Positions 1-64,000 of a stretch of DNA of 64,000 nucleotides are shown here, in pieces. Origin of the DNA: a virus. The stretch is from positions 32,001 to 96,000 of IMG/VR virus record IMGVR_UViG_3300045988_117466; one strand, written 5' to 3'. The position numbers and the translations under genes are program-made. Below the pieces are notes generated by a model. It was given only the letters and a program-made list of their open reading frames with translations, made no database searches and was not told the origin of the DNA. Within the stretch, counting starts at the first letter, position 1. Every line of letters begins with the position of its first letter.

Positions 1-543
1 TGTGGGAATCTAATAGGTATCAGAGGAAGAAACTTAAATGAAGAAGAATTAGCAGCTGGACGAAAATATATGCCAATTACAGTGGAAGGAAAGACTTTGA
101 AGCATAATTTGGGAGATACGCTATATGGATTGTATCAAAATAAAGATGCGATTGTCCGATCTGGAAGATTGTTTTTGGTAGAAAGTGAAAAGTCTGTGCT
201 GCAAATTGAAACAATGTATCCAGATTATAATTATGCATTGGCGGTATGTGGATCAAATCTGACAGATCATCAATGTGAGATTATAAAAAGCTTAGGTGTT
301 GATCGATGTTATATTGCTTTTGATAAGGAATATATCGATCACAAAAGCAAAAGAGCATTGCTGTACTATGAAAAATTGTGCAAGCTTGCTGAGAAACTAA
401 ATCCATATATGTCAGTTTACCTGATTATGGATCGACAGAATTTACTTCAAGAAAAAGATAGTCCTTCTGATAGAGGGAAAGAAATCTTTGAAAAGCTCTT
501 AGATGATAAGATTGAAGTAAAGCCAAAAGAGAGAAAGGAGTAA
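1..543 (+). CDS. DNA primase, TOPRIM-domain C-terminal part; the 5' end lies outside the window
   Basis: Frame 1 is open from nt 1 (CGNLIGIRGRNLNEEE...), so the ATG at 70 is internal. The motif LFLVESEKSVLQ...ALAVCGSNLT...YIAFDKEY matches the DnaG-type TOPRIM pattern (E..., ...D.D). Confidence 0.6.
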   Translation, partial: CGNLIGIRGRNLNEEELAAGRKYMPITVEGKTLKHNLGDTLYGLYQNKDAIVRSGRLFLVESEKSVLQIETMYPDYNYALAVCGSNLTDHQCEIIKSLGVDRCYIAFDKEYIDHKSKRALLYYEKLCKLAEKLNPYMSVYLIMDRQNLLQEKDSPSDRGKEIFEKLLDDKIEVKPKERKE

Positions 544-545
544 CC

Positions 546-761
546 ATGAGAAGATTAGCATTTCTTGATTATGGTACAAAGGTAGTAGATACAGTTACTG
601 GTTATTGCGGTATTGTGACTGCTGCTGCGCATTATTACGACAAGTGCCCGAATCGGTATTACATTGAAGGTATCGACAGTACAGGGAGACCTTGTGGAGA
701 TTGGTTTGATGCAGAAAGATTAGAAGTAGAAGAGGAAGTAAACAATGATAGTCCAAAATGA
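546..761 (+). CDS. hypothetical protein (71 aa)
   Basis: The ATG lies 3 nt after the upstream stop and is preceded by AGGAG. No recognisable motif. Confidence 0.45.
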   Translation: MRRLAFLDYGTKVVDTVTGYCGIVTAAAHYYDKCPNRYYIEGIDSTGRPCGDWFDAERLEVEEEVNNDSPK

Positions 762-1743
762 TTTAATTGAATTGATCAAAGACTCTGTAGTGAATATGAC
801 CAAAGATGAGGCAAAAGAGTCTGGGCTACCGCAGTTCAGTTATTCCAAACTTGATGTATTACACCAATGTAACAGAAGATATAAACTGAAATACGTAGAC
901 AAAAACTATTCAAAAAGTTCAACAATTCCTTTGGAATTTGGTAGTTTATTACATAGAGTTTTAGAAGAAAAAGGAAATATGATTCTCTCTGGGGAAGAAG
1001 TTGATTATGGAAAGCTTAGAGAGATGCTTAATGATGGGGTTCCAGATGAAGAACTCCTTGGAGTTAAGGGTCTTGCAGGTAAATATTTAATGGACTTCTA
1101 TGAGGGAGATAATGCAACTGGAAGGAACTATCCTGAAAAGGCATACTTGTTTGAGACACAGGTATTGCCAAGTAGAATGGAATCAGAAGAATGGCATCCG
1201 ATTTGTACGGAACAGCCATTCTTTTTTAGTTTCGATGGGAAAATCGTTTTACATGGATTCATTGATAGAGTGGATCAGGATGCAGACGGGAATCTAAAAG
1301 TTATTGATTATAAGACATCCAAGAAGATGTTTTCAGAAGACAAATTGAAGACTCCATTACAGATGTTTATATATGATCTGGCCTGTTATGCATTGTTTGG
1401 TAAGATTCCAGTTGCTCACGAGTATGACTTTATTTGTATTGATCAACAAGTAACAGAAGAAGATGGTGTGTGTACAAAAGGCTATTTCAAGAGAGGACTT
1501 AAGAAATTGAGAAACCTTCTTGAACATGAGGAACAGATCACAAAAGATAATGATTTTGCTCCAAATGCAACTCCATTATGTTACTGGTGTGATTTTGCAG
1601 GTCATACACCGAATGCTGATCCAGCGTTGAAAGGTATGTGTCCTTATTATTCTTTATGGACACCTACTCAAAAGACGTTTAAGGTTAATGCTCGGTATGA
1701 AGAGAAACAAGATATTAGTTCAAATAGAAAGTTTATTTTCTAG
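745..1743 (+). CDS. PD-(D/E)XK exonuclease, RecB/Cas4-like, with a Cys cluster
   Basis: HGFIDRVDQDADGNLKVIDYKTSKK is the classic D...(D/E)xK nuclease motif. One N-terminal Cys plus a C-terminal CYWCDF...C resembles a Cas4/AddB Fe-S cluster. Confidence 0.7.
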   Translation: MIVQNDLIELIKDSVVNMTKDEAKESGLPQFSYSKLDVLHQCNRRYKLKYVDKNYSKSSTIPLEFGSLLHRVLEEKGNMILSGEEVDYGKLREMLNDGVPDEELLGVKGLAGKYLMDFYEGDNATGRNYPEKAYLFETQVLPSRMESEEWHPICTEQPFFFSFDGKIVLHGFIDRVDQDADGNLKVIDYKTSKKMFSEDKLKTPLQMFIYDLACYALFGKIPVAHEYDFICIDQQVTEEDGVCTKGYFKRGLKKLRNLLEHEEQITKDNDFAPNATPLCYWCDFAGHTPNADPALKGMCPYYSLWTPTQKTFKVNARYEEKQDISSNRKFIF

Positions 1744-1751
1744 GAGATAAC

Positions 1752-3161
1752 ATGACAGATTTAGAATTTTATTCATTACACAATCATACTGAGTATTCAA
1801 ATATCAGATTAATTGATTGTATCAATAAGATTCCTATGTTAATCAAAAGAGCAGTTAAATTGGGCATGAAAGGAATTGCGATCACCGACCATGAAACATT
1901 AAGTGGTCATATTCAGGCAATGATTTATGTTCGTGATGAGAAAAAGAAAGGTAACATTCCCAAGGATTTTAAATTGATTCTTGGGAATGAAATCTATCTA
2001 GTCAATGGAACTGCAGATTACATAAAGGAAAATTTTAAAGCTGGAGATGGGAAGTTGTTTTATCATTACATTCTTTTAGCAAAGGATGAAATTGGTCATA
2101 GACAGCTTAGAGAATTGAGTTCAAATGCATGGGATAGATCTTTTCAAACAGGAAAAATGACAAGAGTTCCTACTGAGAAATCAGACCTTGAGAAGATCAT
2201 AAGAAAAGAACCGGGTCATTTGATTGCATCGACAGCTTGTTTAGGCGGAGAGCTTCCTACATTGATTATGAAAATGGAAGGAGCTCAAAACGAATTGGAA
2301 TTATATGAAGCCAAATGTAGAATTGATGATTTCGTTCGATGGAACATTGATTTGTTTGGTGAAGATTTCTTCTTTGAAATGCAACCGGGAGCATCTGAAG
2401 AACAAGAAAAGGTTAATAAATGGTTACTTAAATTGTCAAAAGTTTATGGTGTTAAGTGTATCATAACAACCGATTCACATTATTTATCTAAGAATTCTCA
2501 GATGATTCATAAAGCGTATTTGCAAAGTAAAGAGGAAGAAAGAGAAGTAGATGATTTCTATCAGACTACATATTTAATGGAAATTCCAGAAATGTACGAT
2601 TACATGAAGTACTTTGACGAAGAAACTATAGCAGAAGCTATCAACAATACAGCGATCATTGGAAACAAGATTAAAGAGTATTCATTAAGTTGTTCTACGA
2701 TCGTCCCTGAAGCAGAAGTACCAAAATTTGAAGTAGAAAATTACTTTGAAAAATATTATCAGAGATTTACAACACTGCAAGAATACGCAAATAGCAGCAA
2801 CATCTATGACAGATATCTGTTGTACTTAATTGAAAAGGGATATCAGAAGAAAGAAATTCATGCAAAAGTTCGTAGGAATGACTTTACTGAAGAACAGAAA
2901 GTGGAACGAATAGCTATTGAATTACAAGAGATGGCATTAGTTACAGAAAAGATTAAGTCAAGTATTTCTTCCTATTATATATCAACCTTGGAGCTGATCA
3001 ATATTATGTGGGAAGAGGGAGATAGCTTAGTAGGAGTAGCCAGAGGATCGGTTACTGGTATGTATACGATGTACTTAATTGATTTAATACAAATGAATCC
3101 TTTAGATTGGGGATTGCCTCATTGGAGACATATTTCCCATGAGAAAGCAGAGTTATCGGAT
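1752..3161 (+). CDS. dnaE: DNA polymerase III alpha (DnaE-type) exon 1, PHP domain
   Basis: LHNHTEYSNIRLIDC...GIAITDHETLSGH is a PHP motif. The ORF sequence past 3161 looks non-homologous. The exon ends ...ELSD on a U, which can pair as U.G with the intron guide GTCCG (3170-3174). Confidence 0.8.
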
Positions 3162-4191
3162 TTGAAAAAGTCCGCTTATATAGTGATATATATGACAAAA
3201 TGTGGTGAACTTACAAATGTAAGGTGTGCGAAAGTGCTAACGGTATCAGTTAAATAAGGCAAGGCTCGAATACACTGACTAAGAGAACCTACGGTCTTGA
3301 AAGAGATAGCAGGCAATACCGTGCTAAGAATAATGTTAAATCTGTCAAAAGGCAGGTGTTAAGAAATAGAAGATTCAATAAGTTATATTTATTCTATTAC
3401 AAATAAAGTTACAGGATATATTTATGTAGGATCAACATCAAGAAGTGTTGAAGAAAGAACGAATGAACACTTTAGACAAGGAATGTTACAAAAATGTCCT
3501 AATTCAGAATTTTATAAAGATATTCAAAAATATGGAAAAGAAAATTTTGAAATAAAACAATTAGACGAATGCTTTACAAGACATCGTTATGTAATAGAAG
3601 AATATTGGTGGAAGAAATTATATAAAGAAAATTATTTAATGTATGAAATTAAGATGGGAAATAGCCATAGCAAAAATACAAAACAACGGATTGCGATTGC
3701 TAGGAACCGTCAAGACAGAATTGACTTTTATAATTCAGAAGAGTTTAAGGTTAAAACCAGTTTGAAGACTTCAGGAGAATTAAATGGTATGTGGGGCAAG
3801 AAAGATGAACAAGCCATAAACGGAAGAATGATATGTGCATTCCATGATAAAGAACATACACAAGTTTTTAAGATTTTCAATTCTGTAAAGACTGCATTAA
3901 ATTACATAGGCATAAAAGGACATGCTGGGCTGTTAAAAGCTTGTAGAGGAAATGAATTATACCATGGTTACTATTGGACGAAAGAATGGATTGATAGATA
4001 GATTTAACATTATTAAAGTGTAACGACTAAATTGGACAAACTTATAAAACTGTCCTAAGAGGAATAAGGTGAAAGTCCTTATCTGTAGTGCCACACACGA
4101 GAAATCCTTGTATAAGCAAGCCAATGGATTAACATTGGGTGATGAGATAGTCTAGTCCGTACAGAAATATCACGAAAGTGACGGTAGATCG
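3162..4191 (+). mobile_element. group I intron 1 in dnaE, carrying a GIY-YIG homing endonuclease gene
   Basis: P1 pairs exon CGGAU with intron GUCCG. The intron ends in G at 4191, the only in-frame G-preceded junction. The join restores SD|VDIDS, equivalent to the DnaE PDIDIDF motif. It shares GCTAACGGT / CAATACCGTGC core strings with intron 2. Confidence 0.75.
3366..4001 (+). CDS. GIY-YIG homing endonuclease (I-TevI-like), intron-encoded
   Basis: YIYSITNKVTGYIYVGSTSRSVEERTNEH is the GIY-YIG motif, and it lies upstream of the first ATG (3483). A NUMOD-like SHSKNTKQRI segment follows. The frame opens at 3363. The only start-like codon correctly spaced from AGGTG (3354-3358) is ATA at 3366. 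Confidence 0.7.
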   Translation: MEDSISYIYSITNKVTGYIYVGSTSRSVEERTNEHFRQGMLQKCPNSEFYKDIQKYGKENFEIKQLDECFTRHRYVIEEYWWKKLYKENYLMYEIKMGNSHSKNTKQRIAIARNRQDRIDFYNSEEFKVKTSLKTSGELNGMWGKKDEQAINGRMICAFHDKEHTQVFKIFNSVKTALNYIGIKGHAGLLKACRGNELYHGYYWTKEWIDR

Positions 4192-5326
4192 GTTGATATT
4201 GACTCACAAAAGAATCGTAGAGAACAAATTATCTCTGCTGTAAAAGATCGAAAAGGAGAAAGAAGAGTATTAAATTGTTGTACATTCAAAACAGAAGGTA
4301 GCAAATCGGCTATTTTAACTTCATGTAGAGCTTTAGGAATTGATCCAGATACTTCTAGTTATTTGGCTGGAATGGTGCCAGTAACAAGAGGTGCTACATG
4401 GAGTTTACATGATTGTATATACGGAAACGAAGAAAAAGAACGAGAAGCAGTGCCGGGGTTTGAGAATGAAATGAGAAGTCATGATCAATTACTTGATATT
4501 GCAATGGGAATTGAAGGACTAATTTGTGGAAGATCTATTCATGCTTCTGCAGTATATGTCTTTAATGAAGATTTTATTGCTCACAATGCTCGAATGAAAG
4601 CCCCAAATGGAGTGTTAACCACTCAGTTTAATATGGCTGATTCAGATGAGTGTGGTGGGTTAAAGATGGATTTCTTAACGATTGAAGCGCTTGACAAGAT
4701 CCGCCTGACAATGGAACAGCTCATTGATGCAGGGTATATGGAATGGCAAGGATCTTTAAGAGAAACGTATGATAAATATCTTCATCCAGATGTTCTTGAT
4801 TATGAAACTAGAGAAATGTGGGATTGGGTAGCAGAAAACAAAGTTGTGGATCTGTTCCAGTTTAATACACAGACTGGGTTACAGGCCGCAAGGCGTATCC
4901 AACCTCATAGTTTAGAAGAATTGGCTGCAGCAAACTCTATTATGAGACTTATGGTAACAGAAGAGGGAGCTGAACAGCCGATTGATACTTATATTAGATT
5001 TAAAAATGATATTGGCCAATGGTATGACTTGATGAAAACGAAGTATCATTTGACTGATCATGAAATTGAAATTTTAGAGAAATACCTCAAATCCAATTAT
5101 GGTGTAGGTGATACTCAGGAAATTGTAATGGAAATCAGTATGGATAAAGAGATTGCTGATTTTAGTGTTGCTGATAGCAATAAGCTGAGGAAAAGTATTG
5201 CAAAGAAGAAACCAGCTTTACAGCAAGCAATGAAAGAGCAATTTTTTGAGAGAGGAAAAGAAAACCATGCTTCAGATAATCTGTTGAACTACGTTTGGAA
5301 AGAAGTTGTAGGGAAACAGCTTGGGT
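4192..5326 (+). CDS. dnaE: DnaE exon 2
   Basis: VDIDSQKNRREQIISAVKDRKGERRVLNCCTFKTEGSKSAI... matches the polymerase core that follows PDIDIDF. The exon ends ...KQLG plus the first base of a Tyr codon. Confidence 0.8.
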
Positions 5327-5577
5327 TAAATGAAGGCTCAAGTAAAACTCAGGAAACACAAGCAAAAGTGGTGTCTGTTGTATACAGGCTAACGGTGGAC
5401 AACCAGTATTGGTCAATACCGTGCCGAGCTTAATTGAAGGTGTAGAGACTGAAGTAGGCAGAGATTAGCACTGTTGAATGCGCTGAGATAGGGTGATCAA
5501 TGTCTGAAGCAATAAATATGATCACTCAAGATAGAGTCCAATCCCTTTAAAATACTAGGTAACTAGGGGTATTAATG
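5327..5577 (+). mobile_element. ORF-less group I intron 2 in dnaE (251 nt)
   Basis: P1 pairs exon CUUGGGU with intron GCUCAAG (5336-5342), with U.G at the splice site. P10 pairs UGAA with exon-3 UUCA. The terminal base is G at 5577. The join yields GYSFSKNH, the conserved DnaE GY(G/S)FNKSH motif. Confidence 0.7.
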
Positions 5578-7016
5578 ATTCATTTTCTAAGAATCATACC
5601 TATCCATACAGTGCTATAGGATTGCAGGAGTTAAATCTTGCATACCATTATCCGATTATTTATTGGAATACAGCTTGCTTAACCGTAAATGCAGGAGCTG
5701 ATGAAGAATCCAAAGGATCTAAGCAGTCCACAGATTACGGAAAAGTAGCAACGTCTATAGCACAGATGCAGAAGAGAGGTATTAAAATTCAAGCTCCACT
5801 GATTAACAAAGCGGAATTAGGATTTAAAGCCGATGAAGAAAACAATGCAATCTTATTTGCATTAAAGAGTATTTCAGGAATCGGTGATGATGTAGTAGAA
5901 ATTATAAGACAAGCAAGACCATTTTCTTCATTTGAAGATTTTTATGAAAGAATGGTTGCTACAAAGCTGGTCAAAACAGGTCAGGTAATTCAGTTGATTA
6001 AAGCAGGTTGCTTTGATGAATTTGATGAAAATAGAGTAGATTTGCTTTACACGATCGTAAGATTATGTAAATGTAATTTAATCTCAAGTCTGACTAAATC
6101 ACAATTAAATCGTATGCAGGAATTACATTTTACATATCCAGAGCTTAATCTTATTCCAGATGAGGTTTTAGACGGGATTCAAGTATACAATTTCTCACAG
6201 TACGTAAAAGAATTGAAAGTTGTAAAGAAATATATTGATCCATCAAGAAAGATGTTGAAGTGTGGCTATCATGATGAAATCATTGAACTAGACAATAGAG
6301 CAATGCAATTTTTCATAAATCGCTACACAGAAGATTCTATCTATGATGTTAAAGATGAGCATTACTTGATTTACAAAAAGAAATTCAATAAAGAAACTGA
6401 AAAGAAATTAGAACCCCTTAGAGAGTATCTAGCTAGTCCAAACACATTATTAAAATATAATGAAGCTCTTGTGAAAGATGAAGCCAAGAAAGTGGTTACA
6501 GGAACTATATCTCATATGGAAATGGAATCACTGTGTGTTTATGTGCATGAACATGAATTGGCAGACCTTGATAGAGATGAATTTAATATCGTCAATTTCT
6601 TTAATCTTTCAGAAGAACCAGTAGTTGCATCTACGTATAAAAGAAAGGTTAAGAGGGTTGAGAATGGACAAGAGATTCAAGAAGTCAAAGAGTTTCCTAA
6701 GTATTTCATTAGTAAGATCTGGGGAACTGTCTTAGACAAGAATAAGGATCGACATACGATTACATTATTGACCCCTGAGGGAGTTGTAAATGTGAAATAT
6801 ACTAAAGGAGCTTTCCTACATTATAACAAGAAGACCTCAATGGAAGAGTCTTGGTTCAAGAGAGGTCAAATGATAATGGTTACGGGGTATCGCAATGGCG
6901 ATATGTTCAGATGCTATAACTATGGAGACACAATCTTCAAACATACTACATCATTGATTACAAACATCGGAGAGAAAGGAGTAGAGGTAATGACAGAAAG
7001 GATGAGAGAAGCATGA
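5578..7016 (+). CDS. dnaE: DnaE exon 3
   Basis: (Y)SFSKNHTYPYSAIGLQELNLAYHYPIIYW... continues the conserved DnaE region. An HhH-like GIGDDVVEII segment and an OB-like C-terminus follow. The three exons total 1327 codons in frame. Confidence 0.8.
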
Positions 7017-9313
7017 GATGTATAGGAAAAGCAGTTAAAACTATACATAGAAACAATGATTCTTATTTTACAATTGCTTCCTTTGATCTTGTAAAAGAGA
7101 TCGATGGTGAAGTTGAAATTCATCCAATATATAAAACATTTACAGTAGTCGGTATCATGCCATATTTAATGGAAGATGCCGACTATGAAATTTCAGCTAC
7201 AGAAGTAGAAAATAAGAAATATGGAAAGCAGTATCAAGTTAATTCGATCAATTTATATTTACCAAATGGAATTGAGAGTAAAGAAGGTCAAAAAGAATTT
7301 TTAGATATTATCTTTACGAAGCTTCAGGTAAAAGAGATGTATGAGGCATTAGATAATCCATACATGACCTTGAAAGATGGTGACATAGCTTCATTGGTCA
7401 AAGTTAAAAATTGTGGTATGAAGACAGCAGTTGCTTGGATTGATAAGTTCAAAACATATATGCCATTGTCAAATGCAATGAAAGAGCTTAGTGAATATGG
7501 TTTGACAGAAGCGTTATTAAGAAGAATTGTAAATCATTATAAATCGTCCGATATAGCAGTTGAGATTATTCAGAATAAACCATATAAGCTTATTGAAGTC
7601 AATGGTGTTGGATGGCACAAATGTGATGAGATTGCTATGAAAGGTGGCTTAAAGCCTGATTCACCAGAAAGAATTGGTACTTACATATTATATTATCTTC
7701 AAGAGAGAGCGAATGAGGGATATTCATATATTCCTGCGGATGCTAATACAGAGATAGAGAATGGTATTGTCTCAAAAACTCAAAAGCCAATCAATTTTAT
7801 TGATACAATGATAGAGTTTTTTGGAGATGATATTTCAGATGAGGCGCTAAAAGGTGGTTTAGATTATGTAAATGATCAACTATGGTTTAGTGACAATCGT
7901 AGGTTTGTAGGACTAAAAAGGATCTACGATCTAGAAATGAGCGTTGCTGAGAACCTAATTAGGATAAGAGATGGAGAAAACGATTTCAAGTATTCTAATT
8001 GGAAAGACATCATTAAGCAAAAGGAAATTGATCAAGGTTGGGAGTACAATGAACAACAGATTAAAGGTATTAAAGCAGTCTTAGAGAATCAAGTAGTTGT
8101 TATCACAGGTAAAGCTGGTACTGGTAAATCATCAATTGTAGATGCTATGATCGCTGTTTTACAGGGTTATTCATATGCACAAACGGCCTTAAGTGGACGA
8201 GCTGCAGCAAGAATGGCTGAAATTACACATGAAGAAGGATATACAATCCACCGTTTGTTAGGATTTCCTAAAGGAGATCGTGATCACGGTGGTTTTGTTT
8301 TTCATGAAGATAATAAATTACCAAGAGATATTATCATTCTTGATGAAGTGTCAATGGTAGACGGAGAATTGTTTAACAGGCTTGTAAAAGCGATTAAAAC
8401 AGGATCAAAGTTAATCATGTTAGGAGACACAGGACAGCTTGAATGTATTGGTTGCATGAACATAGCGGCTGATTTAATTGCATCAAAGGAAATTGTTTCT
8501 ATTGAATTAAGCCAGATCCACAGACAGGCTGCTAATTCAGGAATTATTACAGAGAGCATAAAAGCCAGAGAGGGTATTCAACTTATCGAAAAAGATTGGA
8601 TTGGAACTGAGGTTAGAGGTAAACTTAATGACTTGGTTTTAGATTGCTTCTCAGATAAAAGTAATACGTTTTATAAGGTAATGCAACATGCTTCATCCGA
8701 ACTTGAAGATGGAACAGACATTATGGATCTTATGGTAATTGCTCCATCGTATAAAAACGAGTCGGGTGTAGACAATTTAAATGCAGCTTTACAATCACTG
8801 TACAATCCAGATAGTCCTGAAAAGAAGGAAGTGTTTGTACAAAAGAGTTCTAAAGCTTGGATACTTCGTGAGGGAGATAAGATAATCAATGTGCAGAATG
8901 ATTATTATGCAAAGAATAAATTTACTGCAGGAATCTTTAATGGAAACATAGGAGTTGTTAAAAACATTGATATAGATGCTAATACAATTGCTGTTGATTT
9001 TCAGGATATTCCGGGGATTATGATTCTTCCAAAGAAAAATTGGAAAGATTTAGAATTAGGGTATGCAATCACTTGTCATAAAGCACAGGGATCTCAGTGT
9101 AAGAAAGTAATTGTTGGATTAGACTTTGGATCATTTATACAGCTTTCAAGAGAATGGGTATACACAGCAATGACAAGAGCTATTGATAAATGTTATATGG
9201 TTGCACAAAACAATGCCCTTAGGTATGCAGTAAGCAAGAATAGTATTTCTGTAAAGAGAACTCATTTAGTAAAGCTGTTGGCCTATAAAGCTGCTAATAA
9301 ATTTTCATTTTAG
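7013..9313 (+). CDS. RecD-like SF1 DNA helicase
   Basis: Walker A ITGKAGTGKSS, Walker B IILDEVSMVD, LGDTGQL, and C-terminal AITCHKAQGSQ...VYTAMTRA. The ATG overlaps the dnaE stop. Confidence 0.8.
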   Translation: MRCIGKAVKTIHRNNDSYFTIASFDLVKEIDGEVEIHPIYKTFTVVGIMPYLMEDADYEISATEVENKKYGKQYQVNSINLYLPNGIESKEGQKEFLDIIFTKLQVKEMYEALDNPYMTLKDGDIASLVKVKNCGMKTAVAWIDKFKTYMPLSNAMKELSEYGLTEALLRRIVNHYKSSDIAVEIIQNKPYKLIEVNGVGWHKCDEIAMKGGLKPDSPERIGTYILYYLQERANEGYSYIPADANTEIENGIVSKTQKPINFIDTMIEFFGDDISDEALKGGLDYVNDQLWFSDNRRFVGLKRIYDLEMSVAENLIRIRDGENDFKYSNWKDIIKQKEIDQGWEYNEQQIKGIKAVLENQVVVITGKAGTGKSSIVDAMIAVLQGYSYAQTALSGRAAARMAEITHEEGYTIHRLLGFPKGDRDHGGFVFHEDNKLPRDIIILDEVSMVDGELFNRLVKAIKTGSKLIMLGDTGQLECIGCMNIAADLIASKEIVSIELSQIHRQAANSGIITESIKAREGIQLIEKDWIGTEVRGKLNDLVLDCFSDKSNTFYKVMQHASSELEDGTDIMDLMVIAPSYKNESGVDNLNAALQSLYNPDSPEKKEVFVQKSSKAWILREGDKIINVQNDYYAKNKFTAGIFNGNIGVVKNIDIDANTIAVDFQDIPGIMILPKKNWKDLELGYAITCHKAQGSQCKKVIVGLDFGSFIQLSREWVYTAMTRAIDKCYMVAQNNALRYAVSKNSISVKRTHLVKLLAYKAANKFSF

Positions 9314-9350
9314 AGAGGTGATTGTATGAATTATCCCTGAAGAAGTTCTT

Positions 9351-9515
9351 ATGTATGATCCATTTTATATTGCTCTAGTATATGATGTCTCATATAAAGA
9401 AGTACAAAAAACATTTAATAACTATATTAAAAAATATGGAAATATGCTTTCTCGTAGAGAAATATATGATCTTGTTTACTCATATGTAAATCTACATAAG
9501 GAAGATATGAAATAA
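9351..9515 (+). CDS. small protein with the KYGN module (outlying member of the 16.0-18.1 kb paralog family)
   Basis: YDVSYKEVQKTFNNYIKKYGNMLSRREIYDLV parallels the N-terminal modules of the tandem family. The properly spaced SD serves the ATG at 9326, which stops after 4 codons (see findings). Confidence 0.4.
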   Translation: MYDPFYIALVYDVSYKEVQKTFNNYIKKYGNMLSRREIYDLVYSYVNLHKEDMK

Positions 9516-9535
9516 TTAAATATTTAAGCAAATTA

Positions 9536-9567
9536 GAACTCGGTGTTAATACATCGGGTTCTTTTTT
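9536..9567 (+). terminator. rho-independent terminator
   Basis: A 10-bp stem (GAACTCGGTG / CATCGGGTTC, two G.U pairs) with loop TTAATA, followed by TTTTTT. Confidence 0.7.
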
Positions 9568-9593
9568 AATTTACAAAGAAAAGGAGAAGAAAC

Positions 9594-9728
9594 ATGACAA
9601 CAGAAACAAAAATCACATTACTAAAAAGCAGAGTAGAACTTTTAAAGAGTAGAGGTACTCAGTGTGGCAGAATCATTGCAAAACTTCAGAGAAAAATTAG
9701 AAGTCTGGAGGGTTGTGTAAATGATTAA
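9594..9728 (+). CDS. hypothetical small protein (44 aa)
   Basis: AAGGAGAAG lies 5 nt upstream of the ATG. The ORF overlaps the start of the next gene. It falls below the ORF-track length cut-off. Confidence 0.35.
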   Translation: MTTETKITLLKSRVELLKSRGTQCGRIIAKLQRKIRSLEGCVND

Positions 9729-10998
9729 GATTGAACATCCAGTGTTTCCAAGTCCAGAGCAAATGGATTTTATTATAGAAGGTATGCGTAACCCTATGGA
9801 CAGTCATAAATTAAGCGATAGTTTTAAATGTACAGACACTAATGCGTGTCAAGACTGCCCCTCAAATGGCGGAGATAGATGCAGATCTTTCAGTCCTATT
9901 GGGGGGATGACTTTAGGAGACAAAGATTTTGCTTTAATGGGGAAATTAGCAAAGGCAGGTAGCGATCATAGAAAGTATCTCCGAATGATGCAGGTGGGAG
10001 TAAGAATTACAGCACCCTTGTATTTTTATAAAGAACTAGATACATACAAGGTTGGTACAGTATGTAATTCATGTAGCACAATGCATAAAATCCAAGCGAA
10101 AGAATTTACATTAGATGATTTTAGTTGTGAGCATTTATATTTCAATCCAATTTTGTGTAATATCGAACATACTATTAAATTGTTAAACGAATGGCGAGTT
10201 TTATTTAATTATACGGACGAGCAGCGTAAAGATTACTTTGAACAGAATGGACATCCAAGAGTATTAACCAAAAAAGAATGTTGGTGGCAGATGATTCAGT
10301 TGCTTCCATCAAGTTATAATCAAACACGAAATTATACATTTACATACGAAAATTTAATCAACATGTACTTCGCAAGGAGAAATCATAAATTGGACGAGTG
10401 GAGAATCTTCTGTCAGTGGATGTTAGACAATGTGCCATATTTCAAAGAATTAGTAGATTACATAGAAAAAGGAGACAACAAAGTGAGTAAAGGAATTAAG
10501 TTTAGTTATGTAGAAAAAGACGAAAAAGTAAAATCATTAAAAGAGTTCTTCTCTGCAGAAGGATTCAAAGTACCAGATGAGGAATTAGCTGCAATGACTG
10601 TAGAACTCCCTAAGAGAGCTACAAAAGGATCTGCAGGGTATGATTGCTATAGTCCAATTGGTTTCTGTTTAGAACCTGGACAGGAAATTAAATTACCTAC
10701 ATTGCTTAAGGCATATATGCCTCAGGATATTTTCTTAGGAGCTTATCCAAGAAGTGGATTAGGATTTAAGTATTATGCAAGATTAGCTAACACAGTTGGT
10801 ATCGTTGACAGCGACTATGCTGATAATGAAGGCAATGAGGGTCATATCTTTGTAAAGATCAGAAATGAAGGAGACAAGCCTATGAGTATTAATCCGGGAG
10901 ATGGTATTTGTCAGTTTATTTTCCAGAAGTATTTTACAACAGAAGACGATGAAGCTGAAGGAACTAGAGAAGGCGGTTTTGGTAGTACAGATAAATAG
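9721..10998 (+). CDS. fusion protein: divergent ThyX-like domain (N-terminal) plus dUTPase (C-terminal)
   Basis: The C-terminal half has dUTPase motifs GSAGYDCYSP, YPRSGLG, GIVDSDY and REGGFGSTD. The N-terminal half has a ThyX-like layout (ITAPLYFYKEL..., LLPSSYNQTRNYTFTYENLINMYFARRNHKLDEWRIF). The RHR...S..RY signature is replaced by TYK...STMH. Confidence 0.7.
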   Translation: MIKIEHPVFPSPEQMDFIIEGMRNPMDSHKLSDSFKCTDTNACQDCPSNGGDRCRSFSPIGGMTLGDKDFALMGKLAKAGSDHRKYLRMMQVGVRITAPLYFYKELDTYKVGTVCNSCSTMHKIQAKEFTLDDFSCEHLYFNPILCNIEHTIKLLNEWRVLFNYTDEQRKDYFEQNGHPRVLTKKECWWQMIQLLPSSYNQTRNYTFTYENLINMYFARRNHKLDEWRIFCQWMLDNVPYFKELVDYIEKGDNKVSKGIKFSYVEKDEKVKSLKEFFSAEGFKVPDEELAAMTVELPKRATKGSAGYDCYSPIGFCLEPGQEIKLPTLLKAYMPQDIFLGAYPRSGLGFKYYARLANTVGIVDSDYADNEGNEGHIFVKIRNEGDKPMSINPGDGICQFIFQKYFTTEDDEAEGTREGGFGSTDK

Positions 10999-11006
10999 GA
11001 GGCCTT

Positions 11007-11219
11007 ATGGACAATCATGAAAGAAATGATATCCATATAGGCTGTGCTATGGCTCTAGTTTTAGGAATCATTTGGATATTAATCTGGTTTGCAATCTATT
11101 CTATATTAGCAGCAGGAATGTTGTGGGTACTTACATTGATTGCACCAACTGTTACATTTTCAATTAAATTTATACTTATAGTCGGAGTGTTGTTGGCAAT
11201 CCTTCGATTTATTTTGTAA
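11007..11219 (+). CDS. small membrane protein (two predicted TM helices)
   Basis: Strong RBS (AGGAGG). The protein is hydrophobic throughout. Confidence 0.5.
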   Translation: MDNHERNDIHIGCAMALVLGIIWILIWFAIYSILAAGMLWVLTLIAPTVTFSIKFILIVGVLLAILRFIL

Positions 11220-11234
11220 GAAAGAAGTGATCAA

Positions 11235-11507
11235 GTGCTCAAGATTAAAAAGGCACATAAAGACAAAGATGAATGGATTTTATACAATCCAGACAACTTT
11301 GCATTACATACACATTGTAGGAGTTTCAGGGTCGCTTTGAGCATTAAAAAGAATGTAGAGAAGAAGCGATTACCAAGAAGCAGGAATTTAAGGACATTAG
11401 AGAGTCACAGGAGAGTAACAGGTAATCGCAAATACATTCGTCAATTGGATGCACTAATAGAAGAAGTTAAAAGTGAGAAAGGAGAAAAAAAGAATGATAA
11501 TTGCTAG
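11235..11507 (+). CDS. hypothetical basic protein
   Basis: GTG start 3 nt after GTGATCAA. Lys/Arg-rich. Confidence 0.45.
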   Translation: MLKIKKAHKDKDEWILYNPDNFALHTHCRSFRVALSIKKNVEKKRLPRSRNLRTLESHRRVTGNRKYIRQLDALIEEVKSEKGEKKNDNC

Positions 11508-11700
11508 CGTAATTAATATTATTGCAATTCTGATCTGGATTTCACTTATTGGATCGGGAGCTTATTTAATGCATACAGGTAAAAAATTAGGAGACAAAGA
11601 AAAACGAGAAAAAGGTCGTAGAACCGTCACAACAGGCTGTGTCTTTTGGTGCATTTATTATCCAATTTCAATCATTATTAGATTATTAGGAGGATTCTAA
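11494..11700 (+). CDS. small membrane protein
   Basis: The internal ATG at 11494 is preceded by GAAAGGAGAAAAAAAGA. TM helices IIASVINIIAILIWISLIG and VFWCIYYPISIII. Confidence 0.5.
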   Translation: MIIASVINIIAILIWISLIGSGAYLMHTGKKLGDKEKREKGRRTVTTGCVFWCIYYPISIIIRLLGGF

Positions 11701-11879
11701 TGAGTAAAGAAACAATTAAAATGTTTTGTATTCTTATATGGGGTTGCACTTTTATCCCCGGACTCTTTATTGAACATAAAGGAGATGTAAAAGGTGATAT
11801 AAAATTGTCAACGATAGGTGCATTCCTCAGAATGATTGGAAGCATTTCACTATTTGTTGCGGTATTAATGAATTTTTAA
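11700..11879 (+). CDS. small membrane protein (59 aa, below the ORF-track cut-off)
   Basis: The ATG overlaps the upstream TAA (TAATG). RBS is AGGAGG. The sequence is hydrophobic. Confidence 0.4.
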   Translation: MSKETIKMFCILIWGCTFIPGLFIEHKGDVKGDIKLSTIGAFLRMIGSISLFVAVLMNF

Positions 11880-11891
11880 GAGGAGAGTCAA

Positions 11892-12425
11892 ATGAGTAAA
11901 GTATTATTGGTTCTACTTGGAGAAAGTGGAACAGGTAAAACAACAATTGTCAACAGACTAAAACAGAAATATGGTATGAAAGAATTACCAAGTTATACAA
12001 CTCGACCTAAAAGAAAGGAAGATGAAGAAGGACATACATTTGTTTCTTTGGGAGAGTTTATGTTATTGAAAAATAAAGTTGCAGCGAACAAATATAGAGG
12101 TAATTTCTACTGTGCAACTAAAGAGCAGGTAGAAGAGTATGATACATATGTATGCGACTGTGAAGGTATTAAAATGCTTAAAGAAACTTATAAGGGAGAT
12201 AAAAAAATCATTGTAGTCAGATTGACTTGTCCTAGAGAAGAAAGAAAACGACGCATGGAAAAGGACAATAGATCACCACAAGAGATTCTTTTAAGAGATT
12301 CAAAAGACCCTGTAGAGTTTCAGTATGCAGATATGTTAGCGGATTACATGTTAGACAACGATAACCTTGAAGAAACTGTTGATGCTGTTCGTTATATTTA
12401 CGAGAAAGAATGTGAGGAAGGCTAA
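11892..12425 (+). CDS. guanylate kinase-like (d)NMP kinase
   Basis: P-loop GESGTGKTT and YTTRPKRKEDEEGHTFVS (the gmk TTRxxRxxExxGxxYxF pattern). Confidence 0.7.
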   Translation: MSKVLLVLLGESGTGKTTIVNRLKQKYGMKELPSYTTRPKRKEDEEGHTFVSLGEFMLLKNKVAANKYRGNFYCATKEQVEEYDTYVCDCEGIKMLKETYKGDKKIIVVRLTCPREERKRRMEKDNRSPQEILLRDSKDPVEFQYADMLADYMLDNDNLEETVDAVRYIYEKECEEG

Positions 12426-12985
12426 TGGAATACATAGTAGAATATCGTGCCGTTCTTAAAGAAAATAAGAGTGGGAATATTTTAGTAGAAATTCCAGATT
12501 TGCATATGTTTTGTTATGGATCATCTATGACAGAGGCCATGGACGAAACAGAGAGATGTATTACAGAAGAGTGTATTGAGAGGCTGAGGAATAATCAGCC
12601 TCTTCCAATGGTTACAGTTAAAAAAGAAGATCTGGATTCTTACATATTGAAAAATTTTGAACAGACAATGGTGATTCCAATGTTTGTGAAATTTGATTAT
12701 ACAAGACCTACTGAGATTGCAGATGTTAAAGAAAAGGCTGCTTCTTTAGGGGAGAGTGTTAAAAGATTAGGTTCTAAACTGAAAAAGTTATATGAGATTA
12801 AAAGAGATACTCGGAAGTTGAAGAAAAAATTACATAAAGAATCTGAACAAAATCTTAAAGAGATGAAACAGATCTTTGATGAATGGCATGGAATTATTGA
12901 CAAGGATATTAAAGGATCTAAAGGGAGAGTAGATGAAATTTTAGAAGAACTTAAAAATGTAGAAGATTTTGATAAGGAGGAATAA
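12425..12985 (+). CDS. HicB-like fold protein with a charged coiled-coil tail
   Basis: The N-terminus VEIPDLHMFCYGSSMTEAMDETERCI resembles the HicB/UPF0150 pattern. The C-terminal half is Lys/Glu-rich. Confidence 0.4.
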   Translation: MEYIVEYRAVLKENKSGNILVEIPDLHMFCYGSSMTEAMDETERCITEECIERLRNNQPLPMVTVKKEDLDSYILKNFEQTMVIPMFVKFDYTRPTEIADVKEKAASLGESVKRLGSKLKKLYEIKRDTRKLKKKLHKESEQNLKEMKQIFDEWHGIIDKDIKGSKGRVDEILEELKNVEDFDKEE

Positions 12986-12988
12986 ACA

Positions 12989-15214
12989 GTGCAGGTAGTT
13001 AAGAGAGATTGTTCTTTAGTAGATTTTGATAGGACAAAAATTTATAATGCCATTATGAAAGCCATGAAAAATGGATCAGGAATTGTTAAGTCTGATGTTG
13101 CAGAACAGATTGCAGAAGAAATTGAAGCAGAATGTAGAGAAAAAGCAGATGATGTTGATATTTCTACAATTGAATCAAGAGTATTTTTAAAGTTAATTGA
13201 GAAAGATCAAGGACTTACAGCTAAAGCATACGAAGGGTATAGGAAAGTAAGAGAATTCCAGAGAGAAAATAATACCATAGATGATGAAATTTTTCGTTTG
13301 ATCGAAGATTGTGATGATTACATTAAAGATGAAAACGCAAATAAAAATTCAGTTTTAAATCCTACAAAAAGAGATTACATAGCAGGATCAGTTAGCAAAG
13401 ATGCGACAGTAAGATATTTGCTTTCTCCAGAGATTGTACAAGCACATAAAGAGGGAATTATTCATTTCCATGATACAGATTATTTTATTCAAAAGATGCA
13501 CAATTGTGGATTAATTAATTTAGAAGACATGCTTCAGAATGGAACAGTGATCAGTGAAACATTGATCGAGAAGCCACATTCTTTTTCAACAGCCTGCAAT
13601 ATATCAACACAAATTATTGCTCAGGTTGCAAGTTCTCAATATGGTGGACAGAGTATTTCATTGGCTCATTTGGCACCATTTGTAGAAGTTAGTAGGAAGA
13701 AAATACAAACAGAAGTTGAAAAAGAATGGGAAGGAGTTATTGTTGATGACAAAGAAGAACGATTAAGAAGGATTGTATCCGATAGATTACGTTTAGAGAT
13801 TAAAAAGGGTGTACAAACAATTCAATATCAGCTAGTGACTTTAATGACAACAAACGGGCAATCACCTTTTATTACAATCTTTATGTATTTAAACGAAGCA
13901 AGAAACGAACAAGAGAAAAAAGATCTTGCCATGCTTATTGAAGAAATGATAGTACAACGAACAGAAGGTGTTAAAAACGAAGATGGTGTATTTATTGCAC
14001 CAGCATTTCCAAAATTAATTTATGTCCTAGAAGACGATAATTGCGATGAATCTACAGAGTATTGGTATCTGACAAAATTAGCAGCCAAATGTTCTGCAAA
14101 AAGATTGGTTCCAGATTACATCTCTGAAAAGGTTATGAAAGAGTTAAAAGGTGATGTTTATACTTGCATGGGGTGCAGGTCGTTCTTAACACCCGATCGT
14201 TTCACAGACAAAGGGATTGGCAATATTGCACGCGCAAAAAATTATGATCCTAAAGAACATAAATATTATGGAAGATTTAACCAAGGTGTCGTTACTATTT
14301 CACTTCCCGATCTTGCATTTTCATCTGCGGGAAATTTTGATACTTTTTGGGAACTATTCGAAGAGAGAACAGAATTGTGCCATAAAGCTTTAAAAGCAAG
14401 ACATCAACGACTACTTGGAACGAACTCTGATGTTGCTCCTGTTTTATGGCAGTATGGAGCTTATAGTCGATTGAAAAAACATGAGCCAATTGATAAGTTA
14501 CTTTTTGACGGATATTCAACAATTTCTTTAGGGTATGCGGGGCTATATGAGTGTGTAAAATTTATGACCGGACATTCTCATTCTGAAAAAGAGGGTGAGG
14601 AATTTGGTTTACAGATTATGCAAAAGTTAAATGATAAATGTACCGAATGGAAAGAATCAGAGAATATTGATTACAGTCTTTATGGAACTCCATTAGAGTC
14701 AACGACATATAAATTTGCAAAATGTTTAAAAAATAGATTCGGTGATGATATTTTTGAAAAGTTAGATGGAAGAGATAGAAACTATATCACTAATAGCTAT
14801 CATATTCCTGTGTTTGAAGAAATAGATGCTTTTGAAAAACTTAGAATAGAATCTAAATTTCAAAAACTATCTCCTGGTGGTGCAATTAGCTATATTGAAA
14901 CGCCCAATATGGAACACAATGTAAGTGCTCTATTAGAAGTTATTAAATATATGTATGATCATATTATGTACGCCGAAATTAACACAAAAAGCTGCTATTG
15001 TGAAGAATGTGGCTATTCTGGTGATATTCCACTGGTTGATGAAGACGGGATGCTTAAGTGGAAATGCCCTCAGTGTGGTAACGAGGATGGGTCAACAATG
15101 GATATAGCCTTTAGATGCTGTGGCTACGTCGGCACATCTAAAAATGGCGGCAATCAGGGACGATATGGAGATATTCATGATCGAGTTTATCATTTAGACG
15201 ATAAGGAGTTTTAA
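12989..15214 (+). CDS. nrdD: anaerobic ribonucleoside-triphosphate reductase
   Basis: N-terminal ATP-cone (VVKRDCSLVDFDRTKI), C-terminal Zn ribbon CEECG...CPQCG, and the glycyl-radical motif FRCCGYVG. GTG start after AAGGAGG. Confidence 0.9.
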   Translation: MQVVKRDCSLVDFDRTKIYNAIMKAMKNGSGIVKSDVAEQIAEEIEAECREKADDVDISTIESRVFLKLIEKDQGLTAKAYEGYRKVREFQRENNTIDDEIFRLIEDCDDYIKDENANKNSVLNPTKRDYIAGSVSKDATVRYLLSPEIVQAHKEGIIHFHDTDYFIQKMHNCGLINLEDMLQNGTVISETLIEKPHSFSTACNISTQIIAQVASSQYGGQSISLAHLAPFVEVSRKKIQTEVEKEWEGVIVDDKEERLRRIVSDRLRLEIKKGVQTIQYQLVTLMTTNGQSPFITIFMYLNEARNEQEKKDLAMLIEEMIVQRTEGVKNEDGVFIAPAFPKLIYVLEDDNCDESTEYWYLTKLAAKCSAKRLVPDYISEKVMKELKGDVYTCMGCRSFLTPDRFTDKGIGNIARAKNYDPKEHKYYGRFNQGVVTISLPDLAFSSAGNFDTFWELFEERTELCHKALKARHQRLLGTNSDVAPVLWQYGAYSRLKKHEPIDKLLFDGYSTISLGYAGLYECVKFMTGHSHSEKEGEEFGLQIMQKLNDKCTEWKESENIDYSLYGTPLESTTYKFAKCLKNRFGDDIFEKLDGRDRNYITNSYHIPVFEEIDAFEKLRIESKFQKLSPGGAISYIETPNMEHNVSALLEVIKYMYDHIMYAEINTKSCYCEECGYSGDIPLVDEDGMLKWKCPQCGNEDGSTMDIAFRCCGYVGTSKNGGNQGRYGDIHDRVYHLDDKEF

Positions 15215-15216
15215 CA

Positions 15217-15744
15217 ATGAGATACGCAGCAATAAGAAAAATGGATATTAGTAATGGAGAGGGACTTGGTGTCTCTCTCTTTGTTCAAGGATGTCATTTC
15301 CATTGTAAAAACTGTTTTAACAAAGAAACATGGAATTTTGATGGTGGCAATGAACTAACTTTTAAAGAAATTGAGGAACTATTGCATCAGTTATCAAAGC
15401 CTCAATATACAAGATTGAGTATTCTTGGTGGTGAACCATTGGCGAAAGAGAATATTGATGACGTTTTTGTCTTGTGTAAATTCGTCAAACAGTTTATGCC
15501 AGAAAAACAAATCTGGGTATACAGTGGATATACAATAGAAAATATGGGATTTCCTAATTTTCATGACATTGATCAATTAAAACGATTTAATGTTTTATAC
15601 CATACAGATGTTCTTGTAGACGGACAGTACGTAGATGAGCTAAAGAATATGTCTTACCCGTGGGCAGGATCAACCAACCAGAGAGTCATTAATGTACAGG
15701 AGTCATTAAAGAAAAATGAGGTAGTACTATGGAGAAAATCATAA
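15217..15744 (+). CDS. nrdG: anaerobic RNR activating enzyme (radical SAM)
   Basis: The GCHFHCKNCFN radical-SAM cysteine motif. The gene lies immediately downstream of nrdD. Confidence 0.85.
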   Translation: MRYAAIRKMDISNGEGLGVSLFVQGCHFHCKNCFNKETWNFDGGNELTFKEIEELLHQLSKPQYTRLSILGGEPLAKENIDDVFVLCKFVKQFMPEKQIWVYSGYTIENMGFPNFHDIDQLKRFNVLYHTDVLVDGQYVDELKNMSYPWAGSTNQRVINVQESLKKNEVVLWRKS

Positions 15745-15980
15745 TAGAAATTTTAACCATCTTAGGACGAAGTGGCGTTTTTGTTGCCTTGTGTTTTGGT
15801 GTTCAGATAATTATTTGGATAATTGCTGGGATAGTGAAAGCTATAAAAAAAAGAAGTATAAAAGCATTCCAACATATAGTATTTGATGACAAATGGGGAG
15901 CCCCTATGTGTTGGAGAATAATGGCTGCGAGTACATGTTTTTCAGTTCTTATGTATTTTATTATTAATGCTATTGGATAG
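15729..15980 (+). CDS. small membrane protein
   Basis: Two hydrophobic helices. Overlaps the end of nrdG. Confidence 0.45.
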   Translation: MEKIIIEILTILGRSGVFVALCFGVQIIIWIIAGIVKAIKKRSIKAFQHIVFDDKWGAPMCWRIMAASTCFSVLMYFIINAIG

Positions 15981-16037
15981 AAAAGGGGTGATTCTATTAT
16001 AGATATAAGTTTTGATCTTCGCCAAACAGAAGAGCTC

Positions 16038-16535
16038 TTGTGGAAAGAAGCAATGGCAAAGCTTCATAAAATATCAACAGAAGAAGTAGATTCATACGTA
16101 GATCAATGCCATAAAAAATATGGAAACCTACTTACTTCAGACCAACAAAGAAATTATATAAGAGCTGCCATTGAGTCTGATCATCCCTTCCAGTATTTCC
16201 AATTTACTGGAAGGGTTTTTCGTTTTAGAAGAAGTAATTTATTCTGGCTTCCCAATGTCCCCAGATGGTTTCGCAAATTTTATAGAGATGAAAAATGTGA
16301 GATTTATGAACATATACACACTTCAAAGATGAAACAATTCGGCTATATTTATTTCTTATTTTCTGAGAAAAAAGGTTGTGACAAAGATGACTATATAGTT
16401 AATATTGATCCTTGTGGGATAATGGCAATTCCTAAAGAGTTGTTTGAAAAATGTTATAATAAAAATGAAATAGCTTTATATGCATATTGCATAATGCAAC
16501 ACTATGATGCTTTAAAAAATAAATGTATGTGGTAA
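16038..16535 (+). CDS. KYGN-family paralog 1 (long form); the start may be ATT at 15996
   Basis: Shares with paralog 2 the modules KKYGNLL...YIRA, YFQFTGRVF, PRWF, GYIYF, DDYIV...GIM..PK..FE.CY.K.EIALY.YC. Confidence 0.55.
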   Translation: MWKEAMAKLHKISTEEVDSYVDQCHKKYGNLLTSDQQRNYIRAAIESDHPFQYFQFTGRVFRFRRSNLFWLPNVPRWFRKFYRDEKCEIYEHIHTSKMKQFGYIYFLFSEKKGCDKDDYIVNIDPCGIMAIPKELFEKCYNKNEIALYAYCIMQHYDALKNKCMW

Positions 16536-16550
16536 AAGGAAGGTGATCAA

Positions 16551-17075
16551 GTGGAATCAAAAACATCTAAAGAAAGATGGATTTATACAATCGCAGAGCT
16601 TTACGGAGTTTCAGTAGAAGATATTCAATTTATGTTAAACAAATGCATAACGATGTATGGGAATAGGCTTGATTTCGAACATCTTAAAAAATACGTGAGA
16701 GCTATTTTAAGGAAAATTGTTCCTATAAGGTATTTTCAATTTACTGGGAAAGTTTTTAAAGACGGATGGAGAAACATTTATCTTCCAGAGATTCCCATAT
16801 GGTTTCAACACTATAATACCAATTTAGATAAATGTGTCATTTCTGAAAGTAGGAGTGTGTACGATGATTTTGGAGAATGTGTTCATGTAAGAGGCTATAT
16901 ATATTTTAAAAACTCTCGCAAAAGAACATGTATAGAAGATGATTATATGGTCGATGTAGGGACATTCGGAATCATGTCGGTTCCTAAAAGCGTATTTGAA
17001 GACTGTTATGAAAAGGATGAAATAGCCCTATATAAATATTGTCAAGATCAGTATGATCTCGGTATGGACTGGTAG
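16551..17075 (+). CDS. KYGN-family paralog 2 (long form)
   Basis: GTG start 3 nt after AGGTGATCAA. Collinear similarity to 16038..16535. Confidence 0.6.
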   Translation: MESKTSKERWIYTIAELYGVSVEDIQFMLNKCITMYGNRLDFEHLKKYVRAILRKIVPIRYFQFTGKVFKDGWRNIYLPEIPIWFQHYNTNLDKCVISESRSVYDDFGECVHVRGYIYFKNSRKRTCIEDDYMVDVGTFGIMSVPKSVFEDCYEKDEIALYKYCQDQYDLGMDW

Positions 17076-17092
17076 GTAAAGGAGTGAACAGG

Positions 17093-17437
17093 ATGGTAAC
17101 AACGAGAACATTAGTAGATGCCACAGGCGCCAAAATAAATATAAACTGGGGAGCATGGAAGAGAGACGTCTTTATTTCTTCGGTTATAGCGGAATACAAT
17201 GTTTCTGCAGGAAAGATAAAAAACATTTTTGATCAATTAAATCAAAAATATGGAAATCTTTTTACAGAGGAACAGAAAAAAGATTACATAATTAAATTCT
17301 GTAAAAACACATGCGACCATCATTACCCTCATCCTTGGGGTGAAACATACTTAGGTATAAATGATGTTATTAGTACAGGAACAATAACATGTGATCGCTT
17401 ACAATGGACGGATGGCACTAGCACCATATGGGGTTAA
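17093..17437 (+). CDS. KYGN-family paralog 3 (N-terminal module only)
   Basis: YNVSAGKIKNIFDQLNQKYGNLFTEEQKKDYII. The ATG at 17093 follows AAAGGAGTGA. Confidence 0.5.
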   Translation: MVTTRTLVDATGAKININWGAWKRDVFISSVIAEYNVSAGKIKNIFDQLNQKYGNLFTEEQKKDYIIKFCKNTCDHHYPHPWGETYLGINDVISTGTITCDRLQWTDGTSTIWG

Positions 17438-17450
17438 AAGGAGTGATTGG

Positions 17451-17792
17451 ATGAATGAAGAATGGGTAAACAAAAATATGAGTATTCGAGAAGCTAGAAT
17501 TTGGTTAATGTTTTTGGAATACGAATGTCCTAAAGATAAAATTGAAGAACTATACGACCAAGTGGACAAGAGATATGGGAATAATTTAACAGAGAAACAA
17601 AAATTTGAATATGTGTCTCATATTTTGCAGAAAACAAAAGCTAAGCAATCAATTCGTGATGATTTAGCTACTCTTTGTTACGCAAGTGATGGGTCAAAAG
17701 CATTGGTAATAAGGAACCCCTTTGAAAGCTTTTCTGATGCAGTCCTTGAAGTTTTTAGTCCTATTATAGGAAAGGTGATCAAATATGACTAA
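17451..17792 (+). CDS. KYGN-family paralog 4 (N-terminal module only)
   Basis: KDKIEELYDQVDKRYGNNLTEKQKFEYV. The ATG at 17451 follows AAAAGGAGTGATTGG. Confidence 0.5.
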   Translation: MNEEWVNKNMSIREARIWLMFLEYECPKDKIEELYDQVDKRYGNNLTEKQKFEYVSHILQKTKAKQSIRDDLATLCYASDGSKALVIRNPFESFSDAVLEVFSPIIGKVIKYD

Positions 17793-18105
17793 CAGGGAAT
17801 TTGAAATACATTTGTTAAGTATCAGCAATAGAGAACCTGTATTTAGAATTAGAGATATGTTTAACCAAGTAGATTTCAAGTACGGCAATGTACTATCTGA
17901 AAATCAGAAGTTTAAATACGTAGCACGAACACTGGAGAGGAAAAGATTTAAACAGTTAACTTACGATGACTTAAATCCCATTTTCTTTGAAACAGCCAAA
18001 TCAAGAGGTGTTACATTGGCTCATACAGATAGCTTAGACGAAGAAACAATTAAAAATTTAGGATCTTTTTTAACTGATGCAATGAAAGATGGAGAACTAT
18101 TTTAG
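17785..18105 (+). CDS. KYGN-family paralog 5 (N-terminal module only)
   Basis: RIRDMFNQVDFKYGNVLSENQKFKYV. The ATG follows AAAGGTGATCAAAT. Confidence 0.5.
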   Translation: MTNREFEIHLLSISNREPVFRIRDMFNQVDFKYGNVLSENQKFKYVARTLERKRFKQLTYDDLNPIFFETAKSRGVTLAHTDSLDEETIKNLGSFLTDAMKDGELF

Positions 18106-18125
18106 GTTATGAGCGAGGTGATCAA

Positions 18126-18356
18126 ATGATTAAGATCCTTAAGCAAGGAAGGGCTACAGAGCAAGTTGAATGTCCTGAGTGTGAAGCATTGCTTCAATAT
18201 GGAGATATTGATATTCAACATTTAAAATATTTAGATAAGGATAAAGATATTCTGGAAGTTGATCACCTTATATTTTGTCCCCAATGTGGGAGAGGGATCA
18301 ATGTAAGAACAAAAGAATATATAAAAGGAGAAAAGGATGCTACAAACACAAAATAA
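18126..18356 (+). CDS. zinc-ribbon protein
   Basis: CPECEA...(x37)...CPQCG. Strong extended SD. Confidence 0.5.
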   Translation: MIKILKQGRATEQVECPECEALLQYGDIDIQHLKYLDKDKDILEVDHLIFCPQCGRGINVRTKEYIKGEKDATNTK

Positions 18357-18876
18357 TTGCCACATTAACACAACAACAAGAACAATCTTTTTAGGAGATG
18401 ATATAGATGAGAAGTCCATGAGTTATATTCAATTTTATCTATTAGAATTAATTCATGCAGATGATGCAAAAGACTCTAAGGAAAAAGATTTTAAAAGAGA
18501 GCCAATCAAAATATACATCAATTCTCATGGTGGTAGTGTGGACGATATGTGGGGACTTATTGATCTTATGCTACATAGTAAGACACCAATTCATACATAC
18601 TGTACAGGATATGCTTATAGTGCAGGTTTTAAAATCTTTTTGGCAGGCTCTAAAAGGTATTGTTACAAGCATTCAATGTTCTGTTACCATCAGTTAAGCC
18701 ATTGGGAGTGGGGGAAATATCAGGATCTTGTAGAGGAAAGAGAACTTATAGATACTCGTCAGAAAGAAATAGAAGATTATGTAGCTGATAGGACTAATAT
18801 GACAAAGAAGCTTCTGAAAGATATTAAAATCAAGAAAAAGGATTTTTACATACGTGTTGAAGATGCAGTTTTATAA
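18337..18876 (+). CDS. ClpP-family serine protease
   Basis: IYINSHGGSVDDMWGLIDLM, TGYAYSAGFKIFLAG (Ser) and MFCYHQ (His) match the ClpP INSPGG / GxAASMG / HQP layout. Confidence 0.7.
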   Translation: MLQTQNNCHINTTTRTIFLGDDIDEKSMSYIQFYLLELIHADDAKDSKEKDFKREPIKIYINSHGGSVDDMWGLIDLMLHSKTPIHTYCTGYAYSAGFKIFLAGSKRYCYKHSMFCYHQLSHWEWGKYQDLVEERELIDTRQKEIEDYVADRTNMTKKLLKDIKIKKKDFYIRVEDAVL

Positions 18877-18884
18877 AAAATGAG

Positions 18885-19076
18885 GTGATTAAAATTAGAA
18901 TCATTAAATATTTTATTGGATGGTACAAATTTGAAAGCATATTTGGTACAACGAGATTAAAGTGTATTGTCGAATCTTTCAAATATGCCATTACAAATAC
19001 TTGGTGTGATTTTAATAATTGGTTATTCGACAAAGGTATTAGGAAAACACATAGAAAAGATAAATTTAAATTTTGA
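18885..19076 (+). CDS. hypothetical protein (start uncertain: GTG 18885 or ATT 18894)
   Basis: An ORF lying between an extended SD (GAGGTGATTAAA) and the terminator at 19080. Confidence 0.3.
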   Translation: MIKIRIIKYFIGWYKFESIFGTTRLKCIVESFKYAITNTWCDFNNWLFDKGIRKTHRKDKFKF

Positions 19077-19079
19077 TCA

Positions 19080-19108
19080 GCTCTCCCTTGATTGGGAGGG
19101 CCTTTTTT
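19080..19108 (+). terminator. rho-independent terminator
   Basis: Stem GCTCTCCC / GGGAGGGC (8 bp, one G.U) with loop TTGATT, followed by CTTTTTT. Confidence 0.65.
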
Positions 19109-19126
19109 AGATTGGAGGATTTTATC

Positions 19127-19471
19127 ATGAATAAAAGACAAAGGAAGAAATGGTTAAAGCAGCACAATAAATATTTTGATCCAAGAGAGACTTGGTCATT
19201 AGATTGGACGATAGCAAAATTCGTATATCCAAGACTAAAAAAATTTAAGAAAGAAAATATTGGATTCCCCGGGATTTTTAATTCTATGGATGAGTGGAAT
19301 GAGATTTTAGACAAGATGTTATATTCTTTTAAAGTATTGAAAGACGATTGCGTAGGGCTCGATATTGATTTTAATGACCCAAATTGGAAAACTGAAATTG
19401 ATAAAGCCAATGAGAAAATTCAAGAAGGATTAGATTTGTTTGGGAAATATTTTAGACACTTATGGTGGTAA
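19127..19471 (+). CDS. hypothetical protein
   Basis: The ATG at 19127 follows TGGAGGATTTTATC. The N-terminus is basic (MNKRQRKKWLKQ). Confidence 0.5.
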   Translation: MNKRQRKKWLKQHNKYFDPRETWSLDWTIAKFVYPRLKKFKKENIGFPGIFNSMDEWNEILDKMLYSFKVLKDDCVGLDIDFNDPNWKTEIDKANEKIQEGLDLFGKYFRHLWW

Positions 19472-19484
19472 ACAGGAGGGTTTT

Positions 19485-19691
19485 ATGGAAATTAATTGGA
19501 CACCGGTAACAGAAAAGTTGCCAGAGCTGACAGGAGTATTTTATGAAGAAGAGTTTCTTGTATCTGTAAAGATCGGAGACGTAAGATTCAGAGAGATTGC
19601 CAGATTTGATGGAGAAGAATGGCACAATGTCTTATTTGATTCAGAAGATGTTGTAGCTTGGGCACCGTTGTTACCAGTATATGAAGATTAA
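19485..19691 (+). CDS. DUF551-like small phage protein
   Basis: The ATG follows CAGGAGGGTTTT. The W...LP...(x)...W...W pattern is typical of DUF551. Confidence 0.45.
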   Translation: MEINWTPVTEKLPELTGVFYEEEFLVSVKIGDVRFREIARFDGEEWHNVLFDSEDVVAWAPLLPVYED

Positions 19692-19707
19692 GTAAAGGAG
19701 TGGTTTT

Positions 19708-20265
19708 ATTTTAAGAAAGAGATTATTAGCTTTAGGATTATTGGCGACTGCAAACATAACATTGGGATTAGGATTACAGAATTGTAGAGCCGATGAAAAG
19801 CATCCAGAAATGCTTCAAGAGGCACTTACAGATGTCGATCAACACTATGATAAATGCAAGCAAGCAGACGAACAAAAGAGGATTGCTATTGAAAAGAAAC
19901 GACAGGAGAAGCTTAGAAGAGAACGTATTCGTAAAGAAAAGAGAGAGAATACTCCAATCTACATGGGACGATTTAAGATTACCTATTATTGGATCGGAGA
20001 AGACAACTGGGGATACAGAACAGCTCTTGGAGTGAGAAGTAGCAGATTCTATACAGTTGCCGTAGACCGTGACGTAATTCCTTTAGGGTCAAAGATTATT
20101 ATTGGGAATGACATTTATTGGGCTGTTGATACGGGAAGTAAAGTTAAAGGTAATATTATTGATATCTTTTCTGAAACTAAACTGGAAGACATGTATCATG
20201 ATGATGTTTGGATTATTAGAAAAGGATCAAGTGAACGTCTTGCTTTGAAATATAGGCATAAATAA
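19708..20265 (+). CDS. secreted 3D-domain (MltA/RlpA-like) cell-wall protein; probable ATT start
   Basis: FKITYYWIGEDNWG...YTVAVDRDVIPLGSKIII...WAVDTGSKVKGNIIDIF is a 3D-domain pattern. The signal-like LRKRLLALGLLATANITLG is included only if translation starts at ATT 19708, 8 nt after AAGGAG. Confidence 0.6.
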   Translation: MLRKRLLALGLLATANITLGLGLQNCRADEKHPEMLQEALTDVDQHYDKCKQADEQKRIAIEKKRQEKLRRERIRKEKRENTPIYMGRFKITYYWIGEDNWGYRTALGVRSSRFYTVAVDRDVIPLGSKIIIGNDIYWAVDTGSKVKGNIIDIFSETKLEDMYHDDVWIIRKGSSERLALKYRHK

Positions 20266-20289
20266 TTGAATAGAAGTAACAGGAAACCG

Positions 20290-20318
20290 GGAGAGTCGTT
20301 TGACTCTCCTTATTTTTA
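20290..20318 (+). terminator. rho-independent terminator
   Basis: Stem GGAGAGTC / GACTCTCC (8 bp) with loop GTTT, followed by TTATTTTTA. Confidence 0.7.
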
Positions 20319-20338
20319 TGCAAGAAAGGAGTTTTTAC

Positions 20339-21565
20339 ATGGCAGAATCAATGAGTAGTGAAATGTTGAATTATGCCATTGAGCAAGGTATAATTGATCT
20401 ATCGCACATACAGGATGCAGTAAATATGAATAAAAGAAAAGAAATTTTAGAGCAGCATCCATATAGTATTTGGGAGAGTAAGGATGGCAAATGGCATACC
20501 TACCTTCCTGACGAAGAAAAAGGTAGAGTTCCTAGAAAAAGGAAAACAAGAGGTGAAATAGAAGAACTGATTGTTCAATACTATGAAAATCAAACCAATT
20601 ATAAATTTTCCCATTGGTGGCAACTCTTTAGAGAAAGACAAAGGAAATTTGGAGTATGTAACAACACTCTTCAAAAATATGATTCGGATTATCGTAGATT
20701 TTTTCAAGATACTGATTTTGAATCTATGGATATTAGAGATGTAACAGAAGATGATATTACCGAATTTATGATTGCAACAATCAAAGAGCTTAACCTAAAA
20801 GAGAAAGCAGCAAAAGGAATGATCGGATACATCTCTGGTACATTTAAACGTGCTCGTATCAAAAGAATAATTAGGGAGAATCCTTGTGACTATGTAGAGC
20901 AAAAGGATTTTCTAAAATTTTGCGACACAAGTGAAAAGACACCAGAGCAAAGAACGGTATCAAAAGAAGAGTTGAAAAAGATTCTCACTATATTACAAGA
21001 AGACAAGATTAATAAACCAGAATATATTCAAGTGTATGCAGTTGAATTAGCTATATACACAGGAATGCGTATAGGAGAATTGCCTGCTTTAAAATGGGAA
21101 GATATTATTGAGAGCGAAGATGGTGGTTGTATTATCATTCGTAGATCCGAAAAATATGATAGAGCCGAAAAAAAATATTATATCGATAAAACAAAAACTA
21201 GGAAACAAAGAATGTTCCCATTAAGTGAAGATACCAGAAGAGTTCTTGGGCAAATTAAAAAGGTTTCAATGAAATATGGATTCCTTGGAGAATATATCTT
21301 CATGAATAAAGATGGAAAGATTCATGCCACATCTATCGATCATTGTCTTAGGTATCGTTGTAGAAAACTTGGAATACCAGAAAAAAGTATCCATGCAATT
21401 CGAAGAACTTTAAATTCTACATTAAGAACAGCAGGCGTTTCATCTGTAATTGCTGCATCTTTGCTCGGACATACAGAACAAGTAAACAAAAATAATTACA
21501 CGTATGACGTGTCAGATATGAAATATAAACACAATGTAGTATCAAAATTATATCAGATAATGTGA
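20339..21565 (+). CDS. int: tyrosine recombinase (phage integrase)
   Basis: AIYTGMRIGELPALKWEDI (catalytic Arg box), HAIRRTLNS, LLGHT...NYTY (His/Tyr box). The ATG at 20339 follows AAAGGAG. Confidence 0.85.
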   Translation: MAESMSSEMLNYAIEQGIIDLSHIQDAVNMNKRKEILEQHPYSIWESKDGKWHTYLPDEEKGRVPRKRKTRGEIEELIVQYYENQTNYKFSHWWQLFRERQRKFGVCNNTLQKYDSDYRRFFQDTDFESMDIRDVTEDDITEFMIATIKELNLKEKAAKGMIGYISGTFKRARIKRIIRENPCDYVEQKDFLKFCDTSEKTPEQRTVSKEELKKILTILQEDKINKPEYIQVYAVELAIYTGMRIGELPALKWEDIIESEDGGCIIIRRSEKYDRAEKKYYIDKTKTRKQRMFPLSEDTRRVLGQIKKVSMKYGFLGEYIFMNKDGKIHATSIDHCLRYRCRKLGIPEKSIHAIRRTLNSTLRTAGVSSVIAASLLGHTEQVNKNNYTYDVSDMKYKHNVVSKLYQIM

Positions 21566-21747
21566 TACCCTAGTTGATACCCTAATGAAAATAAGTACCG
21601 AAAAAGCACGTATTTATGCGGGTTCTGAAGTAGTGTTGCGGGTTCGATTCCCGCCTAGTCCATCGGAAGGAAGTACCGCAAACGCAGTATTTTCAAGGGT
21701 TTAACAAGGGTATGAAGAACAAATGTTCTGATACCCTTTGATACCCT
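21563..21747 (+). other. probable attP region (core plus arm-type repeats)
   Basis: Lies immediately 3' of int. Four direct copies of TGATACCCT (21563, 21575, 21729, 21739) and an inverted partial copy (21706-21714). A ~22-nt direct repeat AAGTACCGnAAAnGCAnGTATTT (21593, 21671) flanks a tRNA-like 3' end. Confidence 0.55.
21638..21662 (+). other. tRNA/tmRNA 3'-end mimic (T-arm plus acceptor 3' strand), not a complete gene
   Basis: GCGGG-TTCGATT-CCCGC, then CTAGTCC and A. No matching 5' acceptor strand, D arm or anticodon arm lies upstream. This is typical of the tRNA portion carried by phages that integrate into tRNA/ssrA genes. Confidence 0.55.
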
Positions 21748-21807
21748 GACAGTCGAAAGGAGGAAATCCTGTATGTGCGATACAAATTATTCCTCAACTT
21801 TGAATAA

Positions 21808-21836
21808 AAATCACTTCCGAGTGGTTTATTTTTTTT
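21808..21836 (+). terminator. possible terminator
   Basis: Stem AAATCACT / AGTGGTTT with loop TCCG, followed by ATTTTTTTT. Confidence 0.4.
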
Positions 21837-21928
21837 GCGTTTTTATGGTTATACTAAAGTATTCTTACACAAACAATTCACACAACAATCAAAAGAATAT
21901 TTTCGCATACTCATAAATCAAAACTCTC

Positions 21929-21958
21929 TTTACACCAAACACACGTTCGTGTTATAAT
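21929..21958 (+). promoter_or_regulatory. sigma-A type promoter with an operator-like palindrome
   Basis: TTTACA, an 18-nt spacer, then TGTTATAAT (extended -10). The inverted repeat ACACG-TT-CGTGT sits in the spacer. The site is 20 nt upstream of the RBS of 21978. Confidence 0.5.
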
Positions 21959-21977
21959 ATCCAAGAGGTGAAATAAA

Positions 21978-22301
21978 ATGTACAATACAACAAACATTCC
22001 AAAAGCTACCAAGAGAGTAAACATTTCAGGAGACACACCACCAGACATTTGGATGTCTATGTTAGATTCTTATGGTAAGCTTCAAAAATTCCACATCAGA
22101 GAACTACTTCTACAGGGTACTAGAAAAGAAACCAACTCAGCAAGACAAGAACGTGAAGTAGAATATTATAAAGGCAGAATAGAAGTGTTAGAACGATTTA
22201 ACATCTCTACCAAGACAAAGATACTAAAATACATCCCATCGTCAGACACATGGTATATTTGCGGAGAATATGCAGACTTATTAAAATCACAAAGTTTTTA
22301 A
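21978..22301 (+). CDS. hypothetical protein
   Basis: Strong RBS (AGAGGTGAAATAAA). No recognisable motif. Confidence 0.5.
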   Translation: MYNTTNIPKATKRVNISGDTPPDIWMSMLDSYGKLQKFHIRELLLQGTRKETNSARQEREVEYYKGRIEVLERFNISTKTKILKYIPSSDTWYICGEYADLLKSQSF

Positions 22302-22320
22302 ATAGATAGGAGGTGTTCTA

Positions 22321-22557
22321 ATGAACAAGTTATTCGGAGTAGAAATCGGCTCATTCTCAATTAGACACAATAAAAAAGATAATACTTACCGCCCAGTAAT
22401 TAATTACAAAAATAAATTATATATATTAAGGAAATTTAATAATCGTGATGATGCAATGAAGGCGCTGACAGAAGCTCAAAAGAAACTTTATGATCATGTG
22501 AGACCAGAAGTAGAAGAAGCATATATACAACAAAAAAGGAAGTTGGGAATACGATGA
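22321..22557 (+). CDS. AP2-like DNA-binding protein (tentative)
   Basis: FGVEIGSFSIRHNKKDNTYRPVINYKNKLYILRKFNNRDDAMKALTEA resembles the AP2 three-strand-plus-helix pattern. Confidence 0.4.
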   Translation: MNKLFGVEIGSFSIRHNKKDNTYRPVINYKNKLYILRKFNNRDDAMKALTEAQKKLYDHVRPEVEEAYIQQKRKLGIR

Positions 22558-22796
22558 GAATATACGAATACAACGAAAGCACTCAGACACTCAATACAGA
22601 GTGCGGATTATTCCATATAGGTGACACAGTACAACTTACAGAAATCGACTCTCAGACGCCTATAAAAACAACCTTATATGGAGCTAGAATTGATTCTACA
22701 GAATATATCCTAACATTCTTCGATGGGGAATGTGGGATGCCTTTATACTTGTCTGAGCATGAAATAGATGATATGTGTAGAGTATCAAAATCGTAA
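22554..22796 (+). CDS. hypothetical protein
   Basis: ATGA overlap with the upstream gene. Coding-like composition. Confidence 0.45.
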   Translation: MRIYEYNESTQTLNTECGLFHIGDTVQLTEIDSQTPIKTTLYGARIDSTEYILTFFDGECGMPLYLSEHEIDDMCRVSKS

Positions 22797-22802
22797 AAAA
22801 AT

Positions 22803-22834
22803 AGGGTACACCAGAAATTAATCTGATGTACCCT
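22803..22834. terminator. bidirectional terminator between the convergent plus and minus modules
   Basis: Stem AGGGTACA / TGTACCCT (8 bp, 16-nt loop), preceded by an A-run and followed by TAAATTTT. Confidence 0.5.
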
Positions 22835-23154
22835 TAAATTTTATAATACTCCGAATATCCTATCCAGAGTTTCTTTGTTAAATTATAATGTTTGCTTTTT
22901 AAATTCAGGCAAGGACACAAACACAATTTTCATTGCCAGCTCAATCTGCTTCCTCACATTGCCCCGTTGTAAAAAAAATACAAACTTGATTGTTCCCCTG
23001 AGCCACAATCATTAAGAGCGATTTCTTTACAGAAACCTAGTTTATTCTGCTCATTTTTATCCTCTCCGCAGCAGAGAGCAATATTTCTTTATCACTGACA
23101 AAGAAAACTAATAAAGAAAATACCGACTGATCGCCAAATCAATCATAGCTGTAC

Positions 23155-23652
23155 CTAATCAGAGAGTTCATGATTCTGAGAACCTACAGCAGAGTCGTGT
23201 CCCACTGTGAAATTAAAGGTTTCCAAATACTTTAATAATCCTATAATATCATTATATGTATATGGGTTCCTTACACAATCAGAAGATTTTACGCTATCTA
23301 ATATCTCTTCAATTTCTGCATACGTATCTTTCAATAACAATGTTATTTTCTTACGTATTCCTTCTAATTCTTTTTCATCGGAAATAGTTATATTTGGCAA
23401 TGGATCTTCTTTTGTTTTAGTATTTATATTTTTAGACAAAACCTTATACCAGCCGCGTCCCTTTTCGCTACTACATATAATTCCTTCTGTTCGCAATGTT
23501 ACTATCGCATTACTAAAAACAGTTATGCTGTAGTCATCTTCATAGGCTACCCCTTTGTTTTTTAATAATACTTTTAATTCTTTGGTCGAAAATTCATCAA
23601 TGTCTTTTAGACATTCTTTCATATATTCACAAAGCTCTCTGGATAATAGCAT
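23155..23652 (-). CDS. winged-helix-like protein of unknown function
   Basis: The internal ATG (23652) follows AAAGGAGATCAAAAAA. TLRTEGIICSSEKGRGWYKV looks like a wHTH wing. Confidence 0.45.
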   Translation of the reverse strand: MLLSRELCEYMKECLKDIDEFSTKELKVLLKNKGVAYEDDYSITVFSNAIVTLRTEGIICSSEKGRGWYKVLSKNINTKTKEDPLPNITISDEKELEGIRKKITLLLKDTYAEIEEILDSVKSSDCVRNPYTYNDIIGLLKYLETFNFTVGHDSAVGSQNHELSD

Positions 23653-23737
23653 TTTTTTGATCTCCTTTATCATTGGTTTATTGATTATGATCAGATTTTA
23701 GCACAAATTCTTTGAATTTTCCAGACAGGGTAACAAT

Positions 23738-23883
23738 CATGGCTTTTTCATGTGTCTCTTAAATAATTCCTCAGTCTTTCTGCAAGAACCCATAAACTCT
23801 TCACTCACAAGATTCTTGTTCCATTCTTGCAGAAATTCCTTAAACTTTTCTGGTTTGATCGCAACCATCTTATTTCTTTTCAT
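23738..23883 (-). CDS. possible small ORF (48 aa) downstream of the endolysin gene
   Basis: MKRNKMVAIKPEKFKEFLQEWNK... The RBS is weak, and the ORF is below the ORF-track cut-off. Confidence 0.25.
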
Positions 23884-23888
23884 ATCCC

Positions 23889-24608
23889 TTAGCATTTCTT
23901 TGTGTAAGACAGTTTAATCCAACCTTTACTTGTCTGACCCCAACCATTCTTGACAGCTTTAATTGTAACTATTGTCCCTTTCTTATATGATCCTACTTTT
24001 GCCCCTGAAGTAGAAGCAGTCTTACGGATATTGAGGGCAGAAGCAGTTACTTTTACTTTGTATGACTTAGAGGAAGGAGATGCTTTTGGTTTTACTACTG
24101 TAGAACCTGAGATGTCTGCTTTGAATTTAGCAAACCCTTTGCTATTTGGAGAAGCCCAAGGTTCAGGACAAATTTTTCCGCAAGTCCGAAAATGCGTGGT
24201 AATATGAGAAACAGGGACTCCATATTTCTTCATATAATATTTTGTCAATTCAACAGTTTGCTTATACACACCATTAGGCACTTTACCAACAGAATTACAC
24301 ATCTCGATATTCAAACTGTTTGCATTTGTGCATTTGCCCCAATCAACAGCATATTTTCTTTCATATAATTTACCAACACTCCATGCCACGTTAGATAATG
24401 GAACAGACTTATATACATAATCTCCACCATCAACAAATACATGTGCGCTTGCATTCCTATTTGGAGACTGGAAGTATTTACAATTTGCTTCGCTAGTGTC
24501 CCCTTTGTTGCCCGTGTAATGAATTACAATCCATTTAATATCTTTTAAGCTTCTCTTGGCACCATAGTTGTCAGAGTTACATTTTAATGTTTTAAATTTT
24601 AATGCCAT
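23889..24608 (-). CDS. endolysin: N-acetylmuramoyl-L-alanine amidase (Amidase_2/PGRP type) with a C-terminal SH3-like domain
   Basis: IKWIVIHYTGN...ASAHVFVDG...NIEMC...H...CPE is the amidase Zn-ligand layout. C-terminal LNIRKTASTSGAKVGSYKKGTIVTI...GWGQTSKGWI is SH3b-like. Confidence 0.85.
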   Translation of the reverse strand: MALKFKTLKCNSDNYGAKRSLKDIKWIVIHYTGNKGDTSEANCKYFQSPNRNASAHVFVDGGDYVYKSVPLSNVAWSVGKLYERKYAVDWGKCTNANSLNIEMCNSVGKVPNGVYKQTVELTKYYMKKYGVPVSHITTHFRTCGKICPEPWASPNSKGFAKFKADISGSTVVKPKASPSSKSYKVKVTASALNIRKTASTSGAKVGSYKKGTIVTIKAVKNGWGQTSKGWIKLSYTKKC

Positions 24609-24708
24609 AAATATCAAACTTCCTTTCTTTTATCTAAAAAGAGCAGTCACCATAACAGCAACTGCTCAAACAACTAATTATTCAATTACTAATTACCCAC
24701 TTAGCAAA

Positions 24709-25122
24709 TTACCCAACAATATCGTCAGACTCTTTACCCTCTGCGACATCATCTAATTCTTTTTCAAATAAATCCTTATCAACTTTTACGATCACGTCTT
24801 TCTTACCAATCTTATTCTTAATTTCCTCAGCCTCTTCAAGGGTTAATCTACCGTCTCTCAGAGCATAAGCAACTTCATCCGCAAACTGAGCCGTCCAAGT
24901 AAAGCTATGGTTTTTCCAATCTCCATACAGAGATGGAACGATTACAAACGCAATACCAACAATTTGATTAATCACATCTTCATGCACATCAATCACTGGC
25001 TTACCTACAGCTAAAAGTCCCATATTAATCCAAGAAAAAATCTGTAAGATTAAGCTCACAACAGTATGTGGTTTAACCTCAGACCAATTAATGCTTGCTA
25101 AAAATTCTTTAAATTTGTTCAT
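24709..25122 (-). CDS. holin (two TM helices plus a charged C-terminal tail)
   Basis: The ATG at 25122 follows GCAAAGGAGGATTGCATT. TM segments VVSLILQIFSWINMGLLAV and IVGIAFVIVPSLY. The tail is acidic. The gene lies directly upstream of the endolysin gene. Confidence 0.6.
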   Translation of the reverse strand: MNKFKEFLASINWSEVKPHTVVSLILQIFSWINMGLLAVGKPVIDVHEDVINQIVGIAFVIVPSLYGDWKNHSFTWTAQFADEVAYALRDGRLTLEEAEEIKNKIGKKDVIVKVDKDLFEKELDDVAEGKESDDIVG

Positions 25123-25156
25123 AATGCAATCCTCCTTTGCAATTAAAAAAGACCCA

Positions 25157-25765
25157 TCAAAATGATTCTTCATCTTTAATGGGCAATGCTTTAATCTCGT
25201 TATACATTTTTTCTCCAACGCCATTTTGATGTAATTGATCGTGATACACTTTGTAAATGGCATTGATATTTTCAAGTCCCGTAGGGGAAATACATCCCTT
25301 TTGTTTATAATATCTATGGGCTTGTTTGATTCTATCTCTGAGCATTGCAGCAACTCCGTCAGATAAAGCAACATCCATCACACAGGCATCGTCTAATTTT
25401 TGAGCTAACTCAGCAGTATGAGCAAATAATCGTTCCATACTTACTTTTTGGGCTGTTAATAACGCAGCCTGTTCTCTCATCATATCTTTAATAACTTGAA
25501 TATCTTTGTTCTGATTATCCAAAATCTGTGTTAACTTATCCAAAGTTTCTGTATGCTTATCTATCATTAAGCGTTGCTGTTCGATAACTTCTTTTTGATG
25601 TTTCTTTTCTAGTGAAGCTCTGGTTTCAAAACCAAACTTCTCATTTAGTTTAGAAGTAACATCAAAAAATTTATCTGCAAACAAAAGAACTGCAAAGATA
25701 AATACTATCAATGCAGCTCCATTTTGAGATAAGAAGTTAAATATAATATTCCAATTTTCTATCAT
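25157..25765 (-). CDS. membrane-anchored coiled-coil protein (lysis-cassette associated)
   Basis: An N-terminal TM helix (AALIVFIFAVLLF) followed by a heptad-rich region. Confidence 0.5.
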   Translation of the reverse strand: MIENWNIIFNFLSQNGAALIVFIFAVLLFADKFFDVTSKLNEKFGFETRASLEKKHQKEVIEQQRLMIDKHTETLDKLTQILDNQNKDIQVIKDMMREQAALLTAQKVSMERLFAHTAELAQKLDDACVMDVALSDGVAAMLRDRIKQAHRYYKQKGCISPTGLENINAIYKVYHDQLHQNGVGEKMYNEIKALPIKDEESF

Positions 25766-25815
25766 TGTCTTTTACCTTCCTAATACATAAAATCACTCCT
25801 CTTTCTCAACTAAAA

Positions 25816-26244
25816 TCACCATACATATTCTGGTTTTCCATTCATTTTCATTAAATATCTCAGCCAATCATCTGCAACGATGCACACTGCACTCAATAGA
25901 ATCCATAAGATTGTATAAGGTAAGCAAATCTGTCCACACAGATTAAAAGGCATCTGAGAGTAATCCCAAATGCCTAAGCCTAGCCATAAATTTAAAACAC
26001 ATCCTGCAATGAATTCCATTACGGTAACAATCAATCCTCCAAGAACCATTTGCTCACGAAAGGGCATAAGATGGTAGAAGAAGCGACTGTTATTAATTAA
26101 TCCAATATCAATAAAACAAACGCCACCTAACACTCCCATTGTCCAGTGTGTGTATCCTCGCCAGATGATCTCAATACCGCAGTATGCGAACGCCCCAATC
26201 AGAAACAGGATGAGATATTTACATGATTTCTTTACATGCAGCAT
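25816..26244 (-). CDS. polytopic membrane protein (4 TM helices)
   Basis: Hydrophobic throughout. RBS is GAAGGTGAATAGAT. Confidence 0.55.
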   Translation of the reverse strand: MLHVKKSCKYLILFLIGAFAYCGIEIIWRGYTHWTMGVLGGVCFIDIGLINNSRFFYHLMPFREQMVLGGLIVTVMEFIAGCVLNLWLGLGIWDYSQMPFNLCGQICLPYTILWILLSAVCIVADDWLRYLMKMNGKPEYVW

Positions 26245-26246
26245 AT

Positions 26247-26669
26247 CTATTCACCTTCTTTTTGATCTTCGTTCTCACTTTCGTCTTTACAAATAAGCTG
26301 TAAAATCATAGGATCTCCAACCATTGCACCAGAGTAGTTTTCCATAACATCACACAATTCATCGAATGTCATTCTCAATTTGTGAAACTCAATTTCTGAG
26401 GTTTCCATACTTAAAGGATTAAACTCAGCTAAGAATTTCTGCCCATTTTCTGTACCATTGATCTGAGCATCGGTTGTAATATCATATTTCTGTAATAGTT
26501 TTTGTTTCTCTTCAAAATATTCTTTCAGCTCTGTCTGGCACTTTCTAATTGTCTTAGCAAGTCCAAATGTTAAAGTACAAGGGGCTGGTTCAGCACTCTT
26601 TGTCAATGACCCATAAATTGTATTTAACTGTCCTAAGATCATATCTGCCTGCATATTTGTCATTTCCAT
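26247..26669 (-). CDS. hypothetical acidic protein
   Basis: RBS is AAAGGAGAATTTTAAT. No recognisable motif. Confidence 0.5.
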   Translation of the reverse strand: MEMTNMQADMILGQLNTIYGSLTKSAEPAPCTLTFGLAKTIRKCQTELKEYFEEKQKLLQKYDITTDAQINGTENGQKFLAEFNPLSMETSEIEFHKLRMTFDELCDVMENYSGAMVGDPMILQLICKDESENEDQKEGE

Positions 26670-26700
26670 ATTAAAATTCTCCTTTTCTCTTTTAAACTAA

Positions 26701-27531
26701 TTATTCTTCAGTTGTAACTGAATCTTTTCCTGTTTCATCTGTCTTGTCAGTCGTAGTTGAATCCGTTCCTTCTGAAGTGGTAGCAGGTTCTGTTGACTGC
26801 ACAGGAATCACTTCATATTTGATTTCAATCTTGTCTAATTCCTCTTTGCTAGAAGAACTGAAAATCTGCTGTTTAATTACGTTCATTTGTTGGAAATAAG
26901 GATAGATAAACGCTTTGATCATTGCTGTTAACTGCACAAATTCCTCAGCAGTAAATGTCTCACACGCACTCTTTTTACTATGCCATTCAAGAACTACTTG
27001 CTGACCAGCGGCAGTAAGAGCCTGATACTGCATAAAGTTCAGAGCCATTTCATTCTGATCTTCCTCGCTAACTCCATAAGGCTTGCCATTGAATTCCACG
27101 CTCTGACCTGCTAAGAACTCAGCGAGAGCAGTTTTGTTTTTCTCCTGTAAATAGTTCTTGTACTCATCAAGAGTCAGTGTGTTAATATCAACGACCTGAT
27201 TGACTTTTTCATCAAGTCGCTGCACTTGTTCTACGATATTTGCTCTTGTAAGAGATACGATCAGTGCATCTTCCCATTCTCCATTTGTGTTGTTATATAA
27301 TCCCTGCTGTAAAGAGATTTCCTTATAGTTGTTAAAGCATGTATAAGTTGCAATCTGCACATCATCTCTGTAGATGTCTAGCTCTTTAAAGTTTGTAAAT
27401 GCTGATTTAACTGCTTTTAGATCATCTGTGCAAACAACGAGCTTACATTCCATGTCAAACGTCATAGAATTAAACTGCATCAGATTAAACACTTTGTCTT
27501 CAGCGTTATCTAACTTCACTGTGTATACCAT
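26701..27531 (-). CDS. tail-fibre-associated protein (DUF4376-like C-terminal half, tentative)
   Basis: The ATG at 27531 follows AAAGGTGAAATACAT. The gene lies directly downstream of the giant fibre gene. Confidence 0.45.
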   Translation of the reverse strand: MVYTVKLDNAEDKVFNLMQFNSMTFDMECKLVVCTDDLKAVKSAFTNFKELDIYRDDVQIATYTCFNNYKEISLQQGLYNNTNGEWEDALIVSLTRANIVEQVQRLDEKVNQVVDINTLTLDEYKNYLQEKNKTALAEFLAGQSVEFNGKPYGVSEEDQNEMALNFMQYQALTAAGQQVVLEWHSKKSACETFTAEEFVQLTAMIKAFIYPYFQQMNVIKQQIFSSSSKEELDKIEIKYEVIPVQSTEPATTSEGTDSTTTDKTDETGKDSVTTEE

Positions 27532-27614
27532 ATGTATTTCACCTTTCTTTCTGTTTTTGGGCATACAAAAAGAGCAGCCCGAAAACTGCCCTGTGTATGT
27601 TATGTTATTTAGTT

Positions 27615-30600
27615 TTATAAGTTGAGTTTTGCAAATTTTTCTTCAAGTTCGGCAAGCCTTGATTCTAAATCGGCTTTTTCTTGTTTGAGTGTTTCTAATT
27701 CTTTTCTTGTCTTTTGAATCATATGAGTATTTAATGCAATAAATTCTGTATAGGAAACACCATATTCTGTTTCAATATCAACTTCGACATCTTTGCCAAA
27801 ACGCTTTTCAAGATCTTCCTGTACGAGTGGTCTATGTGTTACGACTGCAAACTCATCAGCATCATATCCTTCGGATTCTAAGACATCCTCTGTTTTATGA
27901 GCACCAAACCCAAAATGAGTTTTCTTACCATCGTAATCTCCGATGTAATTGAAGCCTATAGGATTTAAATTCATATAGAAATCTTCGTATTGGTCAAGAG
28001 TTGTAAAGTTTTCTTTAAGATTTTCATCTGAAGTAGATATACCGTGTGATGCCCAAATTGAAGACCCATATAAACGTAGTTGTTGACTATCATCTCCGAT
28101 ACATACACCGCCCCATGAAGTTCCTCTGGCAATTTGGAATCCATGCGCCCAGTAGAATGATTCACTATCGGAACCAATGACAACTGCACCAGAGCTATGC
28201 ACTTCTGAACAATAAAGCCAAGAGTTCGCAATAAGGTCGTTTGCCGTTAGGTTATGCCCACATGTAATATCGTTACTTGCCCAGTTAATTCTAAATGGTC
28301 TGTCATTTGTCCAACCACCATAAGGATCGCCAGAATTGGTGCGTAAAATATAAAAATCGGCACTATCATTTCTGAGCATACAACCGATATTACCGCTTAT
28401 AATACGTACTTGATCGCCACCACACTGGATTTCTCTTCCGCCATAAACGGTTCCTGCGGTTTCAATCAATCCACCATTTTTTACTGTAATTGAAGATGCA
28501 ACAAATCGCTCAGTTGTGATTTCATTAGACTTAATAAGCGTACCTATGCTATTAACAACACCATCTTCGTTGTAAGAAGTGAAAACAATACTGCCAGCTC
28601 CTATCAGTGTCCCAACGCAAGTGTTATCAGCATTTGGATAATCTTTACAGTAACTTGAATAATAGGCTTTGATCATACCGCCAGTTAAACAAATTCCATT
28701 GCTACTTGTTATGTCTGCTTTAATAGTCCCACTGTCTCCAATATATGTTTCTCCAGTGTTCCAAGCAGAAGTAGAAATGCCATCTTCGCCAAGATAGATG
28801 TCTCCATCGTTATTTTGTCCAAATATTTTTTTTGCACTATTAGAACCTATTGTAAACATTTCATTATTTTTTACATATAGGGCATTCGCAAGATTAAATT
28901 TTCCGATCTTACCCTTTATAGACACTAAACTTCCATCATATCCAACCCTAAACGGAGCTGAATCACTACTCTCTGCACCTGCCCAAAACGCTTGATTACC
29001 GCCGATACCAGTACACGTAGAACCACTTCCAGTGATGAGCCATTGGTCGGTAATTTTGTATTTACCGATTGTTCCGCCTTTTGCTGTGATATTTCCACTA
29101 GCATCCCACTTCAAATACTTACTATCAAAACTACCATCCTTAAGATTTAAGAATGATCCTGTCGAATTAGCTACATAATTCTTAGAACGAATAGCATCTG
29201 TTGCGATTTTATCTGCTGTAATAGAACCAGTGTAAATTTTACCGCCATCAATCCATGTAGTATTAGTTGTCCAATTTGATACAAGATCTACTTGTGGAAG
29301 ATAGTCTTCAGGAGCTGGAGTCCAATCGGTTGCTTTATTGCCTTTTTCAACTTTAAAGCTCTTTACCTGTACTGATCCACTTTGGATATAATCAGTTCTA
29401 ATACCACAATTCCAATATTCGTTTTGTACGTGATATTTATCAAGTACGGCAGAATATAGAAGTTCATATACTCCGCTCCCAGAAAATGTCGGTCTGAGAG
29501 TTGATGGAAAACTCCCGCCGTTCCAAAGCGTAACATTTCCTGATCCTTGCAACCATATTTGTATTGTTTTCCCGCTTGCTGCTACAAGATTATCATATTT
29601 AATATACATATGAACTGTTATCCTATCGCCTGCTTTTAGATCGTCCAAATAAACTCGTCCAATATCAAAACAGGTATTAGCACTACCATTAAAATATGTA
29701 TATGGCGTACTATATTCATTGGATGTCCCCCTTGCTAAATTCCTACCACCAACCTCTAAACCATCAACTTTGCTCTGTGCCACTTTTCCAATCTCACTCT
29801 TGGCATCGCTGCTTAAACTCTCAAAAGTAACTTTCCCTTTCAAATTTATCTTATTAGCAACAATATTCAAAAAATCATCTGTAAGCACCATGCTAGATGA
29901 TTTATCTCCACCCTTAACAATCCACTCAAACTTCTTAGCAGTCTGATTAGCAATAGTTTCTACATTTACGATCTTTCCATTTACATCTTCTGGTGCCAAT
30001 GTGAAAGGTGTAGCAGAAGTACCACGTTCGATCTTTAAGCAGATTTGCGAAATGTCGGAAGGTGTGATGGCTGAATCGTCTTTATACTTTACAATTACAG
30101 CAATGTATTTAGCATCTTTTACATCAACAATCTTTGGAAAATCACTCCAATCTGTACCAACATAACCAGCCCCTAACCATTTTTTATTAACATCAAAAGC
30201 GGTAATAAAAAGTTGAACTGGTTTCTTAGATTGATTGCTATAGGCATTTGAAATTGTAATTGTTCCAGATACAGGGACTAATTCCTTAACACGTATTCTT
30301 GTTGTCATAAAAGCCTTATTAGTATCATAATCGCAACCTACATTTGTTTTACCATCTTGAAATGTTCCTCGCTCCCAATTACTAGGCAAATTACTAACCA
30401 AGTTTTGACCGTTGATCTCATCATCTTCAGGAGCAGGAGTCCAATCTGTGGCTTTGTTACCTTTCTCAACCATAATTTCAGTAAAATAAACATTGTAAGA
30501 AGCAGAAGTATCAGATACCCCAACCATTAAGTTTAATTTATTGCAACCACTTCCTTTTGCATCAATAGTCCACGTATAAATGTTTTCAGTTGTGTCAACT

Positions 30601-33600
30601 GTAAAAACATGCCAGTCTTGACTAATTATTATATTGCCACTATTGATCCAATGAATCCCAACACTAAATTTTTGATTCGCTGCACTGCCTTTAATTCTTG
30701 CACTAAAAGTGATATGATCTCCTTCTTTAATGCTGCCTGCTGGCGTCCATTGATTAAATCCTTGATAATTTTGTTTATTACCAACAATATGTGCCCACAT
30801 TTTACCGTTGGAAGAAACTATTTCTCTAGTGGTAGGATTCCCCCAATCAGACCATTCTTTGCGTCCATTCTTGAAAGCACTATTTAAGATTAAATTTCTC
30901 CCACCAATCTCAAGTCCATCGAAGTCACTCTTGGTTACATAAGTCTGACCAACTCTAGTTTCAATCTTATCTACACTTGTCTTCCAAGTAGAATAATTAT
31001 TTACGAACTCATCAATATTGCCAGAGTTTCCAACAGTAGTCATAACTTTCTGGACTTTGCCACTAACACCCTCAAGATTAATCGTGTTTTCTACTAACTG
31101 ATTTGTAATATGTGATTGTCTTGCAACAGGAGTACCATAATAGCAGTTCATTAACTGGCATTCTGAAAGAGCAGAAATAGTTGTACCTAATTTAAATCCT
31201 TCTGTAGAAGCACCTTCATTTACAACAACTTCGATACAGTTCCACCCTTTTACAAATCCCAACGTCAAAGATTCACCTGTTCGATTGTAAGCGTCACTAC
31301 CACCGATCAACTTACCGTTCAAATAAATATGTGCTCCATCATCATGTGCGAATGTAATTGCAACACTTTTAGCAGCAGAGAATTTTACAAAAGTAAGAGC
31401 ATAGCCAATATAGTTATTATCATAGTTCCAAGCAATACTTAAATCCGTGTCATTAATTAATACACTCTGACTAGGTGTAAGATTTGTATTCTTAGCGAAT
31501 ACATCCATTGTACTCTTGCCTTGATATTCACTTGCAAACAAACTCTTAGGATAAATCTCATATCTCCACTTATTCAGTCCTTCATTCGCTTTGCTAATAT
31601 CACCCTTAACTAATGTTAACTCTCGCTCATAAGTAGTCTTTTCCACTCTTTGTTCAATGGCTTGCTTGTTGTTATCCACCTTTAAACTTACGTCAGATAT
31701 CTCTGATTTGGTAGATAAAATCGCTGTTTGAACGTCCTCAGGGGCTGGCGTCCAACCAGTAGGAGAAGAACCTTTTTCAAGTTTAATATCCCACAAATGG
31801 ATAGTATAAGCATCTGTTCCGTTCGAATATTGATTAACTCTTAATTTATATTTGGCTGTAACGGTTGGAGTAAATATAACATATCCTTTTCGCATATCAA
31901 AAAAGTCATTCGTTTTATCACTACACAACCATAGTGTTACCAGTTTCTTAGATGGATCTTGTCCGCTTGTGTCATGGTTCGCAGCCCAATTTCCATCAGT
32001 TTTTGCTTGTAGTACATATTTTTTGCCAGCTTCGAGTTCAATGGAAGTGATAATATCTTGGTATACAATCCACCCATCGGCTCTTGAATCAGTCTTTTCA
32101 AAAGGGGTATCTTTAGTATAAGAAGAAACTCCAGTTAGTAAATTCCTACCATCACCAATATCACTCACATCATAAATCTTAGCAATACTACATGTATCAT
32201 AAAAACTACTATCATTAGCAACAGCTCGGAAAGTAACCATAGTAACTGCATCACTATATAAGCTACTATCTTTGCTAACACTCAATACATTGTTACTGAT
32301 CGTTAATCCTTTCTGTCCACTTACAACATCTGCGAAGCTAACTCCGCCATCAATGCTGTATTGCCATTTGCCAAAGCTGATTTCTCCTTGAATTGTAGGT
32401 TTGATTGTAATTGTGTTCGGTGCGAATGTTTTGCCACCGTCCGTAGACTTAAAGTATTGAGATGAAGGTGTGATAGAGAGGTTTTTGGCATTGTCACCTT
32501 TTTGTCCTTTATCACCATATACACCAATAACCTTAGGTGTACTAATAGGTTCACTTGTACCATCACTATACTTGGTCTGATAACAATTCCATAAATATTT
32601 TTTATCAGTAGTGAGTTTTTGAGTAGTGATATCTATACTCCAACCAGAAGTAGAAGAAGTTACTCCCGAAGCTTGAGATGTTGCTAAGTAATACTGAACT
32701 GTTTCGGAAACTCCACGACCTTCTAAGTCTTCTGGATGAGGTGCATATGGAACTTCTACATTGTTCCTTGATAACATTGGACATGCGACATAGAAAACAG
32801 CAGGAGAGTTATTAGTCTGCAACATAAAAGTACAAGTTGTAGCAGTTTCATCTGTGCAATTACCAGAAATACTTACCTTAAACCAATTTCCATTGCCAGC
32901 AGCTTCAAAATCTGCTTTTGTAATTTGTTTATTGATTGAAGCGACAGGTTTATAGTCGTGACCTTGTCTAAATCCAATCCATGTGTCCACATTATTGGTT
33001 GTAATTTTACTAACATCGGGGCACATAACCCAGAATGTTAAATATAGATCTTCTCCAATGTTATAATCCGCAAAGTATATAGGTGGAACATCTAATCTTA
33101 CTGAGCTTTGGTTTGCAATTTTAATTGAATTATATCCATTGTATTTGTTTTCTGTATCAACACTAAAACCACTAGCAAGATTCCATTTTTTTGTACCAAC
33201 GGGGAATGAGCTATCTTGAAGAAGATTCCAACTAAACTTCTCACCATCAATTCCCTTGTCGCCAGTTGCTCCCTTTGTCAATACCCACGTATATTTAGAC
33301 GGATCACTTGAGTTGCTTTCTATAAAATCTGCATATTGTCCCATGTGCGTTTTGTTTGTACTATCAACAATAGAAAAATCAATAATTTTATCTACCTGTT
33401 TAACAGTTCCAACCAATGGATCACTACCAAAAGTTGTTGAGTTTGCAGTATAAGTTCCTACTTCAAGAGTTTTGTAAACCCATTTATCATTTTTCCCAAA
33501 TCTAACCAATGTGCTTTCTGTTAATGTAAAACGATAATTTTCACTACAAAGAAACGTAATATTTGCGTAGGCAATATGTACATGTGGGGTCTGTCCGTCT

Positions 33601-33980
33601 TGTCCCTTAACACCTTGAGGTCCTTGTTTCCCACAACTCCAAGAAAACTGTTTCTTAACAGTCTGCCCATCAAGCGTAATAGGAATCTCAATTACTCCTG
33701 CATCGGCACCGATAGTAGTACCAGCACTCACACTAAATGTAACTCTTTTACTGTTTTTACTGACAGTAATCCCACTGCCAGAAGTAATATTTCCAATCGT
33801 GTAATCAGTCCGTTCCTGGCTACCACGAATAACAATAATGTCTGTATAGTAACTTTGTGCGGAAGTTACTTTTCTATTTGAATCTGTGGCAAATTGCTGT
33901 GCTTCGTTTGTTAACATGACTGTAAATGGTTCTGTCATATTAGCAACAGTAATCTCACCATAGCCTAAAGTTTTACCCAT
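27615..33980 (-). CDS. giant tail fibre / receptor-binding protein (2121 aa) with a C-terminal intramolecular-chaperone (peptidase S74-type) domain
   Basis: Collagen-like GPQGVKGQDGQ. Five modules end in (V/L/I)E(K/R)G..(A/P)T.(W/F)T.APED or a variant. The C-terminal TSDENLKENF...GFNY...FGFGAHKTEDV plus a coiled coil matches the SDxxxK autoproteolytic chaperone. Confidence 0.8.
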   Translation of the reverse strand: MGKTLGYGEITVANMTEPFTVMLTNEAQQFATDSNRKVTSAQSYYTDIIVIRGSQERTDYTIGNITSGSGITVSKNSKRVTFSVSAGTTIGADAGVIEIPITLDGQTVKKQFSWSCGKQGPQGVKGQDGQTPHVHIAYANITFLCSENYRFTLTESTLVRFGKNDKWVYKTLEVGTYTANSTTFGSDPLVGTVKQVDKIIDFSIVDSTNKTHMGQYADFIESNSSDPSKYTWVLTKGATGDKGIDGEKFSWNLLQDSSFPVGTKKWNLASGFSVDTENKYNGYNSIKIANQSSVRLDVPPIYFADYNIGEDLYLTFWVMCPDVSKITTNNVDTWIGFRQGHDYKPVASINKQITKADFEAAGNGNWFKVSISGNCTDETATTCTFMLQTNNSPAVFYVACPMLSRNNVEVPYAPHPEDLEGRGVSETVQYYLATSQASGVTSSTSGWSIDITTQKLTTDKKYLWNCYQTKYSDGTSEPISTPKVIGVYGDKGQKGDNAKNLSITPSSQYFKSTDGGKTFAPNTITIKPTIQGEISFGKWQYSIDGGVSFADVVSGQKGLTISNNVLSVSKDSSLYSDAVTMVTFRAVANDSSFYDTCSIAKIYDVSDIGDGRNLLTGVSSYTKDTPFEKTDSRADGWIVYQDIITSIELEAGKKYVLQAKTDGNWAANHDTSGQDPSKKLVTLWLCSDKTNDFFDMRKGYVIFTPTVTAKYKLRVNQYSNGTDAYTIHLWDIKLEKGSSPTGWTPAPEDVQTAILSTKSEISDVSLKVDNNKQAIEQRVEKTTYERELTLVKGDISKANEGLNKWRYEIYPKSLFASEYQGKSTMDVFAKNTNLTPSQSVLINDTDLSIAWNYDNNYIGYALTFVKFSAAKSVAITFAHDDGAHIYLNGKLIGGSDAYNRTGESLTLGFVKGWNCIEVVVNEGASTEGFKLGTTISALSECQLMNCYYGTPVARQSHITNQLVENTINLEGVSGKVQKVMTTVGNSGNIDEFVNNYSTWKTSVDKIETRVGQTYVTKSDFDGLEIGGRNLILNSAFKNGRKEWSDWGNPTTREIVSSNGKMWAHIVGNKQNYQGFNQWTPAGSIKEGDHITFSARIKGSAANQKFSVGIHWINSGNIIISQDWHVFTVDTTENIYTWTIDAKGSGCNKLNLMVGVSDTSASYNVYFTEIMVEKGNKATDWTPAPEDDEINGQNLVSNLPSNWERGTFQDGKTNVGCDYDTNKAFMTTRIRVKELVPVSGTITISNAYSNQSKKPVQLFITAFDVNKKWLGAGYVGTDWSDFPKIVDVKDAKYIAVIVKYKDDSAITPSDISQICLKIERGTSATPFTLAPEDVNGKIVNVETIANQTAKKFEWIVKGGDKSSSMVLTDDFLNIVANKINLKGKVTFESLSSDAKSEIGKVAQSKVDGLEVGGRNLARGTSNEYSTPYTYFNGSANTCFDIGRVYLDDLKAGDRITVHMYIKYDNLVAASGKTIQIWLQGSGNVTLWNGGSFPSTLRPTFSGSGVYELLYSAVLDKYHVQNEYWNCGIRTDYIQSGSVQVKSFKVEKGNKATDWTPAPEDYLPQVDLVSNWTTNTTWIDGGKIYTGSITADKIATDAIRSKNYVANSTGSFLNLKDGSFDSKYLKWDASGNITAKGGTIGKYKITDQWLITGSGSTCTGIGGNQAFWAGAESSDSAPFRVGYDGSLVSIKGKIGKFNLANALYVKNNEMFTIGSNSAKKIFGQNNDGDIYLGEDGISTSAWNTGETYIGDSGTIKADITSSNGICLTGGMIKAYYSSYCKDYPNADNTCVGTLIGAGSIVFTSYNEDGVVNSIGTLIKSNEITTERFVASSITVKNGGLIETAGTVYGGREIQCGGDQVRIISGNIGCMLRNDSADFYILRTNSGDPYGGWTNDRPFRINWASNDITCGHNLTANDLIANSWLYCSEVHSSGAVVIGSDSESFYWAHGFQIARGTSWGGVCIGDDSQQLRLYGSSIWASHGISTSDENLKENFTTLDQYEDFYMNLNPIGFNYIGDYDGKKTHFGFGAHKTEDVLESEGYDADEFAVVTHRPLVQEDLEKRFGKDVEVDIETEYGVSYTEFIALNTHMIQKTRKELETLKQEKADLESRLAELEEKFAKLNL

Positions 33981-34053
33981 TCAAATATTTCCTCCTTAAC
34001 GATAATTAGGCGTACATTAAAAAAGACAATAATGTACGCCCTGACATTATTGC

Positions 34054-36516
34054 CTATTCACTATCATCAACGACTTCGCAGCCGAAGATCATTTTCCCAT
34101 TTACGACAGATGAATCTAAGAAAATTGCTTTTCCAGATGCATAATTAGAAGCTGTGTCCAATTCCACTCCTTTTTTATCTCTTCGAGTCCAGTTGTAAGT
34201 ATATTTTGGAAGATCGTTACCAGCAGCTGCTGACCAAGCTGTTCCATTATATTTCATTAAAGTAACTGTTTTAGCAGAAGCATCTACCTTATAATAAAAA
34301 TCCCCACTCGCAGGCTTTGCAGGAGCAGAAGTAGAGAATGTTGTAGATTTCAATGTATCAATTTCTTTTCCGTTTCTTGTAACGATTACATATAAAGCAC
34401 CTGCACCCTGTCCATTAATCAATTGATCCCCTAAAGAACTCAATACATTAATTGAACATGGATCACTCTGATCAATAACACTGACATATGCAGAATATGT
34501 CTTACCACCATAAACAGCATTGCATCTGAACGAAGCAACAGAATCTACCATGCTGGGCGTTACTGTTAAATTCGCAGATGTAGCATTTGCGATATTTTGG
34601 TATGCTCCGCTAACATATTTGCTCCATTGATATGTAACACCAGAAGTGACAGTAGTTGTACCATTTGTTAATGTCGTTTGTAGTAAAACGGTGTTACTGT
34701 CATTAATGATATGGCTTCCATTAGGAGCATAAGCCTGAAACAATACAGCATTTACACCATTCGTAGCTTTCGTATTTTTGCTCCAATTAAATTTATGCGT
34801 AGATGTTAATCCTGCTGCAACTATAGAAATAGTAATATCTCCACTCATGGCATTTGCTAAAGAAGCTCCATTCGCAACAGTTAAAATAATTGATCCTTCA
34901 GCAGAAGCAGTTGCATCTGTATTGGATTTTACAGTTATTCCACTTGGTAATGTTCCTACAGTAGCCTTACCTGCAATTCTTGTTGTCCCTTTATAGCAAG
35001 AATATGGAATTGTAATATCTTTAGCTGCACTGGCAGTTCCATTAGGGTTGCAAGGAATTACTTCGCTGTAATTTCCAAGAACTGTACTTACAGCAGAAGT
35101 ACCATCTTTACCATTCCCACCATTTTTACCATCCGCAATAATTGTTACGGTCTGAGTATCCAATAATGTAGTTGTACCGCCAGAAGCATATAATTCTGCT
35201 TTGATTGTCTTAATAGCCGTACTAGAAGGTGTATAGTCAACTCTAGTTTGATCAGAACTTGATGTGTATTTCACTGTATACGTATTTCCATCTGTGCTTT
35301 CAGAGATTTTAAATCTACCAGAATAAGCTGTTGCAGCTGTAGTATTTCCAATTCTCTTATAGGCACTGAACTTAGCCTGTGCTGGGCTAAGTACATTAGA
35401 AGCATTTAGTTTAAGAATATTACTTTCAGCTGTTACCTGATAAATAGTTGCATCACTACCAGATCTGTCTTTATTTAAAGAAAATCTTTTTGTAATATTT
35501 GCCTGACCTGATTTAGTACATACAAATTCAACATAGCCAGAATCAACAGTAATTCCTGTAACAGTATATTTTCTTGTGTCTCCATCCCATGTACCTGTGA
35601 TACCATTACTTGGAGTAGCTTTGATAGTCCAGTTTGCTGAGTCGTCAACTCCACCTTTGTAGATAGTAATTGTAGTATCAGCACCTGTAAGAGATGAACT
35701 ATATAATCCGCCATTGGCGTTACAAGGCACAGATTGTGTATCATTGCTTAACACACAACTATAAACATCTTTACCCGCAGCTCCATCTCTTAGTTTAACA
35801 ATCTGATGAATATCATATACATTATCGTCATTGGTAAGTAATCTAATGACTGCTACATCGTTTACAAACACTGCATCATTATGGTTCACAGTAAGAGTAG
35901 TAGTTGTACTAGCACTAGGGTAAGCAGCAAATGACCCATCTGATTTTTTATACTGCCATTGCTTTACAGAAGTGTTCGTCAATACAGCAGTTAATGTAAT
36001 AGAAGAAGCAGAGGTAATTGCTCCATCTCCATTGTATTTAAATGTAGTATCTCCAGTAATACTACAATCGGATAATTCGGTAGCTTGTTTTACTAGAGAA
36101 AATGACATCTGACATCTTGTTTCTGCTTTGATCTGAGTGTCTGGATCAGTATAAGCAATACTACAAATATAAGTGATCATCTCTGAGCTATTTGGTACCA
36201 ACATACTCTTGCTAACGCTTAACACTCCACTGGATACACTTTCTCCTGTAACAATGTCTGTAGATGCAGCAGATCCAACTTTTCTCTGCCAAGTAATACT
36301 TAAACCAGTCTGAGTAAGTGATACCTGTTTATTGTCAATAAAAATGACTGGAGTAAGTGTTAATTTACTTACTGACCAATCAGGATTATATTTTGTAGTT
36401 GCATTGGGATCATATGATACAAAATTTGGTTGATTTGATGTCACATATGCTTGTATCTGCTTCCCATCTGTCAGGTCTGTAATTGTAATCTCGCCATAGG
36501 CAAGCACTTTTCCCAT
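34054..36516 (-). CDS. tail fibre / host-specificity protein with repeated Ig-like modules (820 aa)
   Basis: Shares the N-terminus MGK.L.YGEIT with the next gene. Ser/Thr-rich beta-repeat composition. Confidence 0.65.
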   Translation of the reverse strand: MGKVLAYGEITITDLTDGKQIQAYVTSNQPNFVSYDPNATTKYNPDWSVSKLTLTPVIFIDNKQVSLTQTGLSITWQRKVGSAASTDIVTGESVSSGVLSVSKSMLVPNSSEMITYICSIAYTDPDTQIKAETRCQMSFSLVKQATELSDCSITGDTTFKYNGDGAITSASSITLTAVLTNTSVKQWQYKKSDGSFAAYPSASTTTTLTVNHNDAVFVNDVAVIRLLTNDDNVYDIHQIVKLRDGAAGKDVYSCVLSNDTQSVPCNANGGLYSSSLTGADTTITIYKGGVDDSANWTIKATPSNGITGTWDGDTRKYTVTGITVDSGYVEFVCTKSGQANITKRFSLNKDRSGSDATIYQVTAESNILKLNASNVLSPAQAKFSAYKRIGNTTAATAYSGRFKISESTDGNTYTVKYTSSSDQTRVDYTPSSTAIKTIKAELYASGGTTTLLDTQTVTIIADGKNGGNGKDGTSAVSTVLGNYSEVIPCNPNGTASAAKDITIPYSCYKGTTRIAGKATVGTLPSGITVKSNTDATASAEGSIILTVANGASLANAMSGDITISIVAAGLTSTHKFNWSKNTKATNGVNAVLFQAYAPNGSHIINDSNTVLLQTTLTNGTTTVTSGVTYQWSKYVSGAYQNIANATSANLTVTPSMVDSVASFRCNAVYGGKTYSAYVSVIDQSDPCSINVLSSLGDQLINGQGAGALYVIVTRNGKEIDTLKSTTFSTSAPAKPASGDFYYKVDASAKTVTLMKYNGTAWSAAAGNDLPKYTYNWTRRDKKGVELDTASNYASGKAIFLDSSVVNGKMIFGCEVVDDSE

Positions 36517-36529
36517 ATAATTTTCCTCC

Positions 36530-39500
36530 TTAATCTAAAGTAGTTGCTAATGTTTCTCCATCAACAACAAAAGAGCAACCAAAAGTCGCTCCATTCATAA
36601 TATCTTGTCTATTTACAACAACACTTTTCATACCAGAGTGTTGTTCATTCCAATAAGTATCTCCGTCTGTATCAGATGATTTTCTACACCATTCAAAGTG
36701 ATCTTCTGACCAATCGTTTGTTACATCCGTACCATTTTTGGTGAGTGTGATGCTTAATGTAGATGTTCCGTCTACACCAAGTCTTGCTCCTGTAGAAGAA
36801 GTAAGAATGATGTTATAACCCATCTCAGTCATTTGAGAATCAAAATCATCCAGTGTGCTGTTCACACTTTCCTTAAAGGTCGTATACTCAACTCCCCACA
36901 AACCGCCTTTACCATCATAAATCTGTGTAATATCAATACCGCCTTGTGCGTTCGCCTCAACAGTAGAAAAGCTTAATTTATCTTTTGAAACCGATTTATC
37001 TCCAAGCATATTATTTACAATCAAACCATCAGCAATCGCATCTTTCGTAATACCTTGGCTTGTCATGATCGTTGCACCTTTATCGTCTTTGATAATAATG
37101 CTTGGATTTTTCTCTGTATCATAACCAATCTGGATGCCTACATTTCCTTCTTTATCTAAGAATTGCATAGCACTTCCATTCATAATGAAGTTGCCGTTCT
37201 CTGAAAGAATACGCATGGTATCAGAGATTGTAATATCGCCTGCGGCTAAGTCACCGATAGTCATTTTGCCTGCAATACCATTAATGATCCATGCGGAGTC
37301 GAACTTTGCGTTTGCTGAGGATAGATTGAATACAATACCTGTTTCTGTGGAAGAAGCACCGATGATTGCACTTTTAATGTTTGCTACTTCAGTTGTTAAA
37401 TTCTTAAACTCACCAACATTAGCAATAACAACTCTTGCGTTAATATAATCGGCATCAATATACTTTGAAAAGAACTTCTCAAACTCAGCTTCAGTACCAA
37501 CAATTTTCTTAACATTTGTTTGATTTGCTGTAATATTTAAAACACTGTTAGGTTGACTATTAATATACTCAACCATATTTCCAACAGCATTACCAAAACC
37601 AACAGATGTAGTTAATTGTCCCGTGATTGCTTTAAGAAGCTCTGGAGTAAGAATTGCATTGATACTTTCATCAACTCCAGTGTAAGCAGTAGAAGTGATA
37701 GAATTTCTGTTATTCTTTGTAGAAGAGTTTAATAAGAATACTTCATCATCTCGTTTTGCTTGAGATTTGATCATATTGGTAAATGAAATTTCAAACTTTT
37801 CAGATGGGTCTTTAGGATTGAAACTAAAAGTGTACAATCTGAATTTCTCTAAATTACCATGACCACCGAATTCATTTCCATCGTCAATTTCTAACCAGAT
37901 ATAATCCCCAAGAACCAATTGATCTAAATAAGGAGAGAAGTTCTCATCACACAATAAATTCTCAATCTGAGGAGAGTAGATATATTGTGGCTGGGCCTGT
38001 GAAGATAATTCCTTAACTGCAGCCTGATATAAATCTTCAGCTCGATCAACATAAGTTTCGATATCATCAAGAGTTGTGATCAAATAATTCTCATTTACAT
38101 AATCAGTTGATACATATAATTTGAGAATTGTCTGGCCCTCTGAGTTAAGATTTCCATCTTTGTCAATAAAATTAAAGTCTGGATTCTTCTTTAGGCTACA
38201 ATCATCATGTGCTTCAGTTCGTTTATCTAAGTATCCCTGAACTTTATCACTTGCCTCTTTATATTCTTTTTCCCTTTCTTCAAGAGCGGCTTTTGCATCA
38301 GCTAATTTCTGAACATACTCCTGATATTCTTTATAGTAATCTGTCTTATTATCAGAAACATCATATGGCTTGTCATATCCTTCTTTTACAAGAGTGTCAA
38401 TAGAATTCTGATACATCTTGATACGAACTTTCAGCTCGTCAACACCAAACAATTCCCATGTAGTTTCCCACTTATCAATTGGCTTTATTTTGTCTTCATC
38501 TTGCTTAGGAATATTAGCTATTGCAATCTTAATATTTGGAATGACATTGTCCACATAAGCAGTATAAGAATACCAGCACATATCTTTGATCATTTGGGCT
38601 TTCAGATCATCTCCAGTTAAGATCGTTTCATATGTTCCATCTTCTTTCTTAATCGGCTCACCATTCTCATTCTTTTTAGCATATCCATACTCTAGTAAAA
38701 TGAAATTAACAGCATCTATATAGATGTCAAGTTGCTTCTGAAGTTCATCTTCCTTGAATGTATCCCAATCAGTTTTTAAACCATCATTAGGAACACGATT
38801 CTTAATTTCATCAGCAACTTTCTTATATTTGCCCCACATTCTAGTGAGATAAGAATAATACTCTCTACGAGTCATTTCTTTTGAAGTTCCATCGTCAAGA
38901 GTATAAGTTACTTTTTCATTCTTGGTGCTATCCCAATGTGTTCCTCTATATTTCAAATAAGCTTCATATTTGTCAATTAGATCCTTAGAAACCAATGGTT
39001 CTTTAAGAACGTATGATAAATTATCAATGGTAATTTCACCAAAGTTTACATATTTAATATCAAGATTCTCTCCACCGGCCACATTAAACTGTGTATAGAC
39101 ATCATTTGTTGCACCGGTTACACTTAAAGAATCAATATAGTTTGTTGTACTTAAAGAAATACCCGTGTCCTTACCAAGTTGACTGATATGATAACAATTG
39201 ATCTTCCTATTTAATATGTCAAATGTGAACACGCATCTATAAGCCTGTGCTACTTTCTGAGTTAAGAAAGCATAAACATTAATAGACTCTTCTTCAAATG
39301 TACCTCTTACGAAAAACCATTCATCTTCTCCGTTCTCATTTTGTCTCTTATAAGGAATAAGCCATTTGGTATTTCCCTCTTCATCAATATAAGATTCATC
39401 GACATGTCCAACAGACCACCCCGGCAAGTTTTCAAGAACTAAATCTAATAAACTTAACTGACGATTATTGGGATCATATAAAGCAACATAGCGCTTTAAG

Positions 39501-39955
39501 ATTTTATTACCTGTTAATTTATCTTCGATAACATTCCCATCAGCAGTATATTCTTTACTTCCTGTTTTTCCTGTATTAACATAGAAAGTAACTAAATCTT
39601 TATTCTCGAGCTCAACATCACAAGACTCAGCTTTGACAGTCTTCATCTCTGAATATCCATCAAACTGAACACTTGAGACCTCAGTGATCACAAAGTATCC
39701 GATACGATCTATATAAATTTCCATTCCCTTATCTAAATATCCATATCCATTTGATAAGACAAAATTTGCATCATTATTAACATCAATATACTTTTCTACA
39801 CTAAAACTCAATTCCCATCTGTCATTAAGAGTAGCAGTGAGAGAAGTAGTAGAAGTGTCAATGCTATTCAAGGCGCAAATTGCCTTGCCTTCTGGATTCA
39901 CCAGATAAAAATCATAGGGCTCTGTATGATTGAAAATGTCTTTTATAAATTCCAA
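36530..39955 (-). CDS. tail-associated lysin/Tal-like baseplate protein (prophage tail endopeptidase family, 1141 aa)
   Basis: The position after Dit and the N-terminal pattern (YDFYLVNPEG...LNDRWELSFSV) fit the family. TTG start. Confidence 0.65.
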   Translation of the reverse strand: MEFIKDIFNHTEPYDFYLVNPEGKAICALNSIDTSTTSLTATLNDRWELSFSVEKYIDVNNDANFVLSNGYGYLDKGMEIYIDRIGYFVITEVSSVQFDGYSEMKTVKAESCDVELENKDLVTFYVNTGKTGSKEYTADGNVIEDKLTGNKILKRYVALYDPNNRQLSLLDLVLENLPGWSVGHVDESYIDEEGNTKWLIPYKRQNENGEDEWFFVRGTFEEESINVYAFLTQKVAQAYRCVFTFDILNRKINCYHISQLGKDTGISLSTTNYIDSLSVTGATNDVYTQFNVAGGENLDIKYVNFGEITIDNLSYVLKEPLVSKDLIDKYEAYLKYRGTHWDSTKNEKVTYTLDDGTSKEMTRREYYSYLTRMWGKYKKVADEIKNRVPNDGLKTDWDTFKEDELQKQLDIYIDAVNFILLEYGYAKKNENGEPIKKEDGTYETILTGDDLKAQMIKDMCWYSYTAYVDNVIPNIKIAIANIPKQDEDKIKPIDKWETTWELFGVDELKVRIKMYQNSIDTLVKEGYDKPYDVSDNKTDYYKEYQEYVQKLADAKAALEEREKEYKEASDKVQGYLDKRTEAHDDCSLKKNPDFNFIDKDGNLNSEGQTILKLYVSTDYVNENYLITTLDDIETYVDRAEDLYQAAVKELSSQAQPQYIYSPQIENLLCDENFSPYLDQLVLGDYIWLEIDDGNEFGGHGNLEKFRLYTFSFNPKDPSEKFEISFTNMIKSQAKRDDEVFLLNSSTKNNRNSITSTAYTGVDESINAILTPELLKAITGQLTTSVGFGNAVGNMVEYINSQPNSVLNITANQTNVKKIVGTEAEFEKFFSKYIDADYINARVVIANVGEFKNLTTEVANIKSAIIGASSTETGIVFNLSSANAKFDSAWIINGIAGKMTIGDLAAGDITISDTMRILSENGNFIMNGSAMQFLDKEGNVGIQIGYDTEKNPSIIIKDDKGATIMTSQGITKDAIADGLIVNNMLGDKSVSKDKLSFSTVEANAQGGIDITQIYDGKGGLWGVEYTTFKESVNSTLDDFDSQMTEMGYNIILTSSTGARLGVDGTSTLSITLTKNGTDVTNDWSEDHFEWCRKSSDTDGDTYWNEQHSGMKSVVVNRQDIMNGATFGCSFVVDGETLATTLD

Positions 39956-39981
39956 TTCACTCTCACGCCTCCTTTCTGAAT

Positions 39982-40815
39982 TTAAAAAGCTCCAACCTTC
40001 TTAGGTTCGAGCCACTTGATTTTTATTTTGCAACGACCTGTAATTTCAATCCGATTTTCTCCCGGGACAAGTCGTAGCCAATATAATTTTTGTACAGTGT
40101 CCATCTTGAACACATTTGATAATACAATTCCTTTTCCATTCAGCTTAATAACTTGATGCTGACAATTGATCTCATAAGTACCTTTCGTATCCCATAAGTG
40201 CATTGTACTGTTATTGTCTGAATGATTTGTGATTTGAAGATCTGTCCAAAGCTCAGGGCTTTCAACTTCAATAATAGGATAAACATATTGTTCCAGCTCA
40301 TCTGATCCACAATCAAGAACTAAAGATCCATTATGATTAGGTGTTTCTAGTTTGTTTGTTAGGTCAAATAAATTACTTTCTTTTTCTACAAATCCATATG
40401 GTGCATTACACTCGAAGTCAACTTTTAAACCAGCAATTCCTCCAGCAAGAGCAGGAGTGACCTTAGTAACAATGGCATAATAAATGACATCATTCTTGCT
40501 ACCATCACAACCATAGAACTCTAATTTTCTATAGCTCTTAGGACTTGTTAACCACCTAGTAACTTCAGATACTTCATTTTCAGTAAATCGTTTCTGATCT
40601 TCATGAAGAAGAGTAATCTGGAATCCAAGTTTTCCTGAATATTTTGTATTATAGGCATGATAGATGTTACGATTCATAGTAGTTGAACCGTTTACGATCT
40701 CTCTATCAAGACTGAATGAATCTTCGGATTTGTCAAGATATCCAATGATCATTTTATGTGAAAAGTCCGATAGACTTTTATTGTTATAAGTAAAACTTAC
40801 TGCATTTGAATACAT
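39982..40815 (-). CDS. distal tail protein (Dit-like)
   Basis: Its position between the TMP and Tal genes, its size, and the RBS AAAGGAGACTTT. Confidence 0.6.
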   Translation of the reverse strand: MYSNAVSFTYNNKSLSDFSHKMIIGYLDKSEDSFSLDREIVNGSTTMNRNIYHAYNTKYSGKLGFQITLLHEDQKRFTENEVSEVTRWLTSPKSYRKLEFYGCDGSKNDVIYYAIVTKVTPALAGGIAGLKVDFECNAPYGFVEKESNLFDLTNKLETPNHNGSLVLDCGSDELEQYVYPIIEVESPELWTDLQITNHSDNNSTMHLWDTKGTYEINCQHQVIKLNGKGIVLSNVFKMDTVQKLYWLRLVPGENRIEITGRCKIKIKWLEPKKVGAF

Positions 40816-40870
40816 AAAGTCTCCTTTCTAAAAAATTATCCTGTAAGATGTACAAACTTGTTTTTTAACC

Positions 40871-40899
40871 TTTACTTTTGGAAGTTATTGTCATATAAT
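40871..40899 (+). promoter_or_regulatory. candidate plus-strand promoter overlapping a palindrome
   Basis: TTTACT, a 17-nt spacer, then TATAAT. The palindrome TGTCAT-ATA-ATGACA is centred on the -10. Confidence 0.3.
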
Positions 40900-41204
40900 G
40901 ACATTATTCGTATTTATATACGATGCCTTGAAGGATATGTGGTAGGAAGGGGCATGTCGAGTGCTAAGAACATTACTTGTCGTGATTAGTGTGGCTGCGG
41001 ATATTGCTAGCATAGCCTCACTCGTATTAACTGTACTCCAGTAACAAAAGATGATACATAGTTGTACGGAAGCAAAAGATTTTTGTATTTGACTCATAAT
41101 ATCTACATACCTTTTTTGCCCAATTGGTGTGCCGGATACTAGAAAGAAAACCCACGTAATAGATTAGGCGAAGATAATACAAAACCTGCTGCTTTAAAAA
41201 ATAA

Positions 41205-41233
41205 TTGAATCAATTCACGATATGTGCTATGAT
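41205..41233 (+). promoter_or_regulatory. candidate plus-strand promoter (extended -10)
   Basis: TTGAAT, a 17-nt spacer, then TGCTATGAT. Confidence 0.45.
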
Positions 41234-41239
41234 GATATT

Positions 41240-41487
41240 GACAAGTAAAGTTAAGACATGAGCTTAGCCACTTCAAACCAAATTCAGTAAGAATGGGCAT
41301 CTTACAGGAATTTGAATGATGATTAAAGGATAGTAAAAGGAGGTTACAAGGAGATTAATACTTTGCACTTATCCCGATTGGGAATCTTCCCTTTAACGGG
41401 TTAATCCAATCATCACTGTGAATTTAATTAAACAAATTCACCCATGAGAGAAGACACTCACTATTTACAGTGGGTGTCTTTTTCTTT
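41240..41487 (+). ncRNA. candidate structured non-coding RNA, antisense to the tail operon; a longer ~580-nt form from the 40871 promoter is possible
   Basis: No ORF longer than 13 codons has an RBS. Hairpins are GTGAATTT/AAATTCAC (41418-41441) and the terminator hairpin. The element is bounded by a promoter and a strong terminator. Confidence 0.35.
41451..41487 (+). terminator. rho-independent terminator (plus strand)
   Basis: An 11-bp stem AAGACACTCAC / GTGGGTGTCTT with loop TATTTACA, followed by TTTTTCTTT. Confidence 0.7.
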
Positions 41488-41491
41488 ACTT

Positions 41492-41710
41492 TTATAATAA
41501 ATTTCCATCCCTCATAGAAGCAATTTCTTCCTTAATGTACATAGACTTCATTTTAGGAGTCAGCTCATCAAAAGGAGTTAATCCTTCATCATCCATATAG
41601 TTCATCAGAGCTCCCAGTGAAATTGAATACAGTCTATTCCTGTATTTCATTCGCATAACTCCGATTAATAAAATTCCAATAACAAGTAATAATAATAAAT
41701 TAATTTCCAT
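41492..41710 (-). CDS. small single-pass membrane protein (72 aa)
   Basis: The ATG at 41710 follows TGGAGGAAATT. TM helix LLLLLVIGILLIGV. Confidence 0.5.
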   Translation of the reverse strand: MEINLLLLLVIGILLIGVMRMKYRNRLYSISLGALMNYMDDEGLTPFDELTPKMKSMYIKEEIASMRDGNLL

Positions 41711-41722
41711 AATTTCCTCCAA

Positions 41723-41756
41723 TTTTAAAAAGAGCCCATGCTTTCACATAGGCTCT
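41723..41756 (-). terminator. terminator immediately after the tape-measure stop codon
   Basis: Minus strand: AGAGCCTATG / CATGGGCTCT (10 bp, one mismatch) with loop TGAAAG, followed by TTTT. Confidence 0.5.
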
Positions 41757-41759
41757 ACA

Positions 41760-44700
41760 TTATTTACCGATCGTAGGTTTACGACCAATTTTGTGATATT
41801 CTTTTAGTTTGTTAGCTTGCTCTTGATCATAAACCTGTTTTGCAACAACCTTAAGATCATTCAGAACACTCTTATCAACCATGCCTCCAGATTCTACTTT
41901 GATCAATGCATCATAATAAGAAGAGAAGTCTCCAGTACCAGTCATAATATCTTTTGTCTTAGAGGCTTTAACAACTGATTCAGAAATCTTAACAGCTTGT
42001 TTTAGCACATCAGATGTTTCTGGCTTCAGTAAGATTTCGTCTCTACGGACAGTAGCAATACCGTGATCATGATTACTTTGGATTACACCATTAAGTTTAG
42101 AAATTGGTATTACATCATCAATGACACCACCGTTTCTTACACCTGCATTTTTCAGAGCTTTTAAGATTTTATTTGATTGAGCTTGAGTATATGTTTTCCC
42201 CTTAGCTAAATAAAATTCTTTACCCTTCTTAGAGTTTTTGCTAGTAATTACTCCGAGTTTTCTACCAAGGTCTCCCATTGGGCCTGGATTGTGTACAACA
42301 TCATAACCCTTACTGGCTAAATAATTATTTAGAGGAGACCAGCTTTTAAGCTGAGCTTGAGTATAAGGAGTTCCTGTGTGGAATTTTAATCCTAATGACT
42401 TAGCTTTCTTTTGAGCAGGAGAAAGTTGAATTGTAACACTGAAACTTACTACAATTCCATTAGCCGATCTACACGTTGGAGTAATTGTTCCCTCATTGTC
42501 GCCTTTTGTGGCTGTAATAGTACATGAACTACCAGAGCCTGACATTGTTACATATCCAAGGCTGTTAGGATACCAAGAAAATGATTGTCCAGCTCCATCT
42601 GGAGGAACAATATCAGAAACAGTAACAGTCTTACTTTCTCCAGGGGCTAAAGTAATAGATGCTGGGCTAACACTGAAAGACATAAGATTATGTGCCTGTT
42701 GTTCGGGTGTTTTCATAGAACCACTAACACCACTAGCATTTCCAGTTTCAACTTTTGAAGAATCAACCTTAGAACCCGTAATACCAGTTGTACCAGTTAC
42801 ATTGGTATCAGGATTTGCAACATTATTAGTCACAGAGCTGTTCTTGTTCTGAGTATCTTTTGCGTTCTGTTCAGGTGTCTTGCCATTAGCAGAGCTATTG
42901 TATTCAGAATGATATAACTCACTTAGACCATTAATAAGTCCAGAATTAATAGCAGTGTCATTAATCTTCTTAAAGACATCAGAATAAGAATCTCCAACCT
43001 GTTTTAAGAACTTGCTAATAAGCTTAGATTGTTCATCCAGAGAACCGCTTAAAGATTTAAGCTGTTTATCCAAAGACTCTTGTAATTTTTCAGTCAGATC
43101 ATCGTATCCTTGGGATTCCATAGAATATTGATGTTCTTTCTTAGTGTCATCCATCTGTTCCTGGGCATCAGCAATTTGAGCATCTAATTTAGCTCTTTGT
43201 GCTTTTGCAGCTTCTCCTTCGACACCCTCTAAAGCAGCACGCTGAGCTTCAAGTGCTTGCAAATCTTTTGTCTGACTCTTGATGTTTTTGTCGTAATCGT
43301 AGTATTCTTTCTTACGACTCAATGCCTCTTTACGTTTATTAATGACTTTGACGAGAGCATCAACTTCAGCTTGCATCGTTGTCTTACCAAGTTCTACAAT
43401 TTGATTCTTATAGTCATTGGTATTTGTTGCAGCCTCACGAAGTTGTTTGTTGATTTCAGCTAACTTACTTTCAAAAGTGGCATCGCCAACCATTCGTTTA
43501 CCATTCTCGTCAAAAGTATCATGTAATTTATAGAGAGCATTTCTTTGCTCCATAAGATCAGCCATGTTTTGTTGGCCTTGACGAACATTATCGCTCAAAA
43601 GAGCAATTTTAGCTTTACCGTCTGTAGTCAACTTACCTGTGTCAGGATCGTTTAAGTAATCCTGATTCAGCATATTCATAAGATCGTTATTCTCATCGAT
43701 ACGAGTATTTCTCTTATCAATCTTACGACTGCTTTCATCAAGAGGGATCATAATAGCTTCTTGACGTAACTGTTCATTCTTTTCATCTAAAGAATAATTC
43801 TCTTCACGCCTTGAATACCAATCATCATAAAGCTCTTTGTATCTTTCAGAATCCTTAGCAACCTTATTCATCAGTTCCTGATCAGTTTTCATGATCTCAG
43901 CATTGACAGCAGCTCTGTCATTATTTCTAGCAATCTGATCAGTTTTTGACTGTTTAGTAGCATAGTCGCCATGAGCTTCAGCCATAGAAGCAGTATGTTC
44001 TAAAGCAGTAGCAGCATGTTCAGCTTCATCTGCAAGTCTTGTCAATCTATCAATTTTGATCTGATCAATTTCTTTTCTCACATTTGCAATAGCAGTATCA
44101 GTATCAACAATATTATTCTTAAAAGTTTGAATCTGAGCTTCATATGTATTCTTTTGTTCATCTGTTAAGATTCCCTTTTTCTTAGCCTTATCATACTCTG
44201 CCTGATATTTATTCAATTCTTGTAGCTGAATATTTTTCTGATTCTGATATTGCTGAATCTGATTGTTTAAATTAGCTGTTTTATTATCAAAAGTATCTGT
44301 CCCTTGAGCAATATTAAGATCATTGATCTTTTGATAGTTCTCTAGGATAGCAGACGTTTTAGATGCCATAGCATCATAATAACTAACAACCTTTTCAAGT
44401 TTGGTTTGTACCAGTTCTTGTTGTTGTTTCCTAAGCTCTTCAACTTGCTGTTTGCATTGTTTAGCTTTATCATACCAGTTCTTATATTCTTCAACAGCGC
44501 TACGAATCTTATCATTACTAATAGTTTTGATATCAATAGACCCGTTACGTACTTTCTTGAAATAAGATTTTAAAGCTTTTTGGTTCTTAGCTTTTGAAGC
44601 TTTTTTTGTTTTAGGAGCTTTCTTAACTGCTTGTTTCTCAAAGCTTTCATAGAATTTCTTATATTTCTTATAGCCTTGATTATTAGCAGTGATAGAAGAA

Positions 44701-45189
44701 CCAACACTCTTTAAAGCTTCATCGTAATCATTAACAGCAGAAGTAAGATCATGAACATTTTCTGCTTTAGCTGTCCAAAGATCAGTAGCAGCAGAAAGAT
44801 TTTCAATCTTTACTTCAATGAAATCAAAAGCTTTACCTATCTTATTAAGATAATTTTCAAGAGCTGATTTCTTAGATTTGGTTTTCTTCTTACCATTCCC
44901 AGAACCAGACTTACCAGAACCGGTTTTAGATTTACTAGAAGAAGTAGTTTTCTTCTTTTTACCTACAGTAGTTTTACTACCATTAGATTTAATTTTAATT
45001 CCAGCAGAGTTAGCATGAGCAGATCCATGAGCAAATGCTCCTTCACCACCAACAATCTTAGCTCTACTTCCAGTTTTTCCTTTGTTTAGGAGTTCCTTTG
45101 TTTGTAGGTGATTAAATACTATATCACCACGTTTGAGGTTCACAAATTCTGGGCCTTGAGACCCTACTGTAAACCATCTATTACCACGT
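41760..45189 (-). CDS. tape measure protein, exon 3
   Basis: The frame is open from 45188 (RGNRWFTVGSQGPEFVNLKRGDIVFNH...), upstream of the GTG called by the ORF track, and has no RBS. Coiled-coil rich, with a Big_2-like segment. Confidence 0.75.
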
Positions 45190-45319
45190 CAATTATGTTT
45201 TCATCGGTTCGCAACACCGACAAGAGTTTTCACTCCTCATGCTTTCACATGAGTTCAGACTATATCTTTTACCTGATTTTATTGTATGTATGTTTTGTTT
45301 GTTTTTTATTTGTGGGTAT

Positions 45320-45353
45320 TAAAAAAGAGCAGAAGTAAAATTACTTTTGCTCT
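45320..45353 (-). terminator. intrinsic terminator-like hairpin inside the intron, after the cargo genes
   Basis: Minus strand: a 12-bp stem AGAGCAAAAGTA / TACTTCTGCTCT (one mismatch) with loop ATTT, followed by TTTTT. Confidence 0.55.
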
Positions 45354-45380
45354 TCGGTAGAGGTTAAATTAATTTGTTTA

Positions 45381-46268
45381 TTATGCTCCTATACTTCGCC
45401 ATTTGCCTTTTGACCATTTGCAAATTTCTTCATCATCTATACAAAGGACATATTTTTTATTCCCGATTTTACAATTACAATGAATCTCTTCATCTCGGAT
45501 ATCCCACCATGTTAAAGATCCTTTGATTTTAAAATTTACCTTAGTCCATGTGCCAGGTTTGAGATCGATGTATTTTTTATTCCCTGTTAGTTTTAAGTTT
45601 CTGTCATATTTTTTGTAATCACAATCTAAAGAATAAGCACCTTTAGAATAAATACGAATTTTTTTATTACTTGCGTTAAAAAGCTTTGTTTTAAAAATAT
45701 TTGATCGAGTATCGTATTTATGCAACCAGCCGTTCATATGAATGCTTTTATATGGTTTTACAATTACGGAAATTGTTTTTTTAAAAGTTGTTGTTTTGTC
45801 CCAGGCGTTTTTAATTATATGATTGTTTAAGTCATCATCATAGTTCCCATTTTCTCCATAGCGATAATCATCATATACAGCAAAATGGTCTTCATAACAA
45901 TCAACACTTAATGTTATTTTGGATTTACCAAATTTCTTTGCATCAACATATGTATATAAATCTTCAACTCCAATTCCTTCATAAGAGTCTAAGGATATAT
46001 TTTTATTAGATCTTGACCATGAAATTGAATTAACATCCAAAGTGTATCCACCCTCTTCATCACCATAGTGCTTCCATAGCGTAGCATCATTTTTCATAAA
46101 TTCCCCATTATAGTATAGCTTAGGAGTAATTTTTTTCATCTGTCCATAATACATTGTAATAGTTTTAGGGACAGAGATACTGAAACCTGCTTGAGCGCTT
46201 TTGGTGTTAATAATCCATAAAAAACTAAACACTAATATAAAGGACATTAATTTTAAAAATTTTTTCAC
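45381..46268 (-). CDS. secreted protein with a Big_2-like Ig domain (intron cargo)
   Basis: GTG at 46268 follows AAGGAGGAGGGTGCTATT. Signal peptide KKFLKLMSFILVFSFLWIINTKSAQA. Ig-like ISVPKTITMYYGQMKKITPKL...KSKITLSV. Confidence 0.6.
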   Translation of the reverse strand: MKKFLKLMSFILVFSFLWIINTKSAQAGFSISVPKTITMYYGQMKKITPKLYYNGEFMKNDATLWKHYGDEEGGYTLDVNSISWSRSNKNISLDSYEGIGVEDLYTYVDAKKFGKSKITLSVDCYEDHFAVYDDYRYGENGNYDDDLNNHIIKNAWDKTTTFKKTISVIVKPYKSIHMNGWLHKYDTRSNIFKTKLFNASNKKIRIYSKGAYSLDCDYKKYDRNLKLTGNKKYIDLKPGTWTKVNFKIKGSLTWWDIRDEEIHCNCKIGNKKYVLCIDDEEICKWSKGKWRSIGA

Positions 46269-46284
46269 AATAGCACCCTCCTCC

Positions 46285-47154
46285 TTAAAATTCCTTTGTA
46301 ATCGGTTTTGTGAATGGTGTTTCACTTTCATAATAAGTATATTGCCCAGGGGATACCTTATCAGAATTTCCATAAGAAACTATTTCCATTTTGACAATCT
46401 TGTCCTTTGTTTCAAAACTGCTTTCTTCCCACATAGATTGATATGCTTTTAAATTATAGTAGTATAGAGATTGATCGCTTACTACGGTTCCATTTTTATC
46501 ATAAAAACGAATATCAATATTGGCCATATCATAATCATAGTCTGTTAGATTTTTGATTTTTATTCTATATGTCCGATATCCGTATGTAGATGCTTTGACT
46601 TCAATTTTTTCAATTTTATACGTGTCATCTATAAGCGTGGCTCCTTTCGGACAATATCCATTCTCTTTTATAAGTTCGTCATATGATTTCTTATCCCCTT
46701 TGGTTGTAAAAGAAAGATGTGTCTGATCAACTAACTTTTTTAGAATTTCCGCACGCTGGCTATTGTATACATAATAATTGTATTGTATCTTAGTCGGAGC
46801 ACTGGTGTAATCATCAAATAAATCATTTTGTGTATTTAAGGTTTTAATATATTCAGAAATTAAATTTTGTGTATTCTTGTTTTCGAATTGGATTTTAGTT
46901 TCTGAATATTTGTTTAGTGGTTTTAATTCAGTAGCGATATACTTTTGCATCATAGCTGCGTAGTCAGATTGAGATTGATTACTATCATCGGTCTTATCAC
47001 TAATCTCCCATCTTTTTTCGAGCCCAGTTTTTAAATCATTTGCTACTTGTTTGTCTGTGATTTTGGCTTCTTTTTGAGGAGCATCTTTCCCACAAGCACA
47101 AAATAAACATAAACTTGTAAGAAGCATACATCCAATTAAAATTTTCTTTTTCAT
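46285..47154 (-). CDS. putative lipoprotein (intron cargo)
   Basis: The ATG at 47154 follows GGAGGGAAAATGT. MKKKILIGCMLLTSLCLFCACGKD is a lipoprotein-type signal with Cys near the cleavage region. Confidence 0.6.
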   Translation of the reverse strand: MKKKILIGCMLLTSLCLFCACGKDAPQKEAKITDKQVANDLKTGLEKRWEISDKTDDSNQSQSDYAAMMQKYIATELKPLNKYSETKIQFENKNTQNLISEYIKTLNTQNDLFDDYTSAPTKIQYNYYVYNSQRAEILKKLVDQTHLSFTTKGDKKSYDELIKENGYCPKGATLIDDTYKIEKIEVKASTYGYRTYRIKIKNLTDYDYDMANIDIRFYDKNGTVVSDQSLYYYNLKAYQSMWEESSFETKDKIVKMEIVSYGNSDKVSPGQYTYYESETPFTKPITKEF

Positions 47155-47542
47155 ACATTTTCCCTCCATAATTTATTTATAAAGCAATTATACATTATTT
47201 GACATGTTTTTCATAGAGAGAATATTTGTTTATCATATTTATCAGGTAATTTATCATTTCGATTTAAACATTACTGTACCGCCATTAGCTTGCGGCTCTA
47301 CTCCTCATAAGAGGATAGTCGTTGAACCTTATCCTATTCGGATCTTGGCTGCTGATTGTCCATTGTAGCAGAAGCAGGGGATTTAACCTCGCTTCCATAT
47401 AATTAATTCTTTTTACTTTCGTAGCGTTCACATCTAGGCATATTTCATCCTTCTGTTGTAGCTTAATTATCTTTAAGACTTTCCAGCAATTAGATAAATT
47501 TTCACATATGTATTACTACATAAGGTCGCATATGTGGTTTAT

Positions 47543-50500
47543 ACGACAAGTTCGTCTCCTAATTCTCCTGTAAGAGCTCGTTCATCTTGTTTTAATCCCC
47601 AATCGCCACCATTAGCATGAGCATCTCCAGCAGATGATTTGAGCTTATCCGTTTTCTCTTGTAAATATTTGTTCTTTTCAGCCTGCACAACAGGATTAAT
47701 TTCTGATAAATCAGAGATTTTTGTTGTTCCCATCGCAAGAGCACGGCTTCCAAGCTTCTTAATTGTTCCGTGAGCAAAAGCACCAAATTCTTCAATATCA
47801 TCAAGCTCATTGTCGTACCAGTCTGTTAAGTCATCAACAGTACCTTGAGCGAAAGCATTTGAATATGGAATGAAAGATCCGTGTGCATTTGCTGTACCAT
47901 GGGCTTTGCCTTTCTTTTTTTTCTTTCCTGAGCTTTTCTTACCTCCTGAGGGCTCAGAAGGAGTACTACCAGTAACGAAATCAACAATTCGAGTGATATG
48001 TTTTGCTGCCCATCCTGCGATTGTTCCATCAGCAAGAGAGGTGTCCGCCTTAAGTTGTGCAGTGTTTGTAACTTTTTGGCTTTTCCATTCCTGAACTTTT
48101 TGATTCGCTTCAGTAATATCTCCTTTAAGATGTCCGGTTTTATCAACCTCAATCCCAAGGTATTCTAAAAGCTTTTGATTAGCTTTAGAAGCATCTACGT
48201 CTAATTTTCCTTCTTTGTCAATTGGAATATTTAAAAAATCAGCTATTTCTTTGGTGGCTTTTTTAGTATCTGCATCAACTTTAACGGTTGTAGACTTCTT
48301 TCCGCCTTTGCCAAGATTATCAATATCTTGTTTTGCCTTTTTGGTATTAGCCTTTACTTCAATAGTAACTTGACCTTTTTTCTTATGTTTATTGTATTCA
48401 TCAACAAGACGTTTAATCTCTTTATCAATCTTATCATTGCCAGTTTTTTCTACGGTATTATCTTTGCCAACCTTAAGTCCAGATTTTAACTTATTAAGTT
48501 GAGTGTTTAATCCAGATTTTGTTTTGATTTGCTTTCTAAAAACACCATTATCACTTTTGCCACTGACCATATTGGCAGTTTCTTTTTCAAGTTTAGATAC
48601 AGTTGTGTTTAAATTTTTGATTCTGCTTTTTAATTTACTTTGAGCTTCATTAAGTTTTTTCTTTGCACTTGCTTTATCATCGTCAGTTTTAGCATCTTTC
48701 CAAGTATCATAAGCATTGCTATAATCCTTTTGAGCTTTCTGTACAGAATCTCTAGCAGATTTAACTTTTTGATAAGAATTTTTCTTCCAGGATTCATATT
48801 TTTCGGTAGAATCTATAGCGTAATGGTTTTTGTCAGCTGTTGATTTAGCATTTGTAATAATTGAGTTACCATATTCAAACGCCTCTTCAGAATACTTATT
48901 ACCATATTTGTTTACAAGCTTTTTATCATTGGAATCAACAGCTCCTTCAAATTTGCTTTCTGCATCTTTAAATTCAGCCTTATCCTGAGCAATCTCAATC
49001 TCAAACTTTAACTTCTTGACCATCTCATCTGGGATATCTTCGCCAGCGTTTTTCAGTTTAAGAATCTGCTGTCTGTAATCCTCAATCTGTTCTCCTAATG
49101 CTGTTTTACCAGCACCATCTTTCATATTTTTCCATTTATCAACCAGTTGGTCAACATAACTTTCAGCTTTTTCGTACTGTTCTGTAACAGATTTAAAATC
49201 AATCTTACCACCATAATCTTTTAAACGATTCAGTACAGCTTCGAAAGGTTCAATACCCATACCCATTGCTTTAGCGGCAGTAGCAGTATTAGTGATCTTT
49301 CCAGAATATGTACCTTCAGCAGTTTTCTTTAAAGTACCAAAATCAGTATTAGCTTTTTGGGATTTGGCAGATAAATCATCTAAGAATTTAACCAGACCGC
49401 TATCATCAGAAGTAAAATACTTAGTAGTCTTAGCCCATGTCTTATCAAAAGTAGCAGCATCAGTCTTACCAGATGAACTCATAACACTTGTCAATGTTTT
49501 GAAATCATCTGTTCCAATAAGTCCTTTGTCACGTTCTTTCTTCTGAGCATTGAATGCTTCACGCATTGCTAAGTAAGTATCACCAGAGTCAGCTGTTTCT
49601 TTTGCTTGAAGATAATCACTCCAAGTAGACTGAGAGTTTGCCTGATTGATTAATTTAAGACGCTCTTTCAACTGATCAAGACTACCTGTCCATTTCTCAG
49701 TTTTAGAATTTAAGATATCAAAGGCTTGAGATGCTTCAGTAAGATTCAAACCATCAATGAAAGATTGAGTATCTTTATTATCACCAAGCTTTTCCTTGAT
49801 ATCTTCAATCATTGATTGAACATCTTTACCATCTTTTAAAAATCCTTCAAAATTTCCTTTATCGTCTAATTTGAAATCAACATTAAAAGAATCAGCCAAA
49901 GATTTGTTTAATTGCTCAATACTAACCCCATCATCTGTGGCAGCCTCTTTAAGCTTATCATAAGCATCTTTGGTATTATTGAGCCAATTCTGAACACCCT
50001 TGTTACTAGATTTATCATAGCTTTTAATAAACTTATCAAGAGCTCCTTGTGCTTTATCATCTTTAGCAAATTTCTTTGCTGCAGCAATAGTATTTTCTCG
50101 TTGTTCCTTGACCCAATCTTTATCTTTTAGATTATCTCTAGTCGCAGTATCTATGTTATAAGTATTAGATCCTAATCCTGTAAGGAAGCTTTGAGCACGA
50201 CTACCCAATTTATTATAATCAGTAATACTACCTGGCAATGAAGTGGCAATATCTTGATTGTATTGATCAAGAGCCTTTTGGGTTTTAGTAAGCCCAATTT
50301 TATATTTTTGAGCATAACCTGAGATTTTAGCGATTTCTTCACTAAGATCAGTTCCCTTAGGTAAATAGTCTTCAGTTTTATCCAAGATCTGCTTATATGA
50401 ACCAATAAATTTGTTCATGTCAGCTTGTTTGTATAAATCGAAGGTTTGATCCTTTGGTAATTTCAACACATCTTTGGCAGCCTTGTTGAAAGCAGTAGTT

Positions 50501-51531
50501 AACTGGCTGGTTTTATCGCCTTGCAGACCGTTTCTTAACTGAGTAGTTAAGGTGTCCATGTCGTTGCCCCAGAACTTATCAACACCAGTTCCAGAAGCTT
50601 TCTTAACATTCTCTATGTTACCTTCAACTAACTTGTCCCAAGTTTCATCAGAAGCATATTTCTTTTGTGCGCTTTCTTGTTTCTTCTCCTGAGATTCAAT
50701 CGCTTTGTCCATCAATCCAGATGTTTTAGCAATTGCATTTCCTTCTGCATCATATCCTGAAATAAGAGAAGGAGTAGTATCTAAAATTTCCTTGCGGATA
50801 CTTAAGAATCTCTCATAAGAAGAAGTATCTAAACTGATGTTATTACCGTATTCGTCTACACCTTTGGATAAAGATTCAAATTCTACTTTATTCCCTTTGA
50901 GAGTGGAAATATTACTTTGGACATCAGACATTTTGTCCTGATAAGTGCTACGGGTTTTATCAGCTTTTTCTACCTTATCTTTGTCATAAGTAGCAGCTTT
51001 CTTAATGTTTTCAATTCCTTTAGAAAGAGCACTTCCTGCAAATTCCATGATTAGACTTGCACCTAATCCTAATAACACATTTGCGGCAAAAGCACCAGCC
51101 TTAGCAGCTATGCCAGAAGCTTTAACATTTTCCACGAAACCTGCTAATCCACCTGCGGCAGATTGAGCAATGCTACCAGATTTTTCAACCTCTTTGTTGA
51201 ATTCTTCAAGACCTTTTCCATAACTATTTTTCTTATCACTAAGATCATAATTATTTTGCTTAGCTTGACCGTAAAGAGTACTAGCTGTATCACGACCTTT
51301 TTCAGTCTTCATTTCATCCTGAAGTCGCTTAAACATGTCCTCTTTTTCTTTGGTAGACTTATTACCAAAGATTTCAGGAACCATGCTGTTACTAAAGAAA
51401 TCCTGCAATCTACTTTGATCAGACTGCATATTCTCATAATTAGCCTTACGTCTTGTAGGACTAAGTGCATTCAGAATAGCACTACCAATTGGAAATTCAT
51501 TTTTACCAGTTTCTTTATTGTACTGTACAAG
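47543..51531 (-). CDS. tape measure protein, exon 2
   Basis: No ATG or RBS at the 5' end. Gly/Ala-rich hydrophobic segment (AAGGLAGF...AANVLLGLGASLIMEFAG), long coiled coils, ending ...GELGDELV(V). Confidence 0.7.
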
Positions 51532-51901
51532 CAAACTGTTTACTCAAGGGCAGGGAAATACCCTATTTTCACACTGGTAAAATATGTATTTGACAATCAC
51601 TAATGCAATATTCTATACTAATTATGTAACAAGAAATATGTATCATATCTCAAAGTAATAACACACATGGGGCTCACAATTCAGTGAGCCTTTTGTGTAT
51701 CTGAAATTAAAGGAGAAGAGAGGTTCATAAAGATACCTCTTTTTCGCAATTAACCTTGCAATATTTGGAAACATAAGTTATAATTAGAAACATCATGGAA
51801 TAATTAGTTCCCCAATTAATTATTTTCATACTAAAGGCATTCCTAGGAGGTAGGGATGCCTTTTCTCCATTTATGGGGTAACGATTCGTTCACCCATCAA
51901 A

Positions 51902-52708
51902 TTAACTTTCTAACTGATCTTCCAGATCCTTAATCTTAGAATCTCTAAATGCAATTTTCTTTCCAGTACTACGATGATTTGTTTCTATGTATCTACGTTT
52001 CAGATTGTTTAGTACATACTCTGCAGTCATTCTGTACATTGGATTTAGAGAACCAGAAGTTTCAATAATCGATTCAAGTTTATCATCGATCATTGTTACG
52101 ATTTTCTGCTTATACTCAGTTGCATTTAGTTTTCTATGATACTCATAGCGGTCTTTCTTTTTTAAATGAACGTGAACATCAATGATCTTATCAACAGTGG
52201 CTTCCAGATTTGTGTAATCAGATTCTAAAAGAACACGATCAATGTTGCGTACAGAATATTTAATTTTATCTGCATCATACTGTCTCTGAAGCTGACATTC
52301 ATCTGAAACTGCTACATCATATAGATCGTTATTATCTTGCTGAAGTTGTGTGATCAGCTCAATCATTCTCTCAAAAGCATCTGTGTATCTAGCTGTAAAG
52401 ATAAGAGCTTTGTTACCAGTAAACTTGTTTACCAGCATTGCAAATCCTTTACGATCAATATAATACATAGGACGCTCCTGGTTATTTAAATCAAGATAAG
52501 AGCCGAGGGAAAAATTTCCGGCGGCTAATTCAGGGATAACTTCTATAAAATGACGAATCTTTTTCATTACATCTGCATGGTCTTTCCCATAAGTCTCAGC
52601 CACATTGAGAGAAGTGGTGTACACATCACCATTGATCTCTTCAAGACCAAATTCCTCATTAATTTCTGCGATTTCACATTCAATAGCTTTCTTTGTTTCT
52701 TTTAACAT
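51902..52708 (-). CDS. Rha-family phage regulatory protein (intron cargo)
   Basis: TSLNVAETYGKDHADVMKKIRHF...PMYYIDRKGFAMLVNKFTGNKALIFTARYTDAFERM matches the Phage_pRha pattern. Confidence 0.65.
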   Translation of the reverse strand: MLKETKKAIECEIAEINEEFGLEEINGDVYTTSLNVAETYGKDHADVMKKIRHFIEVIPELAAGNFSLGSYLDLNNQERPMYYIDRKGFAMLVNKFTGNKALIFTARYTDAFERMIELITQLQQDNNDLYDVAVSDECQLQRQYDADKIKYSVRNIDRVLLESDYTNLEATVDKIIDVHVHLKKKDRYEYHRKLNATEYKQKIVTMIDDKLESIIETSGSLNPMYRMTAEYVLNNLKRRYIETNHRSTGKKIAFRDSKIKDLEDQLES

Positions 52709-52793
52709 AATTCAATTTCTCCTTTTAATATAAACTTAATTTCAAAAGGGGTCGCATTTCACGACCCCCTATCAACAACAATCTCACCAAACT

Positions 52794-53600
52794 TTAATCT
52801 TCAAGATCCCCAACAACTCTGTAAACAAGTTTCTGACCTTTACCAGTTACATAAGTCTGTGGAACAATCACATTGCAAATCACATGTTCACCAACTTCAA
52901 AACATCCGTTCTCAACGTATCTCTGATATGGCATGTTGTCCCGCATCAGGATTCCATTACTTCTCAGAATCTCAAAAAGACGATTCCTTCCAATGTCATA
53001 TCCATCATTCTGCAACAATTTGGCCATTGTGTTCATGTCGATCGTATCAGAAGAAGCAGTAACACATCTTGCAAAATCTACATCTTCTTTGGAAGCTTCA
53101 AGTTCTCCACGAAGCTCTGCGATTGTAGCTTGCTGAATTTCTAATGCTTTGAGTACAAACTCAGCTTCAGACAGATTTTTATATGGAATGTATCCACCTG
53201 TACGTCTGATCTGTGGAAGAACTTCAGATGTTACCCATCTTTTGAAACGATGTAATTTTTCAATTCTCTCTTCAATAAGGGGGTCATTTTGTGACACCCC
53301 CTTTGCTTTAGCAGGTTGCATTAAGAATAATAATGAATATAGTCCTGATTCATTAAGAACTGTGATGTTTTGCATTCCTCCAGCGGTTTGAATTTTTGCC
53401 ATTGTTTTGTCAGCTTTGTCAATTCTACGCAAGCTACGCTTGTGATTTGTATCTCCAAAAGCTATGCATACATCTTTTCCAACAAACCAAGGTTCATTGT
53501 CAATCTCAACGCATCTGATTGATCCAAATTCGTCATTTACGAAGTTCATGATCTGATTGTTATTTCCTACTTCATTTTCTGCTTTTGTTAAATTTGCCAT
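52794..53600 (-). CDS. Bro-N / KilA-C (ANT) antirepressor-like protein (intron cargo)
   Basis: FGSIRCVEIDNEPWFVGKDVCIAFG...ESGLYSLLF...FKRWVTSEVLPQIRRTGGY is Bro-N. The C-terminal MAKLLQNDGYDIGRNRLFEILRSNGIL is KilA-C-like. Confidence 0.7.
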   Translation of the reverse strand: MANLTKAENEVGNNNQIMNFVNDEFGSIRCVEIDNEPWFVGKDVCIAFGDTNHKRSLRRIDKADKTMAKIQTAGGMQNITVLNESGLYSLLFLMQPAKAKGVSQNDPLIEERIEKLHRFKRWVTSEVLPQIRRTGGYIPYKNLSEAEFVLKALEIQQATIAELRGELEASKEDVDFARCVTASSDTIDMNTMAKLLQNDGYDIGRNRLFEILRSNGILMRDNMPYQRYVENGCFEVGEHVICNVIVPQTYVTGKGQKLVYRVVGDLED

Positions 53601-53767
53601 ATTAAATTCTCCTTTTCTTCAGAAAGGTGCACCAAATGGCATAGAACAGATGGTGCTGATGATTTGCTTATCCTTCTATGCATATATGGCTAATTTACTA
53701 CCCCTTTAAAACACCAGGCTCTACCTAATGTTTTAAGACTCAATTAATGTGGTAAGTCTGCTAGAGC

Positions 53768-53796
53768 AGTATAAAAAGAGTATTAAATTATGTTAA
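53768..53796 (-). promoter_or_regulatory. candidate promoter inside the intron, upstream of the Bro-N gene
   Basis: Minus strand: TTAACA, a 17-nt spacer, then TATACT. Confidence 0.35.
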
Positions 53797-54233
53797 TGAG
53801 TATTTATAATATATCATATAAAATTCATTTCCCTATGTGCAAGCATGTTTCCATGCTGATAATTTTCTAGCGGCACATTCGCATACAGTTCTGATCATCC
53901 CTTTCTGATGTCACTCGTAAGGTGAGTTAACCAGATTCCCATTATGATCGATGGACGTTCCTCTAATATAGAGGCTTCGCTGCGGATTCTGTATAAATAT
54001 TGATCTTATTACTATATCTTAGGAATTACCCCTTGCCCTTAATACATCACTGTACTAAGTTAGTAATCAATATCGTTTAACAGTTCCCGTACATAAATTA
54101 TCAAAAAGTATTTCAGTTTCGGTTGTTTTCTAAGCAATCTCTTATTTGTATCACCATTTCGATACAAACTCGTTCTGTGTTACCACTAGATTGCTCTGGG
54201 CATTGTACATGAGGACAACTGATAATTTGCCCT

Positions 54234-57200
54234 ACCCAGCTTTCCTTTCGCTCCTGCGACTCCTAAAGCACCCATAAAGGCTGTTCTAAGAAGCCCAGCT
54301 TTAGTTACTAAATTTGTTATTTGAGTTCCAGCATCTACAAGTCCTTTGATAAAATCAGAAGAAATAGAAGTGTTCCACATTTCTTGGAAACTTGCTGTCA
54401 GCTGATCAACTTTACCTTGGATGGAATCAAGTTGAGTTTCGTTTTCACGAAGAGCTGATCCTTCTGAGTTTTGTGTTTCGTTGTAGACTTTTTCAAGCAT
54501 CTCTGGCTTCTGTAAAATACTGGCAACAATATTAGCTCTATTTTTTCCTGCAATTTTCTCTAAAATAGAAGCTTGTTTAAGGTCACCACCATCGGTAGAA
54601 CCAATTTCGCTCCAGATCTTACCCAATCCAAGTAAAAATTCATATGGATTTTTATAAGATCCATCATCTTTTAATAAATCAAAGCCTTTGTAGTCGTTTG
54701 ATGCTACTTTAGTTTGATTTTTAATGAGATCTCTCAACTGAGATGTGTTCTGAATGTAACCATCAACATCTTCACCTGCTTCTTGAAGCACATTCATATC
54801 AGTGCCTCGAATTCTTAAGGATACTGTTTTTAAACCAGCTCCAACGCTCTCAGGATTTTGCACGACGGAATTCCCAACTGTAGTAAGAGCAACTGACTGT
54901 TCATAGTTAGCACCTGCCGCCTGTAAAGCACTAGCAGATCTCTGTAATGAACTAGCAATCTCATCTGATGAAATAGGCTCTAAGTTACCGATATTATTCA
55001 AAACATCAACAACATTCTCTACATCATCAGCACCCTTATCGAATCCCTGCATAATAGAAATCAATGCATTAGTAGCATCATCTACCTGCTCAAATTCTGA
55101 TACATTCATGAGAATACCTGTCCACTTAGACATCTTCTCAGAATCTTGTGTGTTATAACCTAATCTAGCCCAGTCAGCAGTAGATTTGGTTAATTCCACA
55201 GCATCTCTACCGATATCTTTACCAGTAGCATACATATCTTTTTCGACAGTAGCATAAACATCACTCGTATCACTTGTGACTTTCTTTAACTCTGTCATTG
55301 CAGCATCCATTTCTTTGATGCTTTCAATTCCTTGTTGGAATCCTTGCCATACGACATCGATTCCACCCATTGAGATCAAGTACTTACTTAACTTAGTAAC
55401 TTCTTGACCCATATCTCCAACAATTTGTCCGAACAAACTCTTATATTCAGAACGACTCTTAAGCTGTGATCTAGCAATACCAGTATCCTGATTAAAATTA
55501 ATAGCATACTTTTCAAGCTTTCCATCATCTCTTGATCTTGCTTTGATATAAGCAGCCATTCCATTTCTACCCATACTGGTTTCAAGAATGTTACTGTTTA
55601 CACCAGAAGCTCTAAATAATTCTTCAGCTTTAGCTTCATTGAAATCATTTAAGGATAATCCTTCTCCGATAACAGTTCCCTGATTGTTCTGGAGCTTAAA
55701 TTGGTTTCTAAGTCTACCATGTTCAGTAAGCTCAGCGTTCAGTCTATTAAGCTCTCTAATATCTTCCTCAATTTCTTTATTGTCAAAGAAAACATCTCCA
55801 CTATGTTTTTCTTTTAAATCTCTAATTCGGTTAACTGTAGCTTCAACCTTAGTCGCAAATTCTGTTGTATATTGTTCAAGATCTTGACTAACAATGGTCT
55901 TTGATAAAGCTCTGTCAGCAGCATTTTTAACACGATCAGATTTAGGATTAGTATTCCCTAATGCTGTACCATCGTTTGCTCCACCAACATTTCCACCGGC
56001 TAAAACCTTGTTCATGTTCTTCAAGCCAGTAGCAATCTCACCAGTAAGATTAAATTTCTTATTTAAGTTATCAACCAGTCTTGTAACTTCACGAATTGAA
56101 CTACCAATACCAGCAAAAGCACCTGCGATCTTAGCAGAATAAGCAGTAGACTTGTCAGCTAGATTAGCAATCTTATTTGTCATAGTCTCAATATCAGAAG
56201 CTTTCTTGTCTGTAAAAGACTGTCCTGTATTGAATTTAACTTTTAAATCAAGATTCTTTTTCAGATCATTGATAATCTTCTCAACAGTAACTAAATCGTC
56301 TAATACAGCATCAGTATTGATACCAACTTTAATAGGCTCAGAAGCTTTTTCTCTTAAAGAAGTAAGCTTGCTTTCGGCTTGTGTTAACTCTTCATCATTA
56401 ACATTGATGTCAATTTTTGTGTCTCCGCTGTTAGAATCCTCTTTAAATTTTTGAGTTGAAGTAATAGCTTTCTCAAGATCTTCAACATTGCCTTTAAAAT
56501 TAACCGCAACGTCAATAGCATCCTTAGAGCGAAGTTCATTTACTTGTTGAAGAATGTTATCAATATTCTCTGTATTAGCTTTAAAATTAATAGTAATATC
56601 TATATTTTCTTTTGATCTTAGTTCATTAATTTCTTGTAAAATTGTATTGAACTCGGAATCGTTTGCTTTAAGATTAACAACGATATCTTTGCCTTCGTAA
56701 GAAGCAATCTTTTCATCAACCTTAGCCAATGCAGATTCTAACTGAGAAGTGTCAGCAGTAACTTTTACAGAAGATTCTTTAGGGTGTTCACTTTCTGTAA
56801 CACTGTTTGTCTTAGTTTCAGTAACATTTCTGCTTGGAAATTCACGAATTGCATCTTTGTTTTTGCTTAACCATTCACGGCTTTCTTGAGACCAAGGAGT
56901 TTCAATAGTAGCTCCTTTTTCAGCTTTAATAGATGTGTATGTATCAACAGTTTTAACAGCTTCTTGAAGACCTTTGGCTTCCTCGGCATAGATATTTTCT
57001 CCGTTCTTAATCTTTTCATTGAATTTCTGGATATATTCTCTAGCGCTTTGGAAAGTACTGATCAGGTCTTTGTTACTCATGTCTTTCATGTCAGCAGGCA
57101 TTTCAAAATCTTTATCAACTTCCCTTTGATGGAGTTCTAATTTTTTAACTGCTTCAGATAAGAATTGTGTAATATTTTTATCAACAGCATGAGTAGTAGA

Positions 57201-58307
57201 ACCTTCTTCTGGCTGATAATTGCTTAGTATTTTACTGTAATACTCGGCTTTCTGTAATTCCTCATCGGTAAGAGTTTCACCTTTGGATTGTTTTTCCATC
57301 AGGTTCTTACTGCCGGCTTTTGCACCGTTGTATTGTTGAGGACTAATTGCTTGTCCTTCTTGAAATTTATATGGTTTACTAGAGTCAAACCCAGAAATCA
57401 AAATACCTTCTTGGGCTAAAATATCACTCCATTGTTTATTGAATTGGTTTTTAAGTTTATTGGTTACTCCTGTAGTCTTTTTGATATTTCTATCAGTGCT
57501 AGTCATAGCCTGAGTAAGAGCCTTATTAACCTGTTTAACAACATCCTCTTCGATCGGAGATAAAATATTTTTTAAGTCGATTCCCTGGGCTTGGAACAGG
57601 CTTTTATAACCTTCTGTACCTGCAAAATCAGTTTGTCCTGTTAGCAATTCTTTTATAAACTTTTGCCTAGAAGTAATAGTATTTCTTAACTCACCAGCCT
57701 GTTTGAGCATTTCATCGTTCTTACTCCAATCAGAATTTGACATTAAACCATGCAGTTCTTCAAAAGCTTTTCCAATATCTTCTTGAGCTAGCATTCCAGC
57801 CATTGCATATTCTTTAAAATCATTTAAAGAGATACCATTTTTAGAATTACCATGTAATTCGTTATATTGTGTTTTAGATTCGTTGTAAAAATCTTTATAT
57901 TTATCTTGCTTATAAGTCTTTTTTTGTACTTCGTGTACCTTAGAAGCAGCTCTTGTGGCAAGATCACTGTCCTCGTAGCTACGTTTAGAAACCTTGCTTA
58001 AATTGTCGTTCTTAATTTTTTCAAGATCATTGTAAGTAGTTTTAAGATTCTTTAACTTCTTTTCTGCATCGGCCAAATCTTTAGATTCATATACAAATTG
58101 AAAATTTGTTAATCCAGTTTTATCAATATAACTTCTGATGCTTTTAGCAACTTTATCCATAGAGGATTTATTGATATTAGCACCAATAGGTACTTGGACT
58201 TGTTTAAAACCATTTACTACTTCGCTTTTAGCTTTTTCTAAAGAGGCTTGATCAACGTCAACCCCCATAGAGGCAGTAAAAGAAATTACTTGTGTAGTTT
58301 CTGCCAT
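54234..58307 (-). CDS. tape measure protein, exon 1 (contains the TP901-type TMP core region)
   Basis: RBS GGGGGTGAAATAATAA precedes the ATG. DDATNALISIMQGF...SSDEIASSLQRSASALQAAGANYEQSVALTTVGNSVVQNPESVGAGLKTVSLRI matches the TMP core. The exon ends ...GVAGAKGKLG. Confidence 0.75.
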
Positions 58308-58310
58308 TTA

Positions 58311-58808
58311 TTATTTCACCCCCTGTGATTTAAAGTCAGCTATCATTGCAGCTTTTAATTCGTTCATATATTGCCCTTGTACGATCGCCATAGCTTCTTG
58401 GGCACAACTAGCTTCCAACTCAGCTCTTCGGCTGTTAACATCGTTCTCTATAGTCTGCATAGGACTAGGAGAAGAAGTAGGAGTTCCAACATTGTATCCA
58501 CCATGTTCTCCACCAATAAAGTCCCATTCAAATACTGTTTCAGGACTCTGATTATAATGCCCACCTATAGAAGCAGAAGAGATAGTAATTCCACCTTCCG
58601 CTGTTCCAGGCCCACTGATAGTTTTAACCAAAGGCTGACTAGCTTCATATAGTCCATAGCTTCGTCCATATTGCTTAGGACTGTAATCTCCATAAAAGCT
58701 GGCTGCAGCCAATTCACCAATTTCTTTCAATTTTTCTGATGCTAATTGAGCAGCCAAATTAGCTGCAGCAACATTCATTTTCGTTAACACTTCCTGTGCT
58801 TTGCTCAT
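58311..58808 (-). CDS. hypothetical tail-module protein (165 aa)
   Basis: RBS GGAAGGAGAATTAC. The gene abuts the TMP start. Confidence 0.5.
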   Translation of the reverse strand: MSKAQEVLTKMNVAAANLAAQLASEKLKEIGELAAASFYGDYSPKQYGRSYGLYEASQPLVKTISGPGTAEGGITISSASIGGHYNQSPETVFEWDFIGGEHGGYNVGTPTSSPSPMQTIENDVNSRRAELEASCAQEAMAIVQGQYMNELKAAMIADFKSQGVK

Positions 58809-58824
58809 GTAATTCTCCTTCCAC

Positions 58825-58850
58825 TAAAAAAGAGCCTCACATGAGACTCT
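58825..58850 (-). terminator. terminator/attenuator hairpin within the tail operon
   Basis: Minus strand: AGAGTCTCA / TGAGGCTCT followed by TTTTTT. Confidence 0.45.
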
Positions 58851-58857
58851 TTTAAAA

Positions 58858-59394
58858 TTATTCTACTTTTAATTTTTCAATCATTGTTTTCATAACTTCA
58901 GTACTATCAATTCCTTTAGCACCTTCTACAATAGCTTCCTGAATGCTTAGATTAATAAATCTTAATTCCCTTGAAACAATGGCTTCTAAAGAATTATGAT
59001 TTCTCATATGGTCTTCCCAAGCTAATTTATATAGCTTTTTAAATTCTTCAAAATCCTTTCCAATTTCCTCTAAGATTCTGTCAATCAATCCAGCTTTAGC
59101 AAGAGAATCTAATACCTCGTAAGTGCTTTCTCCTTCAAACTCAATATTTGTATAAAGCTGTAGAGCAGTAGTGATCAATACATGATAAGCACTGATTGAA
59201 TTTACAGTAACTGTATAGCTTTCGCTTTCTTTCCCCAACGCCTTAACGATTTCTTCAATTGCAGTAATTTTTATTGCAATTGGAACATAATGACCAATTT
59301 TTAAGCTTGGGATAGCATGTTCTAATGTAGCTCCCTCTACAGAGTTATTAAATTCCTCAATAATAGTGTCTAAATTTACTGTATTTTCTCCCAT
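58858..59394 (-). CDS. tail assembly chaperone-like acidic protein (tentative)
   Basis: Its position upstream of the TMP gene, acidic composition, and RBS AAAAGGAGAAATAACT. Confidence 0.4.
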   Translation of the reverse strand: MGENTVNLDTIIEEFNNSVEGATLEHAIPSLKIGHYVPIAIKITAIEEIVKALGKESESYTVTVNSISAYHVLITTALQLYTNIEFEGESTYEVLDSLAKAGLIDRILEEIGKDFEEFKKLYKLAWEDHMRNHNSLEAIVSRELRFINLSIQEAIVEGAKGIDSTEVMKTMIEKLKVE

Positions 59395-59396
59395 AG

Positions 59397-59867
59397 TTAT
59401 TTCTCCTTTTCTTTTTTCTGTTTCTCTTTTTCTTTGCGTCTCTTTCTTCTTTGAGACTGAATATATTCATAAGTTTTCCATCCACCATCAATCTTTGAGT
59501 ATGCTACCCAATAAAAGTTGATATGAGGATATTTATATAGAAGTAATTTTCTTTTCATAGGTGCCACATGATCTGGCATACCTTTTACATCAATGACATC
59601 TTCATGTCCGTCTTTATATGTAAGTACAAAATCTGCCACATATTTAATAGGAAGATATTTTTTATCTTGATGTTCAAATCCTTCCTGTAATAAATATTCT
59701 TTCTGCCGTTCACAATAGGTGATTTCCCCTGAAAGAATACCCGGAAGAACAGCATCTCTGTAAAATCTCATCTCAAGAGCAGAGTCAAATACGATTCCAT
59801 CACACATACGATTATCAGTTCGCTTACTAACATTGTACTTACTGTCTCTTTGTTTCTTTTCGCTCAT
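59397..59867 (-). CDS. DUF1064-type PD-(D/E)XK nuclease-like protein
   Basis: FDSALEMRFY...KYVADFVLTYKDGHEDVIDVKG (D...(D/E)xK), with a Lys/Arg/Glu tail. Confidence 0.55.
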   Translation of the reverse strand: MSEKKQRDSKYNVSKRTDNRMCDGIVFDSALEMRFYRDAVLPGILSGEITYCERQKEYLLQEGFEHQDKKYLPIKYVADFVLTYKDGHEDVIDVKGMPDHVAPMKRKLLLYKYPHINFYWVAYSKIDGGWKTYEYIQSQRRKRRKEKEKQKKEKEK

Positions 59868-59926
59868 AGTCCTCCTTATAAAATCCGTATACTAAAAACA
59901 GCAGAAGTACCTGCTGCCATAATGTT

Positions 59927-60145
59927 CTAAATTAATTCATGTTTACACCAAGCATCATACAGGTGCTTAGTGTCTTCTCTGTTCCAAACAAATAAAATTT
60001 TATTCTGATCGAATCTATTGTCTGGAATGATATCCAAAAGTTCAGCTCCATAACTTAAGTATTTAAAATTCTGAAGCATATTTGGAATAAATACACACTC
60101 ATCCGGTTCATAAGTCTTCCCGGTAATTCCACTTGTAGTTTTCAT
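59927..60145 (-). CDS. hypothetical protein (72 aa)
   Basis: Strong RBS (CAGGAGGAACT). Confidence 0.5.
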   Translation of the reverse strand: MKTTSGITGKTYEPDECVFIPNMLQNFKYLSYGAELLDIIPDNRFDQNKILFVWNREDTKHLYDAWCKHELI

Positions 60146-60243
60146 AGTTCCTCCTGTTTATAATTAAAAAAAGAGAGACACATAAAACCTAATGGCTATG
60201 TGTCTCTCAGTGATCATTTCTTTTCACTAAGAGATCCGCAAAC

Positions 60244-60582
60244 CTATCTCCATTTCTTCTTACTTCGAGAGTAAGAAGAAGGAGAAGAGGAAGGGGATTG
60301 AGCCGTTTTGTTGGTCTCAGCGAAAACTTTCTCAATAACGCCTAAAACGTCAGGGAGAAAGTCAGATTTGTTAGTTAAATCACACTTGTCCAGTTTTTGT
60401 CTTGTTTGTTCAGCATTGCATTCGCCTGTAGAATATCTCTGACAAGCATCAAATACTTTTCTACAATTGTCTGAATCAAAGATAAAATACCAAGATGGTT
60501 TATCTCTATCGACATCACAATGAGGACAGTAGTGATATGCCTTCCCACAACAAAAACAGGTTCTCTGTTTCGTTTCTCCCAT
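60244..60582 (-). CDS. Cys-rich zinc-finger protein
   Basis: CFCCGKAYHYCPHCD...C...C. RBS is TGGAGGAATATC. Confidence 0.5.
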   Translation of the reverse strand: MGETKQRTCFCCGKAYHYCPHCDVDRDKPSWYFIFDSDNCRKVFDACQRYSTGECNAEQTRQKLDKCDLTNKSDFLPDVLGVIEKVFAETNKTAQSPSSSPSSYSRSKKKWR

Positions 60583-60611
60583 GATATTCCTCCATTTCTA
60601 AATCGTTTCCA

Positions 60612-60645
60612 ATCAAATAGCTGCCTTATCATTTGACAAGACAGC
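60612..60645 (-). terminator. possible terminator after the putative tail tube gene
   Basis: Minus strand: GCTGTCTT / AAGGCAGC (8 bp, one G.U) followed by TATTTGATT. Confidence 0.35.
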
Positions 60646-60657
60646 TTTTAAATTTGA

Positions 60658-61461
60658 TTATTCTGTAGGCATTTTTGGTACGATGATATCGAAAAGTTTC
60701 TTTTCTTTATCACAGTACTGTTGCATACACTGGATTTCAAATGGATGTTTACCATCAGTAGAGAATGTTAAGTCTACATTAGAGCTTAACTTAGCCTGTG
60801 GGAATACAAGATAAGCATTGTACAGTGTACTTACGTTACATACGTCAGCACCTAAAATCTGTACAATCAGTTTTCCAGCTTTAGGGAATTTTGTAGCACT
60901 GTTAGTTACTTTAACAGCTTCATCTGTCTCATATTCGTATTCAACGAATAACTGAGAACCTTTAGATAAACCAGTTGGTAATGTTACACTATCTGTTCCT
61001 TTAGCATGAACAAATTTATCATCACTAGCAGCTGCACCATTAGTGTATTTCTTTCCTAATGTGCTATCACCTTTTAATTCATAGATGTATTTAATCTGCT
61101 CTGTAGGTGTGTGTTTTAATGTAACAGCAGTACCAGCTGTAATATCAATTGTTTCGAAAGCTGTAGCAATTACTTTAGACTCAGCATCAGCAACTTGTTT
61201 CTTTGTACCAAACTGAGCAGCAGCTAATCCTAAATCGAATAAAGAGTTAGTTGCAGAGAAAGTAGCTTTCTTAGCTCTATCGAATTCCATAATAGGAACT
61301 TCAAGAGCATCAGTAGCCTGAGTTGTGTCAGACTCGCATTTGATAGATGGCTCTGTAATCTGATTAATAGACCATAAGATTTCTCCTGTGTCTGTATCTA
61401 CCATGATTGCACGTAAGCATCTATCGATGACAAAGTTATTAATGTCGAATGTACTTGCCAT
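60658..61461 (-). CDS. putative major tail (tube) protein
   Basis: The strongest RBS in the module (CAAGGAGGATTAAAC). Bracketed by terminator hairpins. Position and size fit. No motif proof. Confidence 0.45.
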   Translation of the reverse strand: MASTFDINNFVIDRCLRAIMVDTDTGEILWSINQITEPSIKCESDTTQATDALEVPIMEFDRAKKATFSATNSLFDLGLAAAQFGTKKQVADAESKVIATAFETIDITAGTAVTLKHTPTEQIKYIYELKGDSTLGKKYTNGAAASDDKFVHAKGTDSVTLPTGLSKGSQLFVEYEYETDEAVKVTNSATKFPKAGKLIVQILGADVCNVSTLYNAYLVFPQAKLSSNVDLTFSTDGKHPFEIQCMQQYCDKEKKLFDIIVPKMPTE

Positions 61462-61496
61462 GTTTAATCCTCCTTGAAATATTTAAAAATTTGTAT

Positions 61497-61523
61497 AAAA
61501 AAAAGCAGCTCCATAAGAGCTAC
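61497..61523 (-). terminator. rho-independent terminator
   Basis: Minus strand: GTAGCTC / GAGCTGC (7 bp) with loop TTATG, followed by TTTTTTTT. Overlaps the stop of 61520..62236. Confidence 0.6.
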
Positions 61524-62236
61524 TTAATCCAATTAAGGTCTTCGGTTTTAATTTTTGAGGTATCTATCATACCTGAATAGCATCCTTGTAAAAGTGCAAC
61601 AGCTTGTTTCTTTTTCTGAATCTGTTCAACGCTAGACATAAAAGCTGAGATATTTAAATCTTGAACAGATTGATAATCATACTTGAACTCTTCAGTATTT
61701 ACCATTGAGATAACAAGAGGAAGAAGTATTGGTTCAAACTCTTTGTTTTGGTTCATTTCATATTTCATCTTGTCTTCTTCAATAAGGATTTTTTTAGTTT
61801 CTTCGTTACCAGCGATTTCTACTTTAGGTTTGAGGCCGTGCAAAGATCTAAAATAATCACATATTTTGATATAGGCTAGCTTGTCAATCATGATGTCGTC
61901 TTCCATATCAACAAGAACAAGGTCTCCATTTACTTGATTTTGAGCCATCTCAAATTTACTGAGATCAACTCCCATGAATAATCGTTGAGATATGTCAGTT
62001 TCAAGAGTTGGAGCCATGAGCATAAATAAATCAAAGTCTTCAACTTCTTCGTAGTCTAATCCCAATTTAAAAAGCCTGTATTTCATATCACTAGGAATAC
62101 AGGTTAATGTAAATACAGCTTGAAAGTATTTGTCTTCACCCATCTCTTTTATGTCTCTAAGAGTAGGCTGATGAATACTTATTGCATCATTGATATAATA
62201 ATCATCTCCGAAAATGATAGACAGGTCTTTATCCAT
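61520..62236 (-). CDS. hypothetical structural-module protein (238 aa)
   Basis: Translationally coupled to the upstream gene by overlap. Confidence 0.5.
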   Translation of the reverse strand: MDKDLSIIFGDDYYINDAISIHQPTLRDIKEMGEDKYFQAVFTLTCIPSDMKYRLFKLGLDYEEVEDFDLFMLMAPTLETDISQRLFMGVDLSKFEMAQNQVNGDLVLVDMEDDIMIDKLAYIKICDYFRSLHGLKPKVEIAGNEETKKILIEEDKMKYEMNQNKEFEPILLPLVISMVNTEEFKYDYQSVQDLNISAFMSSVEQIQKKKQAVALLQGCYSGMIDTSKIKTEDLNWIK

Positions 62237-62792
62237 GGTCTACCGTATTGTTAGGAATTTCCTCATGTGAGACATTGTTATGGGCATTATTTCTATTGTC
62301 CATTCGTCCCTGATAAGGATTACTTGGAGTGATCACTCGGAATTTCAATGTCCTGCAAACATATCTGGTATCAGTAGTTCCTGACACATCGTATGTAAGT
62401 TTCATTTGAAATCCTAAATTGTTACTCCACTGAAAATTATCTCTGATGCAATATCCTAAAAGATCATGTCTTTCAGCTCCATAAGGAGTAGCGAGATTAT
62501 CTTCGTGGCAAAATACTCTAAAAGTACATACCTGTTCTTTCATCATCCCATTTCTGTCATTGATATCTACATCATCAATGTCGAAACAAATGAAATTCTG
62601 GACTTCAGATTGTACTGGTTCAATATGAACTGCGGGGAATATGTTTACTCCCAAATATTCATCTGGAGAGTTTGAATCAAGTTTTGGGTTATCCAAAAGC
62701 TCGATAATATCAGAATCATTGTAAAGAATTTCTTTAATAATCCTTTTCTTGTAGATAATATCATCATCTATGTTCTGAAAATCTCTTATCAT
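62229..62792 (-). CDS. hypothetical structural-module protein (187 aa)
   Basis: RBS is ACGGAGGTGATTGGATT. Confidence 0.5.
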   Translation of the reverse strand: MIRDFQNIDDDIIYKKRIIKEILYNDSDIIELLDNPKLDSNSPDEYLGVNIFPAVHIEPVQSEVQNFICFDIDDVDINDRNGMMKEQVCTFRVFCHEDNLATPYGAERHDLLGYCIRDNFQWSNNLGFQMKLTYDVSGTTDTRYVCRTLKFRVITPSNPYQGRMDNRNNAHNNVSHEEIPNNTVDHG

Positions 62793-63382
62793 AATCCAAT
62801 CACCTCCGTCTGAAATTCAGCTGTTAAATCATGTACAAATGCTTGGATGGTGATCGTCTCACCAATTAGAGAGTACACCTTATGACATTTGATATTCACT
62901 GTTGTGTCATCACAAACAATGTCAAAGTCATCTAAGTGACCCTGTGGTACTATAACATTCCACTCCACTTTTTCAGGAGAAGAAGTAGTACCATCTCCAC
63001 GTTTAATAATAGTAGAGAATTTTTTAGCACTACCGCCACATTTAATCTGTGGTTTAGCACCAGCAAAGTTGATCACCAATTTATCATCTGGAAGATCAGG
63101 CAACGTAGGCTTGTCTTCATCAGTTTCAATAGTTGGTGGAACTTCGGTTTTATAATAGTCAGCAATCAACTCGTCCACATTGTCTGTGTGACCATTGAAA
63201 GCATCTTGTTTTAATGTAATTTTTGTAATCCCAAGAGGAACTGCATCCTCTCGTTTTGTAACTTTCCATGCCACTGGATGTAATGGATTACGTGTAATTA
63301 AGAATCGTGTATCGTAGTCTATGGTGTTAACCGTGTCATTGGTTGGAACCCAAAACTGTATCTGATTTTCCACAGAAGTCAC
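62789..63382 (-). CDS. structural protein with a C-terminal Ig-like domain; probably the 3' exon of an interrupted gene
   Basis: The GTG at 63382 has no RBS, and the frame stays open upstream into the region following the LAGLIDADG-like ORF. Confidence 0.45.
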   Translation of the reverse strand: MTSVENQIQFWVPTNDTVNTIDYDTRFLITRNPLHPVAWKVTKREDAVPLGITKITLKQDAFNGHTDNVDELIADYYKTEVPPTIETDEDKPTLPDLPDDKLVINFAGAKPQIKCGGSAKKFSTIIKRGDGTTSSPEKVEWNVIVPQGHLDDFDIVCDDTTVNIKCHKVYSLIGETITIQAFVHDLTAEFQTEVIGL

Positions 63383-63441
63383 GAGATAATCAGTCCAAGT
63401 TCCTTGATTGTTCTTTGATTTTTTGTCTAGTCTCGTAAGGA

Positions 63442-63978
63442 CTAGGCGATTTTGTTTACAAAAGAAGATAAGTATTTATCATATTTACGCTGTAAATAAA
63501 TAGTTGCGTCATTGTACATCCAATGCGCCATATATGTAGCATTTTTACCAGAGAAGTTTATAACTCCAGTAAAATCATTTCCTTTTTTGGCATTTCGAAT
63601 ATTGTATTTAACATCAGTAAAATTCTGGGTAAAATAGTTAATAAATCCCTCACAAAATGTTTTTGTTGATACAATTGAAAGATAATGGCCATGCGCCATA
63701 GTCCCATTTCCGTCAAAATAACCTCTAATAAAATGAGAATGTAAATCTTTTCTAAGCCATGTTGGGTATTCTAAGCAATAACTTTTTCTTGGGACCATCC
63801 CAAGTGATTGTAATTGGCGACACATGTGAGCACTAAAAATTAACATTCTATATTGATTTTGATAAGAATATCCAAAATCATGCTTATTTGAATAATCTAT
63901 AAATTCCAATGGATGTTCATTATCCATCTCCTTACAAATTCTTTCAAGGATAGGGCGATCTCCTTCTTGCAAAGACAT
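63442..63978 (-). CDS. LAGLIDADG-type homing endonuclease-like protein
   Basis: LGMVPRKSYCLEYPTWLRKDLHSHFIRGYFDGNGT matches the ...K(S)...P......F(I/L)RG(Y/F)FDGDG motif context. An in-frame stop lies 9 nt upstream of the ATG. Confidence 0.5.
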   Translation of the reverse strand: MSLQEGDRPILERICKEMDNEHPLEFIDYSNKHDFGYSYQNQYRMLIFSAHMCRQLQSLGMVPRKSYCLEYPTWLRKDLHSHFIRGYFDGNGTMAHGHYLSIVSTKTFCEGFINYFTQNFTDVKYNIRNAKKGNDFTGVINFSGKNATYMAHWMYNDATIYLQRKYDKYLSSFVNKIA

Positions 63979-64000
63979 GGAGATAGTTTATTTAGGCATA

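Follow-up and report, generated by a model that had tools for sequence, protein, structure and literature searches.

The window, a stretch of 64,000 nt (64 kb) of viral DNA, carries on its minus strand two long ORFs of tape-measure type that are separated by an insert of 2.7 kb. The phage is of the large siphovirus type, and its hosts are Lachnospiraceae-like. The upstream part of the gene, tape-measure exon 1 (54234–58307, minus strand, 1358 codons), was recognized from the ORF list and Pfam and contains a PhageMin_Tail/TP901 core domain at residues 1027–1195 (PF10145, E = 1e-16). The downstream part, exon 2 (47543–51531, minus strand), ends where a second group I intron of the tape-measure gene, located at about 45154–47542, has its 5′ splice site. 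The insert itself (51532–54233, minus strand) is a predicted group I intron of 2702 nt that begins immediately after the splice-site U and ends with a terminal G at 51532, and its boundaries are identical across 14 related viral contigs.

In the minus-strand RNA, exon 1 ends with ...AAG CUG GGU at 54234, and the opening of ORF 2 coincides with the predicted 3′ splice site. The start of exon 2 has neither an ATG nor a ribosome-binding site; ORF 1 and both genes within the insert have strong sites. Ligation would restore the frame by joining ...GAKGKLG to LVQYNKETGK..., in the frame of the ORF at 47539–51534. The junction predicted for the spliced RNA is AAGCUGGGU joined to CUUGUACAG, also written as AAAGGAAAGCUGGGU joined to CUUGUACAGUACAAUAAAGA, and the predicted junction peptide is GAKGKLGLVQYNK. 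The unspliced polypeptides would end with ...KLGRANYQLSSCTMPRAI and start with LVQYNK, respectively. The frame of ORF 1 runs past the splice site (54186–54233, minus strand) as RANYQLSSCTMPRAI and then reaches a stop codon. This tail spans the guide region together with the loop of P1 and would be intron rather than coding sequence. An earlier interpretation of the same DNA (hereafter, the sequence-only reading) had regarded it as non-coding read-through, which agrees with relatives in which a stop codon directly follows the splice site (L001, L148, and L163, each with GGT TGA).

The pairings at the two splice sites were found as the sequence-only reading had described them. The last six bases of exon 1, CUGGGU (54239–54234), would be the 5′ strand of P1 and pair with GCCCAG (54201–54196, intron bases 33–38), leaving a U·G wobble at the 5′ splice site. 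The internal guide sequence (54196–54209, minus strand) also contains UGUACAA (54209–54203), which lies one base upstream of GCCCAG and is complementary to UUGUACA, bases 2–8 of exon 2 (51530–51524). The predicted P10 of 7 bp thus involves the first bases of exon 2, CUUGUACA, and the region from 47 to 58.5 kb contains no TTGTACA other than the one at the start of that exon. The 3′ end of the intron reads ...CAGUUUG and provides the terminal G. Among the relatives, the guide follows the exon codon in four to five versions of P1, including CUGGGU/GCCCAG, GUGGGU/GCCCAC, AUGGGU/GCCCAU, and GUGGAU/GUCCAC. L183, L184, and L148 likewise have a P10 (of 7, 6, and 4 bp, respectively), a terminal G, and a ligation that keeps the frame.

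A full catalytic core lies within the first ~400 nt of the intron (53835–54195, minus strand), wholly upstream of the two genes. Its helices P2–P9 follow each other in canonical order, as checked by a script. They are P2 (54195–54188 with 54140–54133), P2a (54168–54161 with 54152–54145), P3 (54111–54106 with 53940–53935), P4 (54089–54086 with 53986–53983), P5 (54083–54080 with 53992–53989), P5a (54073–54066 with 54004–53997), P6 (53974–53969 with 53965–53960), P7 (53949–53944 with 53898–53893), P8 (53935–53930 with 53909–53904), P9 (53878–53873 with 53840–53835), and P9a (53857–53852 with 53847–53842, closed by a GAAA loop), all on the minus strand. The Q-like string pointed out previously, AATCCGCAGC, turned out to be the 3′ strand of P4. 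The S-like string, AAGATATAGTA, had to be reassigned from P7 to the P5 extension; the actual 3′ strand of P7 is AUGAUC (53898–53893). The P7 region of the window reads U-C(bulge)-GAUCAU opposite AUGAUC-A, the same as in L109, and P7.1/P7.2 were not found in the window intron. An additional pairing, YUGG/CCAR, was noticed beside P7 in six of the eight sequences; it overlaps the end of P7 by 1–2 nt and was therefore not counted as a helix.

The helices listed above were picked by eye, so their pairing percentages are no independent test, and the support for the core comes from RNAalifold, pair counts with controls, and an nhmmer profile, with alignments of 357–542 columns. For 31 pairs of P2a, P6, P7, and P8, 93.8% of the cells were paired, compared with 73.6% after shuffling (0 of 500 shuffles as good) and ~38% with slid partners. 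Compensatory changes were found in 20 of these 31 pairs across eight lineages, and P9 differs in sequence in all eight while its pairing is kept. The window lineage has GAUCAU/AUGAUC as P7, and its relatives have GACUAU/AUAGUC; these four substitutions preserve the pairing. The G-C pair of P7 that is predicted to bind guanosine is invariant in all eight sequences (alignment columns 386 and 447). P3 of the window (AUACUU/GGGAAU) is the weakest in the family, with 5 of 6 pairs, two of them G·U, and an A·A mismatch, and its position is off from that aligned in most relatives. Clean P3 helices are present in relatives (CCGAC/GUCGG, CUACC/GGUAG, CAGUA/UACUG, and AUUGCU/AGCAAU). The gap between P3 and P4 is 16–42 nt across the family, compared with about 3 nt normal for group I introns.

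A covariance-model search did not recover the window copy. RF00028 gave no match in the whole window at the gathering score or in two sub-regions, including a stretch of 481 nt, at E ≤ 10. Relative L001 did match the same model, with a score of 37.3 bits (E = 4e-8) that did not reach the gathering score of 50. When an HMM was made from seven relatives, L001 among them, and the window type was left out, its sole match in the 64-kb window was at 54238–53844 (E = 8.4e-31). Because the relatives link the window copy to RF00028, we read its failure to match as low sensitivity and not as absence. Rfam searches of other inserts at the same site (L003, L020, and L178) returned nothing at E ≤ 0.01.

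Uninterrupted ORFs cross the insertion site in L021, L145, and L173 (4545, 3530, and 2295 aa, respectively), and each of the proteins P0043 and P0053 matches the upstream as well as the downstream half of the tape-measure protein. L173 is from Lachnospiraceae bacterium 28-4, and L178 is a prophage of the cultured Lacrimispora sp. HJ-01. An intron-less allele was sought with the ligated junction: the 17-mer had 39 matches in viral contigs, of which 0 were in tape-measure homologues, and the 35-mer had no match in metagenome contigs. Megablast against GenBank phages also gave no match.

Judged from the sequence, the 2.7-kb insert is probably (about 80%) a cargo-carrying, self-splicing group I intron in a giant tape-measure gene, with the Bro and Rha genes as its passengers. 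The group I assignment of the sequence-only reading is upheld by the full core, by helices that covary in eight lineages, by the covariation between guide and exon, and by the uninterrupted homologues; the comparison with relatives that it had suggested revealed shared boundaries and allowed the P2–P9 core to be mapped. In the alternative that survives best, the ribozyme is a decayed relic, ORF 1, ORF 2, and ORF 3 are translated separately, and the insert is an ordinary intergenic island of morons. The missing RF00028 match and the weak P3 of the window copy are compatible with decay. Sense-strand terminator-like hairpins between the core and exon 2 could cut the pre-mRNA, and in ~20 homologue lineages the ORFs end within 30 codons of the site, a detectable intron of the window family being present in only some of them. 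However, a relic is opposed by an ORF 2 that opens exactly at the 3′ splice site without an ATG or ribosome-binding site, by a guide that tracks the exon codons in several lineages, and by compensatory substitutions in P7 that are found in the window lineage alone. Conservation over the first 633 nt of the intron is 97–99.8%, where the exons are 80–86% identical, and homologues of 2295–4545 aa read through the site. We therefore consider decay of the ribozyme improbable.

Within the intron, the two cargo genes follow P9 and precede the 3′ terminal segment. The first (52794–53600, minus strand) encodes an antirepressor-type protein of 268 aa with Bro-N and KilA-C (ANT) domains (Pfam E = 9e-17 and 4e-21) and matches PHROG 130, 'anti-repressor Ant' (E = 9e-65). 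The second (51902–52708, minus strand) encodes a Rha-family regulator, also of 268 aa (Pfam E = 7e-22; PHROGs). AAGGAG-type ribosome-binding sites precede both genes, so the gene assignments and strong sites given in the sequence-only reading are retained. Its further proposal that each gene has its own promoter holds in part: a promoter-like site, TTAACA-17-TATACT (53768–53796, minus strand, 10 of 12 consensus matches), lies upstream of the Bro gene, but no second one was found, and promoter-like sites are no more numerous in the region than expected by chance (10 compared with 12.4). Terminator-like hairpins, which are consensus matches only, follow each cargo gene. The one after the first gene, GGGGUCG...CGACCCC + UUUU (52744–52769, minus strand), has a T-run under the cut-off of the scan. 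The domains detected in the cargo were limited to Bro-N, ANT, and Rha; Pfam, PHROGs, PADLOC, and a PDB sequence search revealed no nuclease, in line with the previous description, and the ORF list and Pfam contained no transposase-like ORF in the insert. An AlphaFold2 model of Rha (pLDDT 79) shows a winged helix in the N-terminal half and only helices in the C-terminal half, and a fold search with this model gave no match at E ≤ 0.001.

The cargo differs between introns whose first 633 nt, comprising the core and leader, are nearly identical. Some carry Bro and Rha, some Bro only (L007, L011, and L012), one Rha only (L016), and others Bro with another ORF. The near-identical block extends from the intron into both exons, over about 260 nt in exon 1 and at least 300 nt in exon 2, in tape-measure genes that are otherwise ~80–86% identical. 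A homologue of Rha with 55% identity is located outside any intron in the related phages L226 and L227. In distant relatives, the cargo includes GmrSD_N, SLFN/AlbA_2, S24 repressor, ToxN, M78 peptidase, and zinc-ribbon proteins and a TnpB-like gene, and ImmA and LexA-like are further labels. L163 is the only relative with a TnpB-like ORF (NF040570, E = 8e-19). These insertions reach 6.8 kb and contain unrelated genes on both strands. Examples of what the site holds are thus antirepressors, ToxN, GmrSD, Schlafen-like, ImmA/repressor, and TnpB-like genes.

Two functions for the cargo had been considered in the sequence-only reading, namely a role as intron mobility or maintenance factors and a safe harbour for regulatory morons; the latter fits better than the former. 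If the intron were actively mobile, the Bro-N/KilA-C and Rha proteins could be homing or maintenance factors, binding DNA site-specifically and bringing in a nuclease or favouring recombination at intron-less alleles. The near-identical block of intron and exon flanks does resemble spread with co-conversion, and Bro-N domains appear in passages of the literature on T5orf172-type nuclease families of ICP1 phages. However, the same searches assigned a nuclease domain to neither protein, and the predicted Rha structure, a winged helix with a helical bundle, had no significant fold match. Introns with the same core carry either gene alone, and Rha also occurs outside introns. A mobility role is therefore very unlikely. 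The safe harbour is preferred because the cargo varies between introns of 97–99.8% identity, the Rha homologue is extra-intronic, and no nuclease fold was found with the Rha model. The relatives that have one gene or the other suggest, at the level of gene content, that Bro and Rha are dispensable.

The 3′ terminal segment of the intron (51532–51901, minus strand) contains several hairpins, some of them terminator-like, and ends with the terminal G. Of 13 relatives compared, 12 show 94–98% identity in this segment, and L018, where additional sequence is present, shows 73%. The 3′ splice site lies 2.3 kb from the core. A candidate long-range helix of 8 bp, which would close the cargo loop, pairs AGGGAAAU (53827–53834, minus strand) with AUUUCCCU (51559–51552, minus strand). 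Similarly placed candidate pairings are AUUGGGA/UCCCAAU in L148, GACCAA/UUGGUC in L183, and GGGCAA/UUGCCC in L184. These candidates were picked by eye, and no compensatory changes were found among close relatives, which have one G·U-compatible change (L011 and L012) and one disruptive change (L010). RNAduplex of the post-P7 region against the 3′ end gave over-extended structures, and the window scored no better than shuffles. A local hairpin at the 3′ end of the intron, AGGG/CCCU, is an alternative to the long-range helix. A zinc-ribbon gene adjoins the 3′ splice site in L148, L184, L020, and L003, and no remnant of it was found in the window.

The insert could also be a twintron or a split, trans-splicing intron, in which the cargo would lie between separately transcribed halves that are joined by the long-range helix. 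The terminator-like hairpins, the candidate pairing of 53834–53827 with 51559–51552, and the P-like string that the sequence-only reading had seen in the 3′ part may be cited for such an arrangement. The entire P1–P9 core is nevertheless contiguous in the 5′ part, upstream of the cargo, and the P-like string falls outside it. Neither the family HMM nor Rfam detected a second core in the insert, and the 3′ segment has no sense-strand promoter-like site; a strong one is present there on the opposite strand. The split or twintron core that had been envisaged is thus hardly credible, and an unusual core is not supported either. No feature supporting a group II intron was found.

For a contiguous group I intron with passenger genes, we propose the following mechanism. 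The core would fold during late transcription, and attack by guanosine would follow at 54234/54233. P10 and a peripheral long-range pairing would then bring the terminal G from 2.3 kb downstream to the G-binding site in P7. Exon ligation would generate a single tape-measure protein of ~3,800 residues, for which the intron at about 45154–47542 must splice as well. The antirepressor-type genes would be held in a peripheral loop downstream of P9, in a cassette that brings ribosome-binding sites, a promoter-like site, and terminator-like hairpins of its own. The intron would render their insertion into an essential gene harmless, so that they can be regarded as passengers (morons), and the conserved ribozyme and 3′ end may serve as flanks for cassette exchange. 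Bro and Rha probably act in repressor/antirepressor control of the phage's own or competing prophages rather than in intron mobility.

Whether the intron at this tape-measure site is a general cargo platform in large Lachnospiraceae phages, in which regulatory and anti-phage defence cassettes are swapped between constant flanks, we judge to be evenly balanced. If so, a defence and accessory island would be hidden in a self-splicing intron, and the essential gene would be kept intact. The usual view of group I introns in bacteria and phages is that they are empty or carry a single homing endonuclease gene, whereas the one described here appears to be a harmless docking place for accessory genes within an essential structural gene. 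Annotation pipelines split giant tape-measure genes into two or three ORFs with 'intergenic' regulators or defence genes, and both the intron and the true length of the protein are missed. Such introns would be a hunting ground for defence and counter-defence genes. They also pose a mechanistic puzzle, as the ribozyme would have to reach a 3′ splice site 2–7 kb away, across genes with promoters and terminators that are sometimes on the opposite strand. Expression of the cargo may be coupled to late transcription or insulated from it. The family has prophages in cultured isolates; therefore, it is experimentally testable.

Several known systems share features with the window intron. In the nrdD (sunY) intron of phage T4, the core is upstream of an ORF in the 3′ peripheral (P9-region) loop, and the 3′ splice site, far from the core, is located through P9.0/P10 and the terminal G. 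The window intron has the same layout, with an upstream core, ORFs in the loop on the P9 side, and a distant 3′ splice site. However, the T4 ORF is a single gene of homing-endonuclease type of about 0.8 kb, whereas the window intron lacks a nuclease and carries a pair of regulator genes that bring expression signals of their own. The IStrons of Clostridioides difficile, in which a group I intron is fused to an IS200/IS605 element, occupy many genomic sites. They resemble the window intron in being clostridial group I ribozymes with non-homing cargo on the 3′ side, predicted here to be spliced from the host gene, and relative L163 adds a TnpB-like gene. The window intron differs from them in its lack of a transposase or TnpB, its regulatory cargo, and its single conserved site in one gene. 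Classical hot spots for morons and defence genes in prophages are intergenic. They likewise have a variable cassette between conserved flanks, with its own ribosome-binding sites, promoter-like site, and terminator-like hairpin, and antirepressors, ToxN, GmrSD, ImmA, and repressor pairs are typical contents. In our case, by contrast, the cassette is flanked by the two ends of a ribozyme that itself lies in an essential structural gene.

The closest comparison is with the tape-measure genes of Bacillus cereus-group prophages, which hold the group I introns TMP-IVS1, IVS2, and IVS3 (Tourasse and Kolsto 2008, PMC2504315). In both systems, group I introns, self-splicing in the Bacillus prophages and predicted to be so here, interrupt the very long gene for the tape-measure protein in Firmicutes phages, with several introns per gene possible, P1 and P10 fitted to the site by different introns, some copies without a complete homing endonuclease gene, and near-identical copies across different phages (PMC2504315). 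The TMP-IVS introns are compact and belong to IA1/IA2; they either encode a homing endonuclease or lack a complete ORF (PMC2504315). The window intron, by contrast, has a 2.2-kb cassette of two regulators, and its relatives have cargo of up to 6.8 kb. The window intron also differs in that P7.1/P7.2 were not found and in its hosts, which are Clostridia of the Lachnospiraceae type. Introns in tape-measure genes are therefore already known, and the new part is the cargo.

The PhageMin_Tail/TP901 tape-measure core domain spans residues 1027-1195 of ORF 1 (1373 aa, 54186-58307, minus strand). ORF 2 (1331 aa, 47539-51534, minus strand) begins with TTG downstream of two 268-codon genes, and a third tape-measure piece and a Dit-like tail gene follow it. 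No ribosome-binding site was found for ORF 2; GGGGG- or AAGGAG-type sites are present for ORF 1 and for both intervening genes. A 600-residue peptide spanning the proposed junction was used as a query against the protein collection. Most homologues of the first half stop about 10 residues or less from the junction, one protein (P0002, 88% identical) begins at it, and P0043 and P0053 each align to both halves as a single chain. The site lies inside one unbroken reading frame in the related locus L021 (4545 aa), in a Faecalimonas MAG (L145, 3530 aa), and in Lachnospiraceae bacterium 28-4 (L173, 2295 aa). Overall, the site is uninterrupted in about 12 lineages, and ORFs end within 30 codons of it in about 20. 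Judged by these comparisons, the window ORFs are fragments of one giant tape-measure gene.

The sequence-only reading had proposed a group I intron at 51532-54233, and its details at the splice sites are borne out. Exon 1 can end in AAG CUG GGU at 54234, GCCCAG occupies intron bases 33-38, and the UGUACAA just 5' of it can pair with the proposed exon 2 at bases 2-8. The last base of the insert is G (51532), and the ligated product (GAKGKLG|LVQYNK) reads on in frame into ORF 2. The 47-58.5 kb region holds a single TTGTACA, the one at bases 2-8 of exon 2.

Rfam returned no match for the insert itself, including a search of a 481-nt stretch at E<=10; the equivalent stretch of L001, a relative with a 58% identical tape-measure protein, matches RF00028 (37.3 bits, E 4e-8). 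The first ~400 intron bases of the window align with same-site inserts of seven related loci (L001, L109, L148, L163, L183, L184, and L140). A family profile built from those seven inserts, with the window type excluded, matches the window at 54238-53844 only (E 8.4e-31). RNAalifold recovered P2a, P6, P7, and P8 from the eight sequences. Across the 31 pairs of these helices, standard pairs fill 93.8% of the cells; shuffles reach 73.6%, with not one of 500 as good, and sliding the partners by 1-3 columns leaves about 38% paired. Compensatory changes occur at 20 of the 31 pairs. The window lineage has GAUCAU/AUGAUC as its P7; the versions in other lineages are GACUAU/AUAGUC and GAGUAU/GUACUC. 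With conserved motifs as anchors, P1, P2, P2a, P3, P4, P5, P5a, P6, P7, P8, P9, and P9a were placed in all sequences in canonical order.

The guide changes in step with the exon codon, giving P1 versions CUGGGU/GCCCAG, GUGGGU/GCCCAC, AUGGGU/GCCCAU, GUGGAU/GUCCAC, and CUCGGGU/GCCCGAG. In L183, L148, and L184, the start of the downstream long ORF pairs with the bases 5' of the guide; a G directly precedes this pairing point, and ligation there is in frame. At the level of sequence, the guide, the P10-type pairing, and the core covariation are the behavior of a functional group I intron. A split core or twintron, which had been considered earlier, shows no sign here, the entire core being upstream of the cargo; the string taken as S-like is located in the P5 extension, and the P-like string of the 3' part lies outside the core. 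We assign a probability of roughly 0.8 to a group I intron whose splicing would restore the tape-measure reading frame.

The ribozyme has some weak points. The window-type P3 (AUACUU/GGGAAU) forms only five of six pairs, two of them G.U, and has an A.A mismatch; the relatives have clean helices of 4-6 bp. Group I introns normally have about 3 nt between P3 and P4 (J3/4), whereas the spacing in this family is 16-42 nt (54086-54120 in the window and equivalents). This stretch carries a covarying hairpin in some members (GCGAG/CUCGC in L183, ACGAG/CUCGU in L140). It also includes a conserved GAAAYUGG motif, the YUGG of which can pair with CCAR just 3' of P7 in six of the eight sequences, overlapping the P7 end by 1-2 nt. 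The intron motifs resemble those of IA introns, but P7.1/P7.2 was not found in this intron. The P5 extension (54002-54049, minus strand; also in L109, L148, and L184) contains a conserved GGUAUAGUAA-like motif adjoining CCUAAG, which accounts for a spurious weak FMN-riboswitch match in Rfam. This motif looks like a receptor for GNRA tetraloops, and the P9a GAAA loop could dock there.

After P9 and P9a comes AGGGAAAU (53834-53827), which is complementary to AUUUCCCU (51559-51552), located 20 nt 5' of the 3' splice site. A peripheral helix between them would hold the cargo in its loop. Equally placed but different complementarities are found in L148 (AUUGGGA/UCCCAAU), L183 (GACCAA/UUGGUC), and L184 (GGGCAA/UUGCCC), which suggests a candidate helix; no compensatory changes were found in it among close relatives, and a local hairpin is an alternative. 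The cargo had been credited with promoters of its own, of which one promoter-like site stands, upstream of Bro (53796-53768). Terminator-like hairpins follow each cargo gene; if they terminate late transcripts, they would oppose splicing, and this is the main functional objection to the intron.

The best promoter-like match of the region (TTGACA-18-TATACT, 11/12 consensus positions, 51590-51619) is on the plus strand, opposite to the tape-measure gene and about 60-90 nt inside the intron 3' end. It is oriented antisense into the Rha gene and is followed by a plus-strand terminator-like hairpin (51669-51692). In relatives, this position is occupied by a gene on the opposite strand.

Domain searches identified the two cargo genes, 268 codons each, as a Bro-N + KilA-C/ANT gene (Bro, 52794-53600, minus strand) and a Rha gene (51902-52708, minus strand), both of antirepressor or regulator families in PHROGs. 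Neither protein matches a nuclease family, as had been noted. AlphaFold2 (pLDDT 79) models Rha as a winged helix with a helical bundle, a structure that has no significant match among PDB folds. Identical insert boundaries occur in 14 viral contigs (60-134 kb). In 13 of these, the first 633 intron bases (core and leader) are 97-99.8% identical to the window, compared with 80-100% for exon 1 and 84-87% for exon 2. On the exon 1 side the high identity continues for about 260 nt, and on the exon 2 side for at least 300 nt, as after recombinational spread. These near-identical introns carry Bro and Rha, Bro and another ORF of 136-153 aa (L006, L008), Bro only (L007, L011, L012), or Rha only (L016). 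In L226 and L227, a 55% identical Rha homologue is encoded upstream of the tape-measure gene and not within an intron. Distant family members carry different cargo of 1.7-6.8 kb on both strands: GmrSD_N proteins (one with a Schlafen/AlbA_2 domain), an S24 LexA-like repressor, ToxN, NYN, an M78 ImmA-like peptidase with an HTH partner, repeated zinc-ribbon proteins adjoining the 3' splice site, and a TnpB-like gene. Recruitment of the cargo proteins for intron mobility fits less well than a safe harbor, because the cargo varies, a Rha homologue is extra-intronic, no nuclease is matched, and the distant cargo is unlike. The cargo genes are most likely passengers.

The interrupted position falls in a hydrophobic stretch immediately C-terminal to the TP901 core domain. 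Interruption recurs there in L003-L005, L020, L148, L163, L183, L184, L109, and L001, and further in L150-L155, L161, L165-L167, L170-L172, L174, L178, L181, and L186. Several same-site inserts were detected by neither the family profile nor Rfam and may be other intron types. The L163 intron resembles an IStron, since a 516-aa ORF inside it (12479-14029) matches NF040570, the TnpB family of RNA-guided endonucleases, at E 8e-19, a score that falls short of the curated cut-off. Zinc-ribbon proteins with the C-terminal pattern GLFGL.S...GK...C..CG..F/W recur in four inserts that otherwise differ; their genes sit immediately before the 3' splice site and run on the strand opposite to the tape-measure gene (L148 16462-18021, in three tandem copies; L184 19584-19928; L020 13419-13835; L003 14074-14610). 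No remnant of such a gene was found in the window. More group I-like inserts lie elsewhere inside the TP901 core region of related tape-measure genes, in L023 (about 12700-13060) and, as judged from matches longer than the query, in L148, L156, L163, and L181. The L023 insert follows LDSISGQ and has CAATCAGCAGCGAAGC and GAAGATATAGTC motifs, then an ORF.

The other tape-measure interruption of the window (45154-47542, minus strand, 3' boundary approximate) is likewise a group I intron. It matches RF00028 at 47249-47548 (41.2 bits, E 5e-9) from P2 to the P3 3' strand, its P1 is GUCGU/GCGAC with the splice site following U 47543, and an S element, AAGAUAUAGUCUGAAC, lies near 45270. From the RF00028 coverage and the position of the S element, its cargo is placed between the 3' strands of P3 and P7. 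This cargo consists of two genes (46285-47169 and 45381-46373) whose products are secreted or lipoprotein-like, and no nuclease was found in it. Exon 3 is about 41760-45153; the candidate 3' splice sites, 45154 and 45161, are both G and both fit the frame. Three genes upstream of the tape-measure gene is a DUF1064 protein gene (59397-59867, minus strand; Pfam E 1e-25), with the same synteny in L001.

Tape-measure group I introns are documented in Bacillus cereus-group prophages at three sites (IA1/IA2), where a complete endonuclease gene is sometimes absent (PMC2504315); the intron described here is therefore of a known kind. Full-text literature searches, which are incomplete in coverage, returned no description of group I introns with antirepressor, moron, or defense cassettes. 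The value lies more in the pattern than in this single intron, namely a recurrent intron site serving as a variable cargo locus. Three close analogues are the T4 nrdD intron, whose ORF occupies a 3' peripheral loop, the IStrons, which carry IS605 cargo, and the rnl intron of fungal mitochondria, in which rps3 resides.
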